Shown: one piece after another, positions 1-64,000 of the stretch
Position numbering within the stretch: position 1 is the first letter of the stretch
Layout: each line of letters begins with the position of its first letter
NCBI GenBank assembly: GCA_000934665.2
Contig: KZ538207.1
Span: 1 to 64,000 of the forward strand
Length of the DNA stretch: 64,000 nt
Source of the DNA: Catajapyx aquilonaris
Taxonomy: Eukaryota
Direction of reading: 5' to 3'
The notes under the pieces: generated by a model
Told to the model about the DNA's origin: nothing
Seen by the model: the letters and a program-made list of their open reading frames with translations, nothing else
Database searches by the model: none
Program-made: the position numbers and the translations under genes

Positions 1-483
1 GCTGCACCTACAGTATAGTTGCGCATATTATTGGAAAGCTAGTGGCATGGTGCACAATCTTCATGTCGTGCATATTTCTGTAGGGAGGACACTTGACTCG
101 TCACCTGCATGGATATCCGCATGGTCCACACTGACATTGCACCTAATTATGTTTGGACAGTGACCTATGACCTCTGTGTCCTTTTCCATAGTCTTAAAAT
201 AATCCTTGATTCACATGGCACACATTTGATCCCCACATAAAAAGACGCCCGAGACTTACTTGTGGAGAAAAATATTGTTTTGTGTTAACGTGTTTTGGGC
301 GCCATTTTTCCAAGATGGCGGCTGAAGCAGCGCAGCTACAAGCGGGGACTTTTGGTCAAATGTAAAGGACACCCATATGAACATGTTAAAACAAAAAAAT
401 CTCGCTAAGGAATTTGTCCGGGGTTCCGACCTTTCTTTCCTGTACGATACTCCACATATACGTTCCAAGATAATGCATGATCC

Positions 484-1305
484 CTTCCAGGATTTATTAC
501 GGAGTGTTCCGCAATAATTTTTATTGGAAGTTGTTCCTCAAAATATCAGATGAAAAAGTGAAACTCTGTTTTGAAATATCTGTCCACTGAGTAGTGAAAA
601 GCAGGCCTCAAAAGTCGTTTGCACTTGAAATGGTGGCCATTTCAAGTGCAAAAAAATCGACTAGATGCACTCAAATGGTTCCGGAATTTTAATATGAATT
701 TTTCTAACAATAGTTGATGGCCACATTGTCACACATTGTTCACAAAAAAATATTATTTGATAAAATAATGCTGGTGGCACAATTTGGCAACACTGCAAAT
801 GGGATATTACACTGTGCAATCGTGCTTGGGCGTAGTTAAAATTTTAATAAATTATCGTTCTTGAACAATATGCGACTCGAAATTATTATTAGTGTCTGAA
901 AAATAAATATTAAAATTACGGAAGCTTCTTAGTGCATGTGTGGCCAAGTTCAAAAAAATATCAAATTCTCAACTTTTGAGCGAAAGTTTTCACTACTTAT
1001 GGGGCATATACAGGGTGGTCCAAGTTCAAGTGTCGTTTTATAACGGCGATTAATAGCAGTGATTTTGCGATGACGTAGCAGCGACGCGTAAAATGTCCCA
1101 CTTCGGCGCAATCGAAGTGGGCAATTTTACACGTCACTGCTACGTCATCGTTAAGCGCTTCTATTAATCGCCGTTATAAAACGACACTTGAACTTGGACC
1201 ACCCTGTATTTTTTTTAAAGTGAGTTTCACTTTTTCAGTTATTATTATGAGAAACAACTTCCAATAATAATTATTTCGGAACTACAGCAATATCAATCCT
1301 GGAAG
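484..1305. mobile_element. Old degenerate inverted-repeat element hosting a younger MITE
   Basis: The left arm 484-600 (cttccaggatttatt...ttattggaagttgttcctca...aaaagtgaaactc...gagtagtgaaaa) is the reverse complement of a right arm split into 987-1010 and 1209-1305. Confidence 0.6.
1011..1206. mobile_element. Tc1/mariner-type MITE (near-perfect 196-bp palindrome)
   Basis: Termini CAGGGTGGTCCAAGTTCAAGTGTCG...CGACACTTGAACTTGGACCACCCTG, flanked by TA on both sides (1009-1010, 1207-1208). Confidence 0.85.
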
Positions 1306-2293
1306 ATATCCTTTGCCAGGTACAATGATGTCGTACTGGTGGCGCCACAAGGTGATGTCGGCAACCGAGAGAATCAAAGTGATGAATTCGCTCTTTTCCC
1401 GCCATCGGCTGGTGGCGCACTGTATTGAACCAATGCCCGATAACACTATGTACATACCTTCTGACAACCCTTTTGAACCTCCTGATACCAGGTATGTTAG
1501 TCCAAGACCTAACCGCGCTCGTGACCATGTCTTTCCAACCTGGCCGCCTCCTTCCAACTGTTTATTATACCTAGAAATTTGGGGAAGTCTTTCCAAAGTA
1601 GTTCTGCGATAACGCGACGTCCACGAGGGGGATTTACTGACGCGCCTTTTTGCGATAATAAAAAAAAACAGCGCACGAAGCTCCACCCCAACATCACATG
1701 ACGCTGAAACTCGACCTTAATCAGATCATAACAAGGTACAAACATGATACGGATGTCTCACCTTATACCCCCAGCATATTGGATTTTTTTTTTTTTTTTG
1801 CGACGGAAAAACACGAGTATATTGACATTTACACTGACCTCCATTTGAAGTGTCAACCCTTGGGGAGCGTGCGTCTGGACCGAGAATCCTGACAAGTCTA
1901 CCAGAAATAGAGAGGGCATCAGCTTCAAGACTTTGAGGTGGTGGTGGTGGTGGTGGTTGGTGAGAGACGAGGGGGGCAAGTTTGCAATTCCCAGCCAACT
2001 TGGACGAGATTCAAAACGCCTTCAAACAGGTAGTAAAAATCGTTGAGTTTGGACCGCGTCTCGCTAATTTTTTTTAAAAACATTTTCTTTCGTGCACGCG
2101 GGATCGCGAGGCGCAATTTCGCACGCTGCCCCACCTTTGAAGTCTCAGCTGCTATCAAAGGTGTGGTCCACAATGTCAATCAAAGTCTGCTCAAAGGGAT
2201 GTACTCCGGATGTACTGTACTACTACTTGCTAAAAATTTAGCTAATCTAATGTGAACACATGGATGGCAACTAGTGAACCACTTGCTAAAATT

Positions 2294-3778
2294 TGGCAAC
2301 ACTGCCCAGCCAGCCACACACTTTGAATACGCAAAAACTAGATGGCGCGCATCCTACCTCTCTGCGCACTACTCCGCCAAGTGGTGACTACGGTAACTAC
2401 ATGCACCTAGGTGATGAGTCGACGCCTATCCAATTCTAAACACGAAAAATATATTTAAAAAAATATGCTCCCCCAGCCATGTCATACTCCAAGGTATGAC
2501 CTCCACTTGTCATCAAGTACCAGCAAATAAACCGGATCGGGATCAAGTGGCTGTCGGCTTGATATAAACCCTCTATTTACTGGCCCAACTCCATAAAGTG
2601 ACGGCACAGCTGGCGCCCTCACCCGACCAAAGAAATAAAAACTTTTTGTAGCGCCCCCCCAAGGAACAACATGCATTTTCGTGCAGCGGTCATCGTCTTG
2701 AGTGCAAAATGCTATCGGGGACTTGCAAAGAAGGGGGGGAGTTAAACCACGTAAAAAAAAAAAAAAGGAGGAACTGTTCGTGTGCGAATGACCTTAAAGG
2801 GGTTTTTGATGGGTGGATATATAATGTAGGTAGAGGCCATTGCACTGGCGGCGTCCGTCGGTTGCTGAACCTGCTGTTTGTCAGCTACCTGTTGCAGACT
2901 CACGCGACCCGAAAGGGGACAGATATATATTTCGGATCGCCATAATTGCGTGATGTAGTTACCTTTTTAGGATATATCCAAATACTAGTAGCTGGCAACA
3001 CTGCCCAGCCCAACTGGACGTAGGACGTACTGCCACTACCAGATGGCGCACACTACTGCTGCTGTCAGGGAGCAAGCAGTACTACATGCACGTTGGTGAT
3101 GAGTCAAAGCTCGGAAAAAGGTCATTTAACCTGTTGTACCATAAACCGTGTACCGTGTAAACCAGCGTTACCGCCGTAAACCGTTGTACCGTAACTACTT
3201 GTACAGTACATGCACATAGGTCATAAGCCCACTCGTATAAAAGGGACAGAGTCACACCTAGCCAATTCTGAATATAAGCTGGTACTCACCCAATAGTTTA
3301 GGATGTGGCGGCAGATCCGCAACTGGGGTCTCCTCCTCCTCCGATTGTCTTGTGGTGTGTTCCCCTTCGTGATTGGGGGTTTTTTAAGTTTTATTATCCT
3401 ATTGGTCAGTTTTTCTGTTGGGTCCTGAATTTGTACGTTCGTTCTCCTCCTCCTCCTTCCAGATATGGGCGATGTATCACATGAGGATCTGGAAGCCCTG
3501 AGTCAATAAGTTGTGGCCCATCTGTTTCCACGCTACTGCCAGTTCCAGCCGCATCTTAAATCTGTTCTGTCCAGCCTGGAAAGATAGAAAGGTTATACAG
3601 TACTCGATTATTACACTTGAACCAGAGTGAACCAGTCGCCAAAACTGGGATGCAGTACAAAAGGACACTACCAGATGGCGCATACTACTGCCACTATCAA
3701 TTGAAAAGTAGTACTACATGCACATTGGTGATGAGTCATTGGATAGACAGAGTCTCGCATAGCCAATTCTATATAAGA
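2294..3778 (+). promoter_or_regulatory. Three dispersed copies of a promoter/insulator-like cassette
   Basis: Copies at ~2294-2420, ~2993-3106 and ~3667-3738 share (C/T)AGATGGCGC and ACTACATGCAC..GGTGATGAGTC. The first two also carry TGGCAACACTGCCCAGCC. ACAGAGTC..AGCCAATTCT..ATATAAG occurs at ~3246-3278 and ~3747-3777. Confidence 0.5.
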
Positions 3779-6700
3779 TCATTCCACTGGTCACATGCTA
3801 CTCGAAATTCACACACTTCTACAATAATAAAATTCCCAAAATCCACCGGATTTCCTTCTAAATATGAACTCCATATACTCCAGTGCTCTCTTGAATTATT
3901 CAGCAGAGTGTAAAACACAGAATTAGCCAACCCGGCTAGAAACTTCTATGCACGCAAAGGTCTTCCCCTAATTATTTCTCCCACCATAATCTTGACCACT
4001 CATCCATTTTAGCCCCAGAATATACGCACGACAAAAAAAAGAGACAATTTGGACACAATTTTTTTGCGCGCAAAAGCCTAACCTCCATTCGTCTCTTTTC
4101 CTCGACCTGTGCCAACATTTTGCATGTGGTACACTACTCTTAGAGAATGTACTGTACACAGGTGGCTTTCGTCACAAGCTCACACATTGTCTGTTGGATC
4201 TTCTCCAAAAATGTCCGCACGTCACTAAGTTCGCCCCGAAAAAAACGTATCTGCGGAATCAAGATTGGCCATTGCATAAGTACTTGCGCAACAATACACT
4301 ATTATTAAACCAGCCATTAATTAATCCTGTTGCACACCACCTGTCAACTCGATTAATTACCATAATTCACGAAAAGAGATGGGGGCTTGATCAATATAAT
4401 TGGAGACCAGGGAGCTGCCGTCGTCAGGTCTATTTGAGGACGGATGTCGTTCAGTGAATTTTAAATGACCGTCCGGCATTATTTCAAATTCCAGCTTCCT
4501 AGGCTGTGGGGCTCCCCACATCCAGACTGGCTGGCCATCCAATAATTGGGATCTGGTGCATAACGCTGGGGAAAAGGAATGGCGCTGCAGAGAGAACAAA
4601 TATTACTGGAGCAGAGACAGCGGCCTGGAAAACTCAAGAATTATAGATCAGCCTAAAAATAAACCTGACTGTGTGTAATTAGAGCTATACGCTTGCACGT
4701 GCGGTGAGTTAAATTGATGCCGGTCGAAGCCTCACCATTACTATTTATCAGGAAAAAAGGAGGCACTCCATGCGGTTAATAATGTAAAGCCGCACTTTAC
4801 ATTGCATATGCATGCAGGGCTATGAATCACCCTACAGGAATAACAATTCGCATGGCATCCTCCAATTAGGATGGCGTTTAGTTCAATAAGTAAAAGGTCT
4901 GTTAATTAATAAATGGGATGTGCCATACTTGGACTTCAGACCATTCGTAGCGATGAGCAGGTGAGAGCTGGAAAAGAATGTGGACTTTGGAGTCAGTGGC
5001 TCGGATCGCTGCCCCAATATTGTTGTCAGCCGCATAACGTGCAGACCTGACCTCCAGTGAAAACCAGCAATGTGGAAAAATTTGACCAACAAAAAAAAAA
5101 GGATGGAATGTAGACTCATTCAGAAAAAAGAGAAACCTGTTACATGAAGCAAAATCTAGCCAGAAATTAATTTAACGGGATGAAAACGCAAGCTCATCAT
5201 GGAAATAATGACGGTTGAGTAACCACTGCGTTGGAGCAACCCAAAAAAAAAGTATATGCACAGAAAAATAAGGCAAATTTCATAACAACAGGCATGATTG
5301 TACACAAAACAGCTTTTTTTTTTCACTGCCAAGGTCGACATGCAATTCTGATCCGCAAGATTCCAACTCACCAAGCAATTGCAACACAACTGCATAACCC
5401 CCCTCCCCCCAAATAAAAAATTCCTAGGGGTTTATATACTTTAGGAAACTGCAAGTGACGCAAACTACAGAATAGTTTAGAGGCAGTGAGCTATCCTGAT
5501 AGGTGACATATGTCCTTGGCTTACATAACACAAGCCAATTAGTTTTACGCTCCTGCCATCAAGCCTTTTTTTTTTCACAGGTTGGTTGAAACGCATTCCT
5601 TCGACTGATGTAGCAAGGATTACAGAAAACATGAAGAATGATTATTTTTATCTGAAGGTTTTCGCTGGAAACAATAATGGTTTCAGAGGTAACGTTGGAC
5701 AATTCTTTAAAAAATTACAAAGGGTACATTCCAATTGCTTCCGGCCGTCATTCGCAATTTTGTTAAATTAAATGCGAAGTGGTACACCTCGGTTTGAGCA
5801 ATCGCTTTCGCAATTAATTCTACTTTCACTTTTATGGGCGACCATATCATACAACTTGGCGCCAGTAATCTTAGTTGTCAAACCGAAATTAGTGTCATAC
5901 TAAGTACTATAATCCTTGCTAGTGTCACTTATTGCAGATACCACCAATAAAGCTATCTGTAATTGCTCATGCATGCGAGTCGTCAAATGGAAATGGGAAC
6001 AAACGAGAAAATATTTGCGCGGAACGTAACTAATGCCAGGTGCACCTCATGGAATATTTATTACGAGGGGGATAACAATCAGACACTGACCACAAGGCCA
6101 TGCCGAATGGTGTTATCAACAACTTTGTCTCCTTCACACGGCGGCTAATGGGAAATCTGATTTTGCTAACAGACAAGGTTAAAATATTTGCAACAATCTT
6201 AATGTGTGTAGGGGGCAATGCGAGTATTTGCATTAGGTACACACACTGCCGAAGAATAACGAACTTTATCTCCGGGACTAAGTGCATTAAAAGTAACCCC
6301 AGCACTTGCTCTGTACAAGTGCATAATTGACACAGGATTCTAACTGATAAGCAATAAAATGGAAACGTGGAAACAGGAAGAGTTGGTGATAACAAAAACA
6401 GGAAGCCAAGCTTTCCACAATGGAGTGGAAGCCTGCTAATTTGCCAGCAGAAAATGCTCTTTGCTGTGTAATGAATTCATGTTACTTTCCCCTGCTTTTA
6501 GAGCTTGTGTGTTTTTGCCACATTTCCTCTGCTCCGTTACGACTCTTACTGCACGTCTCCTTGGCTTGCTCCGGTCCTTTTACACAATCAAGGTTCACAC
6601 CACCTGCTTTTATAGTCCGAGGCCTGCTGCTCCTTACTGTGAAAATTATAATCGATATGTTCCCCCTAAAAATGGCCAATAGGCCAGCTAATGGGGTAGA

Positions 6701-7489
6701 ATAAATAAAAAATAAATAAAATAAAATAAATAATCGATATGTACTATGCAGAGTACGCAGCTGAAACGGTCAATAATTGGATTTTATCAAAGACAAATGT
6801 TGATTCTGTCATGAATGTTGTTCAGTGTCAACATAATCCTCATTGAACGTGAAATCTGATGATCAACACTCGGGACGGCAATACTGTTCCAGGCAACCGA
6901 ATAGTGGACCAGTGCTGCGAAAACGACCCTACACAAATAAACTGGGCCTGAACTACTTGTACTGTAAGAATGTTCACTTGCAATCAATTGCGTAAGGTGC
7001 GGTCAGCTTTATCTGATAAAAAGTACGCACATTACTGATTCAACAAGCGAGTAGTACTGACACTGATAGTGTTTGGGGCCATTGTTAGGTCGTCGTAATG
7101 TCAGCTCCCTTTTTCCTACTGAAGTAGTCAATAGCATTTACACACACATTATCATCACCCTGCAAATATTACCTCCCTTCGTGATTTGTCACGTTGTCGT
7201 TGAATGTCACATGTTGTTGACGCATCAAAATTTTAACCCTACCGGTGTGGCTGGATTGCGTAGTTTGTTTTGTGTTTGTGTGCGATTAGTATTTATGGAG
7301 TGATCTTGGATTAGATTCCCCAGATACAATATCGCCAGCCCAAACCCACCTGATCGCATGTCAGCATGGCCAGTCCCACGTTTAATCAGTTTCTGCCTTT
7401 CTCGGTATAAACAACATCAAAGATAACGCAACCTGCGGACAAATCATTCCAACAGTACGGCCAGCACTTCTTTTGACTTCTGAACTGTT

Positions 7490-8190
7490 CAAAAGAGCTT
7501 TTAAAGCCTGACTTTAGATTAGAAGTGTCTGAATAAACTTCTAAAGTCTGATTACAGATTCTCTATAAAATGTTTTAATGAACTTATTGTAGACTGATGA
7601 GCTGCTTTAGAAGTGTTCGAATGAGCTTTTGAAGTCTGACTACAATAATGGTTCTTAAAATATGTTCTAATGATCTTTTACAGCTTGATGATGGAAATGT
7701 GCGTTAGAAGCGTTCGAATTAGCTTTTAAAGCATGCTTTGCTGCAAATGTGCTTTAGACGTTCGTAAGTGTGCCCCAGTAAGCGTTAGAATCGTTCAAAT
7801 GAACTATTGTACAGTAGGGACAACATAACTCATGCGTTTTGGGAGGTGGCTTGTGTCGTTGGCAACCATATCTATCCCCGCCCCCTACCGGTCGACCAAT
7901 CAGGTTGCGATTTCAAAAAGAGATGGGCGTTATGTTCTAAAACTGCAAGAATGAGTTTGTTTACACTAACACAATTGGTAACCAAACAGGGTTGAAATAT
8001 TTCCCCACTGTTCTAAATTCCATATTTTAAAAAAACTCAGCAGGGGGGCGGGGCTAACTATGGTTGCCTAGGACACAAGCCACCTCCCAAAACGCACAAG
8101 TTAGCTTACCCCACACTGTAGTGAAACTGCTGTTCGAATGCGCTTTTAAAGCCAGTTTGAGTGCAAGTGTTGCTTTAGAAGCTCCTTTGA
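7490..8190. repeat. Degenerate tandem repeat array interrupted by a MITE
   Basis: Recurring gagctttt(a/g)aag(t/c)ctga...ttagaag(t/c)gttcgaat motifs at 7490-7805 resume after 8120. Confidence 0.5.
7812..8118. mobile_element. Tc1/pogo-type MITE
   Basis: Inverted arms (tgcgttttgggaggtggcttgtgtc..ggcaaccata / tatggttgcc..gacacaagccacctcccaaaacgca), CAGT...ACTG ends and TA flanks. Confidence 0.75.
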
Positions 8191-9063
8191 ACACAGGCTG
8201 TCCCGTGTAAACAGAACCTCCTCCTCCTTCCAGTCCATTAACCCCTGTCCAAAATATTCGAACATTCCTTACCGAGAAGGGGTGGTCAGACAGAGAGGCC
8301 GGCATCCATTTTGGTCACTATTTCGCCCCGCAATCCTTGGCTGGGTGCACGACAGTGGACGCGACGGACAACCTTTCCCTTCCCTTCCTTATCTGTGGGC
8401 CTGGCAGTTCCAAACTGGGCAGAGCGGCTGTGCGACGTTCCCGGAAAGAGCCATCTTGGATTCTCTAGTTGGGGGTGTGTGTGTTTTTTTGCGCCTCTTT
8501 TTTTTTTTAAGTGTGTGTGTTTATGACCAGGTGATTGGGGGAGGGAGGGTTGATCACATGGGACCCGGACCAGGTTTGGTCACGAGCGGAAACACTTTCC
8601 GTTTGTTAATAAAAGATGATGGAAAAAAAAATAGTGGGGGAAGGCGCGGCTGGAGGGAGATGGAAAAAGTGGGAGGAGGGGAGGAGAGAAAGACGAGCTC
8701 TGATTGGTTCTCCCTCCCTTCCCCCAACAGGTGTTTGAGCTGCAAAAAAAAAGGAGGGGGGGCAGGTAGTTGGACGGATGGCCGCATGGTGGCACTGGAG
8801 GGCTGAACGTGGCAGATACTGACATCTAGCGAGACACCCGGCTACTGCATCAACTACGCAGAATTTTCAGCAGCTTATTCAAATTCATAATTACTGTGTA
8901 GCTAATTGCAATGTGTACATTAGTAATGTAACCGAAGTGCACGATATTACTATCGCATTAATTGTTGTTTTACATTTAGTAGTTATATCGGCTATCATTG
9001 TGTTGATAGTAATGTATTTGGCCGTTACATCTAATAGCTATTTATTGGTTAAATACGTTTTTA

Positions 9064-9291
9064 CAGAGGTGGGCACAGCTAACTTTCGATAACAGCTATA
9101 ACTTGCTCAGCAAAACCATGGACATCACCAAATCCCTAATGCTTAACAGCTAGAAATGTTAGTGGAAACCCCCCCTAATCATTCTAGCTGTTTATCATTA
9201 GCAATTAAGCGCTGCCCACGGCTTACTAACCGAATTAGCTGTTAGCGGAAGTTAGCTGAGCTAAAAATTTCGGTTAGCTTGCCCAGCTCTG
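9064..9291. mobile_element. hAT-like MITE
   Basis: Termini CAGAGGTGGGCA...TGCCCAGCTCTG, internal AGCTAA repeats, and a degenerate TSD-like flank (tacgttttta / tacgttta). Confidence 0.55.
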
Positions 9292-9299
9292 TACGTTTA

Positions 9300-9825
9300 A
9301 TGGTTACTCATTGGCTATTATCGTACGTTTTAAACTTTTAATAGTTACCGGTACTTATTGGCTATTATCGTGCGTTTTAATAGTTACCGGTTCTTATTGG
9401 CTATTATCGTGTTTTAAATTAAAACACGATAATAGCACACGACAATAAGTACCGGTAACTATTAAAACGTACGATAATAGCCAATGAGTACCGGTAACTA
9501 TTAAAACTTTTAATAGTTACCGGTACTTATTGGCTATTATCGTACGTTTTAATAGTTATTGGTACTTATTGGCTATTATCGTGTTTTATTAGTTACCGGT
9601 ACTTATTGGCTATTATCGTGTTTTAATAGTTACCGGTACTTAACTTCTTATTGGCTATTATCGTGCGTTTTATTAGTTACCGGTACATATTGGCTATTAT
9701 CGTACGTTTTAATAGTTACCAGTACTTATTGGCTGTTATCGTACCGGTACGTTTAAATAGTTACTTATTGGTTGTTATCGTACGTTTTCATAGTTACTTG
9801 TTGGTTATTATCGTACGTTTTTAGT
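9300..9825. repeat. ~39-bp minisatellite with an internal inverted block
   Basis: The unit aatagttaccggtacttattggctattatcgt(a/g)cgtttt is repeated in tandem; about two units at 9421-9506 are in reverse orientation. Confidence 0.9.
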
Positions 9826-10132
9826 AGTTGCTACAGCCCTTCCACACCGCATCCCGCCGTCGACCCCAGTTCCTCACGGCATTCAGCTGCGACAGGACCC
9901 GATTGGCAGCCAGGCAGAAGTGGTTGAATTCTGCCATCTACTTGGCCACCAAAGCCTTATTCCCTATACATTATTATCATAATTATCTGCAGTATAAAGT
10001 ATTGATGAAAGGAAAGCCGCAAAGTCCAGGGGAGGGCGACATGTAGGTAATGTCAAGTATAGGTTTTTTAAAGTCAAGACTTTGGCTACCCCATGCACAC
10101 AATGCTGACACCCTAATGATTAATGCCGTTGA

Positions 10133-10138
10133 TTTATT
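10133..10138 (-). terminator. Candidate polyadenylation signal of xylose isomerase
   Basis: AATAAA on the minus strand ~35 nt after the TAA stop. Confidence 0.5.
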
Positions 10139-10171
10139 GCCAGTTTTCCTTCAATGAGCAATCATTGCTTC

Positions 10172-11883
10172 TTAGAGGTAGGCATTGAGGATGCTCTCCC
10201 AGTGTTCCTGTCGTCCAGACGTTACCGGAACATTGTTAATTTTTTTCATGTGTTCTTCACAGTCTTCCAGGGTGGCCACCCCTTTCTCAATCCGCTGGCC
10301 TAGGTCTCTGTCATAGCTGCTGTAACGCATCTGAAAATAAGTTCAATTAAATTAATGCTTTTTATGAAGAGTAACATAGCAATGATGAGCAAATGACATG
10401 TCGCACCTTCAACCCATTGGAGAACACCTTGTCTGAAATGATCCTAGAAGCATTCAGAAGGCCTCGAGCAAAGGTGTCCATGGCACCAATGTGAGCCACA
10501 AACAAATCCTTCAGCTCAGGCGACTCCCTCCTGACCTTTGCGTCAAAGTTGAGTCCACCAGGCATGAGCCCTCCCTGCTCCATCACAATCTTCATAACAA
10601 GGGTGGCATTACGAATGTCAGTCGGAAACTGGTCCGTGTCCCAGCCCAAGTCGGGGCTGCCAGTATTCGCATCAATTGATCCAAGCATGCCAAACCTAAG
10701 CGGAAAAACGCAGGCGATAATGACAGTACTTCAAGTCCTCAGAATCGTAACGTACGCTGATGCCATTGCAATGTCATGCTCGTATCCATGTCCGGCCAAC
10801 ATGGTGTGGTTGGGCTCAATATTGAGTTTGAAGTGCTTCTGCAAACCAAACTGATGAAGAAAAGCCATAGTCGTACAAGCATCGTAGTCATACTGGTGCT
10901 TCATAGGCTCTTTTGGCTTTGGCTCGATAAGCAGCTGTCCCTTGAAGCCAATCTTCTCCTTGTACGCTGGAGAAAAGTGCGGAAATGTCAGTTGTGCACG
11001 TTTGTAAATGCACTGGTGGTCATATCCTTACCCACAACCATCTGAAAGAAGTTGGCCATATGGCCCACCTCACGTCTGAGGTCAGTGTTGAGCAGGGTCT
11101 GATATCCCTCTCTCCCGCCCCAGAACACAAAATTTTCCGCATCCAGTTTCTTTGCAACTTCCAGCCCTTTCTTCACCTGGGCACCTGCATAAGCAAACCC
11201 GCTCGAGTCCGGGTTGGTGGCGGCCCCATTGGTGTATCGGGAATGAGAGAAAAGGTTGCATGTGGCCCACAAGCAACGAACGCCATGTTTCTGCTGGAGC
11301 TTTAGAGTCAAATCTATCATCTGATCCAGGTTGGAATTGGTCTCCTCCAGATCCTTCCCTTCCGGAGCAATGTCGCGGTCATGGAATGTCCAGTACTTCA
11401 CACCTGTTGGAAGATAATTGTTATCAGCTGCTGCACTCAATGGCTGCTAATGTATACTTACCTAATTTGCTGAAGAACTCAAAAGCAGCCTGCATCCTGC
11501 GGCTGTAGTTGTCCAAACTCTCCGTGCCGTCATCCCAAGGTCGGGAGAATACCGGAGACAAACCAAACGGATCGGCACCTATGTGCACAAGTCATTGCTT
11601 GAGATCCAACAACCAATATAATTATTTTCATGTTAAGTATAGCAATAATTACCTGTCCCTCTGAACGTATGCCAGAAGCAAACCGAAAACCGCAACCATT
11701 CTTCCATGGTCTTGCCCATAACCACCTTCTCAGGCTGGTAGTAGCGGAAACACATCGTTTCTTCCCGATCGGCATCCTCCCTGAACTCAATCTTGCCTAT
11801 ACCTAAATCAAGAAAATGGAGATCAGCACAGCTCCGTATTCACAAAATCATGTGTACTCACCAGCGAAATATTCTTCCGACAT
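10172..11883 (-). CDS. xylA: Xylose isomerase, class II (7 exons, 439 aa)
   Basis: Exons 11883-11862, 11802-11653, 11578-11462, 11403-11032, 10966-10756, 10695-10407 and 10330-10172 total 1320 nt in frame; six GT-AG introns of 58-76 bp. Motifs: [80 protein letters not shown]. Confidence 0.95.
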
Positions 11884-12809
11884 CCTACTCTCTTCAATGT
11901 GACCTGTCAATCTTCTCGGCCTTGTGTCAATGCCACCTGATACCGATTCAGTTATCATGCAGATACCGGCCAAGTGCAAGAGGCAGCCATTTTTGACTTG
12001 GGCTTTCCTTTTATCTCGCACCAACCTTGGCAACCATGGACACTACCATATAAGGCCAGCATACGGCCAGAGGCAATGCAAATGATGCTGCTCTTAACAT
12101 ACCGCACGACTTACAAAATAGCAGCCAGATTTGATGAGTAAGTGCAACGTACTAGGGCGAAGTATTTTTAAATACCGTTACTTAAAAAGTGTAAATATTT
12201 TATTACTGTACCGATAATTGCGATGGTGAGAGAATAAGCGGGACTCGAGAGCACAATATAAACAATAAATCATCAGTGAAAATAATATCTTCAGAGTATA
12301 TGTCAAAGTAAGGCAACATCTATCCATGCAAATAATGACGACAGCATTTCTATCCAGTCTTTTATGACCCAGCATGCCACATTACAGTATCATACACAAT
12401 AATTATGTACTTAATTTTTTTTTAAACTGGAAAAGAAAGGTTCATATGAGCGGCAAAAAACAAACATGAGATCTTGAGCTTTCAACGTAATACCCTGAGT
12501 TTTCTCGCTTCTCTACCTTTTTTGCCCAAGATCAAAGTTGACAACACCTTATTTTGCATTGGGTTCAGCGGTACATACAGGACCTTACAAGTTCATTTGG
12601 TCTTTTGAAATCGGAATAATAAAACTTAATTAGAAAACAAAATGGGAAATCATTTCATCTTAAAACTCTTCTGAAATCATGACATGCGCAAAATCGTGTA
12701 ATTACTTCCCAATGTCGCTCTATCTGCTCACTGTAGATTCCGCTACATCCCTAACGTAAGCTTCGAAATGGCATTTACATCAGCATGATTGCTCCCACCA
12801 ACACCGCTG

Positions 12810-12972
12810 CGGTTATTTGTGAACTTCAGAAGAAACTTTACGTTACAATTACAGTATGTGTCCCAATGACACTATTATTGAATTCCTCCTCCGGTTATTT
12901 GTGAGATTCTGGAGAAACTTCATTACTTACAATTATTACAGTATGTGTGCCAATGAGGCTATTAATGAATTC
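12810..12972. repeat. Short tandem duplication (2 x ~78 bp)
   Basis: cggttatttgtga...agaaactt...ttacagtatgtgt.ccaatga..ctatta.tgaattc occurs at ~12810-12885 and ~12892-12972. Confidence 0.7.
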
Positions 12973-13993
12973 AAGATGATTTGAAGATCAATGCTGCGTA
13001 ACAGATGTACAGTACCAAGACATTATTTTGCCTGCAGTGAAGATGGGCAATTGGGCCAGCTTCCCGCCGGAGGAGCTGGAAAATGCATGAAATGTTGGAT
13101 GGCAGGAATGTGCCTCACTCAAAATCCACAGGCCCAATGTCCACACACATTCACTATTCCGATTCACACAAAACAACATTGCACCACACGTGCATTTGAA
13201 TAATTTTAACGCAATTAATTTTGATGCACAGCCGCCAATAAAATCTAACAGACAACGAATCAGAAGTCATGTGGTTTCATAGTGTATCATGCGCTGTGGT
13301 ACTGCAAAACACAAATAAATACTGACAAAAAAATAAGATTATACCTTACACCAAAAAAGATACTGAAGATTAAACAAAAAAAAACAGTGGTTTTTGGCAC
13401 AACCAGGCTTGTGACAATATTTGTGACTAATTCTTAGCCATTTTAAAAACATTTTTGCGTTTTGTATATTGGCAGGCTGTTCGTATCTAGATTGAGAAAA
13501 ACAGAGGCATACACTTTAAAATGTAACAAAAATTGCATGAATGAGCAAAGATAACTGGCCGAAACAAATGAAAATGAAACGTTGGTGTCTAAAAATATCG
13601 ACACCAAAATTGGGAAAATCACAAAACAAGCAACAAACAAAACCAGCCGTGAAAAGTTAGACGACTACCACGGTGCAAATGAAAACTAACATTCAACAAA
13701 AAAAACGGAAGGTTGCGAATTCTTCAGTCTTGTTACGACATTACAACCAATTCTGTCACATTTATGACCAGATATCCACACATGGAACACATTTACACTC
13801 ATTCCCATCCAATCATCTCCCCACGTAAGGAACTCTCAGTAGCCAACCCCCCCTTCCCCCCCAACCCGCCTAAAAATATTGGTAATACTTTTACGTCTAT
13901 AGAATCAGGTACTTGCATCACATATGTTGATCAAAAACTACTCTTCACAAGCCTTTTAGTTTCACCTCTTATCTGCCACACAAGCCTTCCTCA

Positions 13994-16900
13994 CTACCGG
14001 AAAGCCTTTGCGGCCCTGAATACCTTCTGCATCTTGTAAAACGACTCAGCGAAATCGCTCATGCGCTTCATGAGATGTTCGCTAACAACAAAGTCCGGGT
14101 ACCAATCATGGAGGATTTTGCCGACTCGGGAATTGAAGCCAGGTTCAAGTCGGGTCAGTGCTTCAACTGCCGCTTCCTGAACACATCGTGGAACGACTGA
14201 AAAAAAAAAGTGAAACAAACTGTGAGAAAAAAATCGCCAGAGTCCACAGAATTTAACAAATATTTGTTCATGTGTGTACATGAATGTAGAGCAGGCTAAA
14301 CTTCTTATTAAACTGCTATCATAACTCTCTGAAACAGTTCTGGCAGTGCCTGCCACAAAAAGCTCAAACAATAATTAATCAGATATACATGCATATCAGC
14401 CTAACCTAATCCAGTTGAATCCGGATATGACAGACGGTCTGTTATAGCCGAATACGAAGTATGACGGGGCCGGCCATTCGAGTCTGTTATATCCGGAGCC
14501 AACTGTATCATGAAATAAATATATCCCAAATCTCCTTCAGTGCCGTCCTAAATCCCTCAAGCAAAAACACCTTTGTCAAAAAAATATCTAGATACTCATT
14601 ACTTACTGGCGGCGTTAATAGGACGCAAAAAATCATTGATAGGCTGCAGTAATTGATTTGCAAATGCAGGCTTCTTCTTGCGTGAAAAGCTTGTCACGAG
14701 TCCTGCAAAGAGATTAACCATCAATGATATGTTTTCCAATGACATTGTGGCGTAACTCACTCAAAGCCTTGAGCACCCCGCAGACACTCCGATTGTCTTT
14801 CGTTGACCCAATTTGCAGGTAAGGAGCAAAAGCACCTTCCAACAGTTCGCTCTGGACCCATTTCCATTTCATTACACGAGCCAGCAGAACTATTCCATAG
14901 CCCGCCCTCTCTATCTTCTTCCTGTCACCATCTAGAAAAAAAGTTCAGAAATAATTAAATGTGCAAATCAACTTGTGCCAAATCTATTTGTTCCCATGAA
15001 CTTACTGGTCAAATCGTGCATCAATTTTTCCATCAACGATGCATCGGTGTAATCATCTGCAGAGTAACCACGGCTCTTCAGGTACTCGCACATCTTATCT
15101 TGAAAGTGTCCTTTCATTTCACGAGAGAAAACTGCATAGGCCATGGTGTGAAAGAGCGTCTCGTGATCTAATGAAGAATCGGAGCACAAAAAATTAGATA
15201 CCGGTATTGCTTGATACTTTCCTAATCATTCAATGATTACAAGTCCTTATGAGCTTTCTTGCCCTTAACAAGCCTTTTTTTAATACTCCAATAAGATGTA
15301 TAACAAATTTGAGTACCTCCTTCCTCTCCCTTTTTGGGCCACAGCTCTGGCCATGTCTGGACTATCCCAAAAACGGGAGAACATGCTCTCCTCAGCCCAT
15401 GGAGAATAGCATCGAAACAGAAGTCCCTGGCCCGATTGAGATTCTTGTGATCCTTGCATAGCACTCCAGCCAGATGGCCTGCACGCCTTATCTCCCCTTC
15501 CTGGCAGTGTGACATCTTATTGGTAAAGCCCGCCACATAGTTGCAGAGCTCATCCAAGAGGTCATCAACTAAGGTGACGTAAGTGCGTCCCTCTCGTTCA
15601 AGCAGCTTGGCCACAAATGATGACAAGAAAGTGTTGAGTGGAGGGTCGATTGGCAAGTCACGCTCAGTGATGGTGATGTCTTTTGATAGCATTTCCACGA
15701 ACGCTCTATGTGACAAGAAAATTAAAATATGTTAGCAACAACAATAATCAACACCTCATAAAGTGTGGGCCTGTAATAAGTAACATGTTCTTTAGAAAGT
15801 GAAATTGCTTATCTCTGAAACAGGGCAAATAAATCAGCATTTTCTGGATTAAATTAATACAACAAGAAATTTTTGCCTCTGCCTGAATCATTACTCATTT
15901 TTTTACTTAACCTTCGCTTTCACATCTACGGCAAAGTAATACAGGATCACTTGAGGTGGTTGTGTACTACAACCTTCCAATTTATGGAAGTCCAGCCGAA
16001 CATTTTGTGGGCTGTTACCACATACATTAAGTCCAAACTTCCAGAAAAGCATGTGACGGCTTGTTGTTCATTAGAAAATTACACTCGGAAATCCCTCCGC
16101 CTCACAATGACATAGAGGAGCATCCAAATGCTTCTCTCTTTCTCTCCAAAAATGACAGAATGTTTTGAAGTTTTTAGCGAACACATTTGCAAACACCTAA
16201 GTGAACATGCACAATGACTAACTTGAATATGACAACATAACTCACTTTGCTACGGCAACAGAATTCGGGAATTTTGCATTGTAATGCATCCTTCCGATTA
16301 AGCCCCAAATGCTGGACTCGGTGTAGTCTGGCACATCTTCCATGATCCTCTGCATTTCCTTGCACTCTTCGACTGCGGATAGCAAAATTTTACTTCAAAA
16401 GATGTATAAAAATTATTTTAAAAATACATTACGCTGGTAAACTTTTAATAGAAGCAGTGGAACTTCTACAACGATACTTTTTTAACCAACCAATTCCATA
16501 ATAGTTTCTTCAATTAATAAAGAAGTTAACACTTAGAGATGTTTCAGTTGTGCAAGTTCCACTGCATAATCACTGTAACTTCTCTATCGGCTTCTAGTAA
16601 TTTTAGATTCATTAGGTACATGCAAAAATCTTCCTAGATAAAGCGATTAGGCAGTAGATTTATTTCTTGTTTAACGTCAACTTGCTAAATGACCAAACTT
16701 TTTCTTCAAGCAAAAAGCACTAATGTTGGAGCAGCCTGGAGGGTTGCAACACAAAAAAACAAAAATTATGAAGACTCACAAATACGAGTTTTCTCCACCA
16801 ACAATTCCTTCCTTCTCCTTTCAGCGTCCCTCTTAATCTGTGCAAACACGCAGACTTTTTTCTTTGTGGCCCGCGTTGTATTCAGGCGAAGAGTTGCTGC

Positions 16901-19900
16901 TCCTGGATTTGGAAGTTGTCCGCTGGCTGTTCCTTGATGTGGAGATGTCCCATTAGAGCTTCCGAGGGTAGAAGATATTCCACTTGGTGCCAATGACGGT
17001 CCAGGAACTGCTGCTTCTGGATTTGGAAGTTGTCCACTGGCTGTTTTTTGATGTGGAGATGCCCCGCGAGAGGTTCCGAGGGAAGAAGATATTCCACTTG
17101 GTGCCAATGACGGCTGGGGTGGATTTGGCAGTGGAGTTGTTTCTAGTTGTGTAGTAGGACCCTCTTCCTCCTTCACAGGCATCATTGACTGTGCATCCTT
17201 TTGTATTAACGGCATCAGGTTTGGTCCAATAAGTGGAATCGTTGAAAAATTTCTGCTCTGTTTCCATCTTGGGAACCACCCCTGATCATTTCCTTGAGGC
17301 GAAGGTGTTCCATTTGTCCAAGGTTTTACTACAGATGCTCTACCACCTCCCACCAGCATTCTCATTGGTAGCATTTGCCCTGGCCCTGTAATCATTGGCG
17401 AGGGTGCTCCTAATTGTTTCACCGGAATCCTCACCCCCCTCGCCAGACCTGGCCTTGTAACGGGCTTGTTCAACATTGAAGTACTTGGCCCCCGCAGTTT
17501 TGATATGTCCTGCCGAGTCTTTGTTTGGGAACCAGACCTAAACATAGCAAATGTCTCGGAACATCGCCATTGGGCTGCAGGAGGTACTTCGGCAGTGGAG
17601 GCCACAGAAGGTCCTCCTGGCTGGTCCATACGTTTTGCTTGCATGCAAGACCTGCCGTTAGTTTCAGCTCCTCCTTCAGCATATTTTGAAGCTGCTTGTG
17701 ACTGGGTATGTGCCTTCCTGTTAGGTAATTGATGACACCCTTGCCCCAGTGCAGCAAAATTGTCAATTGTACCGAACTGTGGCTGGAACAGAGACCTTGC
17801 TTCTAAGGACTTGGTTGGTATGCTGTGACTTAGTGATGGTAAAATAGGTGATGGTGACGGCACTGGCACATATAAGAAAGGTTGCTTGCCATTCACTGCT
17901 TTTTCAGGTAACTGCTGTGATGGTGGTGACAATGCTGAAATGTCCTCTATTTTGCATGCAGGTGACCCTGGTGATGTTGGTGACAATCCTGAAGTGTCAC
18001 GTATTTCTCGTCCAGGTGACCCTGGTGACAGTGGTGACAACTCTAAAGTGTCCTGTATTCCTGGTCCAGGTGACCCTGGTGATGGTGGTGACACAATTGA
18101 AGTGTCACTCTTACAGGGTGAACTCTTCCACCTTGAACACAAGGGCTCGTCATCACTCCCTTCACCGAAGAGATCGTCCCTCGCAGTTCGTACCGATGAC
18201 TTCAGTGACACTACAGAACTGTCATTCATTACAGGTGCTGCTTTGGTCTTGAACCTCTTTACCCCTACATGTTCATCATCACTTTCATTACCAAAAAGGT
18301 CTTTGCTATGAAGTCGGCCCTTGCGCTTTCCTCGTTTCATTTTTAAGACTTTGGTGACCCTCGAAGGTAAAGCAATCCCCTCAGATTCTGGCAAATCTGC
18401 CACATCGTTCAGAGTTTCTGATTGATAGGATTCGGTTACATTTTCCAAACAAATTGATTTATCTGACAAGGGCAATTTTGACAACAAAGTCCCATTGCCA
18501 AAGATTAAGCCAGTTGACTTCCTTTGTACAGGTGACATTACCATTTTGTAGGAATCACTGCATTCCACTGGCAAGTTTACCGATACTTCCAGTGAATTCC
18601 TTGCATCCTTACAGACGGCATATTCTGGTGATTCTGGAGCCAGTGCACTGTTACTAAGGTTATGTGCAACCAGTGGTTTGACTGGTTCTGGCGACAATGG
18701 TGATTCTTCTGGTTCTGGCGACAATGGCGATTCTTCTGGTTCTGGCGACAATGGCAATTCTTCTGGTTCTGGCGACATTGGCGATTCTTCTGGTTCTGGC
18801 GACATTGGTGATTCCTCTGGTAACTGGGGTGACATTGCTCGTTGTCCTTCATCTATTACCAACTGGCTTTCTTCGGAATCGGAGTTACTAGCCAGGTCCA
18901 TCTCAGAGTTTGCAGGCTGATGTCCATATTTGACCGTGGATGGAATGACAGGCCCTGGTGAGTGAAGCTCAGGTGGAGGTGAAGTTGAAACCCTTTGCTG
19001 CGTCAGTTTCTGAAGATCATCTAGGCGTTCTGATGGCGACATTGGCAATTCTTCTGGTGCTGGCGACATTGGCGATTCTTCTGGTTCTGGTGACATTGGC
19101 GATTCTTCTGGTAACCAGGGTGGCATTGCTCGTTGTCCTTCATCAATTACGAACTGGCTTTCTTTGGAGTCGGAGTTGCTAGCTAGGTCCATCTTGGAGT
19201 TTTCAGGCTGATGTCCAGATTTGACCACGGATGGAATGACAGGCTCTGGTGAGTGAAGCTCAGGTGGAGGTGAAGTTGAAACCCTTTGCTGCGTCAGTTT
19301 CTGAAGATCATCTAGGCGTTCTGATGGCGACATTGGCGATTCTTCTGGTTCTGGTGACATTGGCGATTCTTCTGGTAACCAGGGTGGCATTGCTCGTTGT
19401 CCTTCATCAATTACGATGCTAGCTAGGTCCATCGCGGAGTTTTCAGGCTGATGTCCAGAATTGACCGCAGATGGAATGACAGGCTCTGGCGCAGGTGAAG
19501 TTGAAACCCTTTGCTGCGTCAGTTTCTGATCATCATCTAGGCTTTCTGATGGATACAGATCATCTCCTGCAGTTTCAATTTCACATAGTGACTCCGACAC
19601 TCCCTCACATTGATTCAATGCATACTTGGGGCCATTCAGGTAAACATTTGGAGGAGTCACATCTAGTTTCTCAAAATCAGTATGATTAGGCATTTTCTCG
19701 CTGCTCTGCTGAGATTGGGATGTAAAATTTTCCTGAGGAACATGCAGGCTTTTTCTCGTCTTGAGAGTAGAAATAGGAATGAGACTTCTCCTGCAAACAC
19801 GCTTAGGTGAGACCTCTCCTATCTCAGCTGTTTCCTGACTAGCATGTTTCTTGGCGTGTTTCTTCAAGACAACCTCTGGAACTACTGAATGCAGATTTAA

Positions 19901-22900
19901 AACTGGCAGATTTGAATTACATTCTGTTTGCAACTGGAGTTCTTCTGCAGCTGCAACCTGAGTCTCCTCTGAGCTTGTCATCAAATGCTCTACCAGATCC
20001 TGCTCAATCGTCTCACTTTGGAGAGACTCAAAATCTACTGGCTCCTCATCTCGGTTGTGAACTGGTGTGTGTTCTTCAAGTACCTTCTGAAGCAGCTGTA
20101 TTTCATGATGCGCCAGATGATCATTCTGCGTCTGAACAGGTTTCTCACCTCCATTGCGAATTTGCTCATTTCCTTTAGTGCTCTCCTGAGCTGGCTCCTT
20201 CTGGTGATGTTCAGAAGGTTCAGGTTGCTGTGTGTGCTCTGAATCCACAGGAACTAAATCTGAATCCACAGGATCTAAATCATCCCCGCATTCTCGATTT
20301 TTGGTCACTTTCTGGATGAGAATCATGTCATTCAGGAAAGTACAGGCATTGTGCTTTGATTTACCATTGTCTTCAGACACTAATAAATGCAGATTATCAT
20401 CATGGAAGAACTGTCTAGAAGGGACGCCATCCACACAACTACCATCAGCTGCAGAATCCAGGGATTCTTCTTCACTACTATCCGCAGAATAAGGCACTGT
20501 ATGGATTGGTGGATCAGCTCCATCAATTACGAGGTCCACAGGTGTACTGGCAGTGAAGTCCGTGTTACTTCTAGCCTGGAGCCCGCACTCACTTGATTGC
20601 ATCCCCATGATTTCAGAAGTTCGACACATCTCAACAACAGCTTGATCAACCCCATCAGTCACCAAAAATGTAGATGTAACTGTCTCTGTGGCCGCAATAT
20701 CGCATTCAATCCATTGCAACTCTGGTACGTCTTCTAAGTCAGACACGTCTGATTCAGATGAAGACAGTCCAGGGTCTCCTAAAACCCCACTTGCTAAGTT
20801 AGGTTCGTTGTTTTCTACCAACTGTGGTGCATCAACTGGGCTGGACTCTTGCGAATTACTATCAGCCACTGGTTCTGACTCATCAATTGGTGAATGCCTC
20901 CGAGGCGACCCTTGTGGTTCAGATGTGGCTTCACCTTGCTTCGTATGATCACCATTAAGTAAATCCCTCACAACAGGAATGCCACGGGCTTCATTATTAT
21001 CATTCCCCTCAGGACTACCCGGAGCTGACACAACTGGCTCAGGCACAGGTGAAAAAATGTCGTCCGGAAGGGTTTCATCTCTAGGCAGTGCCCCAGGCGG
21101 GCCAATCAGGTTTTCTAGACCTTGCGCATTTTCCTCCAAATCATAAGGGATGTGACGCTGACTTTCTAACTGTAATTCAGGACCAGAAGACATCTCGGGT
21201 AATTCCATATGTACATCAGATTCAGAGATCTGCTCCGTTCTTGAAGTTGCAGTCTGTAATTCACCCAGTTCTTGCACTGACGGCTCTACTTCAAAATTGT
21301 CTAAGTCTTGCGATGATTGTGGTGATGAATCACTTTCAGGTAGTGGGCTTACCATCTCCATGCATCTGACAAAATCGTCCATGCATTTAGGAATTCCCTC
21401 ATCCCAAAGGGAGTCTGCAGAGATAAATGAAATGGTGTGGATTTGTTCATCGCATTGTTCAAATTACTTGCTAATGTATCACTTACCCTCGTCATCGTCA
21501 CATCCATATCCTTGATGACATAACACAGGCATGTTTGAAACGCAGCCATTGTCAATACTAAACTCAAATGTCGGCATGCTCTTTAAGTTCTCAGGTACCA
21601 AAGTAGTTTCTGATGGTGTTGCAGGACCTGTGAACAATGCAATGATTAGAGAAAGCAACACACTACACATGCAATAGAAATGGTTTGTATCTTGAAGCCT
21701 AAACAGCATTTAATGCTCAAAGGATAGAAATACCGAACCCCTAACACTTACTAGCTTTCTTGTCAGAAGGGCAAATACTCGCCACACGGCTGTCTCTTTG
21801 AACATTCGTTTCCAGAGCACCAGTTTTCGGTGCTGTAGTTTTTGGCACTGTAGATGTTGACTCTAAAAAATGATATGTAATTAACTTACATTTAATGCAT
21901 GCAGCAGTCATTAACAAATACTTTGATTTCCATTTTAATGCATCATTATTTTTAATTAAATAATTTGACAAGGTAAATTCACAATGTTGTCATAAGGGAG
22001 TTCAATAATTCTGCTCATTGAGCAAAGGGAGAAAGTGCAATACTCAAAAGTTTGCAAAATAAATGCAATTAAAAAATACTAAGTGGTCCATGAGCAATAT
22101 TGGCAGTTTGAGTCTTGGTGGGAAACCCTTTTTCCTCTTTCCCTCTTTACAAAGCAGAATAATTATGGTCCTTAGGTAAATTATTCGCAACTCACATGGA
22201 ATTATACATTTTGCCTATTTATTTCCCCTTATGAATTTGCAAAAATACATTGTTCACTTCAAACGTGACGAACAATTTGAAATTTTTTGTGGATGTTAAC
22301 GAGGTATGTTTTCCTCTTACTGAGCTACAAAACCCCTGTCAATGTCCGCAACACTTGTTGGTCATGAGCCACTTGGGATTTTTCAACTGCATTTATCTCA
22401 CCAACTTTTGAGTATCGTACTTTTTCTCTGTACTAAAGTCTTAAAAGGAACACGTGATGCATGCACACAGCAACATAAAATATAATCTAGGTAAAACAGA
22501 CTCTTCTGCTACATAAACTACATAAACACTACCTAGAAACCCCTAGAATAAATACCTTCATCACTAGAGTCGCTGAGATTTTCAACCGGAACGATACTGT
22601 TTTCCATGTCTGCATCGTTATCAACAGGTGAAGCATGAACATGTCCTGTAATAAATTAACCGTTATAAAGAGTCACACCAAGGCCTACAGCTCAAGCAAT
22701 CATGAGAAAACTAAAAAGGTTGCTGATTCGATTCCAAATGGCACAAAAATTTAAACCCCGCCAGTATCTTTTTTTTAAAAAAAAAACAACAACTAGGTAA
22801 TCGCTGTGCCACCAGAATAAAACAGCAAACGTGTAATATGAGCCTATCCCAAATATGCAGTGTATTCTAATTTAGTTGTCTACTGTGGTCAGCAAATTTT

Positions 22901-25900
22901 TTGTGCCGAGTTGCGTCATTTTAAACGGCTACTTTGGAACATGTGCTTTTAAAGGACATTAAATATTATGTAAAATAGGTGAAACCTTTCCCACTACTGC
23001 AGCCAAGGGGGTAGTCACTTCGGAGAGCCGATGTACACCCTCACTGGTGAGCCGACGAGAGCAGCGGAGAGCCTGGGCAAAACGTGCTTTCGTTCCTCAT
23101 CATCCCTCATCATATGACGTAGTTTGCCTTTGGCGGCCTCCTCTGCCCACCCCAGCTGCTCTCCTCGGCTCTCTGCTGCTCTCCGCAAACCCACCCCGGC
23201 TCTCCTCGGCTCTCTTGGCTAACCAACTTGCTGATCAGTGAGTATACACCGGCTCACCCATGGTCTTACTGGCTCACCGATACCGCAGAGCCAGGGAGAG
23301 CCGAGGAGAACTGAGGAGAGTCGCAATTCAAGAGAGCCGATGTACACTTTTTTGAAGAGTGACTACCCCATTGATGGTGGCAGTGTCTGCACTTGAAAAA
23401 ACATGTCAAACCACTGACATCAGGTGCCAGTGGATCAATTTTGGTAACTTACAAAGTTGTCAGATAAAATAATTCATCACAATTGAGGAACTGTTCAATT
23501 TAACTAAATACTGCCTGATACTGTCATAACCAATGGCGGTAACCTTTTGAATGTACAGACATTCTTAGTGGAAAAAAATTGCTGACCAATAAGCATTTCA
23601 ATTGGAAGGCATTATGTTTTCCACTGGCATTAATATAAATACCTTCACGACAAGCAGGTTCAGAACCTGTCTCTGCTTGAATGCCTTTATCAGAACAACT
23701 TTCAGCCTCTTCATTTTGGGTAGCAGCAGCAGTGTTTGCAACTTGAATAGCTGTAATAAAGTTCGATATAAGTTTAATAAGGAACTTTGGTCAAATTTAG
23801 ACAATTGTAGTTGGAATATGAAGTGAGTCTCAAATGTACGCTTACTTCAATCTCACTGTCACATGCCAAACATTTGGAAAGTCGATAATCACTACTGATT
23901 TGCCCACTTCAGCTAACTAATCTTAAACTCTGACTCGGCACAATATTTTCCTACTTGGAGTGACCTGGCTCATGAGATAACCATGTATGCCCTTAGAAGT
24001 CTCAGCCTGAATAACTATCGATTCGAACAACCACTCATCTCTCTCCAGAAAATTAGGGAACAAAATTAACATTCCCCAGTTTTTCGGCAATCCTTCAGAT
24101 GGGTTTTTGAACAGGCATCTGGATCCAGAGCGGATTAGGGAACCCAGCTGTTACTTCAGCTCTACCCAAGTTCTGGATGGCATAATTATTCTGATCATTT
24201 ATTGACCTTAAAGCAATGGCAACAAAGTAATTTTCAGAGAACATTCCTGATTACCTTCATTACCTGACTTCTGTTCCTCGGAGTCATCACCAATGGTGCT
24301 GCATTGTGCTGATAGTGTATCAGTGTCTTGAAGTGTGCCAGGAGCCGAACCACATGGAGAAGAGTTCATCAGCCGCTGGCTGCGTTCCAACCAATATTCC
24401 TCTCCTATTTTTCGTAGAATTGGCAGGAGGCAGTTCAGAAAAAGACAATAACCAAGTAATTAAAGTGGAGAAAGTGAATTTAAGTGCCACTAAAATAAAA
24501 CGTACGTAAAACAAAATATTACATGGAGTATAATTAGTCATTCATCTGACCACTGGCAAATTTGACCATTTCCAGAACTGCATAATTTCAGGATTTCCGG
24601 TAGGTACTGCTTGGCCAATAAAATGTTGTAAGCACTTTCCATAATATTCATTCCATAATATTCAACATAGTCACATGATGACGCTAATTTTTGGTTTCCA
24701 CCACACACAAACATACTTTAGTGACTTTAGTGGGGGTTTAACGTTGGCCTATTTCTGCCTCTAAGGCTCAACACTGACGCCAGGGAATCCTGGAAATTTG
24801 GCCACTCTGGGGATCTTTAATGTGCACTCACGCAATGTCACAAGCACACAGGACCGACAGCTTTACTTCCCCTCCGAAGGAAGGCACACTCTCATTTTTC
24901 TACCGCCCGGAGAAAAGTCACCGACCTCGGGAACACAAACATACTGTCGATTATACCATCTTTTGAACTTTGGCTATAGATTTTCTAATCAAATGCAACC
25001 ATTTTTGATCAATGAGGAGGATGTGAGCTGAATACAATATTTCCAGAAGACAAACGTGGAAAAGTTTGTGAAGATCCAACAATCGTGCAAATCTTACCTG
25101 GATCCCAGTCTATGGATTCATGTGATGATGGAGGTGTCACTATACATGGTGGTTTGGCTTCACTCACAATCCCTCCAGACGTTTTCCTGATCATGGACTT
25201 AAGCTGAGTTCTAAGGGAGCTGCGTGACTCCTCGAGCGTGACTACTTTAGCTCGCCATCTTTCGATTTCAGCTTTCGATTTCCTCACCTCCTCTGCGGGC
25301 AGAGAGCATGAAAAGGAAAAAAAAGTTAATGATGCACACTACTAATTTATGTTACCCATCTGCAATACATATTCCTTTAACAGGTGCCATGCTTTTTATC
25401 CTATTCAATTTATTTATAACTAACATATAGGGAGTGACTCCACTCACATTTGATACCCACAGTTTCATGTTTTGGAAATTCAAGTTAAATATTTAATTAC
25501 TTTCAGACACTTTTATTCAACATTTTACAACTTAGTGGCATTCTAAGGCTGAATAGCTTACAGATCAACCATCTATGGTATAACTTACAGTGTATTTACA
25601 AATTTGTGCACACGTTTTCGTTGGAAAGTACGAGATTTGTCTTCGGCGCATAAAAATATATCTTAGTAGATAAAAATTTTAAAGATTTATTCATGTTAGG
25701 CCCCTTACTCTCCAGTTCCTTTTCCTTCGCTGTGCTCGTTTTCTGATACTCAGCTAATCTCTGCTCGTATTTCTGCTTTATGCAAAACAACTCGGCTACT
25801 TTGTCATTAAGTTCCGCCTGCATTTTTTGCAGCACTTCTTCATACCGTTTTGTCACCTGCAGGAGAAAAAGAATTCCATTAGCTACTGAAATAATTAGAT

Positions 25901-28900
25901 TACAAAGTGCTGAAATATATTTGTCCTGCAATAAGAAGTTAGTTGAATTTTAGTAAATCCACTGTCTTACAATATCTATTACCTTGCTCTCCTCTTCCAG
26001 GGCCTTCTGGGAGACTTCATACCTTGTCTTCATTATGTTGTACAATTCCATATTCCGTTCTGCTTTAATGATGTGTGACTCGATGATCTTTTTAACATCA
26101 CTTTCCATTTTCGGGCTAAAAATAAAGTTACTCGCTTCCCTGTGAAACAACACATGGTTTTAGAGAAGCACAACCATTAAGAGTAAAATATTTTAAACAG
26201 ACACTGATTCTCACTTGGATAATTTTGCAGCTCCTCTTAGTAACTTTAGCTGCGTACGTTTAATAATCACGCAATCCTCTTTGCAGATCTGAAAGAAAAT
26301 AAATAAGTCAGACCACTTGGACAGAAAACATGTCTTCCACCATCCATTCATGAGTTCTGCTAAATAAACTGATGGAAGAGAATTTACTCGAGACCATGAG
26401 CAGGCCTCATTGTCCTAGTGTCACGTAGTGATGTTAAGGTATGCACATTACAATAGTGACAGTCTTCAAGTGCATATCTGAGTATCTCCTGTGTTTAGGT
26501 CTATGTCTGAGATAATTACAAATGAAATCCCATGTCACTGCTCTCGGGATTGGTTTGAACATTTGTAAGTGAGGGAGAGGGTAAGGACAAGAGGTGGGAT
26601 AGATCCAACGCCACTTTGGCATTGGATCCCCCCGTGAATAACTGAAGCCAACACCGCATGCAACTAATGAACAACAGATTAGTACTTCTACACAAGCAGC
26701 ATGCAAAATGTGAGTAATTCCCAACACTTGACTTTCCATAATCGTCGTCGGCAATGCAAAAACCTCGTAACTCGCAATTTGGCCGATATAGAGTTACTCG
26801 TGCAGTTGTGTCCTGAAAAATTGTCCGCATCGACCTGCAAAACCTTGCATTCTCCGGACCAATAAAACTGGGTGTTTAGGTCCCCTCCACCCCTCCGATA
26901 GCCCACCGAGATCGGAGGCAAGACCTTGTATTTCTTTCACCAGCCACAATGGCGGCCGTCCTGTTGATCACGTAGGCTTAAGTAAGGGAGTTACCACACC
27001 TGCACTTATGCTCATGAGTCATGAGGTACTGCACCTCTTCATGACGACAGGATCAAGTATTGTCTGCTGATTGCATCATTATTGTTAGATAACAATAATG
27101 ATGCAATCAGCCCACAAAGAAAACTTAATACTGTATATAGGAGGTTTTGCAAGCCACTCATCTACCGTGTAACAGAACTTTTGCGAGGTTATGAAGGAAC
27201 ATGTTTTTCCTTGTCCTGTAAAACGACATTATCGCGAGATACGAGGTTTTGCATTGCCGACGACGATATACGGTACGTAAGCTACAGACTCCTGCCTCGA
27301 AACAATTAAGGCGCAACGGACATCAAAGTGAGAACCTCTCTTCTCTTTAAGATAGCACAACCATCCAGAGACGCATCAAGCCTCTCACTTCACATGTCCT
27401 CGCAGCCTTAATGACATGTGCAGGTTAGCCCCTACACGTTCACACAAATGCGAAGAACCAAACGACGACCAGGCCTAGGTCTGTGACATCAGACCATTTC
27501 CATCGACAATGTTTTCCGCCCATTTGCAACATCGGCTTTATCAAACTAGCCATTACCAACTCATTGTTACTATACTGTACTCCTGATTATCCATACGGAT
27601 AATCTGAAAATGGTCATCCGAGAATGCACGTCTAGCACCTCCCACTTTTCAAATGCTCCGAGTACCAAGTGAAGCGACCACTATCTCATTACAACCACTC
27701 CACTGCCAAAGGAAATATTACTCAGGTGCTTGTGCTTTTTATTTGTAAATTGATATTGAGATATGATGCACTTTTGTGTGTAATTGTTTTATAAAGTAAC
27801 AACATTCTTTCAAAAACGTCATCATCTGGCAACCTGGAAATTTGAAAAGTGGGAGGTGCTAGATGTGCATTCTCGGAGGGCCGCCACCTATAGATACCAT
27901 AAAAATGAGCTATTCACAGGTTTTTAGTAAACTACTGCATGTTGTTTTACCTAAAGTTTAATGTAATATAACAAAACTTTCCATAGATTTTTAGTTTGTC
28001 ATCTAGAAAAAATCTGTTACATTTCTTTGTTTGCAAGACATACAGTAAAACTTCTATAAGTCGAACTTCCCTAAGTCGAAGTTCTCCATAACTCAAAGTG
28101 CTGGCAGGGCCTGAAGATGGGATATCAATGCATTTTCAGTCTCCCTAAGTCGAAGTTCATGTTGGCGAGGACGGAAAATTTTCTAATTTCCCAGCCGAAG
28201 GGTCGAGAGTAGCCCACATGTACAGAAAGGCTCAATTTCCTGATCTCCGTCTACCAGACGTACCAAAAGAAGTGTTTGACTCGATTGTGACAATTGAATC
28301 CTTGAATCTAAGAGTAGGCAAATGTCCATAACGTGGTTTTTTTTTTTACAAAAAATAAACGAGGAACATTGCAAGTGTGATAGTGACAGTTATTTTTAAG
28401 TTTTGAACACCTTTCGTCGCTGGATATACAGGTAGGCTTCCTTATAGAGTTATGTGCTTAAAAAATTCCAAACTTCTCTAACTCGAATCTTCTATAACTT
28501 GAAGTTTTTCCCCGGTCCCATGGAGATTCGACTTATAGATACTGTATTGGCATTTTTTTGAACTTTTTTTAAATAAATTATTTGACAATGCACGAATAAT
28601 CCGCACCTTGATAATCGGGAGTACAGTGTATTATTATTATCATTATCATTAATAATATTAATATTGTTGTTCTTGTTGCTATTACAGTTGAAACTGGATA
28701 TAACAGACTTCAAGGGATCACAGATAAAAGTCTGTTATAGCCAAATTGCCACTTTTAAATGAATACACAAAATTTTCTGTTTTCCATATGCTGATAATGC
28801 ACACTACTACTGCATACTGATTAATGAAACAATCCACAAAATGCGAAATCAGCTCATCCATAAATTACGCAGGTCCAAAAAAAATCCACAATTTTCTCCT

Positions 28901-29648
28901 GATGTCACCTGCTTGCCGGATGTACCAGAAAATGTATTATTTTGACCTTTTCGTCAAGTGTCAGATCATTGAATGTTGGGAAGATCACTTCCGCTCTATA
29001 CTTTACAGTGCTTTCCTCGCATGGGATAGGAAGCTGAGTAAGCAACAGAAGCTTATTTTCTCATGGAGGGGCCAAGAAATTGTATGTTATAGCCGAGATG
29101 AGGTGAAAATGTGTATGTTATATCAGGACGCTGGGTCACTTGCCCTCCAATGGGGTAAAATAAATAAAAAAAATAAAAAAAAAAATATCAGGACGCAGGG
29201 GCTTATGGAAGTATGGCAGGACCGACCTTTTGATTTGAAACAGATTCAACTGCATTGTTGTTGCTGTTTGAGCAGATGAACATAAAACATCTGTAACGAG
29301 CAATTGTTACCACCAGGTGCAGCGAAACGCTCGACATTTTTGTTGAAGTTTATGAGCGTTCCGCAGCCACTTGACGGACAACAATCCCTCTTTTCGTGGC
29401 TGTTTGGTACCGCAAATGGTGTGAACTTTTGAAATCGGCAATCGAGACACTCTAACCTTGCCGGTAGTGGTCCCAGGTTCAGCTTTGACCCAGGGCAGCC
29501 CCGCTAATGCTTCTGCGAGTCTGCCAACTGGCACGTCTACTATCTTTGCACCAAACACTGCTTTGAGCCGGTCGTACACAACCCCATACTTCTCTGCCTC
29601 CAGGGAGCCGCAAGTGGCCGGATCGGAGACGGGTCCATCAGGGTTCAT
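13994..29648 (-). CDS. ICE1: Little elongation complex subunit 1-like (16 exons, ~2346 aa)
   Basis: Exons 29648-29457, 26288-26215, 26139-25983, 25856-25709, 25292-25098, 24404-24255 (weak acceptor, least certain), 22645-22556, 21862-21752, 21627-21487, 21414-16780, 16372-16246, 15705-15317, 15167-15006, 14931-14761, 14702-14607 and 14196-13994 total 7041 nt in frame. Architecture: N-terminal coiled coil, huge disordered S/P/E-rich middle, helical C-terminus. The C-terminal segments GVLCKDHKNLNRARDFCFD..WPELW, IVLLARVMKWKWV and VPRCVQEAAVEALTRL resemble the ICE1 C-terminal domain as I recall it. Confidence 0.8.
14412..14505. mobile_element. Short Tigger/pogo-like MITE in an ICE1 intron
   Basis: CAGTTG..TCCGGATAT.ACAGAC / GTCTGTTATATCCGGA..CAACTG-TA. 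A related end occurs at ~28685-28742. Confidence 0.55.
16890..17117 (-). repeat. Coding duplication, 2 x ~114 bp (PSLAPSGISS...SGQLPNP)
   Basis: Two ~38-aa copies near the end of the giant ICE1 exon. Confidence 0.8.
17920..18110 (-). repeat. Coding 54-bp tandem repeat (SPxSPGSP... units)
   Basis: SPPSPGSPGPGIQDTLEL / SPLSPGSPGREIRDTSGL / SPTSPGSPACKIEDISAL. Confidence 0.8.
18680..19550 (-). repeat. Hierarchical coding repeat: three 225-290-bp units containing 24-bp SPEPEESP(M/L) subunits
   Basis: The anchor gaagttgaaaccctttgctgcgtcagtttctga occurs at 18981, 19272 and 19497; tctggttctggcgaca(t/a)tggcgattct subunits are nested within. Confidence 0.9.
22992..23385. mobile_element. MITE-like element with internal GAGAGCCGA repeats
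   Basis: Imperfect terminal inverted repeats cact..caagggggtagtcact / agtgactaccccattg..cagtg. Confidence 0.55.
23598..23830 (-). pseudogene. Possible decayed hAT transposase C-terminal (dimerisation) fragment
   Basis: The translation NLYRTLLQ...KMKRLK...RQVLNLL...LMPVE loosely resembles the hAT dimerisation domain; highly degenerate. Confidence 0.25.
24725..24945 (-). mobile_element. SINE-like fragment (Deu/Nin-type core)
   Basis: The minus strand reads CCTTCGGAGGGGAAGTAAAGCTGTCGGTCC...GCACATTAAAGATCCC...ACGTTAAACCCC, resembling the Deu/Nin SINE core and tail (recognised from memory). Confidence 0.45.
26736..27273. mobile_element. Non-autonomous DNA transposon with ~45-bp TIRs
   Basis: atcgtcgtcggcaatgcaaaaacctcgta.ctcgc at 26741 is inverted at ~27230-27267; the right end is tatacgg-TA. 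Confidence 0.65.
27617..27877. mobile_element. MITE with ~37-bp TIRs
   Basis: tccgagaatgcacgtctagcacctcccacttttcaaat / atttgaaaagtgggaggtgctagatgtgcattctcgga. Confidence 0.7.
28043..28544. mobile_element. Tigger/pogo-like MITE
   Basis: TA-CAGTA..CTATAAGTCGAA ... TTCGACTTATAG..TACTG-TA, with internal ctaagtcgaag repeats. Confidence 0.7.
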
Positions 29649-29830
29649 CCTCCGCCCCCCGGGGCTGGGGGAAGCGTCCGTCGGGGGCGTCGCAAGGGCG
29701 TCGCAGGCAACCACGGAGACCTTCTTTTTAATTAGAACGTTCTTGGAACGTCGAGCCCGGCGTCGTCCATCGGGCCAGAAGCGTGCTCGGGCATGGAGGA
29801 AAAAAACGCAGCTGTTATTTGCACCCGAGT

Positions 29831-29862
29831 AGCCGCTACCGTTTCGAAAGTAACTGATATTG
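29831..29862 (-). promoter_or_regulatory. Candidate promoter block of the ICE1-like gene
   Basis: agccgctac...gtaactgatattg lies ~185 nt upstream of the ATG and resembles the block upstream of the paralog (35803-35831). Confidence 0.35.
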
Positions 29863-31079
29863 GGATGGAACATTAGGGGAACAAGTACGCTGTACGCAGC
29901 AGTATTACGCACATTACAAGTGTAATGCCCTGCAGCAATTTTGACCGCTCGTTGTAATTACTCACAGCACTTGTTACTGGATTTGATATTATATTTGTAG
30001 GTAGGTATAGGTATAGCTAATCACGGTGGTGCTAATGTAGCTGTTATGGATCCGGCGGGTAGCTAGTTTCGCATGTTGGCCGATAGAGGCGCTGCCGGCT
30101 TTAGAATTTTTGCTTGTTCGTTTTTTTTTAAATGTTTTTTTTGTTATTAAGATTAGAGGGAGATTTTTTTTAAATTTTTAATTATTTTATAATCAAAATT
30201 AACATGTGCGGGCTTGTTAGTGTGAATATTTCGTTTGGGCTGTTCCGCCCATTTTGATTGGAAAAATGGCGCCAAGTTCAAACTTAACAATTATTGCAGT
30301 GCAATTGTGGAAAGGTTGCAAAAAATTATTGTTAAAATATTAATTAGGATAACAATTTTCATTTACGGTGCATTTATGTACACAATTAGCTGCACTAATA
30401 TTAGCAACATGTTTTATTACACTATAATTGGATGGAGTTATGCAATAATGAGTCAACCCACATAAGGTGCTTTGAAGGTCATACCCGATACCTGTGAAAT
30501 TAATTCTTTGCAGTCAATTTATGGCAGAAGTATGCAGATTTCGCATGGGTGATTTTAACTGAATGAATTACGATCCCTTGGGTGTCTTTGACATTTTTGT
30601 GGGTTGACAGATTATTGCATAACACCATCCAATTATGGTTAAGAGGCTCCACGATATGGTTACAAACATTTTTAAACTGCCAAGTATTAGGATAACAAAA
30701 TTCTTTATTTACAGTGAATATTTGTACATAATTAGCTTCATGGAAAAAGCATTGCCAGACAAACGTGCGTACAGCCAACTCAATTCAGTATGTAAATTTG
30801 GTGTCATTACGACTAGAATCAATCTCAGGAGACATTCCCAGAGTGCGAAATTTGACCCACTACATTTTTCAGTGTTTATACCCACATCGCTGACATTTGC
30901 CTGCCATTCTGCAGTGTTGCAATGTCATACATAATCTCGGTTTACAGAGAAAGCTGGTAAATAAAGTGCAGATTAGTGAACCCAGCATATTCTGACGTCT
31001 CATCTAATCATCGCAAGTCTCCATGCCTGTGTTTGTAAGAGTTGACTGCTAATGCCTTGTCTGTTGTTCCATACGCATG

Positions 31080-34000
31080 CTACGTGTCGGCATCAGGTGA
31101 CATGGGGCTTAGCATCGCTTGGCATAAAACGTCTTTCTTAATGTATGCGGGAAGACCTAGATCCCACAGGTTACCTGTAAGGATAAACATCATGGTGAGT
31201 TTTTGTTCATTAATTTTTCTTCCTCTCTGTGCACCTTGCAGTTGAGCAAGCTAATCGTGTACAAGTTTGTTCATGTTTTTAAGATATGACTGCCTGGTGG
31301 GACACATGAGGCCGTACTTCCACAGCAAGAATATTCAAATTTCTTAAGTAATGTAATACTCACTGTCATCCGCATCAGATCCAGGCATTACAGTTCCTTC
31401 CGAGTGCTTGACTTCAGTGCACGTTTCTTCATGACTGAATTCAAAGCATGGCATGCTCAAGGCTGCCTCAGGTACCAGAGTGGACTGCGATGACACAATT
31501 GGATCTGCAAAATAACATTATTTTAACATGACATTTATAACCGAGTGTCACTGTAAAATGATTGTGGCATCATTAATTAATTAATTAAATTAATTAATTA
31601 ATGAAAGCCTTTCACATCACATTATGAAAAGTCACAACTGATTTGGATGCATCCTAAAACCCCATGCCGATTTTAATAAACAAAGATTTTAAATCCTTGA
31701 CTTATCATTAATTAATTTTATTGTGAGCCACATGCACTTACCATCTTCATCATCGGAAATGTCAAATATCGACCCAATGTTGCCCTTTTTGATCGATGTT
31801 GGTTGTGGATTCGGTTTTGGAGAAGCGGCCACTAAAATTATGCAATTGGCAATTTTAATTTTACAACTTCGTATTATTTATGTATTATTAATTTCATTAT
31901 GAGCCCCATTCACTTACCATCTTCGTCATCGGAGAGGTCAAATATTGATCCAATATTGTGCTTTTTGACATGTGTTGGTTGCGAATATGGTTTCGGAGTA
32001 GCAGCCGCTAAAAATGTACAATTGAAAATTAGTTGTATCCACCACCCATTCATGAGTTACGCGAAATAAACTTGATTCAAAGCGAGATCATACACCGGTC
32101 TCATTTTCCTGGCTTTAAGCACACTTTTATGTAGTGTTTATTAATTTATACTGAGCCCCTTGTACTTACCATCTTCTTCATTGGAAAGCTCAAATAATGA
32201 CCCAATGTGGCGCTTTTTGACACATGTTGCTTGTGGATCTGATTTTGGAGAAGCAGCCACTAAAAATGCATAATTAAACATTTTATAGTCACTCATCTGG
32301 TTAGTACAAACTTTTAAGAGTCTAGTATATTTATAGTGCACAACACCTTCATTAGAAGCGGCTTCAACTTCAATTGGATCAGGTGTACTTGAACCGCATG
32401 TATTTGCATTAGCTTGTTCAAATTCATTAAAATCTGAAAGAAAAAGTACATGTAACTAATAAGACCTTGAGATTAAACTAGGTCCACTAATAAATTTCAG
32501 TGTGATTAAAATGCTTAAGAAGCTACCATCTCTTACAACAAATATATTGTGTAATTACCGTCATTGAAATCATCATAACTGTCATTCACTTCAATTCTGT
32601 CGTCAGATTCTGCCATATCCTCATCCTTGTTATGTTGGGAAGCCACAGATTCTGCCGCATCCTCATTATGTTGTGAAGCATCATCATCGTCATCTGCAAA
32701 CAATGGGAAGGTAAAAAGGTTAGTCAAGAGTGCCCCAGGTACGCTTTGAGTACTTCAGAAATTGAAAGGATCCAAAAATTTTCTAACTAAACATGAACGC
32801 ATATACCTGTACTCTCACTGTCAGTTGAACATACTTCGATCAAACTGTCACTAGACGAATTGTGCTGATCCTCTACAGCTTTTACAGGTGAAGTCAAATC
32901 AACAGAAGTTCGAGCTGTAACAAAGTACTGGCTATTAGTTCGGAATAACCTCAACCAAGTACCTGCATCGACCTGCACACCAAATGCAATGCAGACATCT
33001 TCATAGTTTCAACGCTGCCCCCAAATACGTGCAAAAAGAAAAATTCACAGCAATTTTATACGTTCTAGCTCTCAATTAGAGCGACCACATTTGAAACACT
33101 GAGTCGTGTTATAGTTACTGTACCCAAATTGCGATATGTCTACAGGCCCCATGTGCAGGTTGAGCATGCAGCTACGCCCTAGTCATCATGACTGGTCATT
33201 TCAGATATTAAAACTCTGAACAGCATGGGTGGTAAGCACTGCAAATGAGACAGATGCACCGCCACATGGTCGGTGCAATAGTCCATCATCACAATGCACA
33301 TTTTTTTTAGCAATTTTATAAAAAAAACCATACATCACCAAGTTCAAATGGAAATTGGCAGTGCACATACTTGGAAGCATCTTTTAATTCAAAAACAAAC
33401 AAAAAAGTGCAGGAAGATCTCACAACTCCCTGCAGCGAAATGTTAAATTTACCATAACGCTGTTCCACATAATTGTATCTGACGAGGTTCCTTCCTGTCG
33501 ATCATGGTCTAGCCGCTGGAACATGCCTGGCTCCCAACGGACGGGAAAGGGGAAACCATGCCCATTGCTATGGCTCAACCACTTTCCAACATCCCCTGTT
33601 TTTTTTTTGGTATTTTTGGGATAGTGCAGGCCAGGCAAAAAAAGAAAAGGAAAAAACAAAATGACATGAGAGAAACATGAATGAAACTCATACCCTAGCT
33701 GAAATAGTAAGGTTTAGTTGAGATGGCAAGTGAAACAACTGGTCCTTCTTAGGCGGACTTACAGCAGGTAGTAGTTTCATGAAGAAATACTGCACAGTTC
33801 ATGAAACATTACGAATAAAGTTGAAAGTTATACTGTACCTGAAAGTTTCACAAGATATAATTATTTTAAGTCTCACCTCGATGACCATCAAATTCAGAAT
33901 TGATTGACGGTGAAGGTGTCCACATGTCCATTAGACAATCTTCTCGTCCAGTACTTCCTGCTAACTTGATCTGTCTCTCCGATTCCACACATTCAGTATA

Positions 34001-35558
34001 CTTTTGGGATGATGCAACTAATTTTTCCAGCTCAGCACACTTTTCTTGCCAAGTACCCACTTCAACTGCAAAATAAAATAAACAATGAGCAATGTTATAA
34101 TTTTCCGCACTTATCCTGTTGTGTTCAATGCACCAGTAACAGAGAACGCCAGATTTTAGAAATATTTTGTCAGATGTTACGCTCTCATACACCGACTGTA
34201 AATGACGACATTGTATGTAATGGACAGCTCAAATAATTAATTTGAAAACGTCCCGATGAGATTTTGCAATATTAACATGTATTAAAACAGACAGAATTCA
34301 GGAAGTAAATAATGACTGGAAAATTATTATTTATTAACACACTTAGGCCGGGTTGCACCGGCTCCCAGAAAATTTATCTGGCTGAAGAAGAGCAAGGATA
34401 GTTCGTTATTCATTGTTGACAGAATTGTTGATAACAAACTATCCTGGCTCTTCTTCGGCCAGATAAATTTTCTGGGAGCCGGTGCAACCCGGCCTTAATT
34501 TGACCCTTTACAAAATTTTGATCCGATTAAACTTAAACTTTGACGCTACTATTTAATGGATAACCTTGAGTATTGCAAGCATGTATCGGATCGAGTCTAA
34601 CTTACTTTGCAGGTGGCCTTCTCTTCTCGACAACCTCCTAACCTGATACTTTAACTTCTTCAACTGCGCTTCGTCCACCTTTACTCCACCGTTTTTCTGC
34701 TTTTCCATGAACAAGGCTGTTTCCAGATCTGCTTTTCTGGAAGCCTCCTGCGTTAACAGTACTCGTTGTTTTTGGACAATCTGCGAATCGAAGTACAAAA
34801 ATTAATTTGCAAGTATAAAGCGAAAAAGTGTCATTGCACACCACACTTGACACCAGTAATTTGATAGGTGAACTTGCACTTGGAATTATTATCCCATTGC
34901 ATTTACTCACACCTTACGATGCAAGCTGACAAGTTCGTTTAAAATTACCTCCTGCGCCTGTTCCGCAGACTTCTTCATCGCCTCAAATCTCTGCATCATT
35001 AACTCATACAATTTTGTACTTTTCAGTGCGGCAGCCTGCAACATCTCCACATTATTTCTCTGAATTTTGTTGATCCTTCGTAGCTCTCTTACGGTCTGAA
35101 CCACCTGACTGTTGAGAGAGAAACATCGTATAAGAAACCGCAAGTAAATTACTACTCTACACAAATGAACCTCACCGATAAGACTTGCAGCGACCCATCA
35201 ACACCCTCAGCAGCTTACGGTCCACGAGCACCCGGTTCTCATCATATGTCTGAAAAAGAATTCAGTCGCTTGGTCATACACAAAATTACACATGCTTTTC
35301 ACGCTCTTATTACATGAGCATCACTAGTCGTAAGAGCGGCGATGTTGCCATGGTATGTTGCTGTTGCCATGGTAACCTCCCCACAGAACAGACTTGGCCT
35401 TTTATATACATGCGATTTTATACCTGCACAGAGTCCCTGGATCCAACGGCAAGCATCGTGACGAACTCCGGGTCTCCGTAGTTGCCGGCACCCTCGGGTT
35501 GGGCCGCGGGCTGGGCCCAGGCTGATAGCTCAGGAGGAGTGGACGAGAGAAGCTCCAT
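31080..35558 (-). CDS. Truncated ICE1-like tandem paralog (13 exons, ~522 aa; coiled coil plus acidic region, no C-terminal domain)
   Basis: Exons 35558-35424, 35249-35176, 35108-34949, 34780-34606, 34065-33877, 32914-32807, 32693-32559, 32433-32347, 32259-32170, 32007-31918, 31831-31742, 31504-31364 and 31174-31080 total 1569 nt in frame, all GT-AG. Homologous exons share phases with ICE1, two have identical sizes (74 and 141 nt), and the peptides align: KLYELMMQRFE/ELYNIMKTRYE, EVGTWQEKCAELEK/EIERWRAKVVTLEE, STLVPEAALSMPCFEFS/TTLVPENLKSMPTFEFS, SNLWDLGLP..C..MLSP/DSLWDEGIP..C..MVSP. Confidence 0.75.
31742..32259 (-). repeat. Triplicated 90-bp exon
   Basis: VAASPKSDPQATCVKKRHIGSLFELSNEED / AAATPKPYSQPTHVKKHNIGSIFDLSDDED / VAASPKPNPQPTSIKKGNIGSIFDISDDED; each is phase 1-1 with similar flanking intron sequence. 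Confidence 0.85.
34346..34494. mobile_element. PIF/Harbinger (Tourist-like) MITE
   Basis: A 149-bp near-perfect palindrome GGCCGGGTTGCACCGGCTCCCAG...CTGGGAGCCGGTGCAACCCGGCC flanked by TTA on both sides. Confidence 0.85.
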
Positions 35559-35818
35559 GCTTAGGGTCATCTCTCGTCTCTCTCTCTCTCTCTCTGTGGG
35601 TCTCTCTCAGTCAAGAAGAACGACGAACGACAACGACATAACGACAGAACGAAGAAGAAACGAAACCCGTGCGAACAACAAAGGACCCAAAAAAAAAAGA
35701 AGATGAAAAAACGCCAAGAAAACGTTTCTTCTGGGGGGGGGGGGGACGAATCGAANGGACGAATCGAACGAAAGCGTAGCTGCTATCCAAAGCGTTTCTA
35801 GGAGCGGCTACTTCCCTG

Positions 35819-35842
35819 GTAACTGTTATCGATAACGGTTAC
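35819..35842. promoter_or_regulatory. DRE (TATCGATA) inside a 24-bp palindrome upstream of the ICE1 paralog
   Basis: GTAACTGTTATCGATAACGGTTAC, with TATCGATA at 35827-35834, ~270 nt upstream of the ATG. Confidence 0.55.
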
Positions 35843-36019
35843 TGCAGGAAAGGATTAAATTAAATAAAAAGGATAAATCAAATGGGTATTAAAACGGATA
35901 TGAAACCCTTGTGCTATACAGACACTACATTCAAATTGCTGCTCCCTTGGCTTGATGCTGTGTATTTTTGTGTATATGGACCTAAAGTTGAAATTATTAC
36001 TTATTTATTTTTTATATTT

Positions 36020-36485
36020 AAATTAGGTATTATGTATTATTATATATTTCATGTATTATTTTACATTTACTGTATAATGTATTTTTATTACATTATTTTA
36101 TATTTACTGCATTACGTATAATTATTTTTATTACATTATGTATTATTTTTATTACATTATGTATTATTTTTATTACATTATGCCTATTATTTTTATATTT
36201 ATTGCATTATGTATAATTATTTTTATTACATTATGTATTTTTATTACATTATGTATTAGTTTTATTACCGTATATTATGTATTATTTTATATTTACTGCA
36301 TTATGTATAATTATTTTTATTACATTATGTATAATTATTTTTGTTACATTATGTATAATTATTTTTGTTACATTATGTATTTTTATTACATTATGTATTA
36401 GTTTTATTACCGTATATTATGTATTAGTTTTATTACCGTATATTATGTATTATTGTTTTTATTGTATTATGTATTATTTTATATT
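36020..36485. repeat. AT-rich minisatellite (ttattacattatgtat(aa)ttatt-type units)
   Basis: Many degenerate ~20-25-bp copies; these explain the spurious Y/I/F/C-rich ORFs here. Confidence 0.85.
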
Positions 36486-39400
36486 AATGTTGATCATATT
36501 ATGCATTATTTATAATGGGATCGAGGCCGTGAAGAATCTTGTATTGTATGGTACATATTATATTTTGAATTATTATTTATAGGTTATATTTTGAAGTATA
36601 TTTCATATTATCGTCATTCATATTTATTACATTATTTATATGATACATTAATTTCAGCTTCAGGTCTGCTACCTTACTCCTTGCAACTGAAATATTAAAC
36701 ATCACTGTAAACCTGTAATATACTGAAATATTCTGAATAGGACGCAAAATGCATACCAGAGACCTTGGCGTTATGATCTGAAAGGGGCGAATGAGAAAGT
36801 CGGTAATGTTATAAACAACCTTTTTTATTTATTATTATTTTCCATAGATAGTAACTTGTCGTTAAAATAAAGAACTGGATAACAAATGAGCCACTTTTTT
36901 TTCTTGCGCACTTTTTTTTTTTTTTTTGTCCTTAATTCCTTTCTTGGGAAAAATCCTTTTTTTACACACACACAGAAAAACGAAGAAAAAAAAACCATAG
37001 GGGATTTCAAGCGTTCAAAACCTGATTGTAAATTTTTCCATACCTCATGGGAAATTGGCGAATCATTATTAATACTAGGATTAAAATAATCCCAAAAAAA
37101 TGGGTGGGAACTCACCCGGAGGAAAAAAAAAAAAAATACACAGGGATAAAAACAACCCCAGAAACATTATGATACAATCACATATTTTTTTCACTTTTTT
37201 AAAGGAGTGTAGCCAGCTATTGATGATAATAATAATCATAATTAATAATACACTATTATTATCATTACAATGCAGCTGAGGATTTGAAGATTCCAAGCAG
37301 GTCTTTGTAGTAAATTTGCAATCTGAGGTAATTATTGTAATGAGGATGACATGTGTTGTATGGGGGGGGGGGGGGAAAGGTCAGTGCAGGGGGAAAAAGG
37401 TCAAGAAGGGGTCAAGGACAAGAAGGAATTTTTCCCAGTGCTGATTTTTCCTAACATTATTATTTTTTTCCCTTTTTTTTTTCTTTAAAACCTACGTTTT
37501 GTCAACTATTTGCACTATAGTACAACATAACGGCATGGAACTATCCCTCTTTCAAATATTATCAACTATTGCGGGGAAAAAATGGTGGGCGATCAACAAC
37601 CACAAAAATGCAAGTCCTGAACCCATTGCTCTGTTATTTTCATCGTAATATGTCCCCATATTTCAGTCACTCTTTTGGAATAAGTTGCTTGGAATCTGCA
37701 TTTCAGTCTTTGGTATGTGGAAAAATAATAATAAAAAAAATAATTAACATGATAAGTAATAATACAATAATATTGTATGACGGACAGAAGTTATAAATAA
37801 ATAAGACGGAAGAGGGGGGAAGGGTTGCATTTAAAAAAAAAATTAATCCAAATTGAGAAATAATTAGCGAGTGAGGGGGAAAAAGAAAAAGAAATTACAA
37901 CTGCGGATTTGCTTGCACAGGTGTAAAAAGTACTGGTTGTTATTATTATGCGTCAACAATTTTCTTTTAATTGCAGGTCAAAAAGTTGCACAAAAAAAAA
38001 AAAACGCATGCAACAGCTTTTCAGAAAACACTTGTGTGGCAGTTTAAACTATGGATATGTTTCTCTCAGGAAGGAAACTAATTGCAGGGGATGTCCAGTG
38101 GCTGCATTTCGATCCTACACGTGTGGGGAAGTACAGGAATGTAAAACTGTGAGCAACAATGATTCTGCAAAAAAAAACAAAAAAAACAGAGCGGATAAAA
38201 ACCGGAAAAAAACCTAACATTGGAAGAATGGCAGTCCTGTTCCTGGAATGAACCAACAGTCAGCTATGAATCGTTACAATGGTTTAAAGGTGACCGGAGG
38301 AGTACATTATTATTATTAACAACAAGTAATAAATATCACTGGAGGTAGTTGGAACGGCATTGCTGTTTCCAGGCAAATTGTTAGGGTCAAAATGAGCCAC
38401 TGGGGTCGGATAAATTGGAGAGAAAAATTAAGGCGAGTTCTTCTTTGGTGGGTTTGTCATTATACCGGTTGTAATAAAAACCACATGAATTATTGCTAAC
38501 CAGGAAGAAAGCACAAGTTGAACTTGGGCAATAATGTAACACACACCCTCATCAATGATGATTGGCCACATATTTTTTTTTGGACGTATCGATGCACCTA
38601 AGTGTCTATTGTATTTTTCCCTCCTCATGTTTCGTAATACCTGATTGTATTAGGCGTGTGCATGCAACAATTACGGATCAGTTGCATATCATTAATTACA
38701 GCCGTAATGCCAAAGAGACAACAAGAACGTAGCAGTGTTGACTAAAACTCATTACCTCTAATGATGCGACATCATACCCATATTCTCACTAATTTTAAAC
38801 TATTCCTTGTGTTGTTCTTACGAAGCTGTCAGAATTACGGCCCACAAAAAATTGACAAGTAAACCTGCGTGACATTCAGTTTCGCATCACGAAAAGTAAA
38901 GTGACAATTAAAAATTCGCTGGGAGGTCTACAATTTGGGTGCGTGTTGCAATACTGCATCAATTTAAAAAAAAAAAAACAGTAAAAGCACGTGATTATTG
39001 GTTGGCAACCTCGGATTTTCAACATATCTTTGGTACGGTCGTAAGTAAGGCATTTGTTAGGTTAAAATCACAAGACTAGATTGTTGGGACTGCCAAGGTG
39101 ATGAAAAAACTTGCGGTTTCAGATAGAAAAATCGCATGAAAAGTGGAGGATATAACCACGCCAACAATCGCACTTTCACACAAAAGAGGGAGTCAGTCAA
39201 AAAACGTTAAATCCCATCGAAGAGATGAGCTTCAACTTGTTTCCAACAAGAACATGCTCCGGCACTTATTTTTGTTACTCTCAAGTGATATTCTGGTTTT
39301 TTTGGCCCACCGTACGAAACTGTAGTGGTTTCCCATTTTAAAAGGCGTAGACAAACACTGACAAGTTCTCGTTGCCAAAAAAGATGTGCAGTAAACTGTG

Positions 39401-40757
39401 CAAGCCAATCCTTTCCAGATACATTATTTTCCACGTTTTGTGCAGAAAATTTTCAAAACAAGTTCTGAGTCTTCGTTTAGCAACTTTGGCATCACTTCTT
39501 TTTTTTTTTTCAACTTCAAATTCCCCCACACTGCCATTTCTTGTTTTCAAAATAATAGAAAAATTTATGTACACAGCACTACCAATCAAAAGTGTCAGAC
39601 AAAAAAAAAAGTGGGAGCCATTATGTACAATCCACACATACATTTCACACTTTTCATTGCCATTTTTCCCCCTGCCATTCTCTTCTCTTGATTTAAAAAA
39701 AAAATTGAAAAAAAAAATGAAAAGAGTGACCAGGCTTGTTACATAACTCACTTCAACTACTAGTGTTTCGCTAATGTTACTTGTTTTGTTTTACTTGTAT
39801 TTTTTTATGTAACCTATTCTCCAATCAGTTCCCTAAGAAAATAAATACTTACAACTAGCTGCAACCATGACTTAGTTAAGATTGAAAAAATTAAATTGTA
39901 GAAACGCCATACCTTGTCTCCAAACCACAGGGGAGACGTGTTTTTTCTCCATTCATATTTACAATATGTGTACAACACCATGTTATTATTTATTTTTTCG
40001 ACAGTTTTATCTTCCTTTCTGGTTTTTGCCTGTTTCGATTTCGTTAAAGGATCAGATGAGGTACAGCCAATGTCATTTTTGTGAAATAATATTCACTAAA
40101 AAAAAAAAAAAATGGGAATGTAAAGAACATTAGTACACAGAAAGGAAGATATAAATTTATTTTTTTTCAATCCGTCTTTTGCCCTGCTGTCAAGTCAATC
40201 ACTTCCGCTTCGCCATGACCATTTACTATAAATTTATCTTCCATGTTTTCACTTGTCACACACGATCCCAAAGAGAAACAAAAAGACTGAACAGGTCCTT
40301 GTTTCACTTATGCATGATTGTGTTGTTGTTTTTTGTTGCCGTTCCGAACTAACAAATTGGGCTAAAAATTGCACACCTTTCCTGCAGCATCCCGGCTGCA
40401 GGGTGGGGAAAGGGGGGATAGAAAAAAAAGGGTTCAAGTCCAAATTGTGTTACTAATTTGTTCCGTGCTCGAACACACAAATAAATATGTACAAATCATG
40501 CAGAGCCGAGGAAATCGACAAAAAAAAAAAAGTAATAAACAAGCAATAATGTACAATACATACATACCGATACGGGTTTCAATGTGTCTTATGTTTGTGT
40601 AAGTGTGTAATGTGTGTAACGCGGGTTGTCAACTGTCTTTTTCGAGTGTATAGGCCACATGATCTGCTGCCACAAAAATTGCCAGAACAAAAACACATTC
40701 TATTCACAACGATCGCTAGAATGCAATGACTATCAGCAAAAAGTTAAGTTAAAAAAG

Positions 40758-40810
40758 CTCTCTCTCTCTCTCTCTCTTTCTCACTCTCTCTCTCTCACAC
40801 ACACACACAT
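40758..40810. repeat. (CT)n(CA)n microsatellite
   Basis: Visible dinucleotide run. Confidence 0.9.
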
Positions 40811-40963
40811 ACATAGTCTCTAGATTCCCATTATTTTTAAACTCCCCCCCTCCTACCATCTCAATTCCCTACCCTTCCCTCCCACCCCTTGCCAAAAACA
40901 AAAAAAAAACTTCACATCCCTACCCCCCCACCCAACCCTCCCAAAAAATTGCAAAGGAACTGC

Positions 40964-43900
40964 CTAAGTAGTGACGCTAGGGTGAGAGCTGGCCTTCGGT
41001 TGCAGCCCTGGTTCTTGTTGTGGTTGTTCTTGATGTGGTTGCAACGGCGGTTGTTGCAGGTGGAGAGGGGGGCCTGGGTCATGATGTGGGCTGCAGGACG
41101 TATGGCTTGGTGACCATGGCTGGAAAAGGAATTCAAATCGTTAATGAACTATGTCATTGCATTATTTTTGCTACCAATAGTGCGCATGTGATGACTTCAA
41201 CTACTATTCTTCAAACAACATATTGCATCTTTAGTTACTTTCCTATATGCCTCTTATGACACTGTAGAGGCCTTTCAAGGATAAGTTGTGTCAATCTTAC
41301 TGTATGATGTGCACTGAAGGGTAACATTTTTCCCCCCCTTACTGCGTGGTATGTACCTTATGAAATACTGTGGGGCTGGTCAAATATTGCAGTTTCAGGA
41401 ATGGTATGAATTAAGACATCCCACCTCTCAGGTTGAAAATTATTGCATGATTCAACGTCTCTGGTTATGCAATACTCACCGGGCTTCTAGTAGGACCAGT
41501 GCACATTCTGATGTGCACTTGATGCTTGTGGCTACTGAACGGTCTTCTCTCCAGTGCTTCCTCTGACAAATTGCTGCCAAAATAAAATTGCACGTATTAC
41601 AAACATGTTGGGATTGTAATAAAGATGCGATATTTACCTGAGGGCTTGTTCTTTTCGTTTTCGTCGTATATATATGCAGCTAGCTATAGACACAACGACG
41701 ACCAGAAGAACAGCTACAGTAGCCCCAGAGGCGATGCTTGCAGTTTCTAGCATAACTCGCTCTCGGGAAGCTGCAATATAAAAAGGCCACGTATTATGTC
41801 ACGGTCGCAACAATGCTTCACCTCACCTATGACCTACGAGAAAGAATGCCACCCTTCTTTTTTTTTCTTGTTTTATTTCGAGTCAGTCAGGTATAAAGGC
41901 AATGATCTTATTGTCAGCAGTAGCGCACTTCCTCTTCCTACCTCAACCCCAATTACGGGCCCTTTTTGGAATTCTCCTTGATGACTCCCCCTCACCCCCC
42001 CCTTATTCTTGGGTTCTAAAGGAGGCGCCCCCATAAACGTTCTGCTGGATAAGCAAGCCCAATTAGCAGGAGCCACAAAAAAAAAATCCGCACATGCACG
42101 CCATTAAACAGATTGCAAAATTTTGGACTGCGACGACGTTACCAGTTCAAAATGTGGCGGCTGATCACATAACCCGCTTCAGATCATATGTCACAGCAAC
42201 AGATATGTTTCTTACAAGAAATAGTTCAATGTATGTTTCATATCAATTACTTTAGTTCAGCCAATGTTTACTTCTACTATTTAATGAAGCGGTTGGACAG
42301 CGGGCAGAGTGTAAGGAGATAAATTGCTTCAATTTTTCTTTTCCCCCCTAAGCCTGCCAGTATTTAATGGAAGCACACAGGTCTAGTGCATTGCATTCTA
42401 GGTCTGCTGATCTCAGTTCCTGCTTCTCCATGCCTTGATACCCACGCCCTGGAAAACGAAAGCGTGAAAAGGTAACCTCCTCCCCCCCCCCCCNNNNNNN
42501 NNNNNNNNNNNNNNNNNNNNNNNNNNNNNNNNNNNNNNNNNNNNNNNNNNNNNNNNNNNNNNNNNNNNNNNNNNNNNNNNNNNNNNNNNNNNNNNNNNNN
42601 NNNNNNNNNNNNNNNNNNNNNNNNNNNNNNNNNNNNNNNNNNNNNNNNNNNNNNNNNNNNNNNNNNNNNNNNNNNNNNNNNNNNNNNNNNNNNNNNNNNN
42701 NNNNNNNNNNNNNGGGGGGGGGGGGGGGGGGGGGGAAAGGCAAGTTTTCGCAATGTTCTAGTAGTGAAAATTGGGGGCGAAAATGTAGCGGAACATTACC
42801 GGACATTTTTGGACGCCAAAATTGCATTGTTTGTTTTATTCGTTTCCTCTCACGTGGTATTCGTCAAATAATATTTAAAAAAATTGCAGGGGGTATATAC
42901 ATTTCACGCTTTCTGTCCCTGCCTCACATGTACACACAATATTTGCACTTAAGCATGATACATATGGGTAAAACGGGCACTGTATCTAGGGGATTTTACG
43001 AAGCTCGTTTTGAAGGGGGGTGGCAACAATAACGTGTTCAAACTTCCTGTCTTTCGGGGCCACACGCGAGCCCTTTTCACACCTTCCAATTGCTTCCAAT
43101 GCAAACTTTACCGCCCCTTGAATTAAAACCACACATGGCACATCACATGCAGTCAATGCAACACCCACGGATCCTGGTATGCGCCCAAAAACCGATATTG
43201 TGAGAAGGCATGTGATATCACAATGGCGCAATATTTTTGTTTTTGTAAATAAATGTGATACAGCGCCCGTTTCCTACTTTCTGACACAAATCTACACACA
43301 CAACACACAAAAAAACACTGCCATCCACAAATTTGTTAATTCATAACTAACTACTTAAGAAGCGACTTTATGTACAAAAATCACGCCAGAAGGTGTCCGA
43401 ATCCAAATTTCCCTTCTTTACGTTTATCATTGTCATCATGGCTAAATTTTCAATAAATTATATATTTTTTTAAAACACTTTCTGTCGCCAGCAATATCCA
43501 CACATCTCAAATGTAAAATGAAGGTTACAAAAAATACGTAACTTAAAAAAGAAGAGTAAATATATAAACAAACAAGAGAGTTCACACTTTGAGACATATG
43601 GACCTGACTACTCACGTAACTATCTATGCAACGTCCCACCTACATTACCTGCCGACCTTTTCAACCTGAGGAAGTCTGAATGGGGATGAAGCGGGGCTCC
43701 GATTAGCTCTTCGGGGTTGTCAAGAAAAATAAAGGAATTGATGGTGGTTGATGAAGGTGCGGTAGAACCAGGAATCGCGCAGGAAGCATGTGGAAGAGAA
43801 GGAGAAGAGAAAAAAAATGCAAAAAAAAGGGGAGTTAAGTCACTTTGGGAGTTGCCATTCTTTTTTTTTTCTACTTATAGTCCCCTATACCAACCCCCCA

Positions 43901-46900
43901 TGTTACCAAAAGGCCTGGTTCTTAAACAATACTACAAAAAGAAAAAGAGAGAGAGGATTTATCACCTCTACTGACCAAGCGAGGACTCTGCACCATCCAC
44001 CACTATACCCTCAACACCTCGAGTCACACCAATGAATTTTAGGAGAGTTGAGTTGGAAGAAGCCCGAAGAAGGGTTAGAGTGAAGGCATTTTTCCCCCTT
44101 AAAGGATACTTACGTAAATACGACCCGTCCAGGTCTTTGAACTCGCATCTTTGGCCCATGTATCCGTCTGCACACCTGTCAGGGGGGTAGAAGAAATTGG
44201 ATCATCAGTCACCGATGCAGAAAAAACGACCAACAGATGGCTGCACATGGCGGCCACGCTTCTCCACGCTCCCGGCAGGTGGCAGCGCGCCTTTTATTAT
44301 CAAACTCGCAACACATGACCGCACATTCACAACGAAATGTCAGAAATGTGACACTCAGTTGAAAGAATCCAACAGGCCGGAGAGAAAAATAAAATAAGGA
44401 GCATTAAGTGCTAAAGTTCGGCATGTTATCCCCCACTTGTCGACAGATGGCAGCACAGTCGCCGCCAGCTTCCTGGCTTTCCCGGCGCGTGGTAGCACTC
44501 TATCACAGGCATTTTTGTAGGCATTGCAAAAACCACGCCTCAGCTCCCGAAAATCGCGTGAGAATCCTCGTGTTTAATCCGTCGAAACGAGCAAACAATC
44601 GGGCATTACAGGTAAAGGGGGGTGGGGCTGTAGCAATGGCCTCGGCACAAATGGCACCAACTGAAAACATGTCTCAGCAAACAAGCAGATATCTAATCTG
44701 TCCTATGGATTCGCAATAGTGCATAAATTCAGATTTTGAAATAGCAAAACATTTTCTGTCCAACAAAGTCAATCGCCTCCGTATTTTTCAATGTCGCATT
44801 TTTTATTATTTTTTTAAAAAAAATAGTGAATTAAATTTTTGCCTGAATTGTCAAAGAATGACAGAGCCTGGGAATCATTTTAACGCAAATATCGTGCGGC
44901 CTTGGTTGTATACAAGGGGAGGACGGGGCGAAAATTCTGTGCATGATGGGTCTTCTGCACGCTCAGCCCATCAACCTTGCACTGTCAGGCAAAACCCAAT
45001 CTTTCACCGGCTTCCCATCACTCCATGGCTTATTTCGATGACCTCCAGCCTCACCCTGTACAATATTGGTCTCGGTTGCGTCACGGTCGCCTCTCCATAT
45101 ACCAAACGGTCAGAATGTCCCATCAAACTAACAAAACACTCGTAATTTATTAAACAGCAATTTCGTCAGACAACGCCTTATGCAAGATATTTATTTATTT
45201 ACTATAGAGGGAGCGATGTAGACTATACTTTTCTAGCGATCTAATGGGTAGTTTCCCCTCCCACCCACCAGAGGCGCTGTCTCCACCCCATTGCGCATGC
45301 GCAGAACGGGGGCCAATAGGAAGCGTCCCCAGTAACAATATGAGACGGACCAATCAGAAGACATAATAGGATTTTAATATTATAGATTTTGTCATTTGTG
45401 TATTTAATGCTAAAGAGCGTTGCTTTTCCCATTAGAGGAGGTCACAACAAAATGTGTGATAAATAAAGCCGGACACGGTTTGTTACACATTTTGGAGCAT
45501 TTCCATCACCTCTTGTTAGTGTTTTGAAATAGCAATCAAGTCAGTTGGACCTATGTAGCATTTTCTGGGTACGGTAAACCAAGCTAACTATTTAACGGTG
45601 GGGTCGTAAACAAAACGGGAGTTACGAGCCGGCACCGTATGTCACAAGAGAGTGTTTTTTTAAAAATAAAAAAAGAAGTATATTATTAATGGCAGAGAGT
45701 TCAATGCCTGCTAAACAGTTTTCGGTCGGAAATAATCCAGGACCCAACCTGGCGATACAAACGAAAAAAAAAAAAAAAAAACAGTTTTGAGAAGGAAAGA
45801 GCACGACCCTGGACCCATTCCTGCCAACACAAACCACTTCCTGCGCAGCTTCCATTTCAAAAGCCAACTTCCTCTTTATATGAAAAGAGCCTCGTTGTTC
45901 ACCTGCTGGGACCGTAAAAAAAATTCAGCTTGAATATATACAAAAAAACAACAACAACTGCGGCACGTTTGCGAAAAATTCCACCCAGCGCAAGCAGTGA
46001 TGATACCTCAGGAAACCGCACCTCAGCCTGCTTCTTATTACATCCGAGAGTACAGGTAAACAGGTGCGCCTGTTACGTCATTTAATAAACAACAGCTGCA
46101 TTTTAAGGTGTACGGTATTGCACGGAAATTCCCCAGGTGGACTGCACGTCAGCGCGCAATACGTACATAAATTATATTAAGAGGTGAGGCAATAATTACT
46201 TGAAGTGCATTTATACATCATCAAATCAAGCATCAAGTGGTCCGATTGCACCACCGCCAGAAAAAATTTTCCGGCTGGAAAGTTTCCTCTTAATTGCTGA
46301 CAGCTCTTTTCCAGTGTTTACTGGAGATGGTGCAACCGAAACACTGTACGAAAATTGGCCAATTATAATCCGAGGTCGTAACAATGAGCGAAGTTCACAC
46401 GATTTTACGTCGTAAAATGTCAAAGATGGAGGAGGAAAAAAACCCGAGTTTACATAACCAGAAGACATCCGGAAGTGTAATGAGAGTCTCATTACACGGA
46501 CAAACATGACTTGTCATGACCTTGCTCCCTTGTGGCCATATATGAGAGGGGGGTGACCCTACTTTTTTGCAAAAAACACATGAAAAGTAGGTGAAGGTCG
46601 CGAAATGAGTCCGAATTATGACTTACTCGCAGTTGTAAAGGATGGAGTCGCCTATATTGATGGTGAAACAGGTGGCACCGTTGAGACAATACCAGGCTGC
46701 GTAGGTAGGCGGACAAGCGTACGTCTGGAATGTGACGTTGGGCCGCAGCGTCGGACTTGGCGCCCGAGGCTTCGGCGTCGACCTGCTCGAGCATGACTCT
46801 GTAAAGAGAGAGAGAGAAAAATGTCCGGGGTGAGTCATCAGTATAGAGCGCCCTCTATGTGGGAGTCCCAGTGCTGCCACCTTTTGACGCGAATCATGTT

Positions 46901-49900
46901 TGGAAAAAACAGGGTGTCCTTCCACATTAATGAATCCAGTGTTTCCTGGGCAGCTCATTAAATGGCCGCATCCTTGCACCTGCCGATTTCCTTGGCCGTG
47001 GGCGCAATGGTCGAGCCCCACTGCCCTTAGCTTCCCTTCCACCATCACCCACCCCACATACAGCACCGCGGTAACACGAAGGGGGATACAGCACCGGGGC
47101 CATCCGATACGCCACCAGCACTGGGTCGGAACCAAAGGGCCAAACCGGACGTGGATGGGGCTCGGCTTGACCCAAACCACCAGCAACTTGCTAACTATCA
47201 GCCACACCAACTGATGCCCACTCAGTGGTTGCTTCACATATGCAAATGTGTCAGGTATATGAACGTGTAAGCGGAAATTGCGGCACATTGTGAATGGAAG
47301 TTTGGTTGGTGGTATACCCTGCCAGGATATGTGTCGCAACAAGGCAACAATAAATGTTACAAAACACCTTCTCATACCTTTTTGTCCCTTGCCTGATGGG
47401 ACAAAGCAAGAAAATCATTTCCGTACCTCTACAGCACCCTGACTTAAAATACAAAGTCCCCAACCCAAGAAAATCCAAGAATAGAACCGCGCCGCCCGCC
47501 GAACTTAATTTCCTCGTCAAGAAACAATGACATTAACGGCGACAAAGGAAGAGGAAAAAAAAGGAGCAGCATCGGATGTGATGAGTACTTTTCCGCTCTT
47601 CCTTTTCGGAAGAAGGGAGGGAACAGCCAAAAACGGAAGGAATTACGCCCAGAAAACGTTCCTCTCCAATGACTGGATTTCCATGGGAATCTCCTACAGA
47701 ATGATTTCATCATCATGGCTTGTCCGGGTCAACCAAACTTAAATATTAGCTACTTTAAGCAATACCTGCATAAACATCTGATTTGTCACGGCTGTCTAGT
47801 CACTTTTTATTACCACTTTTCCTGTCAGGAAGTTGCCTCCTTCCGGACCCCCATATACAAAAAATGATCTCAAGCAGGCCTGCAGATGACACCCTAAAAT
47901 TTGACCATGGGTCTGGACAGCATATGTGGGTCTAATGTAAATATGACCCGAGACCCAGACAGATCTTTGGGGTCAAGGGAGCCTCCGTCTGGCGTAACAG
48001 GTTAGTCTGTCTTCCGCCGCCATATAATTAGCTGCCAAGAACCCCCCAAAATAGCCCGGGACAGCAGCCGGGTCCATATAATGCTACCCGAAAAATACCC
48101 GGTCCTAAAACCGCCCTGAAAAATGTTTTAAACCAAGGTTAAATATCCTGCGGTAGTTTTTGGTCGCGTGCAGATTTTTTTTTCTCTCTCTTCTTCTCTC
48201 CCATAAGGTTCACGGGGGGTTAAACGCAACGGAAAATAAATTTTCGTGTCCAAAATGGCGCGCGTTTCGTGTCATGATATACAGACGTGGTGCCAAGTTT
48301 ATACTGTGGGTTCAATTCGAGAGTCAAGTGTAAGGTTTTTTGGGGGGTGCCAACTTCAAACTTGTTTCGGTTCGAAATTCCACCCTCCATATATACTCCG
48401 GAACATTAGCCCCCCAATGCCTATTGGCAAATTAAATATTGATTTGCACCCGCTGACAAAGAGAGGTCTCAAAAAAGGCCAAATGCGATGCAAATATTTG
48501 TGATGTTACAATCGATCAGCGGACGAGCTGACAGCTATACAGAGCGGTGCATAAAGAAACGCGGTTTTGCATTGGGTAAAAAGTACCTATAATTATGTGG
48601 GTTATTGCCCTTTAAAAATATTGTTGACTTCAAGAAGTGTAGTTCGAAAGTCAGATTCAGGCACAGGTCGCGACCTTTGCCTGAATCTGACTTCGAACTA
48701 CACTTGAAGTCAACAATATTTTTAAAGGGCAATAACCCATCACATAATTATACTGAGGTACTTTTTACCCAATTTTAGAGACATATGATTCGGATTATTC
48801 GGAATGAGCCAAAGCAACTATGGCTATAGCTATACAGCTACAAGAAACTACAAGAAGACCACAAAGGTGAGACAGATCTTGTCGGTCTCCTGTCCGACTA
48901 AGCCTTGAAAGTACCGCCGGCATAGCTCTGGGGGTCACGAAAGAAACGCAAGCGCCCCCCTATCACCACTATTTAGAGACATAAAACTCATATGAAGAGT
49001 ACTTGGTGACAGCCCATTCATCAGCATATTTTTCCCCCAGGAGAGAACAACACCCTGTGACACGTCATGGGCACCCCCAAAGAGAGTATAATACGAGACA
49101 TATAACCCCCTCACCCAACCGAAAGAGAGCCTTATTTGTGCACGCACCGAACAAAAGGAACAATAGTTCTTCAGGGCGCATGAACAATGGCCATTTACCG
49201 CTCTTGCGCTGCCACCGCCGATTATCCTCTCCCAAGCAACAACAATACTTCCCCTACCAATAAGGACAAGAGGGATGGACTAAGCAGGAAGGTAAACAGG
49301 ACATTGGTGTCTGCGAATTAATCAGGGGGGGGGGGGGGAAGCCGTATTTGCAAAGGTCAGCATGGTGGGTTAACAAGCAACCCCCAATTTAGTTAGTCTC
49401 TTGGCAAGTACACCCGGGGGTATACGCCGTGTCTGGGATGCTGCTGCACATCGCAAAACAATGGTGGACAATGAATGCTCCTGGGGGCCATTATCCGGCT
49501 CCTTATGCTTCTTGTTGACCCTTGGGCTGCAGCCGGGGGTCTGTTGACCAACAGCCACATCTGTCCACTTATACCACCCCCACAGCCTCCCATTCAGATC
49601 CCAGGGCACACGCCTGGTCCTTTTTGCACCCATATAACCCCCAAAACCGACAGCTGCCGATGCCGCTCCTTCAAAGGAGGCTTCTGGATGGATGGATGGA
49701 TGGATGGATGGTTTGGGTGTTCCCTAGAGGGGGTGGGTTGCCCCATATTGGGTTACACTTCGGAGTGTGCCCAACTCGTATACTCCCGTAAGTGACAACT
49801 TCCTCCGAGGTCCCCCTAAAAGAGGTCCGCAACAACGACACATCTTGACTTATGGAGACCCCCATAAACTCCACAAGTCCGATCAACAGCTGGCCAGACC

Positions 49901-52900
49901 GTTTGAGTTCATTAATTCCCGGTACCGTCCCCTTGGCGTGGCCAGGTCTGCCCTAGGGACACACAAAAACTGGGCGGGCAAAAGAAGCGGAAGGAGGAAG
50001 TAGCTGGGGAAGGGGAGAAAGAGCAGAAGAAGAAGAAGCAAGAGGGCAGGTGGCACGTGCCACGGTCGCCAGCGGTTCAAGGGGAAAAGAAGTGGGAAAG
50101 ACAGGCCCCTAGGAGAAGGGTGGGCCCTGCCGCCGCCCACATGGCGCTTGTGCTGGGCCTAGGCTCCAGTTTCAAAAAAGGAAAGAAAAAAAAGAGAGGC
50201 CTTTTGGGATCAAGAGGACACATGCAATAGTGTCCGGAGCACCCATAAGAAGAGGCGAATACGCTTCCCAACCGACTGCACATGGCACACATACTGCACC
50301 CCTCCCGTCCCCGACTATTTTTGGGGGCCAAGAATTCGGCTCCCCAGACTCCCCATTCAAAAAACTGGGGTGCCTTCCTTTTCTTTTCCATTGGGCACAC
50401 GTTTTCTACACGGGTTCATCAGCCAGGAATTATTGGGAAGAAAAGATTGGGGGGGAAGACACACTTTGTAACAGTTGCATATGAAACAATCGAATTTTTC
50501 GCTACAATTGCTTCTTTAAAAAAAAGGCTAAAAAGGCCTCAATATTGTGACATCTGACACGGTAGTGTTTCAAAAGAGCATTTCTTATAGACCGCACTGT
50601 ACCCACCATTCCATAAGTGATCTGATTGGTGGAGCAGAGGTCCCCTGCCCTCTGCTCCACCAACCAGATCGCTTAGGGAATGGTGGGTACAGTGCGGTAC
50701 ATAAGAAATCCTATTTTGAAACCCTACTGTTAGATTGCTTATGGTGTCAGGAGGGGCAGAGGTCGCCGCCCATTTTTTGAGAAGTTATGGTGTGGGTACT
50801 GTACAGTGTGAGACAAACTTCCAGGTTGGCCTGTACATTTTTGGACATATGTAACTGACACTTACAAGTAGGGCACCTGCAAGTACTTGAACCGCCTCAT
50901 TGCGCTCACATTAATCCGTCTGCCAAGAAGCAGTTCCCAAACCCTCACAACTGGACCATGCCAGTTCTAATCCAAATTTTCCACATATGCTCCACAAAAT
51001 TTTCCATGTGGTTTTCCTCCATTTTCCACACTAAAAAAAAGGGGGCCAAGGATGACCGAGCCCAAAACCGGAAATGGTGATGTAGGGTGACTAAGAGAGG
51101 ACCTGGGCTCGATGTCAAAAAAGGAGGTTGTTGTTTGGGGGTTAAGGCAGGGTTGCATACGTGGGCATCTTTCCCACCTCATATACAAAACACCCCCCTC
51201 CTTGAAAGAAAAGAAAAGAAAGAAAGAAAAAAAAATGCCTGGTGGGCGCCCAGGTAAGGCTCGAGGAGGTTCAAGGCTAGCTGTTCGTCGGCCGCTGGCC
51301 TCAACACAAAACCCCAGCAGAAACGCACCCAGCCGGGAAGTTACACACTCCGAAACGAGTTTTCATGGAAATTGGATCAACTCCCGATTGACCATCAGCC
51401 ATGTTGGGGGCCGAATCTTCAAAAAACGGGAGCTTCCAATCTATATATTTTAAAATAAATAGCCTACTATAAAATGGGTCCAGGCTCACTACACTGCTAG
51501 TTTCAGATTTGACCCGCGGTTTAACATTTTCTGCATTTCAGAGCGAAACGTGTGGGACGGTCGGAATTCGGCGAGCATGAATAAAAAATTCGTTTCGAAA
51601 AAGTTTGCAGGCTTTGTTAAGGATCCCAACTCTCTCAAAATAAAGTATAGGCATAATTTCTTAGATGCCCTTTGAAATTAATCACTTGTAATAATTAGCC
51701 TATACAGGGCACATGGCAATCCCTGGGCAAGAGAGGTGTATACTGCCTCTAAATTAAAAAAATTATGGATTCCATCCCAATTTATAAAAGTTGCTTATTT
51801 ATTGTTACTCATATCAACGAGATATGCCATCAGCATGTTGGATTTGCGATAAAGACCTTTATAGATTGCTTTAATTCCCAATCACTTCCTTGCAGTACAG
51901 TGGCTCCATAAGCTACATTGTGGTCCGCATCTTAATAGTGTACAGAGCGCATTAATGCTCTTTATGTACATATTAAGATGCAGAGCCTGTTTTTAAAAAT
52001 CATATACAGTAGTTATGGCACAGATTCTTATTTTACTCGTCATCCACAATTACACCTTGATGTGACATAAGTATACAACATCCGGGCTGTCCTTGTATTC
52101 ATCATCATCACCATCACGACATTTCCCTTGTTTTAACACGGATTAATTTAATAAATTTTACTTACAATTGCGTATTTATTCGGTTCAACCTAATCCTCGT
52201 GGTGTTAACAGATGCTAAACTATACTGTCATGTGTAATTCAGGCTGCACATGTTACACGTCCGCTAATACGACCCCATGCCATCATTACACCAAAATTAC
52301 AACACAGCAAGCAGCATGTTGTATAATGTCAGTCCCCGGTATTTATTACAGTTAGCATATTTGTTCAAAGCGCCAGTCTCACATGATACAACTCACTCCG
52401 CACGTGTGCAAAAACGCCCATTTTCGCTCGCAAAAAAAAAATTACAGGTGCCAACCTTCAACCGCAGGCTACAGGTGTTGCAAGCGCAAATCGACCGGTG
52501 CCCCGCTCGCCCTTTTGCAAATTAATACCACACTTCCTGGTATTAGTTAAATTAGCCGCATGTCATCACTTTTTGGCGAGTCGAAAGCAGCGCTTTTTTT
52601 TTTTTAGATATATATTACAAACCAACCCCCAAGCAGCATTTTCCACCAACCGTAGGCTTTGTTACGGCTGCCTGCATAATCTACCACAACACCGTTAACT
52701 TTTGCAGCAACAATGACGTGTATGGAATCATGACCGCTTCCGCTTACTTCCTTACTGGTAGAATTCATCACGCTTTTTCAAGTCCCCTGAACTGGAGCAG
52801 TTGTTGCACCTAACCTTTTCTCTCCCCTCTTACCTGTTCAGGACACACACACAAAAAATAATAATAATCTGTAATAAGTGGAACCTATCATCTGGCAGAC

Positions 52901-55900
52901 GAGCATGCTCGCACCTGCCCTGTCTTGTCACTAACGCGATGCTGGCTTTACCTATTGCTAATACTCGAAGCATATACAGGGCACCCTTCTTCCCAAAAAC
53001 CCGACACCTTGCACCTGGCACACTGCTTTTCTACCCCAATTATTTATCCATCTGCCTCAACCCCCAGCCCGAATTGTTACAGAGGGGGCCCCGTGTCCAC
53101 AAAGCTTTAATATGCCGCGAACGTACTGGTTTTACACACGTGAGATCGAATTTTCGTGGTGATGGCACATGCTATAGCATCTGGCCTTTACAGTTGGAAC
53201 AGTTCCGTGCATGTAATACGGTATTGCTAATTAACAATTTTTGCAGATTAAAAAAAATTGTGTGTGTGTGAAATATTCCCCATTGCGTGCGAAGTATCTC
53301 GATGACATGATGACGTCGAGAGGACGACAAGCGAGCAAAATGGTACATAATGAATGGATGCAAGCTATAATGTCTCAGACGCACCTGGCTGGGCTCGTGG
53401 CAAGAAATTCGGATTAACCCGTCTCCCACCTTCTCCTAATGTTTTTTTTTTTTGTTACAATTTCCCCTCCTCAACAACCACAAGGAAGCACCTGCCTGCC
53501 CATAGTGCAAGCTACGGTCACTGATAACAGCTTTTTGAAGTGGGCGATTCAGGTAGGGTGTACGAATAAACCCAATTTTAGGCAGGGGGAGGGTTTGTCG
53601 ATCTTGGTGATCAGATTGTGATCATATGTGACCAAATCGCAATTTTAAATATGTGACTGCTAATTAATGGTACTTATTGCATCATGCAGTCCTATTTTTT
53701 TCTTCAAAATATAACAAATAATTTTTTTTTTTTAAATGACGGAACGGACTCCAAGCACAATAAATAGTGCAGCACAGTGTGCAAAAATTCATCACGTGAC
53801 ATTGATAGCATGCTATTTGGTGTTTGTACGACTTCACGGACTGATTCCTGGTCGCTATGTGAACGGGTGTACGTAAAACGCATGAATATGGAACAAGCAA
53901 GTAATGCGTGTCGACGTTATGAAATTTTTTTTTAATGGCTTAGGGAACATTATGTGGCTTTTGATTATAATGTGGGGGTGTAGGTTAGGTAGGTTCCCAT
54001 TGAGTCGGACAATTCGGTGCAGGGGGGGTGAACCGCCAGCTGGCAACGAGTGTCCTCTTACAGGATCCTGAAGTTTGCCCTCCTCTTCTACCCCCCCTCC
54101 AATGTCATCGGCTTCCCTTCTTGCTATTGAGAGCTCACCCTAAGGGATGGATGGTATACTGACGGTCTGCCAGCCGCCTGGAATGCAGCTGGCTCTTAGA
54201 TTCTCCCCCCCTTACCACCCTACCAACACACCCCCACATTGCCCTTCTCACCTAATTCGACTCACATACTGCCTTCAAGCCAACATTCACACACGCAGTG
54301 TCCAGCTGCCCACGCTATTCAGAAGGCACCTTTCAGATTTCAGCATGTTGGAGCTTGATCCCCTGAGTCACACCAATATGCAACCTCACATTAGCAAAAA
54401 TCTGACGCAACAAGTTCCATCCTGCTTTGGCAACGGTTCTTCAAAAAAAAAAAAAATCTTTGCCCTCACCCCCTCCTCATGAATGAAAAGCACAGAAGCA
54501 TTTGTTAGTTTTGTGGCAATGAAACAACTGGAAGGGGGGGGGGGGGGNAACTAACAGCAGGCCGGCGCAGACTCATTGACTCTACGACTCTATTTTTGGG
54601 TGTACCCCCCCCCCCCCACTCCCAGAACACCCCAATTCTCTTAAAAACTGAGACCCCTTCGCGTGCTTCGCTAACGGGCGGAAAACGAGGCCCTTCCCCA
54701 ACTGTCTCCACAAACTGGTCATAACCACTTATGCCACTATTGTTTCAAACCAGGTGGAAATTTTCCTATTTCAGGGGTAGGCATCATTCACGTTCAAGAT
54801 TCGGTAAGAGATAAGTCCTCCCCTTCAGTTTCATTCACGGGCCAGAACGGAACTTGACACGTAAGCCCCCTCTGGTAAAATCATAATAAATAATACCTCC
54901 CTAAAACTCCCCTAGGTTCGTATATGATTTTGGTGGAGGCAACACAAAGGCGGGTGGTGCTCACTATGGACGTCACGTCAACACCTTCCGGATGAGTACT
55001 TTATATCACCTATACATACAGTTTTTTTTTTTTTGTTGTCATCGTACGTCTCTCCCCCGCCATGTGTTTCCTAATCCATTCAAGTTTCAGTGGCCATGAG
55101 AGAGACTACAAGTAGTGTTGAGTTTCTTACTCCAAACAAACACTTAGAAGGGGCTCGGAAAAAAAAAGTGTGAGGGAGCGTTCTTGTTAGTTAAAACACC
55201 ATAAACTTGTATGGGGTTGGCTGTCATAACCGAGACCATTTATCACCGAATATTTTCTTTAGGGCCTAATTACTTTGCCAGCACACACCACTTGTTATAC
55301 TGTATTAGTACTGGTGTCAATTTATTACATAATGTATATCCTAAGAATCTTGCAACCCGTCGAGCTTGGCCAGTATTTATCAAAGCACTTTCCTATCTAA
55401 TCATTGGAAAATATTGCTTAACCTTTTACGCAATGGTTCACCCTCTGTAATGTCAACGTACCCATTTCGGGGCATCCGAAATGGACTGGTTCAGATCCGC
55501 ATATTTGGCCAGTGAAAGGCAATTGGACATGGTCATTGGAATCACGATCGGTTGGCCATTAATTATTTTTAACGATATCCTGATGTCCATTCAAGCCCGA
55601 CGGTTCTTCTTAATGGTTTCCTCAACTTCCATGTTGGTAGCAATAAGAATCAATGGGAAGCTCGTGCTCCATTCGACCGCTCAAGTCTCCGTGCAATGAT
55701 ATGTTTCCGTAGAATCCTCGTCAGACGCACAAAATGATGTGGAAGTTTGAATTTTATTCCGCTTCCGGTGTCGTCATGTAAACGTCTAGCGAAGACGACA
55801 CAGCCATAATGATTTATGCTTCCCGCCCTTCCTTTTAGCTATTTCAAGACTCAAGCCAGCAGCATCCGAGAATTGGGCTTGTGAGTCATGCATAAGTACA

Positions 55901-58900
55901 AGACAAGGGAAATCCTGCTTAGCTATTGCGGGTACGTTGGCCCTCTTCCCCCTTTACCAAAAAATGCACGGAGGGGATGTCCGGGAACGTGCCGACAATC
56001 ATGATGTTTCCACTCTCATCTCTTTTTCCACCAAACTTCCTAACGACTCCGTACCCACCAAGCTGTGAAACGGCCATTTTTATATGCCATTAGTAGCATT
56101 ATCCTCTTCTGGCCGTCTAATTGTCTTGGGGGATCTGGAGGCCATTTGCAGGGTACAGCTATACACATTAGTCAAAATGTATTCCTATACAAACCACCTT
56201 CCTGTCAGACCCTATACACTAAATAAAATCCAGCAACAATGTCCTGGTCAAAAAAAAAAAATCAACCAATTTTGACTAAAATTGCTACGTCAATTGAGTC
56301 TCAACTTAAGCAATTTTAGTCAGAATATGTGGAAATCCCTCATACATACATTGAGTGATTTTTTTTATCAGCATATTTCAAGAAGCTTTATCACCCTAAT
56401 TGAACTTTAAAAAGCTCAAAAGATAAATTTTTGGGCACAATCAATCATAATTAATTTCAGGTTCTAAAAGTTAACCTGCGGATGGCAGCCATATTGGATT
56501 CCGAACAATTCAGAAACGTTTGTAAAATATTTTTAGTCGTAATTTTACGCAGTTTTTTTTCGGACATTGTCATAAATTTTGGGCAAGTGGATGTTCCTAT
56601 GGGAGAAGAGAAGACCGGAATTACTTTTCTCCTAATAGGCTTATTCTCTCCCTCGGATGTTTGTTCGACCTGATAGTATCTCTCTCGCACTGAGAGTGGC
56701 AGGAGTGCGCAGAGGGAGTATGCCCCATCTACGCATGAAGATTAGTACTACATGGTAAATCGGCGGGTCTCATTCAAATCGTTTGATTGTAGGTTTTGCC
56801 AAATTTTGGCAATGAATTCGCTACTATTGCAATAAAGGAGTAAATGCACATACCGTTTTCCCCCCCTGACAATCCAAATATATGACACTTGTAATGTCGT
56901 ATTATGAAAGCACCGGGTGTCCCATCGTCTCTGCCTAACTTTCGCCACATCATGTACTTTTTTGCCCCCCTCACCCCCTCGCACGCGGCCATGTGGAGCC
57001 ACGCGCGCCTGAAGTCAAGCAAACAATACCAACAGGTTCTCCGCTACCCTTTCATATTTCTCCTTCATTGCCTTTCCTTGGGCATGCAGCCAGGGGTCTG
57101 CCATTGGTACAGCTCCCTTCTTTGATGGAAGACAGGTAAGGGCCTGCTGGGGAGGAGGTGGTGGTGGGGTTGGTAAGGTAGTAAGGGAGCGCTGCCCTCG
57201 CTCGTTCCACCTGGCCACCCCTGACTGCCACCGGCCGCAAGGACGCGCTTGGCAACTTCTGCACAAGCTCTCTTACATATATCGCACACACCCCCCTACC
57301 CATACACACACTTCTCCCACAGTTACTAGAAAAAGCGAGCGAAGAAAAGGAATGAAAAGAATGTCCGGTATATAATAGCACGTGCTGGTCGTACCCTGGA
57401 GGGGGGGTCGACCAACAATAGGAGTACCGGTACTTTTTTTTTAATGTGAAAAAGAATGGTAACAGGATTAACCCTTTTTGTGCCTGGAGCGAGTGTGGTA
57501 ATGTTGGAATGGGGAGGTGGTGATTTGCGGGTGGAAATATTACACGCCCCTGCTGGGTACACAACCCGGTGGTCAATAGGAATGCACGGGTTGCCTACTA
57601 TAGGATAAGTGGTTTGGTTACGCTTATTGCTGGTGCTGAAGCAACTAAGGCCCTATCGTGCCCATGCATGTGCCACATCCCTACTTAAATATGCATACGG
57701 GCCGAAAAAACCAACCTGCATTGCAGAACTTACACTTTCATGAATATTAACCCCCACATTTTAAAAAGCCTAACCGAAATAATTACACGCGTGCCGCGTC
57801 CTTTCTCCTTTACGATTGTAAGGTCACCCTGACCCTGGTCAGCAGCCTGGGCGGTCAGACGGAGCCAATCGTAACAATAAGTCCTACTTAGGAGGTTGGA
57901 TATACGTGACGGAAGGTAAAACGAGTGTGACGCATCTCTATTGTATAAGAGGGCACCCCCCCTCTCTTCTCAACCTGCCCCAAAGATAGGGGCCTGACAA
58001 GCAGAGTCACGGCCACTTTTATCTGCTTACTTCTTAGGACCATCACCGCTTTTTTTTCTCTCTCTACTTCTTCTTCTTCTCTTTCTGTAACCTTCCAGAC
58101 ACCGCCCTAGACCCATGGCTAGCTATACCCCCCAAATGGAATCCGTACTGCTGTCAACTCTCCCCATACCACCAGTCCAGGCAAACATCTTTTCTGGAGG
58201 TGAAGGGTGGGTAGCCTGACCTCCTCGGACCAAACTCCACTTTCCCACGGATAGACGACACTTTTATCACTTCAGGTGCCAACCACATCTCCAAACAAGC
58301 AGGTAGTTAGGAGCCAAAGAGCTTCAGGTTAGTTAAGAAAAAAAAAAATGTTTGTCCGATGCTGTAAAAATCACATCGGGTCTGTCTATTTCTGCCCTGA
58401 TTAGGAAACAAGCAATGTGCTCGTCCCAACTTCATAAGTAGATAAGTGGGTCATTTGCACATACATTACATGTTGATAATATGACGTAACAATTATTAGT
58501 TGCACCTATACCTTGTACCTTACAGCGATTTGCGGACAAGTGAAACGGGGAAACGCAAGACAATTCTTTAGCAGACCAGCACCTGGCGATTGCCTTACGT
58601 AAGTAAGCGACCACATGTCCGGATATGTGCGCAAGTTCAAGGATAACTAGACGGCCAAATGGTTGTACAGAAGGAAGGTAAAAAACTGAAAGTTGACGGC
58701 TTGCCCGCAACCTTGGTGAGGAAAGGAGGTAAAAAAAAAAGAAGTCCCAGACAACCTGCATACCAACCAAGGATATTTAAACCGCAATTTGGTCAACATG
58801 TCCCAATAACATCACCTTGCCCCACCCATCCACACATTAGAAAACCGCCGCCGTTTACCGTTACAGTTCTCAGGAATTTTAACTTTCCCAAAACAATTGA

Positions 58901-59287
58901 CGTCATGCCGGGCATTTCCCATGTGGAAGTGAAATCTGTCTTGTTCCGGGGGAGGACCTTCCCCGTTCTGTCAACTCTTAAATAACTCGCATATTTTGCA
59001 CTTTTAATGAATCTAGAAATGCCGAGACATTTTCACTCGACTCGCGATTTTCTCATTACACTCAACCACAATTCTATAGTCAAATTACACATTTTAAAAA
59101 ACTTATGTCAGTATGTATTGGAGGAAATAATTCAAATTAATCCGAATTAACCGGACATTCCTTGGGCTATCCCCAGATATACGACATTGCTGAACATCAC
59201 TGCGCAATGCCAGAAATTCATATTGGACTCACCAGCTATCCTGAAGATGGCCGAGACAACTAGCACCAAGGCGAGGGGTTGGTACAT
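40964..59287 (-). CDS. Spitz/Keren-like (TGF-alpha-type) EGFR ligand, 6 coding exons, ~223 aa
   Basis: Exons 59287-59233 (MYQPLALVLVVSAIFRIA signal), 46798-46627 (ESCSSRSTPKPR...CPPTYAAWYCLNGATCFTINIGDSILYNCE), 44175-44114 (CADGYMGQRCEFKDLDGSYL), 41770-41638 (ETASIASGATVAVLLVVVVSIASCIYIRRKRKE, transmembrane), 41573-41480 (ERRPFS) and 41119-40964 total 672 nt in frame. The six-cysteine EGF domain is complete. The last exon is less certain. Confidence 0.9.
42494..42713. other. Assembly gap (N run) between poly-C and poly-G tracts
   Basis: 220 Ns, intronic in the EGF-ligand gene. Confidence 1.
48571..48773. mobile_element. Foldback/MITE-like ~200-bp palindrome with essentially no loop
   Basis: attgggtaaaaagtacct...tcagattcaggca..GGTCGCGACC..tgcctgaatctga...aggtactttttacccaat. 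Confidence 0.75.
50559..50730. mobile_element. Hairpin MITE-like element (~170 bp)
   Basis: accgcactgtacccaccattcc..agatctg..ggtggagcagagg / cctctgctccacc..cagatc..ggaatggtgggtacagtgcggt. Confidence 0.7.
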
Positions 59288-60998
59288 TCTGGTACCGAAG
59301 GAGGATGGCCACCCGGCGGCTACCACTCTTCGGTGGCGTCTTCTCCCTGAAAAACACAGATCCCAAACTGTCAAACTTTACAAGAAAGAAAGAAAGAAAG
59401 GAAAAAAAAAATAGTCAAGGGCGATGACTTTATTAGGCGCCAAAAGACCCAATCAAGTGGAAGGACCACCCCCTCTCTTCAGGTGGGGGGACATGTACCA
59501 GGACACCCAAGTGTCCCCAATGGTACAATGTGTCTGCTCGTTGCATGCCAGGTCCTTTGTCAGGGACACGACCCCCCGGTCAGGTCATTCTCATTAGGGG
59601 TGGCTTTTCGCCCCTACTTCTTCAGACTGCTTAATTACGGGGGTCACCTCAATAACGTTGCCGATTGATTAGGGGTGTCAGCTATCAAAAGTGAAATATC
59701 GTCAGACATCGATTGATTACAGTATATCTTTATATAGGAGGAGAGGGATAAGCTGTGATTAATTCGGTTGAACTGACTCGAACGTGACCCATTCGCAGTA
59801 TTTCACTTACGGGCCACTTGCAGTAAGTGGCAATTTCGCAAAAAGGCGTGTCTCTTCACGATATGGGTCCACAGTAAGGTCAAATACTGATCATATCCGT
59901 ACAGCCGTGAGCTGAAACACACATTTCCAGAGACAAATATCACAGAAAGTGCTCTTATCAATGCCCTGATGACTTTTTCTCTAGCCAATCATGATATTAG
60001 ACAAACTGTCCTTCCGAAATCCAAAACAGTGTTAGACATTCAATTTCGATTGAAGGAAACATTGTCATGTAACTGACCCCCAAAAGTTGGTTCGCTCGAA
60101 GCGTTACAAACTGAACAAAACTTTTGGCTGAAACTGTACGTCACCAATGCGGGGGCGTCTGCTGGTATGCGCCCCGAAACCCCCGTCAGTGAAACGAACA
60201 ATATGCCCATAACTACCGGGGCAGAATGGAACTTGAAACGTGCCTCATCAGTACTTCTAAATTCCCACATGACGCAAACATGACGCATATTCTCCGCCAA
60301 CTGGTATCCCGTCCTCGTCCGCCATCATCATCTCTCTCCAGGTTTATTTTTCATGCAACCAAAGTGCAGCCTACGCGATTCGAATTAAATAACCCCAGGG
60401 GCCCCTATTACCGTTTAAAATAGGCGAACGTCCTTGCGCCCAATTCTTCTCACACCCCCGAGATGCACCCATACACCACTTGTAATTTCTCTAATAGGGA
60501 AATTGCCTCATATGGGACGCGTGCATGGCGCAAAAGAGGTGGAATATTTCATGATGAAGAGAGAGTCAGTGTGCTCTACTGCATGTATGTATGTATGCAC
60601 ACACACACACATGATAACTCTTCCTCGTTCGCCTTGCGGCCATATAGGCGGGGTGAAAAAGCCCACTTCCTTCCCCTCTGAGGGCAATCAGTTCCAGACT
60701 GGTGAACTCTCTTCCTCGCCATCTCTGTCTCCTCTCTGTAATTATTACGTCCCTATTTATAACCAGCGCGGTACACAACGGTGTAATGCTGTAAAAACGC
60801 GATTTTTTTTTTGCGGCTCGTTTTTTGAATGAGGCGCCATTTTGGGGCGGGGGGAGTTAAGGTTCATGAATTGCACGTGTGAGGACGCTCACATGCTCAG
60901 TAGGCCAATATCTGGCTTCTGCGCATATTGGACCAAATAACAGCTATTAGTATCACAGTCAGGAAACTGCCCTTATCGCGTGTCCTTATCGGTTCTCA

Positions 60999-61186
60999 CC
61001 TGTATGGAGTGGGGTTGCCGCTTCGGCGCTGGTGTAATCTCCAAGTCCCTGGCGGACGATTTTGCATGTAGCATCGTGCATCGATATTATATGACTCACG
61101 ATTCTAGTAAAGCCAGAATCGTCCGCCAGGGACTTGGGGATTACACAAGCGACAAGTCGGCAACCCCACTCGCACAGGTCTCCATA
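60999..61186. mobile_element. Inverted-repeat element (~190 bp)
   Basis: gagtggggttgccg..tgtaatc.ccaagtccctggcggacgatt / aatcgtccgccagggacttgg.gattaca..cggcaaccccactc. Confidence 0.65.
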
Positions 61187-63275
61187 AGGCTGGGGTAGGA
61201 GTGACAAGTTGTACACATTTCCACATACATTAACCATGATCACACATGTGTAGAAAGGCGTAACAGTTCTAGAAGTGGCCCATATTAGTTCCTGATCTAC
61301 GATGGCCGCCTCTGTGGTGCCTTGACAACACACCACTAACAACCAGTGTACACAAATCTTCGGTGGTGCAATTTTTGAGTACCATGTCTGCTTTGCTGCT
61401 GCCATGACGGGGTGTGGCCCAGGTTCCCAAAAAGCCCGCCTGTGCGGCGCTACTTAGGCAACGTGAGCTCCATACCTATAACCTGCTTCAGGTACTTTTC
61501 GGTCGGTTCCCACGCGGTCCTTTTCGGGGCGGGGTGCAAGCAAGAAGAGAAGAGAGGGGAGGGGGAGAGAGAGAAACCAGGAGGGGATATAGATGGATAG
61601 ATAGATGGATGGTGGAATGTCAACTGTGACGATATGGGTACAGGGGCGCCTGAGAAAGGAGGCCACAAGTGTACATACAAGCACGACAACGCCACCCAAG
61701 ATTCCGGTGTATTCATGTGCGTGTGTACCACCTTACATGCTATGTTACGTTGCAACAGTGACGCACGGTTCATTACTTAATCATATAGCACTTATTGAGA
61801 GTGACAGCTTGGACGAATTCATTCACCTTGTGTGTATAATCAAGCTACATATGCAAATATTTTGATACATGATTCATTAACCGTCCTCTTGACTAATCAT
61901 CTGCACCTTATTCGTTGGGGTACAAAAAGAATAATATTTCACTACCAAATGCGAAAAAAAAGAAGGAGGGAGGCTGAAGGCCTTATTTGTCATCGCAACC
62001 CACGGGGTCCTTTCGTTTATGAATACTTATCTTTTGTAGCAACATCATAAAGCGGTTTCGAAGCACAAATAGACCATTCCTAAACGCATTAGGCCAATGA
62101 CCCAGCGATGGACAATAGGAATTTCTTTTCGAGCCGTATAGGAGTAGGTGTAAGCTGTGGGACGATAGGCATAACCTTCTCGGCTGTTGCCTGGATATTA
62201 TATTCACCTTTTGGATCCCGGTATATATGAGAGACGAGGCCTGTAACGCTTCGCAACTTTGGAGGTTACAATGTTCAATAAAAGAATTTAAAAAAAGTCG
62301 TGAAAAAAAGCACTGCGTTGTCACGATTTCTGCTGCTGATATTGGGCGTAAAATGTGTGTAAAAAGTTACAGTACACCTCGTGTAATATTTATTATATTC
62401 ATATACTGCTTGACCTTCGCTTTTTTTTGTTCATAAGTGTTCGCTGCTGATATCATCTACATAAAACACGCATGATAATCGTGCGGATCTCTGAAGAACT
62501 TGCGTTCCGCTCAGTTTCGCGTTCCTGTGTGCAAAGCATCAGTCTCGGCATAATGAAAACCACCGAGATCACACAGCAAGAACGTGCCAAGCTCAATGTT
62601 CACGGACATACTTTAAATTTTTAATGTTACTACATAGGGTCGAGGACAGACACTGACTAACCTCTATTATGGGGCATTTAAATTTAATAATATGCAATGG
62701 CGGTACATACAGTTGGAATAATCATATACAGGTACAGTATTTCTGGGAAAATTATAATCGGATGATAACTCGATAAATAATAGCCTAACTCCCCACCCAG
62801 ATTTTTCGAATGAAATAATGAGCGTAAATTACATTATTTTCCTAATGCATAATTGCATTATCCACTAATCCTTACATAATTAGGCTATAAGTGATCGGTT
62901 TAACACCCGATTGGTCCATATTTGTGTAACTTTGTCAACAGAAATTAGGGACCGGTTGAATGAACGCAAATTAGGGAAAATCTTCGAGTTGTGTACATTC
63001 ATAATATCGTATGCATACAACCGGCTCCAATGGGAACGAATGCAAATTATACGGCTGATAATCGAAGATTTTCACTAATTTGACTTGTAGTTTATTATCG
63101 TAAAAATGCATACACAAATGTGGATTTCACCATCGTTCGCAACACATGTGAAACTTCCCATGTGACACCCCTGTGCGGGGCAAATGTGACATGGTCGTGA
63201 AGCAAATCCTGTTTGCTCCCGATATGATCCAGGAGGCAATCTAAGTGGGGCATCGCAACCCAAATCGCCACTCAC

Positions 63276-63534
63276 CTGACAAACGGGCGAGGTATCGGTA
63301 AATCCTACGACACGAATCAAGCACGCAGCATCCGCACCACCGTCCTACCTCCCCCACCGCCCTTTTAGCCAGGTGCCATCGGCAAGGTTCCGGAACAATC
63401 GTCTCACTGGAGGCTGACCCGGGGTCAGACAACCTGAGGCAACCTGAGCTACTACAACCGGCACAACCACCACCCTCATCGTCATCACCGTCACCAGCAT
63501 CCGAGTCAGGAACATGACCAATTCTCTCCCTCAT
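63276..63534 (-). CDS. Candidate upstream exon of the EGFR-ligand gene (coding extension or 5' UTR)
   Basis: ATG at 63534 in an AAAAAAATG context, open to a CAG|GTGAGT donor at 63276/63275 (phase 1). This is in frame with the ttttcag acceptor at 59347/59346, which runs on into MYQPL. Confidence 0.4.
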
Positions 63535-64000
63535 TTTTTTCACATGGTGCGCTGACCACACACGCACGACACATGCACTCCGGTCCACCTCCTCATGGTC
63601 CACTGTTCCACTTTTTCGGGTACAACCCCCAGCAGCAGGCACGACTCTACGAGGCCGCAGCCGCAGCTCGAATGATACGAGCCGCTCCGGCCACCTTCTC
63701 CTGACCCCACTCTGGCGGCGCCACCATCGCCGCCAGGGGGCTTCACACACTTTAAAAAAAAACAGCCGTCAGGGTCGGTCACTCAAGTGCTAAGCGGCAC
63801 GGGTCTCATTCTTCTCCACTCCCGATCCTTCCTTTTAACTTAACCCCTACTGTGCGGTGCAAAAAAAACACAACTTAAACTTTAAAGAAATCGGCGAGTC
63901 CAGTCAGGTTGACAAAATGGAGGGTAGGCACTAGACCGATTTTTTTCCGCCTTTTCCAGACTTTTTTTTTTACCACATGGGTGTTGATCGTCACGCCAGA

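What the first reader, a model, noticed from the sequence alone, without database searches (positions are those of the whole stretch)
31080..35558. C-terminally truncated ICE1 paralog in tandem with full-length ICE1: candidate half-scaffold or decoy for the little elongation complex
Seen: an intact 13-exon ORF whose homologous exons match the neighbouring ICE1-like gene in phase, with two identical sizes (74 and 141 nt) and aligned peptides. Its last exon is homologous to the start of ICE1's 4.6-kb exon (SNLWDLGLPAYIKKDVLCQAMLSP vs DSLWDEGIPKCMDDFVRCMEMVSP) but stops after ~31 codons. The peptides are strongly diverged, yet no exon has a frameshift or internal stop, and the gene has its own DRE-containing upstream region. 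Known: ICE1 scaffolds the LEC (ELL, ICE2) for snRNA transcription, and its C-terminal MIF4G-like region has been linked to eIF4AIII and NMD. Inference: an old, retained duplicate that keeps only the coiled-coil half could separate or compete with the LEC and NMD functions.
Basis: partly seen in the sequence, partly recalled or inferred. Interest (0 to 1): 0.7.

Follow-up and report, generated by a model that had tools for sequence, protein, structure and literature searches.

The report
Spliced truncated duplicate of probable ICE1
An old, intact, spliced copy of the front fifth of a neighbouring gene (probably the small-RNA transcription scaffold ICE1) sits just upstream of it, has lost the partner-binding tail and gained three copies of a short new exon, so it may act as a partial adaptor or competitor, though its function is untested.

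Summary
Gene A (minus strand, 35558-31080) has 13 exons, all GT-AG, and a stop-free 522-aa frame. It is homologous to the first ~475 of 2379 residues of the downstream gene B (N-terminus 46/184 identical; 0 of 1000 shuffles score as high). Contigs of one unlabelled run skip 6 of A's 12 introns exactly and read through the stop into a 3' UTR, so A has its own spliced end. Introns no longer align and rough dN/dS is about 0.4, so the copy is old and constrained. Published maps put ICE2 and exon-junction-complex binding in the tail that A lacks; they disagree on whether ELL binds the N-terminus. An ELL- or cap-binding adaptor or titrator is therefore open but unshown. The scan has no earlier ICE1 note, but lists several similar truncated duplicates of other genes in this genome.

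The parts
35819..35842 (.). DRE (35827-35834) inside a 24-bp near-perfect palindrome, about 270 nt upstream of A's ATG; probable promoter element
   Evidence: only exact TATCGATA in the window; palindrome read; function inferred
35424..35558 (-). A exon 1 (45 codons; an in-frame ATG 12 nt upstream is an alternative start); no similarity to B
   Evidence: junction not among listed joints
35176..35249 (-). A exon 2, 74 nt, homologous to B exon 2 (74 nt)
   Evidence: z 4.6, 7 of 2000 shuffles
34949..35108 (-). A exon 3, helical/coiled-coil-like, homologous to B exon 3
   Evidence: z 4.0, 5 of 2000 shuffles; intron 3 skipped in X1
34606..34780 (-). A exon 4, two long predicted helices
   Evidence: AF2 single sequence pLDDT 75; introns 3 and 4 skipped in X1
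33877..34065 (-). A exon 5, end of the helical N-terminal region
   Evidence: part of the 46/184 N-terminal alignment; intron 4 skipped in X1
32347..32914 (-). A exons 6-8 (32914-32807, 32693-32559, 32433-32347): acidic low-complexity linker, not alignable to B
   Evidence: junctions not among listed joints
31742..32259 (-). A exons 9-11 (32259-32170, 32007-31918, 31831-31742): three tandem copies of one 90-nt exon, each ending in a [IL]F[DE][LI]S[DN][DE]ED motif
   Evidence: 68-71 of 87 nt identical pairwise, flanking intron ends also alike; z 18-26; introns 9, 10, 11 skipped in X1
31364..31504 (-). A exon 12, 141 nt, homologous to B exon 10 (141 nt)
   Evidence: z 12.1, 0 of 2000 shuffles; both flanking introns skipped in X1
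31080..31174 (-). A exon 13 coding part, homologous to the start of B's giant exon; ends in TAG
   Evidence: z 10.4, 0 of 2000 shuffles; no donor-like site above 2 bits before the stop
30413..31079 (-). A 3' UTR; AATAAA at 30709-30704 and 30418-30413
   Evidence: spliced X1 contig continues to 30792 with 0 mismatches; signals; true end not shown
13994..29648 (-). Gene B, probable ICE1: 17 exons, 2379 aa; helical N-terminus, 4635-nt exon (21414-16780), about 380-aa helical C-terminal region in 6 small exons
   Evidence: model; introns 2 and 3 skipped in X1; exon 1 (29648-29457) is a guess; ICE1 identity not confirmed

Best explanation
Gene A is a functional, protein-coding, 3'-truncated tandem duplicate of gene B, which is probably ICE1. 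The duplication copied B's 5' exons and the start of its giant exon. A acquired a stop 30 codons into that exon, a 3' UTR and a DRE-type promoter, diverged to about 25% identity, and later triplicated a 90-nt exon (shown: structure, homology, splicing of 6 introns, age; constraint is supported but roughly measured). Most likely mechanism (inferred): A is a 58-kDa acidic, largely disordered adaptor. Its N-terminal helices still engage a partner of the ICE1 N-terminus (ELL by one published map, CBP80 by another). It cannot bind ICE2, ZC3H8 or the exon junction complex, and its three acidic-hydrophobic repeats bind a new partner multivalently. It would redirect or titrate ELL or the cap-binding complex instead of building a normal LEC, and it would not act directly in NMD. 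My odds: real selected protein gene about 0.9; B is ICE1 about 0.85; this adaptor/titrator mechanism overall about 0.4.
For: Intact 522-aa frame with 12 of 12 GT-AG introns. In a substitution-only neutral simulation 9 of 2000 runs stayed intact at 0.05 changes per site and 0 of 2000 at 0.1, while the repeated exons already differ by 18-22%. X1 contigs skip A introns 3, 4, 9, 10, 11 and 12 at exactly the modelled lengths (168, 540, 162, 86, 237, 189), and one 813-nt contig runs through the stop to 30792. No A-versus-B DNA match except one 35-bp interspersed piece; pN 0.43 against pS 0.65 over 121 aligned codons. The retained similarity is confined to the helical N-terminus and the last two exons. 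Domain maps of human ICE1. ELL is shared between LEC and SEC and shifts to SEC when ICE1 is knocked down (PMC13324577, passages), so an ELL-binding fragment could have an effect.
Against: No tool result ties A or B to ICE1. ICE1_C (PF25817.1, 193 positions, held by the genome-search tool) matched none of 20 single-exon peptides at E<=1 nor 11 at E<=10. phmmer of B exon 13 over 1.84 billion representatives gave one spurious hit. One source places ELL binding in the C-terminal half, which A lacks. 25% identity may be too low to keep any interface. The dN/dS blocks were chosen for protein similarity and dS is near saturation. dN/dS among the three repeats is mixed (0.72, 1.06, 0.19). All expression evidence comes from one run whose type is not on record, and 6 of 12 junctions are unseen. 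No ortholog of A was found, so its conservation is unknown.
Confidence: 0.4

Rival explanations
1. A is a real, selected protein that no longer touches LEC partners. It has a new role (for example tissue- or germline-restricted) driven by its diverged coiled coil and the triplicated motif.
For: Only 46/184 identity in the N-terminus and an unalignable middle; new triplicated exon; scan notes list other fast-evolving truncated duplicates in this genome (unchecked).
Against: The best-kept blocks are the ones shared with B, which suggests a shared constraint; a DRE suggests broad, housekeeping-type expression (DRE role recalled).
Confidence: 0.3
2. Plain decoy: A competes with B for both LEC assembly and NMD partners.
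For: 3'-truncated duplicates such as SRGAP2C act antagonistically (PMC6169893, passages); ELL binds the ICE1 N-terminus in one map.
Against: EJC binding needs the C-terminus; ICE2 binds the C-terminal part in both maps; the known antagonistic cases cited are recent human-specific copies, whereas A is about 25% identical to B.
Confidence: 0.1
3. A and B are one gene. A exons 1-12 are an alternative 5' end spliced into B's giant exon, and exon 13 is a minor alternative terminal exon.
For: The A12 donor (phase 1) is frame-compatible with B's phase-1 acceptors, including the giant exon; the genes are head to tail, with about 1.4 kb from A's stop to B's guessed start.
Against: The X1 contig joins A12 to A13 and runs into the UTR; none of the 15 listed joints (of 17) links A to B; there is no usable donor inside A13. 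Contigs drop rare isoforms, so this is not excluded.
Confidence: 0.07
4. A is a transcribed but decaying or nearly neutral duplicate.
For: Strong divergence; two of three repeat comparisons have dN/dS of 0.7-1.1; no homolog found elsewhere.
Against: Intact frame and splice sites are very unlikely under neutrality at the observed divergence; pN is below pS.
Confidence: 0.06
5. B is not ICE1 but another large coiled-coil / disordered / helical-repeat nuclear scaffold, so the LEC and NMD reasoning does not apply.
For: No ICE1_C hit on single exons; Atlas neighbours are generic HEAT/ARM clusters at 0.90 or less; fold searches were unspecific.
Against: Size (2379 aa against 2266 for human ICE1, from the residue ranges) and layout fit. 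The helical C-terminal region fits a MIF4G-like domain. Motifs in B exons 13, 15 and 17 resemble ICE1's C-terminal domain as I recall it (no call). Exon pieces of 31-129 aa can fall under HMMER's filters.
Confidence: 0.13

Closest known systems
ICE1 / KIAA0947, scaffold of the little elongation complex (human 2266 aa; Pfam ICE1_C PF25817)
   Same: B has similar size and layout (helical N-terminus, long Ser/Thr/Pro-rich middle, helical C-terminal domain); A is homologous to B's first ~475 residues.
   Different: A lacks about 80% of B, including the whole C-terminal domain that binds ICE2/ZC3H8 and the EJC in human ICE1, and has a triplicated exon with no counterpart in B. Membership of B itself was not confirmed by tools. 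No ICE1 paralog appeared in the listings of searches.
3'-truncated partial gene duplicates (SRGAP2C, ARHGAP11B; PMC6169893, passages read)
   Same: Keeps 5' exons, lacks 3' exons, is transcribed and ends at a new stop and poly(A) region; may act on the parent's partners.
   Different: Those are recent human-specific copies. A is old (introns no longer align, about 25% protein identity) and remodelled by exon triplication, so simple dominant-negative action is less likely.
TND-interacting motifs (TIMs; PMC9987994, passages read) and phospho-SIM-like motifs (recalled)
   Same: Short hydrophobic core followed by an acidic, Ser-containing run in a disordered region; three copies in A, two loosely similar motifs at B residues 1492 and 1534.
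   Different: No FxGF part; the obligate helix was not tested; Phe in the core departs from the usual SIM pattern (recalled). A's repeats do not align to B's motifs beyond chance (48 of 300 shuffles).

Membership tests
ICE1 (gene B) | C-terminal ICE1_C domain (PF25817) | tested here: inconclusive
   Model exists in the genome-search tool's Pfam; whether hmmscan uses the same copy was not shown. No hit on single C-terminal exons of 31-129 aa. The joined domain was not scanned.
ICE1 (gene B) | Orthology to named ICE1 proteins by sequence | tested here: inconclusive
   No true homolog returned: 1 spurious hit; 0 hits at E<=10; 1 chance bacterial locus.
ICE1 (gene B) | Helical, MIF4G-like C-terminal fold | tested here: inconclusive
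   One exon folded alone: 5 helices, pLDDT 56; Foldseek no match at E<=0.001; best VIA Z 7.1, rmsd 4.8, 97 aligned, generic bundles; Atlas HEAT/ARM-like at 0.90 or less.
ICE1 (gene B) | Large protein with helical N-terminus and long low-complexity middle | tested here: met
   2379 aa; residues 481-1960 are 30% Ser/Thr/Pro. Not specific to ICE1.
ICE1 (gene A) | C-terminal domain binding ICE2/ZC3H8 and the EJC | tested here: not met
   A stops 30 codons into the giant-exon homolog; tblastn of B finds no second copy of the C-terminal exons in the window.
ICE1 (gene A) | Binding to ELL, ICE2 or CBP80; presence at snRNA genes | not testable with these tools
   Needs co-IP or ChIP; the partners' sequences from this organism were not available.
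3'-truncated partial duplicate | 5' exons homologous to the parent, 3' exons absent | tested here: met
3'-truncated partial duplicate | Transcribed, ending at its own stop and 3' UTR | tested here: met
   One run only: spliced contig through the stop to 30792; AATAAA signals downstream.
TND-interacting motif (A exons 9-11) | Obligate short helix plus acidic linker, optional FxGF | tested here: inconclusive
   Acidic run present, FxGF absent; helix and binding not tested.

The most novel reading that the evidence does not exclude
A is a dedicated ELL-binding paralog of ICE1 that forms a third kind of ELL complex, besides LEC and SEC. Its N-terminus holds ELL (or the cap-binding complex) while three tandem acidic motifs dock it on other transcription or SUMO machinery. 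It would separate naturally the ELL-binding and ICE2/EJC-binding halves of ICE1, possibly as part of a parallel set of truncated transcription-factor duplicates in this arthropod lineage.
Probability: 0.12. Interest if true: 0.7.

Novelty: new variant of a known kind. Interest (0 to 1): 0.4.

Why it matters
The two sources read here disagree on whether ELL binds the N- or the C-terminal part of human ICE1. A naturally retained N-terminal-only paralog, with a few blocks kept against a 25% identity background, points to which N-terminal segments matter (the exon 2-3 helices and the short block at the start of the giant exon) and gives a ready-made construct for testing ELL versus CBP80 binding. 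If it binds ELL, it would be a new way to tune the LEC/SEC balance. Otherwise it is one more tidy case of gene birth by partial tandem duplication, which the scan's notes suggest is frequent in this genome.

Tried and rejected
No whole genome is held, so other copies of A or B, and ELL/ICE2/CBP80 paralogs, could not be sought. The RNA-run search listed no RNA holder; 1 run of unrecorded type held 0.27 of the words and was laid on 20000-39500 only. Contig depths (14.4, 3.5, 5.9) were not used to rank genes. Two unspliced X1 pieces lie in A introns 11 and 5 (depth 2.9 and 3.8), either pre-mRNA or DNA. Homolog searches were all empty or spurious: P0003 is a repeat protein matched over 27 residues; word-index searches scored 0 of 248, 1 and 20 candidates at E<=10 and were limited in length (2000 aa in two of them); L001 is a bacterial secA locus matched outside its annotated-looking ORFs, rejected. 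PDB sequence search of B exon 13 gave a best E of 0.45. Atlas and fold searches gave generic helical matches; MIF4G was not listed, which excludes nothing. Complex prediction of A exon 3 with B exon 3 gave no verdict (score 0.04, no alignments). Homology of A's repeats to B's two acidic motifs was not supported. Read-through splicing from inside A exon 13 was rejected for lack of a donor. Smith 2011, Hu 2013 and Takahashi 2015 are not held, so the domain maps are taken second-hand from PMC5493778 and PMC7044329. The alignment figures of PMC5896957 could not be seen and no supplements were opened. Scan look-ups near this place, by relatives and by sequence found nothing; the word ICE1 met no finding.
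Full report
Setting. The window is intron-containing animal DNA of about 42% GC; no whole genome is held. The genes studied lie on the minus strand in this order: an EGF-ligand-like gene (exons about 46.8-41 kb; Pfam EGF E 0.05 on a partial domain), gene A (35558-31080), gene B (about 29648-13994) and a xylose isomerase gene (PDB E 2.5e-41). Earlier scan notes call this genome an arthropod; I did not test that.

Observation. Reading splice sites by hand and checking by script gave a 13-exon model for A: 1569 nt, 522 aa, 12 of 12 introns GT-AG, no internal stop. B has 17 exons and 2379 aa, with a 4635-nt exon; its first exon and the acceptor of exon 6 are guesses. BLASTP links A to B in two blocks (E 1e-10 and 6e-5). 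Against shuffles, A46-245 versus B65-257 gives z 6.9 (0 of 1000; the reversed control 40 of 1000; 46/184 identical) and A445-522 versus B407-490 gives z 21 (0 of 1000). The acidic middle does not align (726 of 1000). Exon pairs A2/B2, A3/B3, A12/B10 and A13/B11 are significant alone; A4/B4 and A5/B5 are not. A ends at about B residue 475, so it keeps a fifth of B, not half.

A exons 9-11 are three copies of one 90-nt exon: 69, 71 and 68 of 87 nt are identical pairwise and the flanking intron ends still align. Each copy ends in [IL]F[DE][LI]S[DN][DE]ED. B has two loosely similar Leu-Phe/acidic motifs at residues 1492 and 1534, inside the part that A lost, but the repeats do not align to B's giant exon beyond chance (48 of 300). 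The motif resembles TND-interacting motifs (helix plus acidic linker, optional FxGF; PMC9987994, passages) and, from recall, phospho-SIMs. Neither was tested.

Expression and independence. The run search listed no RNA holder, only one run of unrecorded type. Laid on 20000-39500, its contigs show 17 joints, of which 15 are listed. Six skip A introns 3, 4, 9, 10, 11 and 12 at exactly the modelled lengths with CT..AC ends, and two skip B introns 2 and 3; the other seven have at least one end in the repeat-rich B intron 1. One 813-nt contig carries exon 12, exon 13, the stop and 288 nt of 3' UTR to 30792 with no mismatch. Exact intron removal in two genes is best read as RNA, though this is one run. 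No listed joint links an A exon to a B exon, and no donor-like site above 2 bits lies inside A's last coding exon. AATAAA signals lie at 30709-30704 and 30418-30413, and the window's only exact DRE lies 270 nt upstream of A's ATG in a 24-bp near-palindrome. The six other junctions of A are unseen.

Age and constraint. blastn finds no A-to-B match except a 35-bp interspersed piece, so the introns have fully diverged. Over four gap-free blocks (121 codons, chosen for protein similarity) pN is 0.43 and pS 0.65, a rough dN/dS of 0.4; the choice of blocks biases this down and dS is near saturation. Among the three repeats the ratios are 0.72, 1.06 and 0.19 on 29 codons each. A substitution-only neutral simulation left frame and splice sites intact in 9 of 2000 runs at 0.05 changes per site and 0 of 2000 at 0.1, while the repeats imply about 0.1 per copy since they arose. 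A long-dead pseudogene is therefore unlikely.

Is B ICE1? Not shown by any tool. Pfam ICE1_C exists in the genome-search tool's library (PF25817.1, 193 positions), yet none of 20 single-exon peptides matched it at E<=1, nor any of 11 at E<=10; HMMER's filters drop weak pieces, and the joined domain was not scanned. phmmer of the longest C-terminal exon over 1.84 billion representatives returned one spurious repeat protein; three word-index searches returned nothing; a metagenome hit was chance. The exon folds into five helices at low confidence with only generic matches. For ICE1 speak the size, the layout, the helical tail, and my recollection (no call) that motifs in B exons 13, 15 and 17 and at the start of the giant exon resemble human ICE1. 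I put it at about 0.85.

Mechanism. Human data, read as passages: the C-terminal ~30 kDa binds eIF4AIII and the EJC, and a construct lacking the C-terminus does not (PMC5896957). Residues 1191-2266 bind ICE2 and ELL and suffice for core LEC, while 1-1190 binds CBP80 in vitro (PMC7044329). A review citing Hu 2013 says instead that ELL binds the N-terminal domain and ICE2 and ZC3H8 the C-terminal one (PMC5493778). ELL is partitioned between LEC and SEC, and ICE1 knockdown shifts it to SEC (PMC13324577). In every map A lacks the ICE2 and EJC sites, so a direct NMD decoy is unlikely. Whether it can hold ELL depends on which map is right and on whether 25% identity keeps the interface. My best reading is an adaptor or titrator that keeps an N-terminal partner (ELL or CBP80) and uses its new repeats for another (0.4). 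Rivals: an unrelated new function (0.3), B not ICE1 (0.13), plain decoy (0.1), alternative 5' end of one gene (0.07), decay (0.06); these are rough and overlap a little.

Comparison and novelty. As a class, 3'-truncated duplicates are well known (PMC6169893, passages). No ICE1 paralog turned up in the listings of three searches (6, 280 with 20 listed, and 4 papers; none of the listed titles or abstracts describes one), but the library lacks most subscription papers. Other papers opened as passages and not relied on: PMC13738406, bioRxiv 2024.01.24.576984, PMC3937775, PMC9133132, PMC6057032. The scan has no earlier ICE1 note, but its unchecked notes describe truncated tandem duplicates of TFIIB, BicC, NACA and TDRD5 and a SAP-less PIAS copy in this genome, which makes A look like one case of a recurring pattern here.

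Verdict. The gene is real, spliced, old and probably under selection. The ICE1 label is probable but unconfirmed and the function is inferred only. New variant of a known kind; interest 0.4.

Noticed in passing
window 46802-36900, minus strand: EGF-ligand-like gene (spitz/Keren-like by recall) with small exons near 46780-46627, 44180-44110, 41750-41640 and 41130-40960; X1 contigs cover 36954-39500 unspliced, probably its long 3' UTR.
   Followed up: partly
window 11930-10170, minus strand: Intron-containing xylose isomerase gene (best PDB match E 2.5e-41); origin and distribution not examined.
   Followed up: partly
window 21414-16780: B's 4635-nt exon holds internal tandem repeats of 21, 27, 54, 114 and 291 nt, including Pro/Glu/Ser-Pro-rich units, and two Leu-Phe-Gly/acidic motifs at B residues 1492 and 1534.
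   Followed up: partly
window 34345-34495: Inverted repeat of about 150 bp (88% self-complementary) in A intron 4, MITE-like; X1 shows variant letters there.
   Followed up: no
window 36030-36480: AT-rich minisatellite just upstream of A's promoter region; 39-bp tandem repeats also at 9336-9821.
   Followed up: no
window 29957-29307, minus strand: 216-codon open frame holding B's guessed first exon; it runs on about 50 codons past the guessed donor at 29457, has no Pfam match, and its junction to B exon 2 was not seen in X1.
   Followed up: partly
window 27700-29100: B intron 1 contains high-depth dispersed repeats in X1 (summed depth up to 183 per bin, many joints).
   Followed up: no
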